Shown: one piece after another, positions 1 to 64,000 of the stretch | How the letters are laid out: each line of letters begins with the position of its first letter | Numbering within the stretch: the first letter of the stretch is position 1 | Source: Squalus acanthias | Lineage: Eukaryota | Assembly (NCBI GenBank): GCA_030390025.1 | Contig: JASTWF010001061.1 | Coordinates: forward strand, 62,001 to 126,000 | Direction: 5' to 3' | Length of the DNA stretch: 64,000 nucleotides | Made by a program: the position numbers and the translations under genes | Notes under the pieces: generated by a model | What the model saw: the letters and a program-made list of their open reading frames with translations, nothing else | The model's database searches: none | What the model was told of the DNA's origin: nothing

Positions 1-900
1 ACCTTCCCTCCATCATAAGGTCAGAGGTGGTGATGTTTGCTGATGATTGCAGTGTTCAGTCCCATTCACAACTCCTCAGATAATGAAGCAGTCCGTGCCC
101 ACATGCAGCGAGACTTGGATGACATTCAGGCCTGTGCTTATGAGGAAAGCAACATTCGCACCACACAAGTGCCAGGCAATGACTATCTCCAACTAGAGGG
201 AGTGTAACCACCGCCCCTAGGCATTCAATGGCATTACCATCGCCAAATCCCCCACCATTAACATCCAGAAGGTTAACTGGACCAGCCATAGAAATACTGT
301 GGCTACAAGAGCAGGTCAGAGGCAGGGTATTCTGCGACGAGTGACTCACCTCCTGACTCCCCAAAGACTTTCAACCATCTACAAGGCACAAGTCAGGAGT
401 GTGATGGAATACTCTCCACTTGCCTGGATGAGTGCAGCTCCAACAACACTCAAGAAGTTCGACACCATCCATGACAAAGCAGCACGCTTGATTGGCACCC
501 CATCCACCACCTTAAACATTCACTCCCTCCACCACCGGCGTACCGTGGCTGCAGTGTGTACCCTCTACAAGATGCACTGCAGCAACTCACCAAGGGTTCT
601 TTGGCAGCATCACCCAAACCCACGACCTCTTCCACCTAGAAGTACAAGGGCAGCAGGCGCATGGGAACACCACCACCTCCAAGTTCCCCTCCAAGTCCCA
701 CATCATCCTGACTTGGAAATATATCGCTGATCCTTCATCGACGCTGGGTCAAAATCCTGGAACTCCTTCCCCAACAGCATTGTGGGAGTACCTTCACCAC
801 ACAGACTGCAGCGGTTCAAGAAGGCGGCTCACCACCACCTTCTGGAGGGCAATTAGGGATGGGCAATAAATGCTGTCCTTGCCAGCGAAGCCCACATCCC
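1..900 (+). mobile_element. 3' part of an APE-RT LINE (CR1/L2 group, 'family B'), decayed
   Basis: RT FADD codons near 36-47. ORF 299-730 (VRSVMEYSPLAW...PTTLKKFDTIHDKAARLIG) and the 3' end gggcaattagggatgggcaataaatgctg...cccacatccc are shared with the copies at 17359-20065 and 26922-27543. Confidence 0.9.
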
Positions 901-1259
901 AGCCACTTTCTTTTGAAAACCTCCTCATCACTCATCTTTCTGACCTTCAATCACCTCCCCTAACCTTTCCACCATTGTTTGGCCAAAGTGATTATCTGCA
1001 CGAACATTTTTGTGGCCTTTTGCACATGCATGCAGTATACTGGAACCGTGCATGCTCACCTGATCGCCTCCTGCACATGTGTGCTGTTTACCAAGGCCGA
1101 TCATGCGCTGTAGCCAACAGTTGCGGCCTGCAGTGCAGCGTGGGCCACGCTTTCCTTAATCACTGTGGGAGAAGACCCGTCACTGGATCCATGCTGGCCG
1201 GGGGGAGAAGAGAGGACAGGAGGGAGAGAGAGAGGGGCTCAGAGGGGGAACTGGGGATG

Positions 1260-3075
1260 GCAGGGGAGGTCATGGACTGAATGGGGGGCACGGGAGGTCA
1301 GGGACTGACTGGGGGGCACGGGAGGTCAGGGACTGACTGGGGGGCAGGGGAGGTCAGTGACTGACTGGTGGGCAGGGGAGGTTAGTGGCTGGGGGGAAGC
1401 TGGTCAGGAACTGGGGGGAGAGAAGGTCAGGAACTGGGGGGTAGAGAAGGTCAGGAACTGGGGTGGATAGAAGGTCACGAACTGGGGGTAAGAGAAGATC
1501 AGGAATTGGGGGGGAGAGAATGTCAGAAACTGGGGGGAGAGAATATCAGGAACTGGGGGGACAAAAGGTCAGGAACTGGGGGGACGATGGTCAGGAACTG
1601 GGGGGACGATGGTCAGGAACTGGGGGAAGATGGTCATGAACTGGGGGAAGATGGTCAGGAACTGGGGGGGGGAAGATGGTCAGGTACTGGGGGGAAGATG
1701 GTCAGGAACTGGGGGGAAGATGGTCAGGAACTGGGGGGATGATGGTCAGGAACTGGGGGGAAGATGGCCAGGAACTGGCGGGGGAAGATGGTCAGGAACT
1801 GGGGGGGAAGATGATCAGGAACTGGGGGGGATGATGGTCAGGAACTGGGGGGAAGATGGTCAGAAACTGGGGAGAAGATGGTCAGGAACTGGGGGGAAGA
1901 TGGCCAGGAACTGGCGGGGGAAGATGGCCAGGAACTGGCGGGAGAGAAGGTCAGGAACTGGCGGGAGAGAAGGTCAGGAACTAGGGGGGAGACAAGGTCA
2001 GGAACTGGGGGGAGCGAAGGTCAGGAACTGGGGAAGAGAAGGTCAGGAACTGGGGGTAGAGAAGATCAGGAACTGGGGGCGGACAGAATGTAAGGAACTG
2101 TGGGAGGAGAGAAGGTCAGAAACTGGGGAGAGAAGGTCAGAAACTGGGGAGAGAAGGTCAGGAAATGCCAGGCGGGGGCGAGAGAAGGTCAGGAACTGGG
2201 GGAGGAGAAATGGTCAGGAACTGTGGGGAGAGAAGGTCAGGAAATGCGGGGCGGGGGGAGAGAATATCAGGAACGGGAGGGAGAGAAGATCAGGAACAGG
2301 GGGGAGAGAAGTTCAGGAACTGGGGGAGAGAGAAGATCAGGAAATAGTGTGGAGAGACGGTCAGGAACTGGGGGTAGAGAAGGTCAGGAACTGGGGGGGA
2401 GAGAAGGTCAGGAAATGGGGGGAGAGAAGGTCAGCAACTGGGGGGGAGACAAGGTCAGGAACTGGGGGGTGAGAAGGTCAGCTACTGGGGGGTAAGAAGT
2501 TCAGCAACTGGGGGTGTACAGGTCATGCACTGGGGGTGTAGAGGTCATGAACTGGGGCGAGAGGTCAGGAACTGGGTTGGAGAGAAGGACAGGAACTGGG
2601 GGGGAGGGATAAGTTCAGGAATTGGGGGCGAGAGAATGTCAGGAACTGGGGGCGAGAGAAGGTCAGGAACTGATGGTGAGAGAAGGTCAGGAACGTGGGG
2701 GGCAGAGTAGGTCAGGAACTGGTGGCGAGAGAAGGTCAGGAACTCGGGGGAGAGAAGGTCAGGAACTGGGGGGGAGAGAAGATCAGGAACTGGCCGGGGG
2801 AAGGGAAGGTCACACAATCGGGGGGCAGAGAAGGTCATGAACTGGGGGGGGTGAAGTGGTCAGGAATTGGGGGGGGGGGGGAGGTGAAGTGGTCAGGAAC
2901 TGGTGGGGGGGTGGGGAGAGAAGGTCAGGAACTGGGGCGGGGAGAGAAGGTCAGGAACTGCGGGGAGACAAGGTCAGGAACTGGGGAGGTGGTGGAGAGA
3001 AGGTCAGGAACTGCGGGGAGAGAAGGTCAGGAACCAGGGGGGAGAGAAGGTCAGGAACTGGTCGGGAGAATGCCT
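1260..3075. repeat. G-rich minisatellite, ~20-24 bp unit (ggggagagaaggtcaggaact)
   Basis: Dozens of tandem degenerate units visible directly. It accounts for all repetitive ORFs from 1506 to 3173. Confidence 0.97.
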
Positions 3076-3571
3076 TAACCCGCGAGGGTGAGTCCTGTCT
3101 TTTCTCAGTGAGCTCTGTTCTGACTGGAGTCGGCAGTCAGAATGGCTCAAATGACACTTTGCAAAGTAACTGAATTACATTGGCAGGGAGGATCTAATTA
3201 CACATTCCAGTGAAACTGCTGGGTGTGTCTTGTCCTCCAAGAGGACCAATCAGAGCTTTGATGCTGTGAATAAACACATCATTGTTCGCCATCTGTTGTT
3301 CTTCTCTGTAAAGTGCCTTGGACTTGTAACACTTTAACAGTGAAACCTGTTCGCTACTGTTAATATCTCGGCCAATTTCAGAGGCTGTTAATGTAATACG
3401 CTGACCGGTGTCACCGGCTTCCTCACCTTTTTATCTCCTTTTTCCACCGCACTCCATTCACGTCCCCACTTTCTTGGATTCCCTCAACATCTGCCTCATT
3501 TTCACAGCCTCTCTGTCCTTGGTTGTCCCGTCCTACAGCTCTGAACCCTGAACATTCGCTCTCGGGGTTTA

Positions 3572-3692
3572 ATAACATAAAAAATAAGAGCAGGAGTCGG
3601 CCAAACGGCCCCTCGAGCCCGCTCCGCCATTCAATAAAATCATGGCTGATCATCGACCTCAGCTCCACTTTCCCGCATCATCTCCGTATCCC
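3572..3692 (-). mobile_element. CR1 LINE 3' tail fragment
   Basis: Reverse complement of the tail (...agccatgat...ctcgaggggcc...ctcctgctc...ttatgtt) seen at 8280-8360 and 30600-30680. Confidence 0.8.
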
Positions 3693-4086
3693 GTATCTAC
3701 TCGGAGCTCCGACACGGCAAGAGAGCCCCAGGTGGGCAGACAAAACGCTTCAAGGACTCCCTCAAAGCCTCCTTGAAAAAGTGCCACATCCCCACCGACA
3801 CCTGGGAATCCCTGGCCCAAGACCGCACAAAGTGCAGGAGAAACATCCGGGAAGGCGCCGAACACCTTGAGTCTATTCGCCGGGAGCAAGCGGAAGCCAA
3901 ACGCAAACAGCGGAAGGAGCGCACGTCAACCCAAGCACCCCACCCACCCGCCCTTTCAACCACCGCCTGCCGCACCTGTGACAGAAACTGTAGCTCTCGC
4001 ATTGGACTCATCAGTCACCTGAGAACTCATTTTTTGTGTTTAAGCAAGTCATCCTCGATTCCGAGGGACTGCCTAAGAAGAAGAAT
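3693..4086 (+). mobile_element. RTE-clade LINE 3' end, 5'-truncated
   Basis: Encodes ELRHGKRAPGGQTKRFKDSLKASLKKC...WESLAQDR and a C-terminal CRTCDRNCSSRIGLISHLRTH zinc finger. Ends in an (aag)n tail. Confidence 0.85.
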
Positions 4087-5528
4087 ATTTAAGGTTTTAA
4101 TATTATTACCATCAAATATCTATCTCAAGCCCATTGCTCGTCTAGAGGAAATTTCATTTGGTTACTATTTTTCCTCATGATACAGACAAAGAAAATCATA
4201 ATACATTGTGCAGCACACTACAGTGTACCGTAATATCAAGAAATCAGAGACTTAAAATATTATCCAGCTCCCCTTTTAATAGTATCCCTCTTGTAGATAT
4301 TCCTGATAAGTATTATTTCCCATTTCTTGCAGTGATACCAATTTTATTGTCAACTCAAAGGAATTCAACCTTGAATTTTAAAAATTCAAATTCTGTGTCC
4401 CTCTTTAATTCAATTTCCATCCCTCTGATATGTACCTTTGCATTTAACGCCATATTGCTTCGTTAAAAGTTAGTTTCACTATGGACCTTATGTCAGTGCT
4501 TTTTTAAAAAAAGTCTCACATTCCTGGACCACCTTAACCATTTCATGTCTCACTGTTGTCAAGTAACTGAGCATGTCTGAGACACGTCCTTCAGTGCATC
4601 TTTACCATGCACAACATATCAAATTTGCACACACACCTGTATTCCAATATCATACCTCACTTGATATCGGATGCAAGCCATTCCTGGGCTTTTAAATTAC
4701 CTGATCAAAAGATCGGTGTTCTTTTCTCATCACCCTGCATGGTCCCAATTTTGGATAGTGGCCAGGCTATCAAATACATTATTCTCACTGTTCAGTGTAG
4801 GCAAATAAACAAACATCTCCAAGAGAAGCCTATCAATCAATGTTTCCGCTATACTTTCCCGACTTTCAATAGAAAGTACATCGATACCAAATTGAAATCC
4901 TTTCAGGAATCATGCCCAGGTGATTTATGTTACTCAGCGATACACTCAACCATCTTTTCACTAGGCTCGAAGGGCCGAATGACCTACTCCTGCTCCTATT
5001 TCTTATGTTCTTATGTACAAACTGCAGTGCACAAAGCTTACGTTTCCACTCTTGACAGAGATTTGGATCTGAGACAAGAGCTATGAAGAATTTTTACAGC
5101 TTTATTAGAAAAAAGGGTGGTCATGAGCTATGTTGGTCCCTTAAAATCTGAAAGTGGTGATATTGTCAATGACAATGGGGAAATGCTGAATAATTACTTT
5201 GCGTCAGTATTTACAGTAGAAGAAGAGGATAGCATGCCAGAAATCCCAAAGAAACTAATATTGAATCGGGGCCAGGGGCTAAATAAAATTAACAAAAGCA
5301 AAATAGCAGTAATGAAGAAAATAATGGCACTTAAGTGTGAGAAATCCATAGGGCCAGATGGTTTCCATTCCCAGGGTTTTAAAGGAAGTAGGTGACCATA
5401 TTGCAGGTGCCCTAACTATAATCTTCCAGAGTTCTTTAGATTCAGTAACCATCACTTTAGATTGGAAAATTGTGCATCTCACTCTGCAGTTTAAGAATGT
5501 CGAGAGAGGGAAACCAGGGGATTATAGA

Positions 5529-7001
5529 GCATACAATACAATAGCAAAATACTGCAGATGCTGGAAATCTGAAATAATAACAGAAAATGCTGGAAACACT
5601 CGGCATCCGTGGATAGAGAAACTGAGTTAACATTTCAGGTCTGTGACCCTTCGTCAGAACTGGAAAAAGTTAGGGATGTAACAGGTTTTAAGCAGGTTAA
5701 GAGGCAGGGAAAGGGCGGGGAAGGGGAGGAAGGAACTAAAGGGATAGTTTGTGCTAGCATGGAAGGCAGGAGAGATTAAACGTTGCAAATGGGGATGGCA
5801 GAATCATCGACAGCTGCCGCCTTAAAAAACTGAGGGCTGGAGTTATAGTCTGAAATTGATGAACTCGATGTTGAATCCAGAAGGCTGCAAATTGAGAGCG
5901 AAGTGAATGAATTTTTCTAGTTCAGGGTGAAAGCAGGAAACGGCACCTATAGTTGAGGGAGGGAACCTGAGTAGGACTGGAACAAAGGATGTTCCACGTA
6001 TCCCACGAAAAGGCAGGCCCATGCGGGTTCCCAAAGCAACACCTTTAATTTGGAGGAAGTGAGTGGAGCCAAAGGAGAAGTTGTTCAATGTGAGAACAAG
6101 TTCAGCCAGGCGGAGAAGGGTGGTGGTGGATGGGGACTGGTATTGCCTCTGTTCAAGGAAGTAGCGGAGCGCCCTCAGGACGTCCTGGTGGGGGATGGAG
6201 GTGTAGAGGTGATTGCAAGTCCATAGTGAAAAGGAGACGATTGGGGCCAGGAAACTGGAATCTGTTAAAGAGGCGGAGGGCGTCAGAAGAATCAGCAATG
6301 TAGGTGGGAAGAGACGGGACAAGGGGAGAAAAAATAGAGGCGAGATAGGAAGAAATCAGTTCCGTGGGGCAAGAGCAGGCTGAAATGATGGGTCTACCAG
6401 GGCAGTCCTGTTTGAGGATCCTGGGAAGGAGGTAGCAGTAGGCTGTGCGGTTGGGGGACTATGAGGTTGACAGCCATGGAGGGAAGATCTCCAGAGGAGA
6501 TGTGTCAGTGACAGTCTTGGAAACAATGGCTTGATGTTTGGTAATGGGGTCATAGTCCAATGGGAGGTCGGAGGAGGTGTCAGAGAGTTGGCATTCAGCC
6601 TCCGCACGGTAGAGGTCGGTTCGCCAAACAACAACAGCACCACCCTTGTCAGCAGGTTTAATGGCAATGTTAGGGTTGCATCGGAGAGAACGGAGTGGTG
6701 CAAGTTCAGAGGGAGGTAGGTTGGAGTGAGTGAAGGGAGCAGAGAAATTGATACGGCCGATGTCACGCCGGCAGTTAACAATGAAAAGATCTGGAGAGCT
6801 CAGCATCGTGCCGTGCTCGAAATTCGAGATGTGGGCGTAAGGGGATGAAGCTCAGGCTTTTGCTGAGGAATGATCGTTCGTGGTCAGAGAAAGGAAGGTC
6901 AGAAAGGATAGTGAAAACACGGCAGGGGTGAGATTGGAAGAACGGATGGGATCAGAGGAAAGTGAAGGGGGAGAAGGCTCCGGAGGGGCGTTGGTGTCCA
7001 A
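5529..7001 (-). mobile_element. Penelope-like retroelement, RT fragment, internally deleted
   Basis: PLE RT motifs KPADKGGAVVVW, LYTSIPH and NNFSF...LQIKGVALGTRMG. The reading jumps to the terminal LQPSGFNIEF, so most of the GIY-YIG domain is missing. 9-bp direct repeat gattataga at 5520-5528 and 7002-7010. Confidence 0.88.
5625..5661 (-). ncRNA. Minimal type I hammerhead ribozyme motif in the PLE terminal repeat, possibly degenerate
   Basis: Minus strand reads agtt-CTGACGA-a-gggtc-aca-gacct-GAAA-tg-tt-aact. Both core boxes are present, stem II is ggtc/gacc and stem I is agtt/aact. Confidence 0.65.
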
Positions 7002-9230
7002 GATTATAGACCAGCTAGCCTAACATCTGTTGGTGGGAAATTGCTGGAGTCTTTAATTAAGGATAGGGTGACTGAACACCTCGAAAACTTTCAGTTGATC
7101 AGAGAGAGCCAGCATGGAATTGTGAAAGGTTAGGTCGAGTCTGACAAACCTGATGGAATTTTTTGAAGAGGTGCCATAGTGGAGAGGGGAATGTCTATGG
7201 ATGTGATTTATATGGACTTCCAGAAGGCATTTGATAAAGTCCCACATTAGAGACTGTTATCTAAGGTAGAAGCCCACGGAATTGAGGGCAAATTATTGAC
7301 CTGGTTAGGAAATTGGCTGAGCGGCAGGAAACAGAGAGTAGGGATAATGGGTAGCTACTCAAATTGGCAGGATGTGACTAGTGGTGTCCCACAGGGATCT
7401 GTTTTGGGCCTCAACTATTCACAATATTTATTCACGACTTAGATGATAGAAAGTCATATATCCAAATTTGCTGATGATACAAAGATAGGCGGCATTGTAC
7501 GCAGTGTAGAAGAAAGCATATAATTACAAATGGATGTTGATAGATTAAGTGAATGGGCAAATCTGTGACAAATGGATTTCAATGTAAGCAAATGTGAGGT
7601 CATCCACTTTGAACCTAAACACGATAGAACAGGTTACTTTCTAAATGGTGAAAAGCTATAAACAGTGGATGTCCAAACAGACTTGGGGGGTCAAGGTACA
7701 TAGATCATTATAATGTCATGAACAGGTACAGAAAATAATCCAAAAGGCTAATGGAAAGCTGTCCTTTATATCCAGAGGCCGAGAGTACCAAGGGTTAGAA
7801 GTTATGCTTCAGCTGTACAAAACACTGGTTAGATCACTCCTGGAGTACTGTGAGCAGTTCTGGGCACCACACCTTAGGAAGGATATATTGGTCTTGGCGG
7901 GTGTGCAGCGTAGGCTTACCAGAATGATACTCGCACTTCAAGGTTTAAATTACGAGGCGAGATTACACAAATTAGGGTTCTATTCCCTTGAATTTAGAAG
8001 GTTAAGGATGATCTGATTGAAGTTTTCAGGATATTAAGGGAAACGGATAGGGTAGATAGAGAGAAAGTGATTCTAGGACTCGGGGGTACAGTCTGAAAAT
8101 TAGAGCCAAAACTTTCATAAGTGAAATTAGGAAACAAAAGTTGGTAGAAATGTTGAACTCTCTTCCACAAACGGCAATTGATGCTAGATCAATTGTTAAT
8201 TTTAAATCGGAGATTAATAGCTTCTTGTTAACCAAATCTATTTAGAGATATGGGGCAAAAACGAGTATATGGAGTTAGGTCGCAGATCAGTCATGATCTC
8301 ATTGAATGGCAGAGCAGGCTCGAAGGGCTGAATGTCCTACTCCTGTTCCTATGTTCATATGTCCGATGTTCCTATTACACTCCGCCCGATTTGCTTCTGC
8401 ATGGAAGTCAATTCACCACCATGGTTTTCAGAAGCATTTAGGAGGTAATTTTAACTTGTAGCGCCCCACAAAAGATGGTGATAGCAGCGCCGATTTTAAC
8501 CTTAGCCACCTGGTGGGAATGGAGTTGGTTCAGGTCTGATGCCTGTTTTACACCCGACCCGATTTCACGCTCCATAGTTTCCAATACAAATATAGATATC
8601 AGAATTTATAATAACACATAAAAATAAGAGCATAATGCAGGACTATAAAACTGGGATTGAATTATATCGGTGTTCCTTGGTCCATTAAACCTCCGAATGT
8701 CCAGCTTTGCTTCACTTGAAGAATGCACTTGATCCTGACTCTCCATGTATTAACCCCAAGGGATGACGGCTATTCAATATTCTAGGTTATATTTGTGATC
8801 AGCATTAGCTTTACATATCAGGAGTTAATGCAACAGGTATTGTGGGGATCTGATAGAGGAGTTCAAAATTATGAAGAGTTTGGATCAGACATATCAGAAA
8901 AACTTATTTCCACTTGTTGGCCAATGGGTTACTAAAGGGCAACAATGTAACAGCACCACCAAAATAAAAAAGTGAGAGGTTTAGATTTGTTTTATCTATC
9001 TTGCAAATTAGTGGGATTCTCCTGTTGTTGTAAAGTGGCCGATAAAACTACACCAAACATTGTTTTAGCTTTAATCCCCAAACAGATTTATCAACTGTTA
9101 ATCGAACAAGAGAACAGCAGCAATAATTTAACACATGTTTACAGCAGTTGCATCGTGTTGTAGAAAGTAATTCGTTTGCAAGTCTTGTGGTAAAACTGTA
9201 CTATAATTAATCTTTTTTATGCAGTGATAG

Positions 9231-10052
9231 TGTAAGATCGTGAGATCTGTAAGATCCGTAATTTATATTTAAATTGTCCGTGACTAGAATAGATCACTCC
9301 TGGTACAGGTATATTGTGTGTAAGTATAACAGATTTATTAAGCATTTAACATCCAATACAAAGAAATAATACTTAACAAGATGATTGTCGCAATCTGTTC
9401 CTTGGAACCCCAGCAGCGTACAGACCAGGTGAGTGCGGCGCGCTCTCTTTTCTCAGTCCTGCTGTGCTCTGTTGACTGAAGTTTCTCTTCCTCTGGTTTC
9501 ACGCTACCTTTAGTGTTCAATAACTGTTCATTTATACCTTTTTCTCCCCTCAAAATTCTTGGCAACTGCAGCTGCTTTGGCTATCTCAGTATTCTTATTG
9601 CTAATTCATGACCTGCAATAGTACGGTCTATGATTCCCTCGCTTTTTCTGAATGAGCTTTTCTATGAGAACTTTTACACAAACAAACTTCCCACGAATTA
9701 CGACAGGTGTCTTTTGCATTTCACATAGCCCATTATTTAGCCTGGTCTGTAGTTTCAGCGATAAGGGATGTTGGTGTTGAAAACCCTCTATATCTTACTT
9801 TGAACCTTAATTGATGTTTGTCCTTCACTGGCTTCTTTTTTTTTAACAAAACAGACCATTTTACAGAATAACATCAAGTTGGCATAATTTACTTCTTTGC
9901 TTCTCAGCCTTGTGTCTTTTTAACTAAGGTTGTACGTATTGTAACAGAGGTTTTATGCTTCTAACATACATTATTATATATATCATAGAAATTTTAAAAA
10001 TAGCATTACATTTAAAACATTATGAAATCATACAGATAAGCTCTATTCTACA
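9231..10052 (-). mobile_element. Possible solo LTR
   Basis: TGTA...TACA ends. On the minus strand a TATAAA (~9531-9536) lies upstream of an AATAAA (~9333-9338). Flanks atag/atac could be an imperfect 4-bp TSD. No coding remnant. Confidence 0.35.
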
Positions 10053-12029
10053 ATACCTTTAATATTTTCTCATCAAATATGGATGTTATCAGTCTCAACT
10101 AAAGCTTTTTAAATGCTCAGACAGAGAGGGCTAGATGTTCCTGTACATGTACCCGGGGCTATTGGATTGCCTCAGAACAGTGAGTACAGGAAAACTGGGG
10201 AAGAAGGAGCACAAGCCCCTCATGAACACAGCCGAATGTCTGCCCATTGATTTAAATGGGCAACAAATTGAGCAGGATCCCTTCTTGGCATTTACCGCTC
10301 TCTGCCCGTTCCCCTGTATTCACAGTGCCCAGGTGATTAAAAAGAACCTTAGACACAGGAGCAGGCAATTCTGCTCAGTCTGCTTACTGGAAACAATCCA
10401 CAACAATTTGCTTGGATTTGAAAAGTGCCAACATTAAATTCCATGAAGCTTCATGAATTAATAAATCTCTGTTAAAATTGAAACGCCAGCCAAGCAGCCG
10501 CAACCCTGAACAAATCACACAGCATGTATGTATTTGAACTGAGTGGATCTCCTCAAACAAAGTTACCCGAGACCAACTGATCAATCCTAACAAAAAAGTG
10601 TTTTAAGAAAGGGTGGGATATGATTTCTGTGAGAGAAGCGGATTTAAAACTCTTGTGTAACATGACAGAATTAAAGAAGTTGATGCCAAGCTAAATTGTA
10701 GAAAATGATGCTTAAATTTTCCTCACAGGCAATATTTAAATCTGTCTAAACCTGCACTGGACGTTCTGTAAATAGTGTGCCCATTGGGAATTTGAGAAAC
10801 ATAATGGTTATATTTTCATCTTTACTGCCTGGGCATTAAACACCATTGAAATAAATCAAGGAGATCAGGTGGATTGTGTAAGGAGCGTGCAAAGCAGGCA
10901 GTAAAAATAATAATCTCACCCCACATCTCTCTAAATCTGCCAACATCCATTCTGGCCAGAATTACACAAGGACAACATATAGACTTAAGTTTCAATTTGA
11001 TATTCAAGAAGTGGTGGCCAGTTCAGATCAATCACACCTCATCAGATGTACAGAGACGCTTAGTAAAAGTAGGAGCAGGAAACCTGGCCTTCGCTTCTCC
11101 CCTTAACCTGATGCATATTAACTCAACCCTACAGCTGCCCAGGCTGTTTGTGACATCCCGAGGTGTACAGGGTAACCGTCGAAATAAAATCACTCACCGC
11201 ATCAAAATAATTGTACTTGATGCATTCTGAGACATTTACTAGAAACATGATGAGATGATTCATATTCACAAATGGTTCATTTTACTCCCACTGATTTCGT
11301 TTTAATCACCCTCATTATAAACAACTCAGGGCTGATTCACCGACTCCACACACGAGGCCCAGAGCCTCATCCGACACATTGAAATTCGTGCTGGGGCTTC
11401 CCAGGCTGTGATTTTCATCCATTAAAATAGTGGATGGAGAATCAGGAGTTGATGGCGTGGTTTTACAATCTGTGCTCCTGGGCAGTGCTCAGAACACCAA
11501 AGTGGGAATTCTTCTTTAACCAGACCAAGAGGGCCCAAGGTTCAAGCCCTGGGGTCTGAGCTGTGTTATCTGGTCTCAGTAGGAGCAGAAGTTGGGGGGG
11601 CTGCAATCGGCCACTGTACAATGGCCTGCCAGCACTCACAGGAAAGGCTCAACCTGAAGACTGGCCAGCAGAGTGTGACATGGAACAATAATCGTCACTC
11701 AATGACGCTAAACCCAGTCAGGGAGTTGAAAGGATTAGGTTGATGAAATATTGTTTTCAAATTGTCTTTTTCACCTTTAACAGCGCCTGGTTACTATGGT
11801 TACTAAAATTCATGGCCACAATATCTGATTGCTCATTAACAGAGCACCGAATCTGCCATCTTTAGTGAACTGGATGTGATGAGGTGGGAGTTCTGCTGTG
11901 GAGGACATTTACCGACAGGCGGCAGCATTTAAACTGTCACAATTCACCAGCGCCAGCTTTAAGCCCCACAGAGACTGAGAACCAGCTCTGGGCAGTTATT
12001 GGGACTGGGGAGACTTGAAAGGAAGTGAC

Positions 12030-13703
12030 ATCAAAATCAACACACAATTTATTACAACTATATTAGGAGAAAGAGGATGGTCAGGGACAATGTGGGTCCC
12101 TTGAAAACTGATAACGGTGATATTGTAAATGAAAATAAGCAAATAGCGGACATGTTGAATAATTAATTTGCATCAGCATTTACAGCAGAGGAAGAGGATA
12201 GCATGCCGGACATCCCAAGGAAACTAATATTGAATCAGGGATGGGGACTCACCAAAATTAACAGAAGCAAAATAACAGTAATGAAGAAAATAATGGAACT
12301 AAAGAGCGACAAAGCCCCAGGACAAGATGCTTTCAGCTCAGGGTTTTACAGGAAGTAGGTGAGAACATTGCAGATGCCCGAACTATAATCTTCCAAAGTT
12401 CTCTCGATTCGGGAACCATTCCTTTAGATTGGAAAATTGTGCATTTCATTCCGCTATTTATGAAAGGTACGAGAGGGAAATTAAAGACTTATAGAGCAGT
12501 TAGCCTAACATCTGCTGTCAGAAAATTGCTCGAGTCCATAAGGATTGAGTGACTGAACACCTTGAAAATGTTCAGCTGATCAGAGAGAGCCAGCATGGAT
12601 TTAGTAAAGGTTAGGTCATGCCTGAAGAACTTGGTTGAATGTTTTTGCCGATGTAGTGGTTGACAGAGAAATGTCTAATTGGCAGGATGTGACTAGTGGT
12701 GTCCGCAAGATCTGTGTTAGGGCCTTAACTATTCACTGTATTTATTAACGACTTAGATGATGGGATAGGAAGGCACATATCCAAGTTTGTCGATGACACA
12801 AAGATAGGCGGCTTTATAAGCAGTGTAGATGGAAGCATAAAATTACAAAGATAATTTAATACATTAAGTGAATGGGCATAACTGGTAAATGGATTTCAAC
12901 GTAGGAAAATGTGAAGTCATTCACCTTGGAATTAAAAAGTATTGAACAGACTACTTTCTAAATGGAGAAAAGCTGGAAACAGTGGAGGTCCAAGCAGACT
13001 TGGGGCCCATGGACATAGATCATCAAAATGTCATGGACAGATGCAGAAACGAAATTAAAAGACTAATGGAATGCTGGCCTTTACATGTAGATGAGTAGAA
13101 TACACGGGGGTAGAAGTTGTGCTGCAGCTATACAAAGCCCTGGTTAGACCACACCTGGAGTACTGTGAGCAGTTCTGGGCACCACACCGTGGGAAGGATA
13201 TATTGCCCTTGGACAAGTGCAGTGTAATTTTACCAGATTTATACCTGGATTCCAAGGGTTAAGTTACGAGGAGAGATTACACAAACTGGGGTTGTATTCC
13301 ATGGAATTTAGAAGGTGAAGAGGTGATTAGATCGAAGTTTTCAAGATATTGAGGGGAACTGATAGGGTAGATAGAGATAAATTATTTCCGCTGGTTTGGG
13401 GATTCTAGTACTAGGGTGCATAGTCGTAAAATTAGAGCCAAGACTTTCAGGAGTGAAGTTAGGAAACACTTCTACAAACAAAGTATGGTAGAAGTTTTGA
13501 ACTCTCTTCCGCAAAGGGCAATTGATGCGAGATCAATTGTTAATTTGAAATCTGAGATTGCTAGATTTTTGTTAGCCAAAGGTATCAAGGGATATGGAAA
13601 AAATCGGGTATATCGAGTTAGATTCACAGATCAGCCATGATGTGGCGGAGCAGGTTGAAGGGACTAAATGACCTACTCCTGTTCCTCTTCCTATGTTCAT
13701 ATG
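12030..13703 (+). mobile_element. CR1 LINE ORF2 remnant with an internal deletion near 12676
   Basis: Collinear with and similar to the 5086-8375 copy. FVDD motif and CR1 tail present. Confidence 0.9.
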
Positions 13704-13730
13704 GGGAATCATGGTTTAAATTTAGTGCTG

Positions 13731-14640
13731 TTAATTTAATTTTATTAACTTAATCATCTGAGCAAATGGATATTTAATCGCATTCTTTAACGCATCTCTG
13801 AATTTAGTCTGGGCCACTGCATAAATAACCGTGTTGGTGCAGGAACTCAAACGCTGGAGCATATATCCGCTGTGTTCCATGACGGTAAAAGGATCTGCGT
13901 AATCTGTTCGGAAGAAATGAGTATCTGTAATTTGTATACATATTTCATAGAGGAAATTTACCACCCATAGCAGGATAAAACTGCCTGAAATTGCGAGCAA
14001 TAAGATGACGGATTTCCTTCGGTTCTCCATCTCTGGATCATTGTGACTCTCGCCCTTCTTGCTCCCTCGGAGTCTCCTTCTGACTCTACTGGCCTGTACA
14101 ATGAACCTGATGGTCAGAGCATTGAGCAGTACAATGAACACGAATGGAGCGAGTGGGGTTAAAATAATTTGGAGCCAGAGATAAGCCATCCAAATGGGAA
14201 AGGTGTAGAAGGTAGATTTTACAGCACAGAACCATTGTATGTTATCAATTATTTCACCAGCTTCACTTACAAAGTAAAATGGAATGTTTTGTAAAAGGCT
14301 CAAACCACACACCGTTGTTATAATCACAGTCGCAGTTTTTTCGGTGCAATATTTGACTCTCAGTTTCGGGTAAGAAATGGCGATGAATCGATCAAAGGTG
14401 AAGGCGACGGTTAACCAGACAGAACAATCAGTGGCAGAAAATGCCAGGCTGAGATTGAGACAGCAGATGAGAGTATAGTCCAGGAATGAATTTGGGAAAT
14501 AAATCTCTTTAATCTGATACAGAATTACATCAAATATCAGGACCAGTAGATCTGCTGCTGCCATGGCCACCAGGTATCGAGTGATGCATTTGGCGAGACC
14601 GCACTTTCCACGGAGAGAATCACAATTGTGAATAAATTCG
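13731..14640 (-). CDS. GPR139/GPR142-like class A GPCR, exon 2 (end of TM1 to C-terminus), with a 1-nt deletion near 14610
   Basis: Acceptor ttttattgcag ends at 14641. Motifs MAAADLL (TM2), SVWLTVAFTFDRF (TM3), DPEMENRRKS and LSSCTNTVIY (TM7). There are 68 nt between the phase-1 start and the 14570 ORF where 69 are needed: attctctcc-gtggaaag lacks one C relative to ILSRGKCGL. Confidence 0.88.
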
Positions 14641-15344
14641 CTGCAATAAAAGAGGAAAAAATTAATTAATCATCATAGTCAAAACAAAATGGCCGGCAGG
14701 TAATGACAGTTTATCAAATTTCAGCACATATTTTCTACTGCTCAACTCATGCTCTCTCTCTCTGACTCTCTCTGTATTTCTATATCTGTCACTGATTCTG
14801 ACCATCCCTCAGTTTTACTCACAATCTGCCTTTCTCCTGCCTCTCTCTCTATGTCTCAGTTTGTTTCTGTGACGCTCTAATCATCTCTCTCTGTCTCTGT
14901 TTCTCTTTAGCTGGGAGTTTTCTATCAGGGTATTTTAGGCCAGAATGGCTATGAGGGAGCGTTTAATGTACAGTATTAACCAGAAGTGCGCTCTTAACAC
15001 CCAGGTCTACTCACTAGCACAGCTTGAGCTGCAAATTGGGACGGGTTTTGGAAAAGGAAAAGGGGTAGAATTCAAATACAAGGGATGGGAACATTAAAAG
15101 GGGGTGTCAGAAGAGGGGTGAGGGATTCTGAGATTCTTTGGAGAGTCTCAGAAGGCATCTCAACCCGTTATCCATCTTGGCCAAGGTGAAGGAATAGTGG
15201 ACTAAGAAGAAACAGGCAACTATGTAAAGAAAGGAAGCCCGAGGTTCAGGCATAAGTTGGCAGACCGCGAGACGTGGCAATAGGAAGAGAACAATAAATC
15301 AATGGGTCAAGCACAGTTACCTATACTGTGTATATTTTAATTGA

Positions 15345-15665
15345 TTCCCGGGCTGTGGGCATCGCTGGCATTTATTGCCCATCCCTAGTTGCCCTCAGTA
15401 ACTTGCTAGACCACTTCAGAGGGCAGTGGGTGACGGACTGGAGTCATGTATAGGCCAGACGGGTAAGGACGGCAGGTTCCTTCTCTAAAGGATATTAGTG
15501 AATCAGTTGGCTCTTTATGATACCTGGTCAATTTATGAATGCTCCATTTATTTTTATTTCCAGGTATTTTTTAACTGAATTCACACATTCTCGATCAGCC
15601 ATGGTGGATTTGAACTCACGATTTTTAGAACATTGGTCCATGTCTCTGGATTCTTAGTCCAGGAG
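15345..15665 (-). mobile_element. SINE-like element carrying the family B LINE 3' tail
   Basis: Tail catttattgcccatccctagttgccct matches the family B 3' end. B-box-like gagttcaaatcc on the minus strand near 15606-15617. Confidence 0.6.
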
Positions 15666-16319
15666 CAAAACCAAAGTCCTTTGAAGTAAATGGAAAAATA
15701 ATCCAGCGAGTTTTCAAACAAGCTGTCAGCTCGCGAGCCCCGGTTTTACACCTGGCGAGCAGAGTTCAGTTTACCCTCTGTCTCTCTGACTTTCCTTTTC
15801 TGTCTCTTTTCTTTAAACTATTTTTATATTTCTGACTCTGTCGCTCTCTATTTCTCTCTCTCTCTCTCTCCCTGCCAGTTTCTTCTGTTCTGACTCTGTG
15901 GGTGAAATTTGTATCGGACGGTAGCGCAAAACTGGCGATAGTGAATTGGCAGCACATTCAGACCGTGCCCGAAATACTTTACTTTTTATTTCAATGGGAA
16001 AAAAATTGTGCGCGGAGTAAAACAGGTTCGGATTCGCTATGAGCCGGTCTCGAGCTGCTGCCGAAGACCTATTCCACCCCCAGTACTGCGAGACTGTGGT
16101 GAAAGTTGTTAAAATTGTTGGTGCTGAAACTGCAGAGACAATTGTAGCTTCCCTGGGAATTTCTGTGACGTTATTGCGTTAAGGTTTCAGTAGAAGTTCG
16201 TGACATTTCATTGATCTCAGTAGAAACAAGCCCGTGAAAACAAACAGCTCACAGAATCAACTAGAGCAGTGATACAGGTAAACCCCGAGTGACATTGACA
16301 ACTGATGGTAATGACTTAC

Positions 16320-16389
16320 CAGGAACACCAAACACTGCGAGAATCGGGTAGTAAACCGCTTCAATCTGGGCAAGGATTGGTCGATCCAT
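16320..16389 (-). CDS. GPCR exon 1 (MDRPILAQIEAVYYPILAVFGVP)
   Basis: ATG at 16389, 70 nt, phase-1 donor G|gtaagt. It joins exon 2 to give the TM1 motif GVPANLFTIVILS. Confidence 0.88.
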
Positions 16390-16469
16390 CTCTTTGAGTC
16401 ACACGATGCCGGTGCTGGAGGCAACAGCTCAGTTTGACAAGAAGATGAAGCCGCTTCAATCCAATCCTT

Positions 16470-16477
16470 TATTTATA
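16470..16477 (-). promoter_or_regulatory. TATA box of the GPCR gene
   Basis: TATAAATA about 80 nt upstream of the exon 1 ATG. Confidence 0.55.
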
Positions 16478-17358
16478 TCTGAGAGAAATCTCAAGTGAGA
16501 CAATTAGGTTACACAATGACTGACATTACTTACGGTCTTTTAAACAAACAGATCAGGCAGCTGCTTTTACTACAATGATTCTTGACTATTAGGAGGGTGG
16601 AACTTCTGATCGGAGACACTCTCTGATGAACTTTAACCTATTTGCCCTACATTCCTGTGTGCACTAACTTCACAGAGGTGATAACTCATTAATACACACA
16701 GGACTGTCAAAGTAAATTTGCCTCTTGCTTTTCCTCAAATAACTCTAAATTTGGCTGACAGCGCTTGCTTTTTACAGATTGATTTTTCTTCTCCTTAACT
16801 AGCCCACAACTTTCAGGATTTGCTCAATATTGTCCTGTTTTCTGGTTCCAGAAGCTGTCACACGACCGATCTAATCGACCCATGTCCTCCTCTTATATCC
16901 TTTCACTCCCTCTATCGCATTCCTTGGTGAAAATTGGGGCTGAATATTGGTTTCTGTTATATCTCTAACATTCTTTCTTCCTCTAGAAGATTATTTCCTT
17001 GCTCATTTAATGAATCCTTCCCTTTATTTAACTATTATTTTGTTTTTTTAATCTGTTCCTAAGAACCTTTACTATTTACCTGCCAGTCTTCCTTCAGACT
17101 TCTTATTACCAGTTCGAATCTTTTCTTTTCCGGTCTGTTTTTTTTCAGTTTGATTTCCTTTTACATTCGAAATGTCACTTGCTTTTTTAACTCTCATCTT
17201 AATTTTTATTTCAATTCTCATTCTAGGAATTCCAGCTTTTGGTGAGCTACCTTTACTTGTGGGAATATGTCTAGGCTGTAGATTAATATTCCGCTGTTTG
17301 AATGATGCCCACTGTCTCTGCATTGCCTTATTGTAAAGCTTTCATTCCACATTTTCTG

Positions 17359-20065
17359 GCATCCCATCAAACTCCTCCATCACCATCCCTGGGTATGTCC
17401 TGTCCCACCGGCAGGACAGACCCACCAGGGGTGGCGGCCCAGTGGTATACAGTCGGGAAGGAGTGACCCTGGGATTCCTCAACATTGACTCCAGACCCAA
17501 TGAAGTCTCATGGTTTCAGGTCAAGCATGGGCAAGGAAACATCCTGCTGATTTCCACCTACCGCCCTCCCACAGCTGATGAATCAGTACTCCCCCATGCT
17601 GAACACCACTTGGAAGAAGCACTGAGAGTAGCAACGGCACAGAATATACTATTGGTGGGGACTTCAATGTCCATCACTAAGAGTGGCTCGGTAGCACCAC
17701 TACTGACCGAGCTGGCAGATTCCTGAAGGATATAGCTGCCAGTCTGGGCCTGCGACAGGTGGTGAGAGAACCAACACGAGGGAAAAACCTACTTGATCTC
17801 GTCCTCACCAATCTACCTGTCGCAGATGCATCTGTCCATGACAGTATTGATAGCAGTGACCACCGCACAGTCATTGTGGAGACGAAGTCCCGTCTTCTCA
17901 CTGTGAACACCCTCCATGTGTGGCACTACCACCGTGATAAATGGGATATATTTAGAACAGATCTAGCAGTTCAAAACTGGCCATCCATGAGGTGCTGTGG
18001 GCCATCAGCAGCAGCACAAATGTATTCCACCACAATCTGTAACCTCATGGCCTGGCAAATCTCTCACTCTACCATTACCATCAAGCCAGGGGACCAACCC
18101 TGGTTCAATAAGGAATGTAGAAGAGCATGCCAGGAGCAGCACCAGGCGTACCTAAAAAGGAGGGGCCAACCTGGGGAAGCTTCAACTAGGACTACAAGCA
18201 TGTTAAAAAGCGGAAGCAGCATGCTATAGACAGGGCTAAGCGATCCCACAATCAACGGATCAGATTAAAGCTCTGCAGTCCTGCCACATCAGTCATGAAT
18301 GGCGGTGGATCATTAAGCAACTAACGGGGGAGGAGGTCCCAAGAATATTCCCATCCTCAATAATGGTGGAGCCCAGGACGTGAGTGCAAAAGTCAAGTTT
18401 GAAGCGTTTGCAACCATCTTCAGCCAGAAGTGCCGAGTGGCTGATCCATATCGGCCTACTCCTGAGGTCCCCATCATCACAGAAGCCAGTCTTCAGCTAA
18501 TTCGATTCACTCCACGTGATATCAAGAAATAACTGAGCGCACTGCATACGGCAAAGGCTATGGGCCCCGACAACATCCCGCCTATGGTACTGAACACTTG
18601 TGCTCCAGAACTAGCCGAGCCTCTAGCCAAGCTGTTCCAGTACAGCTACAACACTGGCATCTATCCGACAATGTGGAAAATGCCCAGGCATGTCCTGTCC
18701 ACAAAAAGCAGGGCAAACCCAATCCGGCCAATTACCATACGATCAGTCTACTTTTAATCATCAGCAAAGTGATGGAAAGTCTCATCGGCAATAACCTGCT
18801 CACTGATGCCTTATTCGTTTCCGCCAAGACTTCTCGGCTCCCGACCTCATTACAGCCTTGGTCCAAATATGGATAAAGGTGTTGAATTCCAGAGGTGAGG
18901 TGAGAGTGACTGCCCTTGACATCAAAGCAGCATTTCTCCGAGTGTGGCAGGAAGGTGCCCGTGTAAAACTGAAGTCAATGGGATTCGGGGGGAAATCTCT
19001 CCATTGGCTAGAGTCATATCTACCACAAAGGAAGATCGTGGTGGAAGGTCAATCATCACAGCCTCAGGACATCGCTGCAGGAGTTCCGCCGGGCAGTGTC
19101 CTAGGCCCAACCATCTTCAGCTGCTTCATCAATTACCTACCCTCCAACATAATGTCAGAAATGGAGATGTACGCTGATGACTGCACAGTGTTCAGCACCA
19201 TTCACAACTCCTCAGATAATGAAGCATTCCATGCCCGCATGCAACAAGACCTGGACGACGTTCAAGCTTGGGCTGATATGTGGCAGGTAACATTCGCGCC
19301 ACAGAAGTGCCAGGCAATGACTATCTCCAACAAGCGAGAGTCGAACCACAGCCCCTTGACATTCAATGGCATTACCATCGCCGAATCCTTCACCATCAAC
19401 ATCCTGGGGGTCACCATTGACCAGCAACTTAACTGGACAAGCCACATAAATACTGTGACAAGAAGAACAGGTCAGAGGCTAGGTATTCTGCAGCGAGTGT
19501 CTCACCTCATGACTCCCCAAAGCCTTTCCTCCATCTACAAGGCAAAAGTAAGAAGTGTGATGGAATACTCTCCACTTGCCTGGATGAGTACAGCTCCACC
19601 AACACTCAAGAAGCTCGACACCATCCAGGACAAAGCAGCCCGCTTGATTGGCACCCCATCCACCACCTTAAACATTCACTGGCGTACCGTGGTTGCAGTG
19701 TGTACCATCTACAAGATGCATTGCAGCAACTCGCCAAGACTTCTTCGGCAGCACCTCCCAAATGCGCCTCCTCTTCCACCTAGCAGGACAAGGGCAGCAG
19801 GCACATGGGAAGACCACCAACTCCAAGTTCTGCTCCAAGAAACACACCATCTTGACTTAGAAGTATATCGCCGATCCTTCATCGTCGCTGGGTCAAAATC
19901 CTGGAAAACCTTCCCTACCTAATAGCACTGTAGGAGTACCTTCACCACGCGGACTGCAGCGGTTCAAGAAGGCGGCTCACCACCACCTTCTCAAGGGCAT
20001 TTAGGGATGGGCAACAAATGCTGGCCTTGCCAACGCCGCCCACATCCCGTAACCGAATAAAAAAA
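17359..20065 (+). mobile_element. Family B LINE, most of ORF2 (AP endonuclease + RT), frameshifted
   Basis: APE motifs TYRPP, GDFN and DLVLTN/SDH. RT motifs LDIKAAF, GVPPGSVLGP and YADD. Ends in aataaaaaaa. Confidence 0.93.
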
Positions 20066-20399
20066 GGTTCACTTTTACTAATTGAAACTAACTTTGCCCA
20101 GTTTGTATCTTTATCTTTGACTGTTCTCTCTTCTTTTCAGTTTTAACATGGCATTTAACTATATTTTGCTATACTACAGGCACAGCATGAGGTAAATCTA
20201 CACCAGTATTTCTTGTAGTCCTTGAACCGTGATATTTACACCGCCTTCACTTCTGTTCTCTTTGCCTCTTTCATCTCTTCTCATTCACCTGTCTTTTTCT
20301 TTCCCTTCACCTCTCTTTCACCTCTACCAGCATTTATTTCTCCTTCACTTCTATCCCTCTGTCTCCCTACTCCCTATTATTCCTCTCTTTCTCGAGTTA

Positions 20400-20595
20400 C
20401 AAAGAACGAAAGACTTGCATTTATATATCGCCATTCACGACCTCAGGACGTCCCAAAAATCTTTACAGCCAATTAAGTACTTTTGAAGTGTAGTCACTAT
20501 TATAATGTAGGAAACACGGCAGCCAATTTGCGCACAGCAAGTTCCCACGAACAGCAATGCGATAAAGAACAGACAATCTGTTTTAGTGATGTTTC
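20400..20595 (-). mobile_element. 3' part of a tRNA-type SINE with an L2-like tail
   Basis: aaagacttgcatttatatatcgcc...cctcaggacgtccc is shared with 41875-41926 and 56941-57320. Confidence 0.7.
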
Positions 20596-20929
20596 TGGTA
20601 TCTAGGCTTAAAAATTAGGACTCAACAGCTGCTATGAAGGAGATCCTCCCTTCTATTAACGATGTTTACCATAGCTCCAACTTTCCTAGCAGGGTCAGCC
20701 TCCTGCAGCCCACCTCTATCACTCTGGAGCTCTGGGGTAATAAGTACTGGAGCTGGGCTCCCTTTAAAATTATTGTTTGTGTGTGCCATCGGCCCTTGCT
20801 CATTTCCTCCTTTGCATACATTCAGGCCGAGAAATTCATCTCAGTTGGTGGCGCAGAATGGGCGGTAGCTAATCGACCGCCCGTTATATGCAGCGCCTGA
20901 CATTCAGTTCCATTGACGTCACTGGACAG

Positions 20930-23810
20930 CTGGTAACTGAATGGTTGGTAAAGGTCACTTTGTTTTTTTTTCTTGCTCTTACAGGGTCCGTGTTTAAATA
21001 ACTGGTTTGAGATAAAACAGAAACTTTGAGGTTGGTAACTGTTAATACTATATTTAATTAGTAACTTTTAATACTATATTAAATTAATAACTGTAATACC
21101 ATGTTATATTAATTTAAATTAGATACATCTTAGTCTTAAGTTTCTGTAAAGCTAGTTAATAGCCTATTAAATGGAGGCATGGCAGGGCAGCTCAGTCCCA
21201 CAGAGTACACATCCAGTGCCATGTGGGCAATCCAGGACGTTTCCTGTGTCCTGGACAACCACGTGTGCAGAAGTTGCCGTCAGCTGGAGGAGCTCGAGCT
21301 CCGGGTTTCGGACCTTGAACAGCAGCTGGCGTCACTCCGGTGCATCCACGAGGCTGAGAACTACTTGGATAGCACATTTCTGGAGGTCGTCATTCCGCAG
21401 CTAAGGAGTATTGGGTGACCGCCAGAGCGAAAAGCAGGACCAGGACAGGTAGTGTAGGAGCCCCCTGAGTGCATCTCGCTCTCCAACCAGTATTCTGTTC
21501 AGAGTACTGGTGAGGGCATTGGTTCCTCTGGGTAGTACAGCCAGAGCCATGTCCGCGGCACCACGGGTGGCTCAGCTGTACAGAGGGTGCGGAAGAAGAG
21601 TGGGAGAGCAATAGTGGCAGGGGATTCGATAGTTAGAGGAGCAGACAGGCGATTCTGCGGCCGCAGACGTGACTCTAGGATTTTGTGTTGCCTCCCTGGT
21701 GCTAGGGTTAAAATGCCACTGAGCGGCTGCAGAACATTCTGAGGGAGGAGGATGATCGGCCAGAGCTCGTGGTCCATATTGGTACCAACGACATGGGTAG
21801 AAAGAGGGATGAGGTCCAACAGGTTGATTTCAGGAAGCTGGGAAAGAGATTAAAAAGCAGGACCTCAAAGGTAGTAATCTCCGGATTACTCCTGGTGCTA
21901 GGTGCGAGTGAGTATACACATAGGAGGATAGAGCAGATGAATGTGTGGATGGAGAATTGGTGCATAAGGGAGGGCTTCAGATTCCTGGGGCATTGGGACC
22001 GGTTCTGTGGGAGGTGGGACCTGTGCAGGCCAGACGTGTTGCACCTCCACAAGGCCGGGACCAGCATCCTTGCGGGAGATTTGCTAGTGCTGTTGGGGTG
22101 GGGGGTGGGGGGGTGGGTTAAACTAATTTGGCAGCGAGATGGGCACCGGGATGTAACATTAGAAAGCGGAAATAAAGTGATCAAAGGATGGGGAGAGGCA
22201 GAGAGCACCGAAGTAAGAAATAGTAAGGTATTAGGGACCAAAAAGGAGACCTACACATGGAGACAGAGGGCATGGCTGAGGTACTAAATGATTACTTTGC
22301 ATCTGTCTTTACCAAGGAAGAGGATGCTGCCATAGACATTGTGAAGGAGGAGGTAGTAGAGACACTTGATAGGATGAAAATTGAGAAAGAAGAGGTATTA
22401 TAAAGCCTGGCTGTACTTAAAGCAGATAAATCACCAGGAGCAGATGGGGTGCATCCTAGGATGCTGAAGAAGTTCAGGGTGAAAATCGCAGAGGTACTGG
22501 TCATAATATTCCAATCCTCCATAGATACGGGGGTGGTGCAGGATGACAGGAGAATTGCAAATGTTACACCATTGTTCAAAAAAGGGTGTAAAGTTAAACC
22601 CAGCAACGAGAGGCCAGTCAATTTAACCGCGGTAGTGTGGAGGCTTTCAGAAACAGAAATCAGGGACAAAATCAAATCACTTGTATAGGGGTGGATTAAT
22701 TAAGGAAAGCCAGCACAGATTTGTTAAAGGCAAATCGTACTTAACCAACTTGATCGAGTTTTTTGCTGAGGTAACAGAGATGGTGATGAGGGTAATGCGG
22801 TTGACCTAATGTACATGGATTTCCAAAAGGCGTTCTACAAAATGCAACGAAATAGGCTTGCCAGCAAAATTGAAGCCCATGGACTGAAAGGGACAGCGGC
22901 AGCATGGATAAGAAATTGGCAAAGTGACAGGAAACAGAGAGTAGTGGTGAACGGTTGTTTATCGGACTGGTGGAAGGTATACAGTGGTGTTCCCCAGGGG
23001 TCGATTCTAAGACCACTGCTTTTTTTGATATATATTAATGACTTGGACGTGGGTGTGCAGGGCACAATTTCAAAATTTGCATTTGATACAAAACTTGGAA
23101 GTACAGTGAACAGTGACGAGGAGAGTGATAGACTTCAGGATGATATAGACAGGCTGGTGGAGTGGGTGGATATGTGGCAGATGAAAGTTAACGCAGAAAA
23201 GTGTGAAGTGATGCATTTTGTTAGAAAGAATGAGGAGAGGACATATAAACTAAACAGTACAATCCTAAAGGAGGTGTACAAACAGAGAGACCTGCGGGGC
23301 TGTGTGCATAAATCGTTGAAGGTGGCAGGGCAGGTTGAGAAAGCAGTTAAAAAGGCAGAAAATATACTAGGAATGAGGGACTTCAGTTACGTTGATAGAC
23401 TGGAGAAGCTGGGGTTGTTCTCCTTGGAGCAGAGAAGTTTAAGAGGAGATTTGATAGAGGTGTTCAAAATCATGAGGGACCTGGACAGTGTAGATAGAGA
23501 GAAACTGTTCCCATTGGCAGAAGGGTCGAGAACCAGAGGACACAGATTTAAGGTGATTGGCAAAAGAACCAAAGTCGATGGAAGAAAGCTTATTTACGCA
23601 GCGAGTGGTTAAAATCTGGAATGCACTCCCTGAAAGGGTGGTGGAGGGAGACTCAATTTTATCTTTCAAAAGTGAGTTGGATAAGTATCTGAAGGAAACA
23701 ATGCAGGGCTACGGGGAAAGGGCAGGGGAGTGGGACTAGCTGAGAGTCGGCACGGGCTCGACGGGCCGAATGGCCATCTTCCGTGCTGTAACCATTCTAT
23801 GATACTATGA
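20930..23810 (+). mobile_element. CR1 LINE with ORF1 (Zn-finger/leucine zipper + SGNH esterase) and an endonuclease-less ORF2 remnant
   Basis: HVCRSCRQLEELELRVSDLEQQLASL; esterase motifs VAGDSIVRG and VHIGTND; RT motifs YMDFQKAF and GVPQGS; tail ccattctatgat. Confidence 0.92.
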
Positions 23811-24504
23811 CTGTAATATCAGACGCTGCAAAAAACGGGCGTTCGATCCGACACCACCCGTTTTTCGCCGCTGCTCGAGACGAATTTCTAGGTTTAGAGT
23901 AGAACGCCAGAAGCCCGGTCCACATCTTCTCACTATATCGAGAGACCTGCATCTCACAGCAGATACTAGGAGGTGTGGATTGGACTTGTCATTGTAACAC
24001 TAACCATATCCACGAGGGGGCGCTCACTATAAGCAGCCAGAAGACAAGGCAGAATAGGTCACCACCAACATGAAAAAGTGACTGCACCGTTTCCAATCAT
24101 GATATTGAAACAGCTAATTAACAATTGTAACATCAGACACATTGAATACTTAACAATCTGTCGCTTCGTATAATGCTGCTGATGTATCTCCGATCTCTCT
24201 TTCACTTCCAGATGCCAGGTTACACTAAAAGCCTATGAGGTGCTGTAAGAAAAGTTCTGGTGGCGGATCTGGATGTTGTAACAGAGGCGGAGTTGGCAGC
24301 AAATCGGCGGGTTTCAACAGGTTCGGAGCAGGTGACAATCTGGAATTGGTGGCAGATTTGGATTGGCTGGGCCCAGGTGATCCTATAGACACTGGAGCAG
24401 GACCAGCCAAATCTAACTCCGTATTCACTGGAATCTGTGATCCACGCAATTTATATCTTATTCACTTCTGTTCACTTTATCTCTTTCCTTTCCAGTCATT
24501 TACA

Positions 24505-24900
24505 TCAGCCCTCTCTCTCCTTTCACCCCATGCGCTCTCCTTTTCCTCCATGCTCTATCCTCTCCTCTCCTCTGCTCCCATTTTCCTCTCCTCTCCTCCT
24601 TTCCTCTCTCCTCTCCTCTCCACCCATTGCTCCTGTTCGCTCCTCTCCTCTACTTTCTGCTCTCTTCTCTTCTGCTCTCCTCTGCTCTCCTCTACTTTCC
24701 TCTCCAGTCTCTTTTGCTCTCCTGCCCTCTCTTCTCCACTCGTCCCCTCGCCTCTGCTCTCCTCTACTCTCATCCCCGCTTCTCTCTGCTCTCCTTATAT
24801 TCCCCTCCTCTCCTCTCTTTTACTAAATCTGTCTGGTTTTCCTCTTTGACTTTTGTGACTCTAGAATTATTCACTCATTTATTTTTCTCTCTCTCTCTGC
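24505..24900. repeat. CT-rich low-complexity tract, (ctctc)n-like
   Basis: Visible directly. Confidence 0.9.
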
Positions 24901-24924
24901 TACCTTTTTGATCTAATTTTACAT

Positions 24925-25625
24925 CAAATGGAAGCATCCCCTCTGTGGTTTTGTGTTGATTTAAACCGAATGAATGCGCCCTTCCCTCGTTTGTATTGAA
25001 TTACAAACCTGATGAAAGCGCCTCTGAAAGGCTTTGTACTGAAACCATACCTAATGAATTTGTCCCCGTCTGATTTTATACTGATTTTTAGCCAATTCAA
25101 AGCGCCCATTGCATAAGTTGTATTAATTTTATACCAAATGACTGCACCCCGTGTACGATTTTACGCTACTTTTACACTTGAATGAACTGTGTGTGTGATT
25201 GTGTTCTGATTTTAAACTTACTGAATGCACCCCTCTGTGATTTTGATCTGATTTTGTGCCTAATAAATTAATTCTCTGTGTGATTTAATTCTGATTTAAC
25301 TCTAACGGAATGCAATCCCTGTATTTTTTTTTACTATCTAAAGGTAATGAATGCATTCCCTGTATGATTTTCTTTTAATTACATAACTCTAATAAATTCA
25401 TTCATTGTATGATTTAGCAGTGATTATGAATGCCTCCCCACCCACCGGAATGTTTTTGCCCTGGTTTTATATCAATGAATCGCCCGCCCCGCCCCCGCAA
25501 GATTACACACCGATTTTATACTGATTTTACACTGACTGAAAGCGCACCCTGTATAGTTTTGAATTACTTTACAATGAATGGCTGCACCCTGTACGATGTT
25601 GTACACCTTTTACAGTTGAATACTA
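24925..25625. repeat. Highly degenerate ~40-44 bp tandem array (aatgaatgcaccc...tgattttatactgattttacac)
   Basis: About 15-16 recurrences of aatgaatgc-like anchors at ~42-bp spacing. Confidence 0.7.
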
Positions 25626-26921
25626 TTCATGACCACCGTCAATGTGTGCTCTTCATTGCCAGACTTAATACAGTACTTATTTTTGGTTAACAGCATATGT
25701 GATGCATTACAGATAAACACGCAAGTAATTATTTGATTTAGTTTAACATTAAGAATAAAAGCACAGCAACTAATATTACTATAATTTGAACAGTGACTTG
25801 TTGGAATAAATGGATGTGGTTTGAACCAGAGAGAATAGAACATTGCACAGTGATGCAGGAGGGGGCGCTCCTCCGAGGTTGGCGCAGAGGAACTTTATTG
25901 AGGCGGTAGAGGGAGCTTTAATCTGCATCCAACCGCATATACCTGACTCGCCCGTGCTTGTTACTAACACTGGGTATCACAGGAAGAGTGATTCTGAGGG
26001 GATTGACAGGGTGGATGCCGAGAGGCTGTTTCCCCTGGCTGGAGAGTCTAGAACTAGGGGCACAGTTCAGGAGAAGGGCGCGGCCATTTAGGGCTGGGAT
26101 GAGCAGACATTTCATTAATCAGAGGCTTTTGAATCTTACACAGTGCGGGATTAAACGGAGTAGACTTGAACAGAGTGTTTTATTTGGGATTATGGAAAGA
26201 GTGGGAATTCGGAGAAGAGGGGGAATGAGTTGTTGCTTTTTGCCTACACTACTTGTGGTTTGTGTTACAAGTAGATATTTAATTGCAGTACAGTTAAATT
26301 AATCTAGATCAAGTAAGTAGTCAAGAAATTACACTGTAAACTAAGTTACCTAAATACACAATTAATTAAATTTAATTAAAGAAAACAAGGTCATAAAGGG
26401 ATGGTAGTGCAGGTGATTTGCCGCAACTGTAGCATGTGGGAGATTGTGGAGAGCATTCTGATCCCGGACAACCACGTTTTCAGTGAGTGCCTATATCTTG
26501 AGAAACTCCATCTCAGAGTTTTTGAGCTGGAGTCTGAAGTGCAGACATTGCGGGACATCACAAATGGGTAGAGTAACCTGGATGCTTTGATCAATGAGGC
26601 AGTGACACCCCTTAGGTTAGGTATTGGTACAGGTCTGGTTAGTGGTCAGGGACAGGAGCGTGTGACGGAAATTCAGGCAGGTAAGGGAACCCCAGGTACA
26701 GTGCTGGAGGAGCCTCAGCCTTTGCCCTGGTCCAAAAGGTATTAGGTTCTTGCTGCCAGTGTGGATGAGGGAAAAGTCTGTATGTTGACTGAGCAAGTTG
26801 ACCATGGCACCGTGGTGCAGGAGGCCATTCAAGTGGGGGGAGTGAAAGGGAATGTAGTTATGCTAGGGGACATTATAGTCAGGTAGATAGATACTTTTCT
26901 CTGCAGCCGAAGTTCTGAAGG

Positions 26922-27543
26922 TTTTTTTAATTTTTTTTATGGGATCAGGGCGTCGCTGGCAATGCCAGCCTTTATTGCCCATCCCTAGTTACCCTTGAGA
27001 AGGTGGTGGTGAGCCGCCTTCTTGAACCGCTGCAGTCCGTGTGGTGATGGTACTCCCACAGTGCTACTAGGTAGGGTATTCCAGGATTTTGACCCAGCGA
27101 CGATGAAGGTTCGGCGATATACTTCTAAGTCAGGATGGTGTTTGACCTGGAGGGGAACTTGGAGGTGGTGGTGTTCCCGTGTGCCTGCTGCCCTTGTACT
27201 TCTAGGTGGAAGAGGTCGCGGGTTTGGGAGGTGCTGCCAAAGAAGCCTTGGCGAGTTGCTGCAGTGCATCTTGTAGATGTTACACACTGCAGCCACAGTA
27301 CGCCGGTGGTGGAGCGAGTGAATGTTTAAGGTGGTGGATGAGGTGCCAATCAAGCGGGCTGCTTTGTCCTGGATGGTGTCGAGCTTCTTGAGTGTTGTTG
27401 GAGCTGCACTCATTCAGGCAAATGGAGAGTATTCAATCACACTCCTTACTTGTGCATTGTAGATGGTGGAAAGGCTTTGGGGAGTCAGCAGGTGTGAAAC
27501 TCTCCACGGAATACCTAGCCTCTGACCTGCTCTTGTTGCCACA
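26922..27543 (-). mobile_element. Family B LINE 3' fragment inserted into CR1 ORF1
   Basis: ORF 26985-27413 is nearly identical to 299-730. T-rich end at 26922. Host ORF1 resumes at ~27544. Confidence 0.9.
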
Positions 27544-28617
27544 GAATTGTGTTGCCTGCCCGGTGCCATGGTTAAAGATATCTCCTCGCGGCTGGGGAAG
27601 AATTTGGAGTGCGAGGGGGAGGATCCAGTTGTCGTGGTCCATGTAGTAAACAACGACATAGGTAGAATAAGGAATGAGCTTCTGCTGAGGGATTTTAAGG
27701 ACCTTGGATCAATATTAAAAAGCAGAACCTCAAAGTTAATCATTTCTGGATTATTACCTGAGCCATGCGCACATTGGCATAGGGACAAACAGATTAGAGG
27801 TTTAAATGCTTGGCTCAAAGAGTTATGTGGGAGGAAGGGGTTGCAGTTCATGGGGCACTGACACCGGTACTGGGGAAAGAGGGAACCGTTCCTTTGGGAC
27901 GGTCTCCACTTAAACCGGGCTTGCACCAGTGTCATGCCGAACGGAATAACTAGAGCAGCAGACAGGGCATTAAACTAATGAAGGTGTGGGTGGGAGGATT
28001 CGGGAAAGAGCGTATTTCAAATAGATAAAGAAAGGGAAAATCAAATATGAGATTAAACTAGCGAGAGACATAAAGACAGATTGTAAAAGCTTCTATAGGT
28101 ATGAAGAAAGGAAAAGATTAGCGAAAGTAAATGTGACTCTGTTACAGGATGAGACAGGAGAATTATAATGGAGAATAAGGAAATGGCTGAGGAATGAAAC
28201 AAATACGTTGTGTCAGTCTTCATGGAAGAAGACGCAAAAAACTTCCCGGAAATATGTGGAGAACCAAGGGTCTAGCGAGAATGAGGAGCTGGAAGAAATT
28301 AGTATTAGTAATAAAATATAATTGGACAAATTAAAGGGACTGAAAGCTAATAAATCCCCTGGAACTGATGGTCTACATCCTGGGGTTTTGAAAGAGGTGG
28401 ATATATAGATACTGGATGCATTGGTTGTCATTTTCCAAAACTCCATAGATTCTAGAACGGTTCCCGCAGATTGGTAGGTAGCAAATGTAATCCCACTTTT
28501 TAAGAGAGGAGGGAGAGAGAAAACGGGGAACTACAACCAGTTAGCCTGATATCAGTAGTGGGCGAAATGCTAGAATCTATTATTAAGGAAATGGAAACAG
28601 GGCATTTAGAAAATATT

Positions 28618-29380
28618 GGCCCAGAAATTTGACTCGGAGGCTTGCCGCGGGGGTAAGGATCGCGCGCGATCTTACCTACCATGCCTGCCTTTATGTTTCG
28701 GGCCCACACAAACGTCTGGTCCTGGGCCTCTCCCTGGTGCCGACGCGCAGTGTGTGCATGTCCCAGAGGCGCAGTTAGTTCGATGCGACCTCTGGGATCA
28801 CGTGGGCCATGGAGAGCCAATGGCAGCACACCATCTTTCATTCATAGTTTTTGACAGGAGAACTGTCAAAACAATGAATACAAATTGCCCCCAAAAGAAC
28901 AGCTAAACCTCAAATAAATTTAAAAAAAACCATCACATTAATAAAATAACTATAATTAAATAAATTAACCACTTTAAACAAAAATTTAAATTTTTGAATT
29001 TTTTTTAATTCTTTTTAAAAGTTATAAAAATAAACTTACCTTTCTTTAAAGTCTCTAAAAAAGATAAACCTGTTGAAAATTTTTTAAAATAATACTTAAT
29101 TAACTACTTACCTTGTTAAAAGGGGGTCTTACGCCTCCTTTTTTATGTGTAAAATCTTCAATACTTACCCTCGCGTTGAAACCTGAAAAAAAACCTAAGT
29201 GTGCTGCGTGCGCACAGCCTGTAGTGCGCACACGGTTCACTTCGGAACCGCCCCCTTAGCAATACCGGAAGTGCCGGTTTCCCGCCCATGCGCATTGCAT
29301 GCAGGAAACCGGCACTTCGGGACCGAATACGCGAGAGTACACAGTTCGTACTCTCCCGTATTCAGCCGAAGTTTTGGTCC
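28618..29380 (+). mobile_element. ~760-bp MITE-like non-autonomous DNA transposon, copy 1
   Basis: Imperfect TIRs ggcccagaaatt / aagttttggtcc with att/aat flanks. It interrupts the CR1 ORF cleanly and is homologous to 46654-48643 and 48696-49440. Confidence 0.8.
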
Positions 29381-30685
29381 AATAATGGGATTGGGCAGAA
29401 TCAACACGGATTTATGAAAGGGAAATCGTGTTTGACAAATCTGTTAGAGTTTTTTGACGCTGTAAATAGCTGAATAGATAAGATGGAAACAGTGGATGGG
29501 GTGTATTTGGATTTTCAGAAGACTTTTGCTATGGTGCCACACAAGAGGGTGTTAAACAAAATTAAGGCTCATGGGAATGGGGGTAATATATTAGCATGGA
29601 TTGAGGATTGGTTAATGGACAGAAAACAGAGAGTAGGAAAAAACGGATCATTTTCGGGTTGGCACGCTTTAACTAGTGGGGTACCGCAAGGATCAGTGAT
29701 CGGGCCTCAGCATTCACAATCTACATCAATGATTTGGATGAGGGGACTATATGTAATATATCCAAGTTTGCTGGGGATGCAAAGCTGGGTGGGAATGTAA
29801 GTTGTGGGGAGGATGCAAGGAAGTTTCAAGGGAATATAGACAGTCTAAGTGTGTGGGCAAGAACACGACAAATGGAATATACTGTGGAGAAATGTGAAGT
29901 TATCCACTTCGGTAGGAAAAATAGAAAAGCAGAGTATTTTTTAAATGTTGAGAGATTACAAAATGGTGGGGTTCAGAGGGACCTGGGTGTCCTTGTACAC
30001 GAATCACTGAAAGTTAGCATGTAGGTACAGCAAAAAATTAGGAAAGCAAATGGTACGTTGGCCTTTATTACAAAAGGATTTGTTTATAAGAATAAAGATG
30101 TCTTACTGCAGTTATATAGGGCCCTGGTGAGACCACACCTGGAGTATTGTGTACAGTTTTGGACTCCTTAGCTAAGGAAGGATATACTTGCCATAGAGGA
30201 AGTACAACGAAGGTTCACCAGATTTGTTCCTGGGATGGGGGGATTATCCTATGAGGAGAGATTGAGTCGACTAGGTATATATTCTCTGGAGTTTAGAAGA
30301 ATGAGAGGTGATCTCATTGAAACATACAACATTCTTACAGGGTTTGCCAGGGTAGATGTTTCCCCTGGCTGGAGAGTCTAGACCAAGGTGTCACAGTCTC
30401 AGAATAAGGGTTTGGCCATTTAGGATTGAGTTGAGAAGATATTTCTTCACTCAGAGGGTGGTGAATCTTTGGAATTCTCTACTCCAGAGGGCTGTTGAGG
30501 ATCTGTCGTTGAGTATATTCAAGACAAAGATCGATTTATTTTTGAATATTAAGGGAATCAAGGGATACGGGGATAGTGCAGGAAAGTGGGGATGAGGTAA
30601 AAGTTCAGCCATGATCTTATTGAATGGTGGAGCAGGCTCAAAGGGCCAAATGGCCTACTCCTGCTCCTATTTGTTATGTTCGTAT

Positions 30686-31460
30686 GTAAGGAGTCCACAT
30701 ACTCTTTGGAAAATAAGAGACTAAATGGGGTAGAATAGCAAATGGATCTAGGTGTAAACATTCACAGATCATTAAATACAGCAACACTGGTTAATAAGGC
30801 CATACAATCCTAACAAAGCACTGGGGTTAATTTCTTGATAAATACAATTCAAAAGCAGAGAAGTTATGTTAAACCTGTTTTGAACCTTGCTTAGATCACG
30901 CTTAGATTACTATGCACAGTTCTGTTCTGCATATTATAAAAACAAAGGATATAGATGCATTGGAAAGAGTTTTTTTTACAAGGATGTCACCAGACTGAGA
31001 GGTTATAACTATCAGGAAAACATGAATAGACTGGGGCAATTTACTCCAGAAAAGGGAAGACTGAGGGGTGAGCTGCTAGAGGTCTTTAAGATTATGAACG
31101 GGTTCGATAGAGTAGACTTATAGAAGATGATTCTACTTGTGGGGAATCCAAAACTAGGCGCCACAAATACAAGATAATCACTAATACATCGAACAAGGAA
31201 TTCAGGAGAAAGGACTTTACTGAGAGAGCGGTGAGAATGTGGAACTCGCTACCACGTGGAGTGGTAGAGGCCAATAGTATAGACGTATTAAGGTGAAGCT
31301 AGATAAGTACATGAGGGAGAAAGGAATAGAAGGATATGTGGATAGGGTGAGATGAAGCAAATAGAGTGAGGGAGGCTGGTGTGGAGCATAAACACTGGCA
31401 GGGGCCAGATGGGCCGAATGGGCCGAATGGCCTGTTTCTGTGCTGTAAACTCGATGTAAT
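30686..31460 (+). mobile_element. Older CR1 subfamily 3' fragment
   Basis: RSRLDYYAQF...LRGELLEVFKIMNGFDRVD and a 3' tail. Confidence 0.8.
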
Positions 31461-32615
31461 GCACCACGTGAAGATAAGTGTTCCATGTTGTAGTTAGTGA
31501 CGGGCCCAAAGCGTCCTTTACATAATTCAAGAAAGCTAACTCTCAGATAATGTTTCAATTTCATGGATTTATTTTCTTATTAGTAACCAGAATGATTTCA
31601 AATAACCAACAGCTTTATATCTCCATGTCTGTTACTCACTATCACCGAATTGAAATGTACGGTTTGGAGAATGTTTCTTTTGTTTTAGGGGTGGGGATGA
31701 ATTATTTTTCCCTCCTATACCGGAGGCAGTGACTCACTGTGGACTGCACAGGAACCAACTGACATCGGATAGAACACCTTTCAGTCTGAGTTTCATGGGG
31801 GAGCCCAGACACTGAGTCTTGGTTTGCTGGTAAAGTTCCTCTCCCGCACGGGGGTCGCACTGGCCATTTATGATGTGACTGGAAGGACTCTTCATACTTG
31901 TATTGAGCAAGGAAATCCCGTCCTTACTTCCTGGCCTCGCACGGTGCCCAGATCGGCAGGTTTAAAGATTAAAACACAGTCGGGGGCGGGAGGAGGGAGA
32001 AAGGTGTTAGATATACCTGTGGACTTTTGAGTTTTCCAGTGAATGAAGTACCCCTTTAAATAATATTAAATCCACCTTCCGTAATTGGTACAATGCGGCC
32101 AAGTTAACAACAAACTTTAATAATACCAAATTTCCTTTAAAATCGGAAATCAAACATTGAGATCAGCCAGGGGGTCATTTAAACCGATCAAAATATCACA
32201 TCTGTTGAACACCGTTATCGAGTCCCAGAAACTTTTCCAAACACTGCCTTTATTTTATGTACATATCTGCGCGCCTCCAATTCTGGCCTCTTGCGCTCCC
32301 CCGATAGAGTAATGGCGGATCCAATAGTTTCCCAATGTTGCCTTCCAATTTCCTGGATCCGCTGGAGTTTCCAAGTATTCTATTTTAGCAAAACAGAGTC
32401 TGAAAGTACAGAAAGAAAGCGGAAGAAAGTAAATTCACCATTTAGAATACCATTGTCATTTCCGACTTGCACTTAAAGTCACTCTGTATACACAATGGAT
32501 GTAATGGAGCTGGGCTCGGAATGGTCGATTCCGTGATCCGACTGTGTAACATGTTGTGGATGCTTTAAGCAATGTGCTCTGTGCTATATTTGTTGTCGCT
32601 TGCGGTTTATGTGCA

Positions 32616-32664
32616 GGGACTTTCTGCTAACACTGCTAGTCTCTGAGTGACAGAAAACGAAACT
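32616..32664. promoter_or_regulatory. kB-like site plus consensus ISRE
   Basis: GGGACTTTCT at 32616-32625 (9/10 match to GGGACTTTCC) and GAAAACGAAACT at 32653-32664. Confidence 0.4.
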
Positions 32665-33129
32665 TTGTGGCTTTAGTTTCTGCCGAACTGGACAGACACC
32701 CGCGTCCCTTCAACAAAGCTGTTTCCGTTACCGAATTCACAGTTCCGCATTTTCAGTCTTCCAACCACGAGAAGATAGCTGGAAATTCTTGAAACTTTTG
32801 CAATTTGCTCCATAACAGCAAAACAAGCAATGAACAAACAAACTGCAGTGAATATGTAATGTCTAATATTCCTTGTCTCAGGACTTGAGCTGTGAACAAG
32901 GTACATTTCCCGTTTGCCTTCATTCCGTGAATCCACACCATGACTAGACCCCGCCATGCAGTCAACTGCAATGGAGAACCTCTCCTCTCCATGTTAAAGG
33001 GCACAGTTCCATGTACCAGCATTATTCCTTAACAGTTTTGGTATTCAATAATCTGCACCAAAGCCTTACCAGGTACAGCAATTCTACGTCCAGTACAAGT
33101 GCCGAATCTTTACAAGTGCAGAGACAACT

Positions 33130-33300
33130 GGACAACTTTGGCGGTGGTCATTGAAGTCCCCACTCAGCGTACATTCTGCGTCCGTGCTTCCCTGAGCGTT
33201 TCCTCCAAACTGCCTTCAATATGGAGCAGTACTAAATCTTCAGTTAATGGAGAGTGGTCTGTTTCGGTAGGTGGGCTCCAGCAGGACCATTCCTTCGTCT
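33130..33300 (-). mobile_element. Ancient LINE endonuclease fragment
   Basis: The minus strand aligns by eye with 17540-17680 (cctgctg...cacctaccg...agtact...ttgga...gcagaat...tggggacttcaatg). Confidence 0.55.
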
Positions 33301-34222
33301 TGCTTGTCCGAAATCCATACGATATTTGTGATCGAGTATTTTTGTGTGAGGAATGGGGTGGTGTGAAAGAGAACGATTAGAAACACTCACGGGGGACCCA
33401 CGTTCAAAACACAACTCGAAGAATGGGAATTTCAGATCAGTCTGTTAAGGGGTCATACTGCCCCACAGGTTGATTTCATATCAGTGTGTTATGGGGTCAC
33501 ACCGCCCCACAGGGTGATTTCATATCAGTCTGTTAAGGCTACTTTCAAGACTGCAGTATAAAATTTTAAAGTAAGTCAGAAGACACAGATTTAGGTTAAT
33601 GGCTTGGTAATTGAAAACAAATATTAGGAGCAACTTTCCTCAAGGATGATAAAAGCTACGATGAATTCCTCAGTAGGAAAGCATGGTGTTCCCAATGAAG
33701 TTCCAATCTACTGGGACAGTCCTAACCCCGGAGGGATGAGTTGCAATGGGCCCAATGGCCTTTTCTTGTAGAGAAAATGTAAACTATGTTTTATCACAAT
33801 AAAGATTTGTCACTGGTCGTCCAGGTTTCTTCAATATTAGTTCAGGAAACATCATTGAGAAAAACCTGGCAAAATGTAAAGAAAAACATTCCCCGCTCAC
33901 TGATCGCTACATTTGTATGCTGGGAAATTAGGCCTAGTTAACAATCCCAGATTGAACCGTCGCCATCCAACTCAAAGACAAAGCTTCTGAAAGAGGATGA
34001 GGCCTTCAGGTAGACAGTTTGAGGAAGGCATTAAAAGATGCAAAAGACCATTTACTGGATATAATTAATGATTGTATTGTAAAATATAATCGTTGACGTT
34101 TTAAAATGTAATCTCTTATTGTGGACAATAGAACGTTCAGACAACAGCGATTGGGAAAAAAACCCACACAAAGATGTTTGAGTGATTTGTGGGAACCCGT
34201 GGCCAGATTTCATAATTTCAAA

Positions 34223-34372
34223 NNNNNNNNNNNNNNNNNNNNNNNNNNNNNNNNNNNNNNNNNNNNNNNNNNNNNNNNNNNNNNNNNNNNNNNNNNNNNN
34301 NNNNNNNNNNNNNNNNNNNNNNNNNNNNNNNNNNNNNNNNNNNNNNNNNNNNNNNNNNNNNNNNNNNNNNNN
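34223..34372. other. Assembly gap
   Basis: Run of 150 N. Confidence 1.
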
Positions 34373-34520
34373 TGTCATTTTATCTTCTCAGGAAACGTGT
34401 ATTAATTTCCACTAATTTAATATTTCTGATGTCAGAATATAAGTTCAGATTCTTGCACAAATTGCTCAGTGAACTGATTTCTAACACTTGATGTTATACC
34501 AATATATTATGGTGTTCTAG

Positions 34521-34780
34521 ATTCTCACTCTTTGATGCATCACTACACAGTGAACCATGGGAGTTCTCATCTTCCGGACTATAGTAAAATGGAGATTGTG
34601 GATGGCTGTGAGATAGACTATTGTGACAGCAATATGTGCATAACGGTTCCAAGGAATCAGTGGATGGTGACTTTCTGTGACACCAGTTACTGTGAGGAAC
34701 TCACAATTACTCTAGCCAGTTTCCACGGAGTCAGAAAGGGCAAGTTTCCAGAACGTTACAACAGATGAACCTCAGTTCAA
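34521..34780 (+). pseudogene. Orphan MHC class I alpha1 exon, paralogous to 45214-45474, with a 1-nt deletion
   Basis: ttctag acceptor and gtaagt donor. Encodes (D)SHSLMHHYTVNHG...DGCEIDY...ITVPRNQWM. It is 260 nt versus 261 nt for the intact copy; the frameshift near 34748 gives TGA at 34766-34768. About 51/87 identities by manual count after restoring the frame. Confidence 0.88.
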
Positions 34781-34949
34781 GTAAGTTGATTTGTAAAAAA
34801 ATCCCCCTGGATCCACCTGGTGAAACGCACAGCCCACAATCCCAGTTGAATTATATTATTTACTGTTGCCTATTCATTCAGCTGTACCAGAGAACTATGA
34901 AAGCAGTATTTTGTAAATACATTAGCAATGTTCCAGAACGAGTGAGGGG

Positions 34950-35285
34950 GATAATACAGTAGCCTAGTGAAGGTAGTACTGGACGAGCATCGGAAAGGTT
35001 TTGAGTCCAAATTCCAATATGGGAATTTGTAAAATTGAAAGCAGTAAGTCTGATAATTTGTGGGCTACCACCAAGACAAATGACCACGGAAGCTGGCGGA
35101 TTATCATAAAAACCGCACTGTTTCACTAATGTCTTACAGAGAAGGAGACCTGACACTCTCTATCTGGTCTGGCCTACAAGTGATGCTATCCCACCCAACA
35201 TAGCTGCTCTTAATGCAGTCAAGGCAAGAACGAATGGACAATAAATGCTGGCTTGACTGAGTCGGTCACATAGGAAGAACAAATC
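34950..35285 (+). mobile_element. Degenerate SINE of the 15345-15665 family
   Basis: Shared body (cactaat...agagaagg...tctggccta) and tail caataaatgctgg. Confidence 0.55.
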
Positions 35286-36059
35286 ATAACATCTTATAAT
35301 ACGCTTGCAGTTATATATATTACTGGTTTACTGATTTAGTAGCCGTTTCTTTGCATATTTGATGAATAGTTGTAGTTTAGAGACATTTAACAATCATTTA
35401 ATGAATGATACTTGTGCCTTGATAATTCTTCGTGTCTGTCTCAAGCCTAACCAAAACCGACTAGATCTAATCTACAGTGTCTACACTCTTAGTTTTTTTT
35501 TCCATCTCTAGACATTATTAGTTATAATAACTACAGGAATCAGAAATCACATCTCAGTTCAACATTGGGCAGGGAAGCGAACACACTATGCAGAGGTCTG
35601 CCCAATCTTCCCTCCATATAAAGGAATGAATGGACAATCAGAAAGCTCCGTTTGGGGAAAGCGCTCTACTCCACCGGAGATTTTCTAGTATTGACTGCAA
35701 CAGACAATTCAACAGCTCCCAGGTGGAGAGACAGGAACATCTGGCCCACATCCATCGAATGTGAATGAAATAATCCATTAGGGGTTCCTGATGATACTTC
35801 TTTGCTGCATCTATAGGACTGATACTGAGGGGTTGAATTAGATGTCCATTACATGTTGCTTCATAAACAAACAGGAAAAAGCTTCATTTAGGCGGAACAT
35901 AAAGAACGGATTGGCTAAGTTTTGTAGTAAGTCTTGAAATTAAAGTTATGTCAGGTAAGCACTGTGACACCCCACTGGGACACCATCAGATATAATCTGA
36001 GATTATCTAAAATGTACAGAATCTATAGCACAGCGATAGTCATAACCTGAACAATTATG

Positions 36060-36482
36060 GAACTTTACAGCATAGGAGGAGGAGGCCATTCGGCCAATCT
36101 AGCCTGTGCCGGCTCTATGAAAGAGCTATTGAATTAGTCGCACTCCCCTGCTTTTTCCCCAAAACCTGCAATTCTCTTCCCTTCAAATATTTATACATTT
36201 CCCGTTTGAAAGTTATAATTGAATCTGCTTCCATCACCCTTTCATGCAGTGCATTCCAGATTACAGCAACTCACTTTGTAAAATAAACTCTCCTCATCTC
36301 ACCTGTGGTTCCTTTGCCAACTACCATAAATCTGAATCCTTTCATTACATGACCCTTCTTTCAGTGGAAATAGTTGCTCCTTATTTACTCTGTCCAATCC
36401 CTTCATGATTTTCATCAAGTCTATTACAGCTTAACCATCTCCGCTCGAAGGAGAACAATCCCAGCTTCTCTAGTCTCCCCAC
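36060..36482 (-). mobile_element. CR1 3' fragment
   Basis: Reverse complement of the CR1 3' region seen at 23400-23800. Confidence 0.75.
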
Positions 36483-36939
36483 AGAATCACTGACATAATA
36501 TTTAGTGTCACTGTTGCTATAGATAGTGGAAACAAATTAAATATCACGAAGTTGATGAGCAGGATGGAATATCAGACGAAGCCTTAGTGTACACATCTGT
36601 GTTCATAATTCTCTGTGTCCTTCTGACATATATTGCTTCCAGATAATGAATTACATCATCTGGTGGTAATTTTAACCTAACCCGGCAGGGACGGGGTGAG
36701 TTCGTGTCAGACGCCTGTTTCCCAGTCGCCAGATTTGAATTCAGTAGAAGAATTATAATAAAACACATTTGACTTGATTATTAAACGCTAGAAGTATATA
36801 GGTTGCAATATATAATTTACTCATTTTTGGACATCCCACTTTATGTCACTTAAATTAAATGTTTTCCAGTCACTTCACCATCGCCTGTTTTGCGCTGGGC
36901 CCGAGATCAATTTACTCCTGGAGAATATAATATAAAATT

Positions 36940-38512
36940 GTCAGCATGGGTTTGTAAAAGGAAGGCCACGTTTAACCAACCTTATTGAATAAGTTGAAGA
37001 ATTAATGGAAAGAATACACAAGGGCAATGCAGTAGGTGTGATCTACATGGACATTCAAAAGGCTTTCCATAAGGTGCTCGATAAGAAGCTCATGGCAAAG
37101 GTCAGAGCCTGTGGAGTCAGAGGTCAGGTATCAGACTGAATTGAAAGATGGTTAGAATACACAACATGGGTGTGGGTGATAAGGGAAGTTTCCCAGACTG
37201 TCAGCAAGTGGGAAGTGTTGTCCCGCGGGGATCTGTGCTGGGACCACTGTGGTCCACCATAAACATCAATGATTTGGACTCAGAGTGTCGATGTATGGGG
37301 GATGATTTTGAATTTGGTGATCAGCCATCCATTAGACATTTCCTGGGGGGTTTTCCCTCCTGCTGTGGAAATTTGCACACGATACTAATTGGGGTGCACA
37401 GCCAATAATGTGGAGACTGCACTAAAATACAAGAAGACACAAAAAGGCTCGCAGAGTGGGCAGATAAATGACAAATTAAATTCAATATGGCGAATAGTGA
37501 GGTGGTTATTTTTGGTAGGAGGAATAAGGAGTGTAATTATTCCTTGGAAGGTAAGAAAGTTAATGTGGTAGAAGAGCAAACAGATCTGTAAACACAGATG
37601 CACAAATCCTTTGAAGTAGCAACGGAAGGTGATACGACCATAAAAATTGCAAACAAAGTACTGGGGTTCATTTCGAGCAGAATATAACAAAACACTGGGA
37701 GGTAATGTTAGGGAAACTAAAACCAGGGGTCACAGTCTAAGGATAAAGGGGAAGCCATTTAAGACTGAGATGAGGAGGAACTTCTTCACCCAGAGAGTGG
37801 TGAATCTGTGGAATTCTCTACCACAGAAGGTTGTTGAGGCCATTTCGCTAAATATATTCAAAAGGGAGTTAGATATAATACTCACAACTAGGGGGATCAA
37901 GGGGTATGGCGAGAAAGCAGGAATGGGGTACTGAGGTAGCATGTTCAGCCATGAACGCATTAAATGGCGGTGCAGTCTCGAAGGACCGAATGATCTACTC
38001 CTGCAACTATTTTCTATGTTTCTATGTTTCTATGTAATGTTACATTGATACAGAGTCTTGGAAAGATCAGATTTGGAGCATTTTGGGCAGTTCTGGACTC
38101 CATGCTACAAAAAGGATATTGAAGCACTGGGGAACGTACAGAAAATATTTGCAAGATGTTATCAGAGTTGGGAGGACACAACTATGAGGATAGATTGGGC
38201 TGGGCTGGGGCTGGTTTCTTGTAGACACTTACAGATTAATTAAAGAATTTCGGAGGCATTTCCTTACACACAGAGTGCTGAGATGTGGAACTCGCTGCCA
38301 CGTGGAATGGTTCAAGCAGAGAGCATTGCTATATTTAAGAATGGGCTTGATACATACCTGAGGGAGGAGGGAATATAGGGGTATATAGGGGCAGAGTGTG
38401 AAGCAGTAATTAGATTAGGATATCACCCCTGTGGAGTATAAACACATAGATAGACCAGTTAGGCGAATGGCTTGTTCCTGTGATGAAGATTCTAACGTGT
38501 AATTCCATGTAA
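36940..38512 (+). mobile_element. Old CR1 remnant with a younger CR1 3' end (37711-38033) nested inside
   Basis: The inner copy ends in (tttctatg)n and is flanked by the 9-bp duplication gtaatgtta (37702-37710, 38034-38042). Confidence 0.8.
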
Positions 38513-38754
38513 TCGGCTCAAACAACAATGCAGAAGCTTGGTGGAGTCACGGTAGAGCAGTAGGTATCGGAGGAGTAATTGGATTCGCTCTGATATCAAA
38601 TCTGGTTCTGTACGAACATACAATAACAGAAAAATAAAGAAATACGTTTACAGTTTAAAGTGATCATGAAACGATTGTTGTGCTCTCAGGGAACTTGGAA
38701 GTTCTACAGAATCTTGAATTGAATAATTCTTCAAATGCAATGCTAATTCTTTCA

Positions 38755-38768
38755 GAGGAAGTGAAACT
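38755..38768 (+). promoter_or_regulatory. ETS-IRF composite (PU.1/IRF8-type) element
   Basis: GAGGAAGTGAAACT matches the GGAAnnGAAA consensus, about 2 kb upstream of leader exon A. Confidence 0.4.
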
Positions 38769-40148
38769 ACAAGAGGAAGAGCCTCCAGGCGTGAATCATT
38801 CTAGGGGCCCGCAGCTGTCACAAAACCCAGTGCTCGCATTTTGTAAAATGTAGAGACTAGTAAATGGATAAAATGCCAATTTCACCCACGGGAGCATGAG
38901 AGTCTTTGGGAAAGTGGAAACATGGGAAAGTTAGATAAGTTAGTGGGACAGTCTAGTTTAAAAAGACTTAAACAGTTGCTGGGAGAAATGTAATCAGACG
39001 TCTTTCCCTGGTTTGGTTTTTACACTTTCTCTCTGAATTTCCCTCTCATTCTGTGACCTCGCCCTCCTCTAGTACAGCTGGTACCTCATGCTGAGACAGA
39101 GTTCTGCGGGTGCCTGCGACCTCTCTCATTTCTCTGATGAGATAACCTTTCAGGTGCGAGCCCATAGAATGAGAGTAAGCAGGATATTCCACTGTGAGGG
39201 GCAGTGCAGCGCAGCACAGACCGATCCAGCATAGGTGCCCAAGGATCTTCCAACGGCTGTTCTCTCAATATCGAGCAGCAATGTGTACGTGGAATCTGCC
39301 AGCCCATAACAGGGAGGCTAATTCTAATCCCACATCCCACCAGGTCGCAGCCTTGGATAAAATCTCAACGTCAACACAGATCAGAGGGACACATCTACTC
39401 TTTGTTGGAGACGGAAAACACCAACAAAGCAACATTTTTTAATTGCCCACCTTGAATGAATATTGTGTGTATTCACAACAAACTGTTGCAACTTGTTTCA
39501 CTAACCAATCATCAAGGTTAGAGTTCTGTTTCCAAACCGTGAAAATGCAACCAAGAAACCAGTGCTTCTGATGTCGCTGTTGACCTTGCTCACAAGGTGA
39601 TGACCATGGGGCAGATTCCCATCTTTACCGCCTGGATATTAAGCCTCGCCTGGCGGAGCACAGAGTAAAACCAGATGGAGAGGCTCCCACATCATTTGCA
39701 GAACCCGCCTGAATTCCCTTCTATTAAACATCTAGCACCGAGTGTATTATTCCAGTGAGGTGGGTTCGAGGCTTGGGGAAAACTGGACCAAGGCGCCCAG
39801 ACATCATTCATCTCCATCTATCTATAATTCCTGCCTTCTCTCCTTACTGATAGAAACCTTTGGTTTTATATAACTCATAGTTACATAAGAAGATTTAGGG
39901 TAATTTAGGAATTGTAATAATTGAGATGGGTGGAGCATTGGGTGTTTTTCCTAGAATAATTCAGTTCCCATTTGAAAGTCAGGACATTCGGTCCTTATTT
40001 TTACTCAGTACTTTGACTTTATATTTTACAGTTTGGTTTGACAGCTCAGAAGCACAAAGTAATGTCAGTTCAAGTGTAAAGTAAGCCGGAATAAAAAAAA
40101 AATGAAATATTAGCCCACACGCCGCTGCTGCAATGACAGCCGCAGTTT

Positions 40149-40320
40149 GGGGCAATTTGAACCTTAGTGGCTGGGCGGGATCCCACGCTGCTTTCCCGCT
40201 CCCGCACAATATTACTCTCCACTGATTTCAATGGAGAATAAAATTGGGCGCGGGGTAAAACCAGTGTTGCCCCCGATCCCGACAGTTGTTCGGCCGGGCG
40301 GGTTAGGTTAAAATAGCCCC
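40149..40320. mobile_element. Short palindromic MITE-like element, representative of a ~140-220 bp family
   Basis: TIRs ggggcaatttgaacct / aggttaaaatagcccc and a central ccactgatttcaatgg. Relatives at ~45511-45690, 45713-45888, 49911-50096, 51756-51974, 52611-52754, 54261-54399, 59472-59629, 60398-60576 and 60581-60973. Confidence 0.7.
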
Positions 40321-40562
40321 ACGGGGTCAGGAAGGGTTTAATTGCCGTGATATGAACTTCGGCGGTTCACTGTATTGAGGTTCAACAAGCTGAATAGTTT
40401 ATCACTCGACTCTCTGCGGCAACGAGGGCGTTTCCCGCTAGATTCAGACAATATATTAATTGTTATCAATTATACAACTTAACCCCCGGAGCGCTGTTTT
40501 AAACATATTTCTAACCGCCCGCCGTGTATTGTCCATGGCCACATGGCGCAGGCCTTGGACTG

Positions 40563-40636
40563 TGAGTCAGTTTCGGTGCTGCTCACGGTTCAGGGACAGC
40601 CCTGGACAATCAGTGACGGATCTTTACTGCGATTGG
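40563..40636 (+). promoter_or_regulatory. MHC class I-type promoter module A (AP-1, ISRE-like half site, X1/X2-like, Y box)
   Basis: TGAGTCA 40563-40569, AGTTTC 40569-40574, cctggacaatcagTGACG 40601-40618, and ATTGG 40632-40636, 121 nt before ATG 40753. CpG-rich context. Confidence 0.6.
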
Positions 40637-40752
40637 ATGGTGAGCTCCCGGACTGCCCACTTGTGAGTGAAGCTGGGCTCGGTTCCATTCAAATCGCTCA
40701 ATCTTGTTCTGTCACTGGGAGAGACGGCAGGTTGGCGGACGGAAGGGACGGC

Positions 40753-40804
40753 ATGTTTCTGTCACTTGTACTGAGTTTCTTCCGCCTACAAGCGGCCCTG
40801 TCTG
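40753..40804 (+). CDS. Candidate MHC class I leader exon A (MFLSLVLSFFRLQAALS)
   Basis: 52 nt, hydrophobic signal-peptide-like, phase-1 donor G|gtgagt in frame with the a1 exon. Confidence 0.72.
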
Positions 40805-42867
40805 GTGAGTAGCCGGTTCGGGATGCATCCTTGAATGTCTCCAGGCTCACCCTCTGATCTTAGACTGTAACCGGCAGGCCTGTCGGTCACATCAGGTGTT
40901 TCACACAGGGAAACTAGTCAGTGTGTGCGGAAGTGAAGCGATGAAGCGGGATTGGTATCTCCATCTTGCTTCTCAGGCTCGCTGATCCCTTTGCTTGGAT
41001 TAGATGATGTCCATTACTGTCCGGACAGCCTGACATTACCGCTCAGTTACTGTGACAGCTTGTATGTTCGCTCTGATAAGCAGGAGGGGGACGGACAGTT
41101 TGTTCCCGCTAAGCGGCTTGCGGGTACGGAAGTGTCAGTATAACTGCGAGCCCAGTCCCGACTTGACCCCCTGAGTGACCCAGATCCCAGCGGCGAGACT
41201 CCTGTAGGAAAGCGGCTCAGTCGGTTTGGGTTCACACCTGTTTCAGTGTAACTCCAGCCGGCGGGAAGCTGCATTTTAAAAGCTTCTTTCTACCTCCTGG
41301 GAACTTGGAAAACCTTTTAAAACTCCCAATAAATCGGACAAATCATTAAAAATACAGAGGGAGGGGTTCACTTTTATCACAGGGGGAAACGGGTTCCAGC
41401 GACCCGGGAACCTCTTTTACACTTTCCGACTCGCTTTAGAATGAAGCTTTGAGGCGATCCGTGCAGGTCCGGGTGAAGATTGAGCTCCCAGAGTTAACCT
41501 CTCTGTCTCTTTCACACTGACCTGCTGCATATTTGCAACATTTGCAGTTTGTAGCGGATTCCCACCATGTGCGGTTCCATTCAGGCTCATGTTGACTCTG
41601 TGCGATGGTGTAACGAGGGCGAGAGCAGTCGACCGCCAGTTTTCCATCTTTCTCTCCGTTTCCCCCTTCTATTGAGTTCAATGGCAGTAACAATCTGGAG
41701 AGCTGTAAAAGGGGCTGCCGACTGGCTATCGCCCGTTTTACTATCGTACAAAGTCAAGATCGAGCCCACTGACTGTTGGAATTGATCAGTGCCTGCTGCT
41801 CACAGCCTGGAGCTGTTCGGGGTGAACATCAGAGGCAGCTTTCGGCACCTGTTACAGCTGCTGCGGAAGAAAGAGAGAACGAAAGACTTGCCTTTCTACA
41901 GCGCCTTTCACCAACTCAGGACATCAGGTGGAAGCCGATTTAACAGAAACTTTGAAAATGGAATTGGACAAATAATTAAAGGGAAAACAAAAATACAGGG
42001 CTCTGGAGAAAGAGCAGGTGAATGGGACTGATTGGCTCGTTATACCAAAGAGCCGACACAGGCACAATGGGCCGAATGGCCTCCTTCTGTGCTATATTAT
42101 TCCATGATTGGATGGAGTTAAAATACAGATCAGCCATGACCTAATTGAATGGCAGTAAAAGTCTCGAGGGGATGAATGGCCTCCTCCTGTTCCTAAATTA
42201 ATGTTGGTGATATTAGAGGTGAAACGCTTACCATATTGGTGTAACATTACTTTGCCTGTTATTTTAATGGTGTAGCCTGCTTAAAACAAGTGTGATATCA
42301 CCTGTGTTACAGCAATGGACAGTAACATGTCTCAGTAATATTGCCAACAGTAATTTTAGGCAGAACATGTATGGCGGTACAGCGAGTAATAAGGCTCAAT
42401 GAACAAGTGTATTTGTATCTTGGTCTGAAATTCCTCTTTCCACTATTTTAGCAGAGCCTCAATCTGTTCAAAGCAGATAGGCTTACACCGCCACTGAAAC
42501 GGAGGAGTGTTGAATTTTCAGATTGTGTAGCTTGTAAACTTTCTATCACCCAGCAGAAACACTGAAAGTGACCAGCCTGTGATTGGCCTTTCATTGACCT
42601 TAACAAGGCGAGGCTGTATTTGCCAGTGAGATTTGCACCTCTTCTGATAAGGTGCAAACACAGGATTGGAGATTGCTGCTGCTTTTAACAGCCAGCTCTA
42701 TAATCGCTAACGATCAGGTTCAGTGGGTAATATTATCGCCGATGCCTTCAATTTGTGTCCCAGTCTTCCTCCAGTTTCAAGTCTTTGCCATTGACCAGTG
42801 TGTTATTTTCTAATCCAATTCTGCCCGCAGTTCCTAATGTTGGGAATAGAGCCAGAGATTCCCTCCC

Positions 42868-42915
42868 CAGTGACGGGAGGTGAGTTCATTCCCATTGGAT
42901 AGAATGAGTTTCACT
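42868..42915 (+). promoter_or_regulatory. MHC class I-type promoter module B (X2/CRE, Y box, ISRE-like)
   Basis: cagTGACG 42868-42875, cccATTGG with ATTGG at 42894-42898 (118 nt before ATG 43012), and AGTTTCACT 42907-42915. Confidence 0.6.
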
Positions 42916-43011
42916 AAACGAGATAAGTAGAATAATGTGGGAGAGGTTCGGGCAACGACATAACTTTCCCGTTTCGCTGTGCAGGGTTTTCACTGAGTGA
43001 CTCCCTGAAAC

Positions 43012-43063
43012 ATGTTCCTCTTTGCTTTAGTGAGCCTTTACTTTTTTCAAAGGGTGGTTCCTG
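43012..43063 (+). CDS. Candidate MHC class I leader exon B (MFLFALVSLYFFQRVVP)
   Basis: 52 nt, hydrophobic, phase-1 donor G|gtaagt. Joining to a1 gives ...VVP-ESHSL. Confidence 0.78.
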
Positions 43064-43139
43064 GTAAGTCAAATGACAGGAGTTGTGCGGCTATATTCAT
43101 TATTGCACTAGACCGCCATCATGAACAAAGTATTTGACC

Positions 43140-43352
43140 CGGGTTTAGTCCGGGATACACCGACTGCCCCCGTGTTTAGTCCGGGTTATACTGCCTGTTC
43201 CGTAATTAGTCCGGGTTACACTGACTGCCCCGTGTTTCGTCCGGGATACAATGACTGCCCCGATGTTTAGTCCGGGTTACACTGACTGCCCTCTTGTTTA
43301 GTCCGGGTTACACTGACTGCCCCCGTGTTTAGTCCGGGTTACACTAACTGCC
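43140..43352. repeat. ~30-32 bp tandem repeat, 7 units (gtgtttagtccgggttacactgactgcccc)
   Basis: Visible directly, starting ~75 nt into the intron after leader B. Confidence 0.95.
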
Positions 43353-45213
43353 TCGGACCTTGCGGATGCCCTGGGGGAGCTCCTGTGTTGGTTGAAATGG
43401 TGAGGTGACGATAGGGCCTCGTGTGGCGTTGGACGGTTAAGAAACACGCCAGAGAGTTACTGCAGGACTGAAGTAATGTCCCTCAATCATAGAGGGGAAT
43501 TTGTGCGGTGATTCAGGCCGACGTGTTGGCAACGTTGGTTGGACTCATTCCAGGAGCTTTCATCACATGACCTCCAGCCCAGTCAAGCCGCCTTCTGTCC
43601 CCAGCTCTAATATTATTGTAATTGTGATTGTTGTGCTGTTGTTGTTATCTTTCTCTCTAGTTTCTTGCAGCGGTGTCCAGGAGATTAATATTTAATTCCT
43701 GGAGACTGCGGGATAGTTCTGGAGGGTTGGTAAACCTATGCTCCGCCTGTCTGATAGATTAAGTTGGTGGGGACAGTATCATTTCATGATCCGGCTTCAT
43801 TTACATGAAATGAGCGCCAAGACCTTTTGATTTAAAGGCTGCCTGCAGTCCCTTAAAGGGACGGTGCACTTTTCAAGGGTGGTTAATGGAGAGCGACTTA
43901 CTGGAGCAGCAGCTTTCATGACATGGTCAGGTGTCCTCCGATTCTCTGGGCAACGGTGGAGGCGCTTGAAGAGCAAGTTAGCACTGGTACTGAGGACCTC
44001 GACTCCTCTAATAGGTAATGATAGGCCCGTCAAATTAGTCAGCTGTAATGGCGAGAGGTGGATGAGCAAGTTAATTGCAGCAACATTGGGTATAAAGTGC
44101 ATGGTAACCGACAGCGGCTGATGGAGATCGACAGCCTGTTTTGGCTATCGTCCAATTTTCTTTTCCAAAGACTTCAATCGAGTAGAAATTCAGGCGGCGG
44201 GCAAAGCTGGCTGCTGATTCGCTGTCGCCCATTCCGCGCTGCCACCCAAGACAAATTTATATTCCATTTTCCCAAGGATCTAGCTGCATTGCAGGAGGAA
44301 ACGTAATGACCTCACCAGGACTGACAAGGTCAGACTCGGCTTCACGTCTTTCTTACTATCTGCACAGCCTCGCACCGCCTGAAGTTAGCCGCTGCTCTAC
44401 TAATCCTTCCCTTCAGACTTCCCATGGCTCTCCTCCAATCACAACTGACACTCCACTACATTCCAGAGTGAAATTACGAGAAGTCCATTAACAGTTCAAA
44501 ATATTCAGCAGCCAGTACAAGAAATTTAAATAGATTAAGTAGTGAAATCCTACAACAAAATAGAAGTAAAATGTCTCCTAAATATTCCAGCATTTTATTT
44601 CAGACCAACTGAGGATCCCTGTAATATCTGCCTCCCGAGTGGTTCCAGTGTGTCGGCAGGATCAGGAACTAGCGGTAACAATGTGGGCAGAGAGGGAAAT
44701 ATTGCTGAGGGCCCTGATAACCTCCTTTAACCGCAATTTGCATATATTCAAGCTGCTTTTCCCCCTCTTTCGCTCAGTAAATCTGAGGCCAATTTTAATG
44801 TCGCTACAAGCAGCGGGCTGGGAGTAGATCACTGCGCACGCACTAGGGGTGGATTCTGCACGGCTTAGTACCATAATTCTGGATGCACTTCCTCACTAAT
44901 TCACCAAAGAATCCCCAGGTCAGACGTGGGACTAAAATCTTAAAGTTACGATTTACAAATGAGATGAGCTGATGTAATTTATTCGAACCATCACATTTTT
45001 CATTTATTTGGAAAATGGGAATATTCTTGTAAATGGATAACATTAAATATTAAGGCTCATTTTGTCTTCTCTGCAATGGTTTAATACGGGAGCGATGGCA
45101 AAATATCCAGTGATCTCTCATTTTTCGAAATAAATTATTTTTCCGAAGTTGTTTTGCAAACGGATATTTCTGATATTTGATATGCCAATTATGTTTTTTT
45201 TATTATATCCTAG

Positions 45214-45474
45214 AGTCTCACTCTCTGTTATATTACTACACCCTGAACCATGGGATTGCTGATCTGCCGGAGTACAGTGTTATGAGGCTTTTGGATGGCT
45301 GTGAGATAGACTATTACGACAAAAATATGAAAATAACTGTTCCAAGACAGCAATGGATGGCGGAAGCATTTGACAAAAGCTACTATGACGAATACACAAG
45401 CACTCTAGCTGGTTTCCACGGACTCATCAAGGGACCGGTTGATAGATGGTTGCAGCAGAACAATCAAACATCAA
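45214..45474 (+). CDS. MHC class I-like heavy chain, alpha1 exon
   Basis: cctag acceptor, A|gtgagt donor, 261 nt. Encodes ESHSLLYYYT...LPEY...DG.EIDYYD...PRQQWM...NQT (N86 sequon). Confidence 0.95.
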
Positions 45475-46043
45475 GTGAGTGTATTCGTTTGAATGAATGC
45501 AGCGAACGACAGGGTTCATTTAAACTTGGGGGATAGTGTAACATGAGTGATATCGAACCGCCTGATATACACCCGCCTGATTTTCCCTTCCATTGACTTC
45601 AGTGGAAGGGAACATTAGGCGAGGTGTATAATGGACAACTAATTGGATATCAGCCATTTTACACCATCTCTGGAAGGTAACATTAACCCCAATGAATGAA
45701 ATTGGTCATACAGGGGGCGAAATTCAGTATCGGTGTGTGTAAAATGGCAGTAGCAGCGAGGCCACCCTTTATACATGCTGATTGATTTTCCTTCCCATTC
45801 CCTTCACAGTAAAATGGGCCGGGTCTATAACAGGCGGCTTTTCCGCTCCCACCCGTTCAGCAACCCTGCTAAAGTTGAATTTCACTTTCATAACATGATA
45901 AAATACGGTCGCCTGTAAATCAGCTGTTGTTTTACACCGCGATCGATAAATAAAATGAGATGTGGTTTAAAACGGGCAAAATATGGGCGCCTGTGAATCA
46001 GCTGTTGTTTTACAGCTTATCGATTTTCTGAAAATCGGACATG

Positions 46044-46505
46044 TTGAATTCTTTAGGTGCACATTATAAACAAATAAACTGTAACTAAAAATAACCATTA
46101 AAGCAAACTTAACATCGTAAATTAAAATTTGGTTACGGGGATGATGATGCACTCCAGTCTCTGCAATGCCCACCGGTCGCGGAAGGCCTTGAGCATGCCA
46201 GCGGACACCGGGTGCTCCATCTCCAGGGCCACCCGGGCGTGAACGTGGCCGCAGAAGAGAGGCAGGCAGTTGGTCCGAACGATCCCCTCGATCGCCTGCT
46301 GCCTGGACCAGTTGATAGCCACTTTGGCCAGTCCCTACAAGGAGGCCCCCCGATCTGCCCGTTCCCCTCCGCACGGAGTGACCAAAGTTCAGGAGCGTGG
46401 GCCTGCAGTGCAGCGAAAAATCGAGGAGCAGGCGCTTCAAATAATGGAAGAGGGGCTGCAACCTCTGACATTCGATACATACATGGAACACGGACTCCTC
46501 CAGGC
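46044..46505 (-). mobile_element. Tx1/L1-like LINE 3' fragment (Cys/His domain)
   Basis: EESVFHVCIECQRLQPLF...FRDRWA. 9-bp duplication tcggacatg at 46035-46043 and 46506-46514, inside a short hairpin element. Confidence 0.7.
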
Positions 46506-46984
46506 TCGGACATGGTGTAAAGTGGGCGGCCGATTCAGCATTGATCAAATTTTACCTGGTCCAACAGATAAAAATGCACCCCTCCCCACCACCACCAGTG
46601 TTTATTGAATGGCATTTGTATTATTACATTTAATTCATGATATTTGTAATATTGGCCCAGAAATTAAACATGGATGGTTCCCGCGGGGGTAAGGATTCCC
46701 CGCGATATCGCACTCCGCGCCTACCTTTTTGCTCCGGGCCCACACGAACTTTAGTTTCAAAGGCTCTCTCTGTTGGAACCGTGCAGTGCTTGCGTGACCC
46801 AGAGACGCAATTAGTTCGTGCGAGCTCTGGGATCACGTGATTCAGTTAGAGCCAATGGCAGCACACCATCTTTCATTCATAGTTTTGACAGGAAGACCTG
46901 TCAAAGCTATGAATACTCCACACCCCCAAAAGAACAGCTAAACCTCAATTAAATTTTTAAAAAAGCCATCACATTAATAAAATA

Positions 46985-48205
46985 TGATGTGGAGATGCCG
47001 GCGTTGGACTGGGGTGGACAAAAATGAGAAGTCGCACAACACCAGGTTATAGTCCAACAGATTTATTTAATTTTACAAGCTTATGGAGCGGTTCGCTCCT
47101 TCCTCAGGTAGGGTAGCAGTGAGAGAATCTCCCAGAATTCACAACATAGACATAGACAAAATCTATTCAAATCTTTCCCTACATCAAAGACACACTAAGA
47201 GCACAGCCAAGACAATGAGATGTGTCCCAGGGGGTCCAACGTGTCAAAACACCTGCTGGCTGCATATCCTGTCAATTTGTGTTGGTTCTTGTGTTAGTCT
47301 TCGTTAGTCAACATGTCATCGATGACGACAAACACCTTGCTAAGGCCATCCCCACGCCTCCACTACTCGCCTTCAAGCAGCCGCCTAACCTCAAAAGTAC
47401 CATCGTTCGCAGCAGATTACGCATCTTTCAGGAGAACAGCAACGACGACACCACACAACCCTGCCACGGAAACCTCTGCAAGACATGCCAAATCATGGAC
47501 ACAGATAACATCATCACACGTGAGGACACTACCCACCAGGTACACGGTACATACTCATGTGACTCGGCCAACGTTGTCTACCTGATACGTTGCAGTAAAG
47601 GATGCTCCAGAGCATGGTACATCGGCGAGACCATGTAGACACTGAGACAACGTATGAACGGACACCGCGCAACAATCGCCAGGCAGGAGGGTTGCCTCCC
47701 AGTCGGGGAACACTTCAGCAGCCAGGGGCATTCAGCCTCGGATCTGCGGGTAAGCGTTCTCCAAGGCGGCCTTCGGGATGCACGACAGCGCAAAATCATC
47801 GAGCAGAAACTGATAGCCAAGTTCCGCACTCATGAGGATGGCCTCAATCGCGATATCGGGTTCATGTCACGATACAGAACGTGACTTGACATCATGGCCG
47901 GTCTTTCCAGGTGTTTTTTTTTTAAAAAGACTAACACAAGAACCAACACAAATTGACAGGATATGCAGCCAGCAGGTGTTTTGACACGTTGGACCCCCTG
48001 GGACACATCTCATTGTCTTGGCTGTGCTCTTAGTGTGTCTTTGATGTAGGGAAAGATTTGAATAGATTTTGTCTATGTCTATATTGTGAATTCTGGGAGA
48101 TTCTCTCACTGCTACCCTACCTGAGGAAGGAGCGAACCGCTCCGAAAGCTTGTAAAATTAAATAAATCTGTTGGACTATAACCTGGTGTTGTGCGACTTC
48201 TCATT
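46985..48205 (+). mobile_element. 5'-truncated Penelope-like element: GIY-YIG endonuclease between inverted terminal repeats
   Basis: 47302-47884 encodes QPPNL...CKTC...NVVYLIRC...WYIGETM*TLRQRMNGH...VGEHF...EQKLI...GLN, with one TAG at 47636-47638. ~279-bp inverted repeats at 47023-47301 and 47927-48205. Duplication cattaataaaata at 46972-46984 and 48202-48214. Confidence 0.93.
48118..48154 (+). ncRNA. Minimal type I hammerhead ribozyme with an intact core
   Basis: tac-CTGAGGA-a-GGAGCG-aac-CGCTCC-GAAA-gc-tt-gta. Palindromic AAGCTT at stem III. Confidence 0.8.
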
Positions 48206-48695
48206 AATAAAATAAGTATAGTTAAATAAATTAACCACTTTAAACAAAAAATTAAATTTTTGAAAACATTTAAAATCTTTTTAGAAGTTATAAAAATAAA
48301 CTTACCTTTCTTTAAAGTCTCTAAAAAAGATAAACCTGTTGAAAAAAAATTAAAATAACACTTAATTAACTACTTACCTTGTTAAAAGGGGGTCCTACGC
48401 CTGCTTTCTTTGTGTGTAAAATCTTCACCACTTACCTGCGCATTCAAAGCTGAAAAAAAAAGTGCACTGCGTGCGCACAGCCTGTAGCGCGCACGCGGTT
48501 CACTTAGGAACCGCCCCCTTTTCAATTCACGAAGTGCCGGTTTCCCGCACATGCGCAGTGCATGCAGGAAACCAGCAATTCGGGATCAAATACGTGAGAG
48601 TACACCGTGCGTACTCTCACGTATTAGGTCTAATTTTCGGGCCATTATGTTTATTTAATTGTTTTGCTGGTGGTTTACATGTAACTAATCATAAT

Positions 48696-49440
48696 GGGCC
48701 AGAAATTCGGGTCTCCACGGGTACTCACCCGTAGACTGAACGAAAGTGCCGGTTTTGCGCATGCACTGCACATGCGCTGGAAACCGGAACTTCCGTTCCC
48801 CTGAAGGAAGGGGTTCAGAGGTCGAACGCGTGCGCTGGAGAGGCAGTGCTTAGACCTCGAACTTCAGTTTTTTTTCAGGTTTCTCCATGAGGGTTAGTAC
48901 GGAGAAGCTGCGTGGGGAAAAAGGAGGCGCAAGGCCTGCTTTTAACAAGGTAAGTGGTGAATTAAGTACAATTTAAAAAAATTTCAACAGGTTTATCTTT
49001 TTTACATACTTTAAAGAAAGGTAAGTTTATTTTTAGCACAGTTAAAAAGTGTAATTAATTTTTTCAAAAATTTAATTTTTTTTTAAAGTAGTTAATTTAT
49101 GTAATATATAGTTATTTTAAAAATGTGATGCTTTTTTAAAAATTATTTGAAGTTTTAGTGAGGTTTTGGGGCCGATCTCTATTCATAGATTTGACAGGTC
49201 TTCCTGTCAAATCTGTGAATGAAGATTCCCTGCTCCGATTGGCTCTCCATGGCCCACGTGATCCCAGGGGACGCTTCGCACAAACTGCGCCCCTGGGATA
49301 CACGAACACTGCACGCCGGCAGCTGCAGGAGGCCCAGCAGCCGAATTCCACTGGGCCCGAAGCACAACGGCAGGCGCGGTATGTAAGTACGCGCACGATT
49401 CTTGCACCCGCGGGAAGCCGAAGAGCCGAATTTCTGGCCT
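48696..49440 (-). mobile_element. MITE copy 3, inverted relative to copy 2
   Basis: TIRs gggccagaaattcgg / ccgaatttctggcct. The internal sequence is the reverse complement of copies 1 and 2. Confidence 0.82.
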
Positions 49441-50432
49441 ATTATGTTTATGGGGTAATTTTTAACTCTTCAGCAAATAAGTAAGTGGCCAATATTGGAC
49501 CGACCGCCCGTTCTACACCTCGCTCGGATTCCCTTTCAATTGCGCGAGGTTTATAACAAGCCAATGACCCGATATTTTCCGCTTTACACTATGACCACAA
49601 TTTAAAATTAACCCCTCCATGCATGGTCATATTACTTTTAATGAATAATATTCGTAATAGATTTATTGAATGACATTGGAAATAACACATGTATTGAATC
49701 ATATTGGCAATATTGTGTCTATTGAATTATATTGGCAATATTAAATTGAAGGATTATTATTCATATCATTGCATTTGCTCAGTGATATTAGTGAGCACAT
49801 ATTTGATATTTAATGTAGATGTGTAAGTTTGAGGCTTCAATGCCATCTTATATCCCGCAGGTTGCTTATCAGAAATACATAATGCACTGCCTGCAGTTTT
49901 CTATACATTAGGGGTAAATTTTATATTTGGGCAATAGTGTAAAATGAGCGATATCGAACTGACTACCCAATATACTCCCTGTGTAATTTTCCCTTCCGTT
50001 GACCTCTATGGACGTGAGAATCAGGCGAGGTGCAAAATGGGCGGACGATCCAATATCGCCCATTTTACACACACATCCAAAGTCAAAATTACTTTCATGG
50101 AGTCAAGTCCATTGTAACAAGCTTGGAGGACAGGGAATGTTAGCCTATGCTGTGCAAACATAACGCAGTCCCCAATTTAATATCATTTCTGGCATGTATT
50201 GTGACAGCATTGGCTAATATTCTGGCATGTTATTTTATAGTTAAGTAACAACATTGCTGGAAAACTGTGAAGGTGAGAAGTAGAGTCGGTTTATGCACGG
50301 GAGTTTTCCAGAAGTATAGGCTGAAGAGTTGGGTAACAAAAAACTGAGGCATTACAGCGCCACCATTGGAGCGAGGGTGCAATTGCAACATGCTGACTTT
50401 TCATCGGCAACTCCCATTTCAAATGTTGACAT

Positions 50433-51390
50433 ATAGAATCATAGAATAATACATCACAGAAAGAGGCCATTCGGCCCATCGTGCCTGTGCCGAGTCTTTG
50501 AAAGCTATCCAATTAGACCCACTCCCCTGCCCTTTCCCCATAGCCCTGCAACGATTCCCCTTCAAGTATTTATCCAATTCCCTTTTGAAAGTCACTATTG
50601 AATCTGCTTCCAGCACCCTCTCAGGTAATACATTCCAGATCACAACAACCCACCACGTAAACAAAACCGTCATATCACCTCTGGCACGTTTTCCAATTAC
50701 CTTAAATCTGTGTCCTCTTGTTAACGACCTCACTCCTTATTCACTCTTATCCAAGGCCTTTATGATTTTGAACAGGAATCCAGAGGAATTGATAATGGGC
50801 AAAGGTTGATAAAAATGTGACAACAGGAAGTAAGAACATAAGAACATAAGATAAGAGCAGGAGCAGACCATTCGGCCCCTCGAGCCTGCTCTGCCATTTA
50901 ATGCGATCATGGCTGATCCAATTTTGGCCTCAACTCCACTTTGCTGCCTGCTCACCCTAACCCTTGATTCCCCTGTTCCTCAAAGATCTGCCTATCTCAG
51001 CCTTAAATATGTTCAATAACTCAGCTTCCACAGCTCTCTGGGGAAAATAATTGCAAAGCTTCCCGACACTCTGATAGAAGAAATTCCTCCTCACCTCCGT
51101 CTTAAATGGGCGACCCCTTATTCTGAGACTGTGCCCCCTCGTTCTAGATTGCCTGACGAGGGGAAACATCCTCTCAGCATCAACCCTGTCCAACCCCCTC
51201 AGAATATTATATGTAACAATAAGATCACCTGTCATTCCTCTAATCTCCAATGAGTACAGGCCGAACCAGCTCATCCTTTCCTCATAAGACAACACTTCCA
51301 TCCCAGGAATCAACCTAGTGAACCTTCTCTGAACTGCCTCCAATGGAAGTATATCCCTCCTTAAATAAGGGGACCAAAACTGTACGTAGT
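50433..51390 (-). mobile_element. Two CR1 3' fragments (50433-~50770 and ~50826-51390)
   Basis: TRGHRFKVIGKR and EAVQRRFTRLIPGM ORFs. Tails appear as catagaat and taagaaca repeats. Confidence 0.85.
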
Positions 51391-52316
51391 AGGTTGTGTG
51401 GACAGGTAGTACATAACATTTCTAATAAAATATAGCTAGATTTATAGTTAAATACCAACATTTATTCAATTTGGGAAGCAGTGAAGTAGAATTGGTTGGT
51501 GCACCGCAGTTTCTCTGGGAAATGCAAAGCTAAGTCCGACAGTGCCACCACCGGTGGGAGGCTGTAATTACAGCATGACCAGCCGACGGTGGCAGCTTCC
51601 TTTTTAAGGTGGACATAGGATTTTATAAAGGGAATTGTTAACACAAATGTAGTAGAAATATGACAACAGGAAGTATGCTTTTGTGGACAGGAATTAGACA
51701 CAGATGTAAGAGTTTTAAATTTTCTACTCAATGTCCTGTGGTGTTGCATATGTGAGGGGTAATTTTAACTTTTGGTGACAGTGTAAAATGAGTGATATTG
51801 GATCGGCCACCCATTACACACTCCGCCCAATCTTCCCTTCCATTGGGGCCATGGTGAATTGACAGCCCATTTTATATCTTTGAAGTTATTAGAAGAACAA
51901 TGGGTGGAGTGTAAAACGAGTGCTGATTCGCTATGAGTCCATTTCGCACTACTGGAGAAGACCAATTTCACCTCGTCTGTATTTTGCTCAATGGGTCATT
52001 GAGTATAACATCAGGGACTTGATATTGACTTACAGAAGACATTGGTTAGGACACTGTTGGGGTTTTTCATGCAGGTCTGAACACCTAATATAGCAGGAAT
52101 ATTACAGCAGGCAGCTGCCGTTTACCTTTGGTGCCAATTGTTCTCTTTCTGTGCTGTAAATTCTATGTCCCTGTGTGATGAACCTTGTTTTAGACACTAA
52201 ATTCCATTTCTACACATAGTAATGGAAAGAGTAACTAAAGAATAACTGAAATTCTGAGATTTGGTGTATAGATGAGATAATTATGTAGCTATTGATCGAT
52301 TCAATTACTGTTCTAG

Positions 52317-52592
52317 GTATTCACTACATTCAAGGACTGTTTGGCTGTGAGCTGAATGATGCCAATCCTAGTGTAGGGGTGTTGAAATTCGCTTATGATG
52401 GAAGATACTCATTTAGTTTCGATAAAGACAAATTGGATTGGACTGTACATGATCCAATAGCTCAGACCTTCAAAGTGAAATGGGATAAGGAAACAAAGAT
52501 GAATCTTTATTTCAAGAGCTTATTAGAAAATGACTGTGTGGATGTATGGAGAATATACTATTCAATTGGAAATGCTTCACTAAACAGACAAG
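52317..52592 (+). CDS. MHC class I-like heavy chain, alpha2 exon
   Basis: ttctag acceptor, G|gtaagt donor, 276 nt. Encodes IHYIQGLFGCEL...AYDG...KVKWD...LENDCV, with the C101-C164 pair. Confidence 0.95.
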
Positions 52593-52820
52593 GTAAGTTC
52601 AGAACAAACTGGGGGTAAATTTAAATTTTGGAGATAGTGTAGAACTGGCGATATTGGATCAGCTTCCGTTATGAACCTCTCCCCATTCTCCTTTAACAGG
52701 CGGCTGATCCGATATCACCTGTTTTACATTAGTGGCAAAAGTTAAAATGACTTCATTCATTCTGTTTTGAAATGTGTGACTTTTATTGAAGTTGAAAATA
52801 ACTGTCGTTCTATCATGTAG

Positions 52821-53087
52821 TTTCCCCTGAGGTCTCAGTTATTGCCAGGGCTGCTGATCGTTGGTTTCTCCACTGCATTGTGACGGGATTTTATCCACAG
52901 TCCATCAGCGTGACCTGGTTGAAGAATGGAGAACATGCCCCTGAGACCAAATCTACTGGGCTATTACCCAATCACGATGGGACGTATCAACTAACGACAA
53001 CCCTTGAATTTGATCCGTATGATGGGAAACAATACTCCTGTCATATTGAGCACAGCAGCTTGCCGGGTGGGAAAACAGTCTCCTGGG
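52821..53087 (+). CDS. MHC class I-like heavy chain, alpha3 (C1-set Ig) exon
   Basis: atgtag acceptor, G|gtaagg donor, 267 nt. Encodes VSPEVSV...LHCIVTGFYPQSISVTW...LPNHDGTYQ...YSCHIEHSSL...W. Confidence 0.96.
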
Positions 53088-54659
53088 GTAAGGACATGAG
53101 CAGCAATACTGAACAATCCATCAATAATAGCAACACTCACCCATACAGAGATAGAGAGCAGAAAGAGATCAATGAAATGAATGACTGAACCAAATTGCAC
53201 ATTACCTCCCTGCTTTACTACTCTATTCCTCTACAAATGAACCGGATGTTCTGTCTCCCAGTGATGTTTATTGGTTACTATTGGCTCTCCCGGGCTGTTG
53301 CTGATGGACAAGAACAGGAACATTGAAATCTTCCACTCCCTGTAACTGTCTTTTCTTGTCCATCACTTTCTCTGTCTTCTTCTTTTTCTCTATTTCTTCA
53401 TACATCAGACAACACGTTTATTATCTGTGTATTTCAGGCTGTCTGTGATTGTTCTTCATTCTTGCTCTCTCTTTTAGTCCATTTCTGTTATCTTCTGACA
53501 CTTCCATAATCTGCGTCTACCCCTCATTGTGTGCTTCTCACACTTGCTTTATCTGGATGTATTTCCCATTGCTTCTTGCTGTCTATCTCCACTCCATACC
53601 CACACACCTCACACACACTGCATGGTCTCAGAGTTAGATAACAAATCAATCCCTGTTCACAGTCTATCTGGGTTAGAGAATGGATTAATCTACATTCACC
53701 ACCCACTCTCAGACATCAGACTCTTTATTTCCCCGACTTGCTGTTGCTTAACTCTTTGTTTCTGCTTTCTCATTGTTGTTCCCTTTCACTGTGGTGATGG
53801 AGCTGCTCGGTTTCTGAGCTGGAACTTTGGCTCTGTGCTGAGCTATTTCCCTTTCAGCCTCAGTGTGTTTTTGCTTCTCTTGTCTCTTTGTTCAGGTGGG
53901 GAATGAGAGGACGGTTCACTTTGGGATATTAGAGGAGGAGTGGGGAAGTGTTGTGAGGAAAGGTCATTAAAATGTAGTGAAATGGGGGGGGGGGGAGGGG
54001 TGAAAATAATGCGGCCTGGTGGTAAGGGTGAGTCTGAGGCTGGGCTTCTGAGGCGGGGATGAGCCGAAGTGCACTGGGAGCTGCAGGCAGGGAAGGTGGG
54101 GGCGGTGGGCTTTGCCCAGAAAGCAAGGAGCTGCAGCAAGAATGATGGTTGGGACAGCTGTAGGGGAACCCCAGGAGATAAGCCTAGAAATTGCTGTTGG
54201 TGATTAACAGTGTCACCAAATGTCTCATGGGGAACCTCCTGCTGTTGGTTTAGACACAGCGGGGTAGATTTCCAACCTGCCGCCCGGGTGTAAAACCGGA
54301 GTTGCCTCCAATGGGAATGAAAAGCGGGCAGTTTGTGTGACAGGCGGCTGATCCACAGCGACAATTTCACACCAGAGCGGCACGGTGAAAATCTACCACA
54401 AATTGTTTAATAGATAACGGTGCTGCTCATTCAGGTCTCTCCATGGAAAGTTGCCTCCCTCAGAGGAACAGGTAGGATGATCCTTATGACCTGGAATTGT
54501 ATTTCTGGTCGGTTACTGCGTTGATCCTCTGCTGAGGGCAAGTTCCAGATGTTGCGGCCCAACCTGCGCAGTTCCCAGTTGTTTAATACAATCCCTTCCA
54601 TTAGACAATCGGTTCATTAAAGGTCTCTTTTATGGGCTGCATATACACAGCTTCCTATA

Positions 54660-55810
54660 ATCAGATCTGTCTGTCTGTCTTTCTCTCTATCTGTCTCCTT
54701 GTCTCTCTAACTATGTCTCTCTCTCTCTCTCTCTCTCTCCGTCCCACTCTTTGCCTCTCTCCGTCTCTCTCTCTGTCTCTCTCTCTCTCTCTCTCTGTCC
54801 CACTCTTTGTCTCTCTCTGTCTCTCGCTCTGTCTCTCTCTCACTCTGTCCCTCTGTCTGTCTGTCTGCCTGTCTCTCTGAATCTCTGTCTGTCTGTTTCT
54901 CTCTCTGTCTGTCTCTTACTTTGTCTCTCTGTCTGACTGTCTCTCTCTGTCTGTCTCTCTGTCTGTATATCTCTGNNNNNNNNNNNNNNNNNNNNNNNNN
55001 NNNNNNNNNNNNNNNNNNNNNNNNNNNNNNNNNNNNNNNNNNNNNNNNNNNNNNNNNNNNNNNNNNNNNNNNNNNNNNNNNNNNNNNNNNNNNNNNNNNN
55101 NNNNNNNNNNNNNNNNNNNNNNNNNNNNNNNNNNNNNNNNNNNNNNNNNNNNNNNNNNNNNNNNNNNNNNNNNNNNNNNNNNNNNNNNNNNNNNNNNNNN
55201 NNNNNNNNNNNNNNNNNNNNNNNNNNNNNNNNNNNNNNNNNNNNNNNNNNNNNNNNNNNNNNNNNNNNNNNNNNNNNNNNNNNNNNNNNNNNNNNNNNNN
55301 NNNNNNNNNNNNNNNNNNNNNNNNNNNNNNNNNNNNNNNNNNNNNNNNNNNNNNNNNNNNNNNNNNNNNNNNNNNNNNNNNNNNNNNNNNNNNNNNNNNN
55401 NNNNNNNNNNNNNNNNNNNNNNNNNNNNNNNNNNNNNNNNCTGGCTGGCTGTCTCTCTGTCTGTCTGTCTCTCTCTCTCTCTGTCTCTCTCTCTTTGTCT
55501 CTCTGTCTGTCTCTCTCTCTCTTTCCCTCGTTCTGTCTCTCTNNNNNNNNNNNNNNNNNNNNNNNNNNNNNNNNNNNNNNNNNNNNNNNNNNNNNNNNNN
55601 NNNNNNNNNNNNNNNNNNNNNNNNNNNNNNNNNNNNNNNNNNNNNNNNNNNNNNNNNNNNNNNNNNNNNNNNNNNNNNNNNNNNNNNNNNNNNNNNNNNN
55701 NNNNNNNNNNNNNNNNNNNNNNNNNNNNNNNNNNNNNNNNNNNNNNNNNNNNNNNNNNNNNNNNNNNNNNNNNNNNCTCTATCTATCTATCTCGCGATTT
55801 CTATCTGTCT
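54660..55810. repeat. (CT)n/(CTGT)n microsatellite with N gaps at 54976-55440 and 55543-55776
   Basis: Visible directly. Confidence 0.97.
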
Positions 55811-56718
55811 ATTTTGAAAATGGTGACTGTGGTTAAGATTCCGAAGCTGCTGCACCAATCTAACATTACATTAGGTGACAGATTGAAAATGATAGGGTGC
55901 CGCCTATTGTTGAACGATACCACAAACCTGCTCTTGCAGTACATTGAAAATTCGCATTAAAGAAACGGAGTCTGTAAGCAGTTACAGACGCTGACCACTG
56001 AGTGGCACTGTGGAGCAGTCTGGGTTTTGGAGACAGCAGTGATATTGCTGTGGATAAGTAAAAGGGAGCAAAGATTTAACTGTGTGAATTAAATGTAAAC
56101 TTTGCACCTTGAGCCCCATCCCATCACACAGAGCTGCGGGGACGGTCAGAAGCTCGATCCCCCAGCCCTGGGAGCTGGCACAGTGGCATCATCTATTCAA
56201 CTGCCATTACTTACCCCTCATATTGCCCCTTTCACCAGGGCCGCAGACACAGACCTCTGCCACTTTCCTACCTGGCTCCCCTCACACAGCGATCCATGGG
56301 GGTTTGCGTGGTAGAGGACTGCTAGCTTCCCCTGCCTCGCTGAGCACCACGACCACAACCTTTTTCCACTGGCCTCCCAGCAGCACATTCTTATCGCTGG
56401 CCCAGCACCGATCAGTCTAGAATCCATGCTTCATTCTTCACAGTCATTGCTTCTTCCTCCACCACCCCCAGTCACCTTTACAGCCTGACCACCTGTCTTT
56501 GACCAGAATCTGTGCTTTATTCACAAAAAGTGAAGTTTGTGGCTTTAAAGAAACCTTAATGAAATAATACATTGTGCATTATATGGTGTAGGGATACTGT
56601 CCATATAAAACAGCGCATCATCCTACTTACCATGAGCAGGGCCATAGATTTCCACGGATTATATATACAACTGTCAATCCGCACATATAATTATACAACC
56701 CTTGCCAATATTTTTCAG

Positions 56719-56825
56719 AAGGAAAAGTAGAGAAAGTCAAGCATGTGGGGCTGATTGTCGTGTGTGTACTGGTGTCGCTGGCTATCGTTATAGTTTTAAT
56801 CTATATGTGGAGGAAAAAAACAGAG
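56719..56825 (+). CDS. MHC class I-like connecting peptide/transmembrane exon
   Basis: tttttcag acceptor in phase 1. Encodes EGKVEKVKHVGLIVVCVLVSLAIVIVLIYMWRKKTE, then a GAG|gtaagg donor, or read-through to TGA at 56868-56870. Confidence 0.85.
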
Positions 56826-56940
56826 GTAAGGCGAGGGTATAATGTTACACCCCTGTTTGTAAAAGTATGACACAGCGGCTTTGCAGAAAATCCTTTGGCC
56901 TGCCCCAGGATTATATTTGAATTGTAAATATCTGTTATAA

Positions 56941-58725
56941 AGAAAGAAAAAGAAAAACTTTCATTTATATCGCGCGCCTTTCACGACCTCAGGACGTCCC
57001 AAAGTGCTTTACAGCCAATGAAGTACTTTCATTTTCAGGGTAGTCACTGTTGTAATGTAGGAAACGCGGCATCCAAGTTGCGCACAGCAAGTTCCCGCAA
57101 AAAGTGGTGCGATAATGATAATCTGTTTTTAATGATCGTGAATGAGGGATAAATATTGGCCAGCAAACCGGAGAGATCTCCCCTGCTCTTCTTCGAGCTG
57201 GTGTCATGGGATCTTTTGCATCCACCTGAGAGGGCAGATAGGGCCTCGGTTTAACATCTCATCTGAAGGACGGCACCTCCGACAGTTCGGCACTTCCTCA
57301 GTACTGCACTGGAGTGTCATACAAACATTGAAAAATAGGAGCAGGAATAGGCCATTCAATATAATCATGGCTGATCCTCTATCTCAATACCATATTCCCG
57401 CTCTCTCCCCATACCCCCAATGACTTTTGCGTCTAGAAATCTATCTATATCCTTCTTAAATATATTCAGTGACTGGGCCTCCACAGCCTTCTGTGGTAGA
57501 GAATTCCACAGGTTCACCACCCTCTGAGTGAAGAAACTTCTCCTCATCTCAGTCCTAAATGTCCTAGCCGGTATCCTGAGACTGTGACCCCTCGTTCTAG
57601 ACACCCCCCCCCCCAGCCAGGGGAAACATCCTGCCTGCATCCAGTCTTTCTAGCCCTGTCAGAATTTAATACGTTTAAATGAGATCCCTTCTCATTCTTC
57701 TAAACTCTAATGAATACAGGCCTAGTCAAACCAATCTCTCCTCATACGACAGTCCTTCCATCCCAGGAATCCGTCTGGTGAACCTTCGTTGCTCCCCTCG
57801 ATGGCAAGTATATCCTTTCTTACGTAAGGAGACAAAACTGCACACAGTACTCCAGGTGTGGTCGCACCAAGACCCTGTATAACTGTAGTAAAACATCCTT
57901 GCTCCTGTACTCAAATCCTCTTGCAATGAAGGCCAACATAGCATTTGACTTCCTAACTGCTTGCTGCACGTGCATGTTTGCTTTCAGTGACTGGTGTACA
58001 AGAACACCCAGGTCCCTTTGTACATCAACATTTCCCAATCTATCACCATTTAAATAATGCTCTACCTTTCTGTTTTTCCTACCGAAGTGGATAACTTCAC
58101 ATTTATCTACGTTATACTGCATCAGACATGTATTTGCCCACTCAATCAACTTGCCTAAATCGCCTTGAAACCTCTTTGCATCCTCCTCACAACTCACAAT
58201 CCCTCCAAGTTTCGTGTCGTCAGCAAACTGGGAAATATTACATTTGGTTTCCTCATCCAAATCACTGATTTATATTGTGAATAGCTGCGGCCCAAGCACT
58301 GATCCCTGCGGTACCCCACTAGTCGCCGCCTGCCACCCCGAACAAGTCCCATTTATTCCTACTCTCTGTTTCCTGTCTGTTAACCAATTTCCAATCCATG
58401 CCAGTGTATTATCCCCAATCCCATGTGCTTTAATTTTGCACACTAACCTCTTATGTGGGACTTTATCAAAGGTTTTCTGAAAATCCAAATACACCACATC
58501 CACTGGTTCTCCCTTATCTATTCTACCAGTTACATCCTCAAAAATCTCCAGTAGGTATGACAAACACGATTTACCTTTCATAAATCCATGTTGACTTTGT
58601 CTCATCCCGTTGATATTTTCTAAGTGTCCTGTTATCACATCCTTTATAATAGACTCTAGCATTTTCCCTACTACTATCAGCCTAGATTTTAATGCTCAAT
58701 TCTCTGGAGTGGGATTAAAATGGTT
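56941..58725 (-). mobile_element. tRNA-type SINE split by a CR1 LINE (57321-~58676, minus strand)
   Basis: The SINE breaks at ...gcactggagtgtca and resumes at tcagcctagatttt. The insert has YLDFQKTFDKVPH, GVPQGS and FADD. Confidence 0.82.
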
Positions 58726-58739
58726 CATCTATTGAATTG

Positions 58740-59402
58740 TTTGAGAACAAATGGTATCTTGTGGCAAACTTACTAATGGAATTCTAGGTTTAACCCCAAA
58801 GGTACAGAACATTTCAGCCAAGACGTAACTATGAGCCTCTATAAAACCTTAATAAGCCCTGAGTTAGAGCACTGTGTGCAGTATTGAATTTCACGCGATA
58901 GGTGGGATCTTGAGCTTTCGAGAAGCTACAAGGTGAATTCTCTAGGATGCGGCCTGATAGAAGGAAACACAAATATAAGGAAAGGCTTGGAAAATGCGCA
59001 TTTTTATTTGAACAATGCTATACCGGGTGACATAATACAAGTGTTTAAAATGATGGAAGGATGGCTCAGGGTAGATAGAAGCAGACGGTTTCCAATAGTT
59101 GAAGGTCAAAATTGAGGGGTTATAGATACCACGTTAAATGTTAGAGATTTAGAACAGAAGGTAGGAGACGATTCTTTTCACGGAGCGTTGTGAGGCTGTG
59201 GAATCCATTTCCAGTGAGAGAAGTTGAGGCAGAAACTATCACAACATTTAAGATTAGATTGAGAAGTTGGACAAAGGGAAAAGGGGTTGAAGGGATATGA
59301 GAACAGGGTGGGTAAATGTGATTAGTAATATTTACTCGTGTGGAGAGTAAATGCCGATACGCACTGGTTGGGCTGAAGGATTTGTTTCCATGTTGTAACT
59401 TC
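58740..59402 (+). mobile_element. Old CR1 3' remnant
   Basis: Degenerate LYKTLI.P.LEHCVQY and GDIIQVFKMM motifs plus a tail. Confidence 0.65.
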
Positions 59403-60624
59403 TGTTTATTTCGATATGCACGTGCCCTAAGTGTAGTGAAATTGAAATCCAGTTCTTTGTTAATCAATTTAGGGGGCGAAATTGGTCTTCGACGATAACA
59501 CAAAATATCCACTTGTGAATCGGCCGCCCTTTCATTGAAGTCAATAGAAAAGCCCATGGGGTTGTTGTGAAACTGGCTGGTGATTTGCTATCGCCATTTG
59601 GCGCTACCGCCTGAGCCCAATGTCACCTCTTTACGTTTTCTAACAGGTGGCCCACACATGAAAACTTTCCCCATGGTAACACCATCAGCATCAACGTGAT
59701 TTTATGTTTGATTGATATGTTCAGAGGGAAGCATACTTGCTAAAAAACCTTTATTACCAACATCATCAAGTGTTCTCTCTGAAAGTGTGTCTTTTCGGAC
59801 AAGGTGGATACTTGAAATACTTCCTTATGCAGCACCCCACAACCTGCCAATCAAAAGAACCCAGATTTAAGAATGGAGGTCAGCATCACACTTCATGGAA
59901 AGGGTCAATTCCTCTGAAACGTTTTAAAGGCGAACCTTAATTCCTAGAAGTGAATGAAAGTGGGCTGACAGGACACAGATCCACACTAATTGTCTCAGTG
60001 ACAATGCAAGTTTAATAGCGTTCCTGATTCTGCATTGGAGCGAGTACTTTCTCTTCCCATAGGCCACATTCACACTGCAGCCTGAGGATCCCTAAGGGCT
60101 GGTTTGGCTTATCGCCAGATGTTTAAGTGTAAGTCCAGATCCAGGACCCCACCTGACTACCAGGTGAAGTAGAGGGAGACTGCCTCCTCCAGAATATCCC
60201 TTCACACCAAATCTAAGGTTGTGATGTAAATGGCTTCAGAGTGACATTAAGGTAAAGGGTAGAAATGTAATCAGAAGAGCACAAAGCGAACTAGAACTCC
60301 CAGGTGTTAAAAATAATGCCCCATTAGGGCAAATATTGCCCGTGTCTACTGCGATCATGGCACCTTCATAGCGGCAAGACAGGTTGGAGAGTCATTGGGA
60401 GTCATTTTCAGATTTGGAGATAGGGTAAAACGGGCGATATCTGATCAGCCGCCCGTTACACACCTCCCCCAATTTTCTTTCCCATTGACTTCATGGAAAA
60501 ATCGGAAGAGGTGAATAACAGATACCCAATTCAATATCGCCCGTTTTACATTAACACCAATAATTAAAATGACACCCATTGGGGTATAAAATTGTCTTGG
60601 GCGGTAGTTCAAATCGGGTGATAA

Positions 60625-60818
60625 TGACTTGGCAGCAAAATGGGAGAGAGCGAATTGCCAGCAAAATGGGAGAGATCAACTTAGCAGCGAAATGGGAGAA
60701 AGCGACTTGGCAGCAAAATGGGAGAGAGCTACTTGCCAGCAAATCGGGCGATAGTGACATGGCAGCAAAATGGCGATTGCGACTTGGCAGCAAATCGGGC
60801 GATAGTGACTTGGCAGCC
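60625..60818. repeat. ~24-bp tandem repeat (gacttggcagcaaaatgggagaga) inside a hairpin element
   Basis: About 8 degenerate units between the termini at 60581 and ~60973. Confidence 0.8.
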
Positions 60819-61224
60819 CGGCAGTCCGGAGTGCAAGCAAATCTCTCCGGTTCCATCGCCTGTGGAACTGATTGGAACCTGCACAACGTTACCGGGAAGA
60901 TAAGGCTACCGACCCCATTTGGAAGCCATTACCGTCCCGTTAACGCCGGGCGAAAGCAGTGAGAATCGACCACTCTTTAGTCCCGCTGCTCCTGTGCACT
61001 AAACGAACTGCCACTGAGCTACAGTGAAGGGGAAGGACCATGTAAAGAGAATGAACAAGTCACTTCATTCTCTGTACTGTGCTCTGCACCATCATCTCGG
61101 GATTGTCTAACATTTGGATTTCACTCCCTAGATTTCAAAGGTGTTTACCCAGAACCTGAGAGGGTCAAAGGCGAGAATTGCTTTGGATCCAAGAACACGC
61201 TGAAATAATCATCGTTAATCAGAG

Positions 61225-62160
61225 GAACATATGAACATAGGAAGAGGATTAAGCCTGATCCGCCATTAAATGAGACCCTGGCTGATCTGCGACCTAACTC
61301 AATATATGCACCTTTACACCATAGCCCTTAATACCTTTGGTTAACAGAAAGCTATTAATCTACGATTTACCATTAACAATTGTTCTAGCATCAATTGCCG
61401 TTTGCGGCAGAGTGTTCCAAACTTCCACCACCCTTTGTGTGTAGAAGTATTTGCTAATTTCACTCCTAAAAGGTCTGTCTCTAATTTTTAGACTATGCCC
61501 CCTAGGCCTAGAATTCCCATCCAGTGGAAATAGTTTCTCTCTGTCTACCCTTTCTGTATCCCTTAATATCATGAAAATTTCGATCAGATCACCTCTTAAC
61601 CTTCTAAATTCTAGGGAATACAACCCTAATTTGTGCAATCTCTCCTTGTAACTTAACCCTTGAGGTCCGGATATCATTCTGGTAAACTTACGCTGCACTC
61701 CCTCCATGGCCAATAAATGGTTCCTAAGATGTGGTGCCCAGAACTGTTCACAGTACTCCAAGTGCGGTCTAACCAGTGTTTTGTACAGCTGCAGCATAAG
61801 TTCAACCCTCTTGTATTCTAGAACTCTATATATAAAGACCAGCATCCCATTAGCCTTTTTGAATATTTTTTGTACCTGTTGATGACATTTTAATCATCTA
61901 TGTACATGGTCCCCCAAGTATCTTTGGACCTCGGCTGTTTGTAGAATTCACCATTTAGAAAGTATCCTGTTCTATCCTTTTTAGGTCCAAAGTGAATGAC
62001 CTCACATTTGCCTCCATTGAAATCAATTTGCCACAGTTTTGCCCATTCACTTAATCTGTCAATATCCCTTTGCAATGTTATGCTTCCATCTACACTGCCT
62101 ACAATTCCACCTATTTTGTGTCGTCGGCAATTTGGATATATGAATTTCCATGTATTCATC
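61225..62160 (-). mobile_element. CR1 LINE 3' region
   Basis: [27 protein letters not shown]. Same subfamily as 5086-8375. Confidence 0.9.
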
Positions 62161-63128
62161 TAAGTGCAATTGCTTTACTACTGAAACAACTCAATTTGCA
62201 TAAACATTTCACCCCGACTTATGTTCAGTCACTTAATTCAAATATTACTAACTTGTTTAACTTTGAAGGCACATTGTCAAATCTCATCTGCATTTGCACA
62301 AACTGGCGTTTTAGACATTACGTAACGGCCGCACTGAATAATGGCACGCCAGGGATTTAAAATTTTGTTTTGTTAATATTTATACCTTCCTAATTAGTAC
62401 AATTGACTCCGACATTGGCCTCAGGTAGACAGTCTCCATCTGTGAGCAGAAACAGTGACTGCAAACACTGTTCAATTACTGGAAACACAGCCGCGCCCGA
62501 TCCTGTCCACACACTCACATTTCACCAGCAGCATCGCCAACACAGTTGTCCGGAGCAAATCCCGAGGCCACTTCTCCCTCTGTAACTGAAGGGAGCGAGG
62601 CCAGTGTAGTACTCTGCTGCTAACCCTGTGGTTACAATGAGGATGAGAATAAGACGAATTTTCTAGCACCGGTGGCCAATCTGCAACATCGATTTTCAGG
62701 CTCCAGCGACAACGTGAAAATCTTCGCCAGAGAGTCAAGTTGAAAGTTAAAATGTCACACAAATGCAAAAAGGGAAAATTTTCCAGGGAACTTTCTACTT
62801 CGGCGTGGAGTAAAATGGGGAGAATTGGATCGTCTGTTGTCTATAAACGCCGCTCGAATCTCCTTCCATTGACCTCGCTCCCGCCAGAGGTGAAAGTTCC
62901 ACCGACCAGGGGTGAAATTCACCTTCAGGTACGGCGCAAAAATAGCGGGAGCAGGTCGGACGCTCATTACACTCCCGCGCGACTTTCATCTCTATTAAAC
63001 TCTACCGAAAGCACATGGTGTTGGGCGAATAACAAGCGGCTGATCGGCTGCTGCCCGTGTTGAATAAATAAGATGGAAGCGAGTCTCAATTCTTTGTAGT
63101 CAGCTCTGGTTAGACTCAGACCTTCTAA

Positions 63129-64000
63129 TTATTTCCCTAACTTAGTAATTACAGACAAGGGATATTGAATCAGATTCTTTAACTCCACTCTGAATTTAGT
63201 CTGGGACACTGCATAAATGATGGTATTTGTGCAAGGACTCATATTCTGCAGCATATATCCAGTTTGTTCCAAAATGTTGAACGGATTACTGCAGTCTGTG
63301 TGCAAGTATTGAATATCCATAATTTGTACAGATATATAATAAATTAAACTTACCATCTATAACAGGATAAAACTGCCAGATATGGCCAGCAGTAAAACGA
63401 TGGATTTCCTGCGGTTGTTCATTTCTGGGTCACTGTCGATTCTCCGGAGATCCCTCCTGATTCTACTTTTCAGTAGAAATTGCCTGATGGTCAGACCATT
63501 GAATATCAAAAACAAAAGAAAAGGAATAAAAGGGATTTAAACTATGTCAAGCCATAAGAATATAACCTTATATGTACAGTATAGAGTTTTGAGTTCAGTT
63601 CACAGAACTACGGTATATTGTCAATTATTGCGCGAGGTACTAAAATAAAGTACATTGGGAAATTTTCAAAAATGCTCAGCCCCGATATCGTTGCTACAAC
63701 CACTGCCGCAGTTTTTTCGGTGCAATATTGAGTTCTTATTTTTTTGGCAGACAAATGGCGACAAATCGATCAAAGGTGAAAGCGACAGTTAATCAGAGAG
63801 AACATTCAATAGAAGCATAAATAAGGAAGACATTCTGACTGCAGACCGGAGTGTATGTCCATGAATGAATCCGGGAAATAAATTGCTTTCATCTCATACA
63901 GACCCCGCCAAATATCAGGACCGCAGATCGGCCAATGCCATGGCCACCAGGTAAATAGTGAATTACATGGAGTGGCCGCGTTTTCCCCGGAAGAGGAATC
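63129..64000 (-). pseudogene. GPR139/GPR142-like GPCR pseudogene (exon 2), continuing beyond the window
   Basis: YLVAMALADL, LTVAFTFDRF, DPEMNNRRKS and CTNTIIYAVSQTKFR are homologous to 13731-14640. In-frame stops at 63963-63965 and 63357-63359, plus several frameshifts. Confidence 0.9.

Follow-up and report, generated by a model that had tools for sequence, protein, structure and literature searches.

Two leader exons with X2/Y-like promoter motifs upstream of a single UGA-lineage MHC class I gene in Squalus acanthias

Alternative signal peptides made from twin promoters are already known from the IgLON genes Lsamp, Ntm, and Opcml, in which promoters 1a and 1b are described as giving alternative first exons, and with them alternative signal peptides, on one gene body (PMC5288359). 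Among MHC class I genes, HLA-C is reported to have a second, upstream, NK-specific promoter that tunes expression together with alternative 5' splicing (PMC5785035); as far as that account describes them, its extra exons are 5'-UTR variants of a gene with a single coding leader. Many nonclassical class I genes are reported to be without the MHC SXY module (PMC11695323). Two coding leaders in one class I gene are without precedent in the open-access literature that we searched, which held no report of such a gene and nothing on the promoters of UGA.

This work describes a UGA locus of this kind, found in a 64-kb stretch of Squalus acanthias DNA (the window). It comprises a distal promoter-like cassette with a leader exon (P1 and L1), a second such unit (P2 and L2), and one gene body. 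With the IgLON genes it shares two separate signal-peptide-encoding first exons before a single body, and by that analogy it is a candidate twin-promoter gene. Both IgLON promoters are active, with tissue differences, whereas at the UGA locus only the splicing of L1 has been seen, and that in relatives; the gene families are unrelated. The likeness to HLA-C is that of a class I gene with a putative second promoter, but here a whole X2/Y-like promoter is duplicated together with its own coding leader. As in the MHC SXY module described for other genes (PMC3987962, PMC4374748, PMC4381081), both cassettes have TGACG followed by an inverted CCAAT less than 200 nt from the ATG, although the published X-Y distance of 20 to 22 bp is counted between other motif edges than our 13 and 18 nt (PMC4374748).

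The UGA gene and its body

By its sequence, the gene is an intact nonclassical MHC class I (class Ib) gene of the elasmobranch UGA lineage. Its alpha1 exon matches PDB entry 9CH4 chain A at 142 bits (the next chain gives an E value of 3.5e-10 and 43 bits), and the alpha1 domain of 9CH4 is, in a comparison by eye, the nurse-shark sequence labeled UGA in supplementary file 10 of PMC10751288. The match and the label together therefore place the gene in the UGA lineage, which refines a preliminary description of this DNA that had recognized an MHC class I gene and named no lineage. The body consists of the following exons:

45214..45474, + strand: alpha1 exon of UGA (E 4.5e-41 to PDB 9CH4 chain A)
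52317..52592, + strand: alpha2 exon (Pfam MHC_I, E 2.2e-14; splice sites)
52821..53087, + strand: alpha3 exon (Pfam C1-set, E 2e-20)
56719..56825, + strand: connecting peptide/transmembrane (TM) exon (matches homologues)
62398..62406, + strand: tentative, candidate last coding exon, Tyr-Asn-stop (acceptor scan; homologues end Tyr-Asn-x-Val)

The exon layout is that of elasmobranch UGA, and the reading frame is intact, free of stops, from leader through alpha1, alpha2, alpha3, and TM. Identity of alpha1 to 13 shark and ray homologues ranges from 61 to 83%. Over the mature part, identity is 85.4% and 83.5% to two Pristiophorus copies, 80.9% to Heterodontus, and 79.8% to Heptranchias. In a tree built without a non-UGA outgroup, the window gene groups with sharks against batoid UGA (support 100/100).

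The tail of most UGA homologues reads Tyr-x-x-hydrophobic (YNIV, YNTV, YSVV, or YQTI), a pattern that resembles the endosomal sorting signal of CD1; the Tyr-Asn-stop of the tentative last exon would cut this motif. UGA has been described as CD1-like and lipid-binding, in a statement given as a personal communication in a review (PMC12562908). The locus is flanked by two GPR139-like receptor genes on the − strand, of which the left one (13731 to 16389) is apparently intact, with two exons, and the right one (63129 to 64000) carries several stops and frameshifts. Leucoraja UGA likewise has a GPR139-like neighbor, and the Leucoraja RefSeq model XP_055521880 fuses the two genes as a read-through. 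Within the alpha1-alpha2 intron, positions 47023 to 48205 hold 279-nt inverted repeats (99% alike) around a GIY-YIG-like coding stretch, a fragment that we take to be of Penelope type.

Leader exons, promoter cassettes, and splicing

The two upstream units contain the following features:

40611..40619, + strand: P1 X2/site-alpha-like element (TGACG at −139; function suggested by consensus only)
40632..40636, + strand: P1 Y-box-like inverted CCAAT (at −121; 13 nt after TGACG)
40753..40804, + strand: leader exon L1, ancestral UGA type (15/17 to two Pristiophorus leaders, 13/17 to Heterodontus)
42868..42876, + strand: P2 X2/site-alpha-like element (TGACG at −141)
42894..42898, + strand: P2 Y-box-like inverted CCAAT (at −118; 18 nt after TGACG)
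42964..42984, + strand: candidate splice acceptor, maybe chance (27 nt before the L2 ATG; pyrimidine fraction 0.78)
43012..43063, + strand: leader exon L2, Heptranchias type, intact, Pro at −1 (12/17 to the XP_067834249/50 leader)

The preliminary description had reported two ATG-initiated exons of 52 nt, both in frame with alpha1 and with no alpha1 exon between the cassettes. All of its coordinates hold, and tblastn likewise gives no alpha1 in the interval. L1 ends in CTG/GTGAGT and L2 in CTG/GTAAGT, both in phase 1 with consensus donors, and each leader reads stop-free through alpha1-alpha2-alpha3-TM. Both encode a leader of signal-peptide type (hydrophobic cores of 2.45 for L1 and 2.77 for L2). 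Candidate leaders were defined as stop-free segments of 17 codons plus 1 nt followed by GT, on both strands of the window. Among the 3045 such segments, scored against 21 UGA leaders, L1 and L2 ranked first and second (scores of 48 and 21, the next being 12), and the L2 score was reached by 2 of 2000 shuffles. These two top ranks therefore mark both exons as true UGA leader homologues.

Other candidates did not hold up. A possible third leader at 32572 to 32626 was rejected, as it has no GT donor and its score is reached by 309 of 2000 and 107 of 1000 shuffles. A search for short fragments of leader plus alpha1 gave one candidate and no matches, and a 50% representative protein search, as judged from its hit table, added no UGA leader to the set. 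Two observations concern the surroundings of the exons: a 31-bp minisatellite of seven copies (43138..43352, + strand) starts 75 nt behind the L2 donor, and the 7 codons before the L1 ATG (40732 to 40752) look like the N-terminal extension that galeomorph UGA leaders carry (MAGG...), with TTG here in place of their first ATG.

With regard to the promoters, CAGTGACGG is present only twice on the + strand of the window, at 40611 and 42868, and in both cassettes X2 (TGACG) precedes Y (ATTGG) upstream of the ATG. Recomputed positions agree with those first described, i.e., ATTGG at 121 and 118 nt before the two ATGs and gaps of 13 versus 18 nt between TGACG and ATTGG. The motif pair stands at the cassette offsets before 2 of 2123 ATGs, namely those of L1 and L2, a count that is partly circular, as the offsets were taken from the cassettes. 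The bare pair shows no enrichment across the window (2 occurrences against 0.88 expected, and 22 of 100 shuffles reach this number), and the 320-nt cassettes align with each other no better than shuffles do (576 of 1000). The case therefore rests on position and on the peptides. Strict matches to ISRE, NF-kB, GAS, and TATA were sought within 500 nt of either ATG, and none was present. This holds for the ISRE and enhancer A (NF-kB) that stand upstream of SXY in classical class I genes, for which a 3-nt-spaced variant at −47 of P2 is the only trace. An interferon test, as proposed in the preliminary description, is thus without sequence support. X-Y spacing is described as critical in mammalian MHC promoters (PMC4374748, PMC4381081), and the 5-nt difference between the cassettes amounts to half a helical turn, so it is a reasonable inference by analogy that P1 and P2 may use co-activators differently.

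Splicing was followed in sequencing runs of related organisms. Thirteen such runs matched, none recorded as RNA, and 4 were aligned at 85% likeness to positions 40300 to 45700; these come from relatives, are only guessed to be RNA, and bear no tissue label. A joint 40803>45213 with GT..AG ends, which connects L1 to alpha1 and skips L2, is present in 2 of the 4 runs, from two studies and two organisms, at a depth of 11.8 in run X2 (organism A) and 66.7 in run X5 (organism B). L1 is thereby shown to be a used first coding exon in relatives. Because run X2 contains two alpha1 variants, its joint is not tied to one copy. The preliminary description had proposed to look for two junctions; the one from L1 to alpha1 is thus found in the relatives' runs, and the one from L2 to alpha1 is absent among the 15 of 21 joints listed (from 4 of the 13 runs), as is a joint from L1 to 42985. 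Since contigs drop rare forms, the tissues are unlabeled, and 15 of the 21 joints are listed, these data say nothing against L2. The P2/L2 region is present in organism A on two contigs, with 12 differences in 171 nt and 21 in 181 and no indel listed within the exon; organism B has no cover there. Two low-depth contigs of run X1 over P2/L2, one upstream of the Y box and one running through the L2 donor, are unspliced and may be pre-mRNA or DNA.

Age, history, and use of the second leader

Homologous N-termini were aligned, one per distinct gene or species with a readable leader, models without a recognizable leader being excluded. Of the 23 sequences obtained, 21 carry a leader of L1 type, from Pristiophorus and Heterodontus through skates and rays, and every L1 residue occurs among them. 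L1 therefore represents the ancestral UGA leader. The leader of both Heptranchias RefSeq isoforms (XP_067834249/50), as annotated in the RefSeq model, agrees with L2 at 12 of 17 positions and with L1 at 9 of 17. It shares with L2 the residues A5, F12, and R14, each found in none of the 21 others, and both lack L16, which is otherwise invariant. This likeness marks L2 as a leader paralogue of long standing, with its orthologue in a different order of sharks, rather than a recent local copy. The preliminary description had named an unconserved second cassette as the sign of a relic, and the persistence of the L2 type in Heptranchias speaks otherwise. What the two cassettes have in common is limited to motif positions, exon length, and 28 of 52 identical nucleotides in the leader exon, as expected of an old duplicate.

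Two further points emerged from the RefSeq models. In none of the 17 RefSeq UGA clusters listed is a single gene shown with two leader exons that are homologous. The annotated N-terminus of Stegostoma XP_059495376/7, the last of the 23 aligned sequences, ends in Val-Ser-Pro and was considered as L2-like and dropped, being random relative to UGA leaders (993 of 2000 shuffles); it is probably an intron read-through and likely an annotation error.

L2 has not stayed unchanged. It differs from the Heptranchias leader at 5 positions, 4 of them polarizable, and L2 is derived in all 4 (binomial p 0.06). Heptranchias keeps the common residue in each case, i.e., L7 (21 of 21 reference leaders), F9 (19/21), R11 (12/21), and S17 (6/21). 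One of the derived changes is Ser to Pro at −1; Pro stands at the leader end in 1 of the 21 reference leaders. The −3/−1 residues are Ala/Ser in L1, Val/Ser in Heptranchias, and Val/Pro in L2, which ends in Val-Val-Pro. Pro at −1 violates the (−3,−1) signal cleavage rule and disfavors cleavage at the usual site. These derived changes, that to Pro included, therefore suggest relaxed selection on L2, an asymmetry suggested by four residues at p 0.06, and they call into question whether both leaders would yield the same mature protein. On the other side, a rough neutral model with assumed rates gives a chance that all L2 features survive of 53% at 0.03 changes per site, 12% at about 0.1, and 4% at 0.15. 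With neutral survival of the ATG, frame, length, donor, and both motifs this low, a long-standing inactivity of L2 appears unlikely, and L2 may be properly used.

The explanation that we favor, and consider modestly probable, is an old duplicated first-exon unit in which L1 works and L2 is minor or decaying in this lineage, and Heptranchias apparently uses the L2 type. On this account, the UGA promoter-plus-leader unit would have been duplicated before the split from the Heptranchias lineage, and both copies would have been kept before a single alpha1-alpha2-alpha3-TM body. Distal P1/L1 would be the working start in this lineage and carry the main expression, with transcripts presumably beginning downstream of the P1 X2/Y pair and L1 spliced across 4.4 kb, past L2, onto alpha1, as seen in relatives. 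P2/L2 would be an intact second start under relaxed selection, serving as a first exon to a minor extent or in certain tissues, or else persisting as a spare that slowly decays. If L2 is used, Pro at −1 probably shifts or weakens cleavage by signal peptidase, which would alter the amount of the protein or its N-terminus. As an L2-type leader is annotated in Heptranchias, shark lineages seem to favor different copies.

How the second unit arose is a related question. One possible history, if short of a probable one, is that L1-type and L2-type UGA paralogues once stood in tandem, the body of one was deleted, and the orphaned promoter and leader came to splice to the body that remained. This scenario concerns history and is compatible with the use of either leader. 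The window contains debris of the kind expected from a birth-and-death array:

33793..33825, − strand: inverted 33-nt copy of the P1 X2 region (27/33 identical; blastn E 0.003; 0/200 shuffles)
34521..34780, + strand: pseudo-alpha1 exon of a dead UGA paralogue, with a 1-nt deletion (frameshift) and intact splice sites (73% nt identity to alpha1; tblastn)

The pseudo-alpha1, which lies 6 kb upstream, differs from alpha1 at 18, 15, and 21 sites in the three codon positions and has no alpha2 or alpha3 of its own in the window. Neither this exon nor the Pro at −1 of L2 figured in the preliminary description. The inverted fragment sits about 700 nt upstream of the pseudo-alpha1, with an N gap (34223 to 34372) between them. 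From the dead alpha1 and the inverted piece of P1, we conclude that the locus has been duplicated and rearranged. UGA is also multicopy elsewhere, with 3 copies in Pristiophorus, 3 in Pristis, and many in Rhinoraja. Trees were built from 23 rows, from 15 rows (8 near-redundant or long ones excluded), and from 18 alpha1 rows, and none of the three resolves the earliest splits among the shark UGA sequences. One tree puts Heptranchias UGA on the first branch to leave the other sharks (86/87), where an old paralogue would be expected to lie. The alpha1-only tree, however, joins Heptranchias to Pristiophorus (80/82), although a grouping of the window gene with Heptranchias is not rejected by the AU test (p-AU 0.218). 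A simple deletion would moreover predict a body of Heptranchias type, but the body is nearer to that of Pristiophorus, which has the L1-type leader (85.4% and 83.5% versus 79.8%). At AU p values of 0.22 and 0.15, the trees do not separate a duplication of the leader unit alone from a whole-gene duplication followed by deletion.

The model of the preliminary description, in which two active and differently regulated first exons lead to one and the same mature UGA by way of different signal peptides, we regard as rather unlikely. Both units are intact, with motifs at near-equal distances from their ATGs; the orthologue of L2 is an annotated leader in Heptranchias; it is improbable that all L2 features would survive together under neutrality over long times; and the mammalian requirement for X-Y spacing gives a difference in regulation some footing. 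Against these points stand the four derived changes on L2, including Pro at −1, versus none in Heptranchias, and the lack of strict ISRE, NF-kB, or GAS sites near either ATG. P2 also lies in DNA of background CpG content (observed/expected 0.50, versus 0.51 for the window), whereas P1 is richer (0.79). What stands of that model is the pair of genuine leader homologues, both with an undamaged ATG, frame, and donor, one of which, L1, is spliced in relatives; the claim of an identical mature protein is doubtful given the Pro at −1. A bolder version, which we would call clearly unlikely, is that the two X2/Y cassettes have been kept since early shark evolution with gaps half a helical turn apart, one open to RFX/CREB/NF-Y co-activators and the other not; the two would serve in different cells, with L2 altering signal cleavage or trafficking as well.

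It is very unlikely that L2 is instead an internal cassette exon of 79 nt (42985 to 43063) in a P1 transcript, where it would shift the L1 frame and damp expression. The pyrimidine-rich CAG acceptor, placed 27 nt upstream of the L2 start codon, would permit it, a product of L1, the 79 nt, and alpha1 would stop at codon 44, and HLA-C is described as being tuned by untranslatable splice forms from its upstream promoter (PMC5785035). A stretch of 130 nt is nevertheless expected to hold about 0.13 such acceptors by chance (0.126), and 42985 to 43063 is skipped in the contigs where L1 is joined to alpha1. A consensus donor in the X2-Y spacer of P2, taken with the same acceptor, delimits a possible 105-nt intron (42880 to 42984), maybe also by chance, whose removal would eliminate both upstream ATGs (42904 and 42935).

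That L2 resembles a leader by chance or is an artifact of assembly (a collapsed or doubled haplotype), as the unenriched motif pairs and the poor alignment of the cassettes might suggest, is largely refuted and barely credible, given its second rank among 3045 segments and its 12/17 match to a real leader, the freedom from N gaps between 34372 and 54976, a leader identity (28/52 nt) far too low for alleles, and the presence of both regions in organism A.

Implications for UGA and MHC evolution

UGA is a little-studied, CD1-like class I lineage of the oldest jawed vertebrates. If L2 is merely decaying, as our favored explanation allows, the second unit would be a minor side product of gene turnover by birth and death in the MHC, and its chief use would lie in annotating such genes correctly. 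If P1 and P2 form a true X2/Y pair with different spacing on one gene, the locus would offer an internal control in sharks for the spacing rule of mammalian MHC promoters. Different leader copies, apparently used across shark orders, would constitute a clean case of the sorting of duplicated first exons.

Follow-up and report, generated by a model that had tools for sequence, protein, structure and literature searches.

Organization of the locus

The window, i.e., the whole 64-kb stretch of shark DNA that was analysed, contains one intact MHC class I gene, almost certainly of the UGA lineage, and one orphan exon of the same type. The features are listed below, in the order of their coordinates.

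34521-34780, + strand: degenerate orphan UGA-type alpha1 exon, a paralogue fragment with both splice sites and a one-base deletion near 34741
40001-42000, no strand: CpG-rich region that spans the promoter and exon 1 (observed/expected CpG ratio of 0.65-0.97 in four 500-nt bins; whole window 0.51)
40753-40804, + strand: exon 1, leader peptide, with ATG at 40753 and a phase-1 GT donor
45214-45474, + strand: exon 2, alpha1 domain, with the N86 sequon, the private changes G26R, W60Y and Q77P, and a match to PDB 9CH4
52317-52592, + strand: exon 3, alpha2 domain, with the C101/C164 pair and the UGA signature Y122, F143, F156, L159
52821-53087, + strand: exon 4, alpha3 Ig C1-set domain, with a C1-set match
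56719-56870, + strand: exon 5, transmembrane (TM) segment and tail, the final exon as assembled
56719-56825, + strand: connecting peptide, TM helix and basic stop-transfer segment, with a 7-A run at 56814-56820
56826-56835, + strand: 10-nt GT...AG stretch at the site of the relatives' last intron, too short to splice and read through in frame
56836-56870, + strand: tyrosine-bearing tail (YNVT) and stop, the counterpart of the relatives' separate tail exon

The five exons are separated by four GT-AG introns, all in phase 1, and the spliced frame of 1008 nt is open, encoding 335 amino acids followed by TGA; the phase-1 GT-AG sites and the open frame had already been read in an earlier note on this DNA. 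The leader exon starts at the same position as in sawshark P0003 and sevengill shark P0004. The alpha2 and alpha3 domains match the Pfam families MHC_I (E 2.2e-14) and C1-set (E 2e-20), respectively; together with the matches to PDB 9CH4 this means that the gene is not a product of chance. For the alpha1 domain nothing was found in Pfam at a threshold of 1e-3, yet it matches 9CH4 with an E-value of 1.5e-40. The N86 sequon is intact, as are both disulfide pairs. The gene is thereby confirmed as a real, intact shark class I gene, and its product is a type I membrane glycoprotein composed of a leader, alpha1, alpha2 and alpha3 domains, a TM segment and a short tail. The least certain part of the gene model is the last exon, because its end at 56870 needs read-through of a strong phase-0 donor at 56826, where the relatives have a phase-1 intron.

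Upstream of the gene lie the candidate promoter motifs AGTTTC (40569), TGACG (40614) and ATTGG (40632), which presumably resemble putative ISRE-type, X2 and Y-box motifs, respectively. The 3 kb downstream contain no AATAAA and a single ATTAAA at 58714. No MHC marker genes were found in the 64-kb window, which also holds two 7TM genes; the class Ib cluster of sawfish includes ten 'probable GPCR 139' genes. According to indirect evidence, UGA orthologues in Mustelus, Heterodontus and Mobula are apparently co-located with other class I genes.

The orphan alpha1 exon is identical to exon 2 of the UGA gene at 203 of 279 nt, and of 73 codons 28 differ non-synonymously and 10 synonymously. Among 2668 six-frame segments, a profile search recovered just four class I exons, and the orphan lacks an alpha2 or alpha3 partner in the window. 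In sawshark and sawfish UGA is multicopy, with three tree rows each, and Rhinoraja has 10 entries in one cluster.

Assignment to the UGA lineage

Both groove domains of the window gene match one structure far better than any other. The E-values to PDB 9CH4 are 1.5e-40 for alpha1 and 3.9e-42 for alpha2, against 5.3e-10 and 2.9e-14 for the next-best structures, a difference of about 28-30 orders of magnitude. Counted by eye, approximately 63 of 86 alpha1 residues and 64 of 89 alpha2 residues are identical (about 72-73%). The 9CH4 entry, released on 2026-03-18, is titled 'shark nonclassical MHC CLASS I, UGA', and its alpha1 domain is the nurse shark sequence 'Gcirratum_UGA' in the 2023 supplement of PMC10751288. 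Protein P0028 corresponds to the little skate sequence 'Lerinacea_UGA' over the whole alpha3 domain and, except for a single position, in alpha1, again by eye.

The ectodomain tree comprises 39 rows, i.e., the window gene and 38 rows from 37 named proteins out of 217 stored. In this tree the window gene and 21 shark and ray rows, including P0028, form one clade with a support of 100/100 and a stem of 0.55. The single-domain trees have 32 rows each, as seven rows are omitted (three long tetrapod or lungfish rows and four near-duplicates). The clade is recovered with alpha1 only (98/98) and with alpha3 only (97/99). It is not recovered with alpha2 only, where it occurs in 28% of the bootstrap trees and a long UFA-like row falls inside. 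The trees are free of CD1 and MR1 sequences, and the outgroup rows were labelled UDA-like, UBA-like or UCA/UEA-like by comparing them by eye with the supplement, with no certain UEA reference. Ectodomain identity of the window gene is 59-85% to the 21 clade rows and at most 42% to all other rows, and its alpha3 domain is identical to that of sawshark P0002 at 82 of 88 residues. For the shark lineage of the window gene, the protein sets searched contain no annotated match that exceeds 85%.

Groove residues and the alpha3 loop

Residues are given in HLA-A2-style numbering, which we take to apply to the window gene. As a check on the numbering, classical-type shark rows keep Y7, Y59, R84, T143, K146, W147, Y159, W167 and Y171, which we take to be the set that anchors the peptide termini. 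The window protein keeps five of these nine (Y7, Y59, K146, W147, Y171) and has lost the other four (R84, T143, Y159, W167). The earlier note had listed Y7, Y59, N86, K146, W147 and Y171 as kept and Q84, Y122, S123, F143, L159 and V167 as changed, and the alignment bears out every one of these positions. S123 is not diagnostic, because it is found in both classical Triakis class I rows as well. The same note did not recognize the acidic CD8-binding loop of alpha3. It is true that only 2 of 15 loop residues are acidic, but the classical Triakis rows also have two and the Mobula rows three, so that the make-up of the loop does not separate the window gene from classical class I of sharks.

Judged from the alignment, the changed groove residues are common to the whole UGA lineage and not peculiar to the window copy. 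L159 and an aromatic residue at 122 are present in 22/22 UGA rows, while T143 and W167 are present in 0/22. This combination, carried by the window gene as by all rows of the clade, is a signature derived from the present alignment, not a published definition. Bulky groove residues of the window gene are F99, F143, F156 and L159. Over 37 positions, presumably the groove-facing ones, mean hydropathy is 0.44 in the window gene and 0.21 to 1.14 in the other UGA rows, against -0.38 to 0.11 in five rows that keep every classical anchor; one UBA-like row, at 0.27, lies within the UGA range. By this measure, the apparent shift of the UGA groove relative to the classical one is modest.

Altogether, the window locus is almost certainly an elasmobranch UGA non-classical MHC class I heavy-chain gene. 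Its loss of four anchors and its place in the 100/100 clade support the view of the earlier note that this is a non-classical class I gene of cartilaginous fish. The suggestion in that note that the gene may be undescribed did not survive. UGA is indeed thinly published, with 0 occurrences in the main text of PMC10751288 and no primary description of the lineage found in the literature searched. However, it has already been named in the 2023 supplement, in a 2025 review and in the 2026 PDB title, a crystal structure has been deposited, and the gene clusters tightly inside the named lineage, an outcome that the note itself had given as a refutation of novelty; an undescribed lineage is thus extremely improbable and, given the 9CH4 matches, the supplement, the PDB title and the tree, already refuted. 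Peptide presentation to CD8 T cells by a divergent classical UAA allele or locus would agree with the five anchors kept and with an alpha3 loop as acidic as in the classical Triakis rows. The probability of this reading is nevertheless negligible, as identity to Triakis class I is only 33-38% per domain, the classical-type rows group apart in a 99/95 clade of their own, and R84, T143, Y159 and W167 are lost.

Tail and private changes of the window copy

In the relatives, whose intron positions are deduced from protein isoforms, the tail has its own exon, as indicated by the TM-skipping isoforms P0027 and P0213. The motif in this exon is usually YxxV or YxxI, which is present in 30 of 43 UGA-clade protein entries. 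YxxPhi tails of this kind resemble the endosomal sorting motif of CD1. Tyrosine alone is not a mark of CD1, because classical shark class I likewise bears it at the start of the tail. As assembled, the window copy has TM segment and tail in a single exon, with YNVT as the tail motif, an arrangement that would weaken the YxxPhi motif. The fusion may be an assembly slip, since the window contains two further single-base deletions in short runs. Of 63078 window positions, 4 carry the tail motif, the YNVT site being one of them, and the tail does not stem from a local repeat, the longest other match in the window being 15 nt. Another candidate for the tail exon, EYNLI at 63559, was discarded: its pyrimidine tract is poor, its phase does not fit that of the assembled donor, it lies on the opposite strand of a GPCR pseudogene, and about one such match per 7 kb is expected by estimate.

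The window copy also carries the private changes G26R, W60Y and Q77P, at sites that are conserved in 20 of its 21 relatives. Q77P places a proline in the long alpha1 helix, which spans residues 54-81 in the AlphaFold model of the sawshark P0002 ectodomain. This model (mean pLDDT 94.9) serves as a proxy for the window protein; a model of sawshark P0003 was rejected as poor (mean pLDDT 60).

Proposed function and alternative readings

The explanation that probably fits best is a UGA heavy chain that presents lipid or another hydrophobic ligand in a CD1-like manner. According to a 2025 review (PMC12562908, section 2.1), which cites a personal communication for UGA, crystal structure and mass spectrometry point to lipids as ligands of both UFA and UGA, comparable to the lipids that CD1d binds. 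The earlier note had proposed a non-canonical ligand, and the binding of such a ligand by this gene, which has lost part of the peptide-anchoring set, is supported as probable. As a member of the class I family, the window UGA heavy chain would most likely pair with beta2-microglobulin. Its groove probably carries a lipid or other hydrophobic ligand, considering its aromatic and aliphatic lining and the lipid binding reported second-hand for the lineage, and the ligand would be presented, as by CD1, to innate-like T cells. In most relatives, the YxxV/I tail could route UGA through endosomes for ligand exchange, if it acts like the CD1 motif; in the window copy as assembled, with YNVT in a tail fused to the TM exon, this routing may be weaker. 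Such a lipid-presenting mechanism is likely for the window gene.

Some chance, albeit a small one, is left for a UGA member that binds ligands of another type, i.e., hydrophobic peptides, lipopeptides as in chicken YF1, or small metabolites as in MR1. Most of the lineage retains Y7, Y59, K146, W147 and Y171, and the folds nearest to the P0002 proxy by Z-score after 9CH4 are those of classical molecules with bound peptide; MR1 and YF1 come next. Similarity of an AlphaFold backbone, however, says little about the ligand. As a point against the best explanation, the match of the predicted fold to 9CH4 (Z 30.3, rmsd 1.8, 266 aligned) hardly exceeds that to BF2, a classical molecule of chicken (Z 29.0, rmsd 1.8, 265 aligned), with Z-scores near-tied across class I families. 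Neither CD1 nor 8GM8 is among the best 50 of 999 aligned structures, an absence that is no evidence. Against the alternative of another ligand type stand the lipids stated in PMC12562908, the bulky F99, F143, F156 and L159, and the loss of R84, T143, Y159 and W167.

It is unlikely that the window gene is a relaxed, decaying or functionally shifted UGA paralogue, whose alpha1 helix and floor have changed and whose sorting signal has weakened. Such a fate would account for the changes at three near-invariant sites, the last intron cut to 10 nt and the change of YxxV/I to YNVT; the orphan alpha1 exon 10.7 kb upstream attests to local duplication and decay, and UGA is multicopy in sawshark and sawfish. 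In contrast, the frame is open, the disulfide pairs and N86 sequon are kept, the end branch of the window gene is 0.087 against a median of 0.12, and its 5 departures from the consensus are at the low end of the 4-26 in its relatives. Whale shark P0019 also has a YxxT tail, and the tail oddity may be an assembly error. Unlikely as well is that the window copy is a natural CD1-like UGA variant, in which the last intron was lost by genomic deletion (10 nt left, with a compensating one-base shift), the tail became fused and the YxxPhi motif degraded, while the helix gained P77 and the groove floor possibly a buried R26-D34 pair. Such a variant would present another set of lipids from another compartment, as CD1a does relative to CD1d. 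If true, this reading would represent CD1-style isoform specialisation in sharks.

Comparison with known systems

Nurse shark UGA (9CH4) and little skate UGA (P0028) belong to the same 100/100 clade as the window gene and share with it the groove residues Y9, Y22, F70, F99, Y122, F143, F156 and L159. Unlike these relatives, the window copy has the private changes G26R, W60Y, Q77P and L167V and, as assembled, a fused YNVT tail. It is one more UGA orthologue, a new member of a lineage that is already known and has a crystal structure. If confirmed, its three changes at near-invariant alpha1 sites and its apparently fused, weakened tail could offer a test of the features that UGA needs for ligand binding and trafficking, although its value as a natural variant is modest.

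Classical UAA (PDB 6LUP; Triakis P0072 and P0195) shares with the window gene the domain layout, the phase-1 exon plan, the N86 sequon, Y7, Y59, K146, W147, Y171 and the tyrosine at the start of the tail. It differs by its 33-38% identity per domain, by keeping R84, T143, Y159 and W167, and by a more polar groove.

UFA (PDB 8GM8; basking shark P0168) is reported to be CD1-like and lipid-binding, like UGA, and the alpha1 domain of 8GM8 is 'Gcirratum_UFA' in the supplement of PMC10751288. In the ectodomain tree UFA lies on the same side of a 99/96 branch as UGA, a position subject to a long-branch warning. P0168 is 22-36% identical per domain to the window gene and differs from it at most anchor positions. 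With this low identity, and with alpha1 of the window gene matching 8GM8 only at E 1.4e-9, compared to E 4.3e-90 for P0168, membership of the window gene in UFA is not supported.

Tetrapod CD1, finally, has lipid ligands, to which those of UGA have been likened by report (PMC12562908). CD1 is absent from the 20 alpha1 structure matches and from the best 60 of 503 alpha2 matches, and orthology with CD1 is hard to assess even for UFA (PMC10751288). UGA bears on two questions that have been raised by others, namely whether lipid antigen presentation is of the same age as the jawed vertebrates and whether MHC-linked genes of this kind gave rise to CD1.

Gene Structure

The window contains a complete MHC class I heavy chain gene of the UGA lineage, in which four of nine peptide anchors are lost and the groove is more hydrophobic. 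Splicing confirmed the position (40753-56870, forward strand), the exons and the open frame described in an earlier note on this DNA. The four introns are all GT-AG and in phase 1, and the spliced frame encodes 335 residues followed by a stop.

Exons of the UGA gene
40753-40804, +, exon 1, leader
45214-45474, +, exon 2, alpha1; no Pfam match at 1e-3
52317-52592, +, exon 3, alpha2; Pfam MHC_I, E 2.2e-14
52821-53087, +, exon 4, alpha3; Pfam C1-set, E 2e-20
56719-56870, +, exon 5, transmembrane (TM) segment and tail; spliced frame ends at the stop

The ATG lies in a CpG-rich stretch, and the sawshark and sevengill shark models have the same start. Upstream of it, at 40569-40636 (+), are found AGTTTC, TGACG and ATTGG, which we take to resemble the ISRE, X2 and Y-box of class I promoters; the X2-Y spacing of 13 nt is shorter than the norm.

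Lineage Identity

Membership of UGA is virtually certain. In searches of the PDB, both groove domains match nurse shark UGA (9CH4) far better than the next entry (alpha1, E 1.5e-40 against 5.3e-10; alpha2, 3.9e-42 against 2.9e-14). The 9CH4 entry, released on 2026-03-18, is entitled 'Crystal structure of shark nonclassical MHC CLASS I, UGA'. In the PMC10751288 supplement, a nurse shark UGA alpha1 is listed that by eye reads identically to that of 9CH4, and little skate UGA equals the database protein P0028 except at one alpha1 position, with alpha3 matching throughout. In PMC10751288, UGA is named in the supplement only and nowhere in the main text. No primary paper on UGA was found in a literature search, most subscription journals lying outside its coverage.

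Protein searches (8 matches and 18 matches) restricted the close relatives to sharks and rays. In an ectodomain tree of 39 rows, the window gene and 21 relatives, including P0028, form a single clade (100/100); identity to the window is 59-85% within this clade and at most 42% outside it. Sawshark, horn shark and sevengill shark provide the rows closest to the window gene. The clade is also recovered by alpha1 (98/98) and alpha3 (97/99) separately; alpha2 by itself fails to hold it together, because a long UFA-like row is placed among its members. Rows were labelled UDA-like, UBA-like or UCA/UEA-like by matching them by eye to the PMC10751288 supplement. UFA identity was rejected: the window alpha1 matches the UFA structure 8GM8 at only E 1.4e-9, against 4.3e-90 for a basking shark protein (P0168). 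The earlier suggestion that the gene may be undescribed thus fails, as the gene groups tightly within a named lineage with a solved structure. What stands is its non-classical character, with a non-peptide ligand probable; the separate lineage does not.

Groove Residues

Residues were numbered in HLA-A2 style from landmark positions, with the whole classical anchor set found at those columns in five control rows, of which Triakis and Mobula supply two each and a lungfish the fifth. Every residue call of the earlier note holds in the checked alignment: the gene retains Y7, Y59, N86, K146, W147 and Y171, and its changed residues are Q84, Y122, S123, F143, L159 and V167. S123 is not diagnostic, since both classical Triakis rows have it too, and the same applies to the alpha3 loop without an evident acidic patch (2 acidic residues in 15), which Triakis shares. 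L159 and an aromatic residue at 122 are present in all 22 clade rows, and T143 or W167 in none. The groove changes are a trait of the UGA lineage rather than of the window copy.

Mean hydropathy over 37 groove-facing positions ranges from -0.38 to 0.11 in the five classical-type rows and from 0.21 to 1.14 in the remaining UGA rows, and the window scores 0.44; this is no more than suggestive, because one UBA-like row reaches 0.27.

Tail and Private Features

In relatives the tail is a phase-1 exon of its own, because annotated isoforms from catshark (Scyliorhinus, P0027) and basking shark (Cetorhinus, P0213) join alpha3 straight to the Tyr tail. Lacking the TM exon, these UGA isoforms would be soluble. 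In the window, a strong phase-0 donor at 56826 is followed by an AG at 56834-56835 and a tail-like segment from 56836. This segment is unlikely to be there by chance, as the motif occurs at only 4 of 63078 window positions, itself included. The 10 bases 56826-56835 are too short for splicing, and reading through them keeps the frame and gives the tail YNVT. Either the last intron was deleted with a compensating loss of one base, or the run of seven A at 56814-56820 lacks one base in the assembly; the latter is made plausible by two other one-base deletions in short runs, in a GPCR gene (near 14612) and in an orphan exon (near 34741). Both the ectodomain and the TM segment are intact whether the intron or the single base was lost.

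The window copy carries G26R, W60Y and Q77P at sites conserved in 20 of the 21 relatives; P77 falls within the long alpha1 helix, as placed by the model of a sawshark protein (P0002). The copy departs from the UGA consensus at 5 positions (range 4-26) and has an end branch of 0.087 (median 0.12), and therefore there is no general decay. That it is a specialised variant combining a fused, weakened tail with a reshaped alpha1 is improbable.

Surroundings

Other features of the window
34521-34780, +, degenerate alpha1 exon of UGA type, an orphan; 203/279 nt identical to exon 2, both splice sites, one-base deletion
16389-16320 and 14640-13734, -, 7TM GPCR gene, two exons; 60% identity with the GPCR part of P0184, a skate model
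63995-63138, -, second 7TM GPCR of the same kind, to the window end; several stops and frameshifts
1389-3069, 43138-43352, 60626-60817, 33429-33538, minisatellites; periods 23, 31, 26 and 44 nt
Bordering N gaps 54976-55440 and 55543-55776, CT-rich microsatellites; UGA intron 4

The orphan exon, like the intact gene, is without G26 (E instead) and W60 (C instead). No further class I exons were found among 2668 six-frame segments of the window, in which three N gaps total 849 nt. The first GPCR gene is open save for its one-base frameshift, which an assembly error may explain. Skate model P0184 fuses UGA with a similar 7TM GPCR, and the sawfish class Ib cluster includes ten 'probable GPCR 139' genes. 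These neighbors are compatible with an MHC class Ib position of the window, short of proof. Fragments of frames resembling LINEs or other retroelements, typical shark repeats, were seen by eye in many places (among them 221-727, 17681-19174, 29225-30021, 46243-47881, 57823-58695 and 61363-62159).

Other Shark Class I Sequences

Little skate P0042 (XP_055486430.1) is a class I protein approximately 42% identical to the window that has UGA-like groove motifs, yet keeps D122 and W167. Its top PDB match is 9CH4 (E 2.9e-60). In the ectodomain tree it is placed close to UGA and UFA but not within the UGA clade, and in the alpha1 tree it is sister to UGA (91/59); by eye, it matches none of the labelled alpha1 sequences in the PMC10751288 supplement. 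It may represent an unnamed lineage related to UGA. The chimaera sequence (Callorhinchus milii; P0114 and P0089) that resembles the supplement's 'Cmilii_UGA' stands apart from elasmobranch UGA in four of four trees, so this label may cover another lineage. Ten UGA entries of Rhinoraja longicauda (P0005, P0010-P0018) lie on one contig and share a single 90% cluster, yet their alpha1 sequences differ; this suggests a UGA expansion in that skate and conflicts with 'single- or low-copy'.

Proposed Function and Comparison with Known Systems

The UGA heavy chain would pair with beta2m, and its groove would be loaded with lipid for presentation to innate-like T cells; such lipid presentation is quite likely. 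A 2025 review (PMC12562908), on the strength of a personal communication, describes UGA as a lipid binder resembling CD1. The predicted structure of P0002, a sawshark proxy (pLDDT 94.9), ranks 9CH4 first in a fold search (Z 30.3, rmsd 1.8, 266 aligned), with chicken classical molecules just behind (Z 29.0, rmsd 1.8, 265 aligned). Because these scores are nearly equal, the backbone says nothing on the ligand. YxxV/I tails occur in 30 of 43 UGA-clade entries and resemble the endosomal motif of CD1, in line with the proposed lipid presentation. Classical shark class I molecules have a Tyr at the same tail place as UGA, which makes this Tyr ancestral, but without V or I after it.
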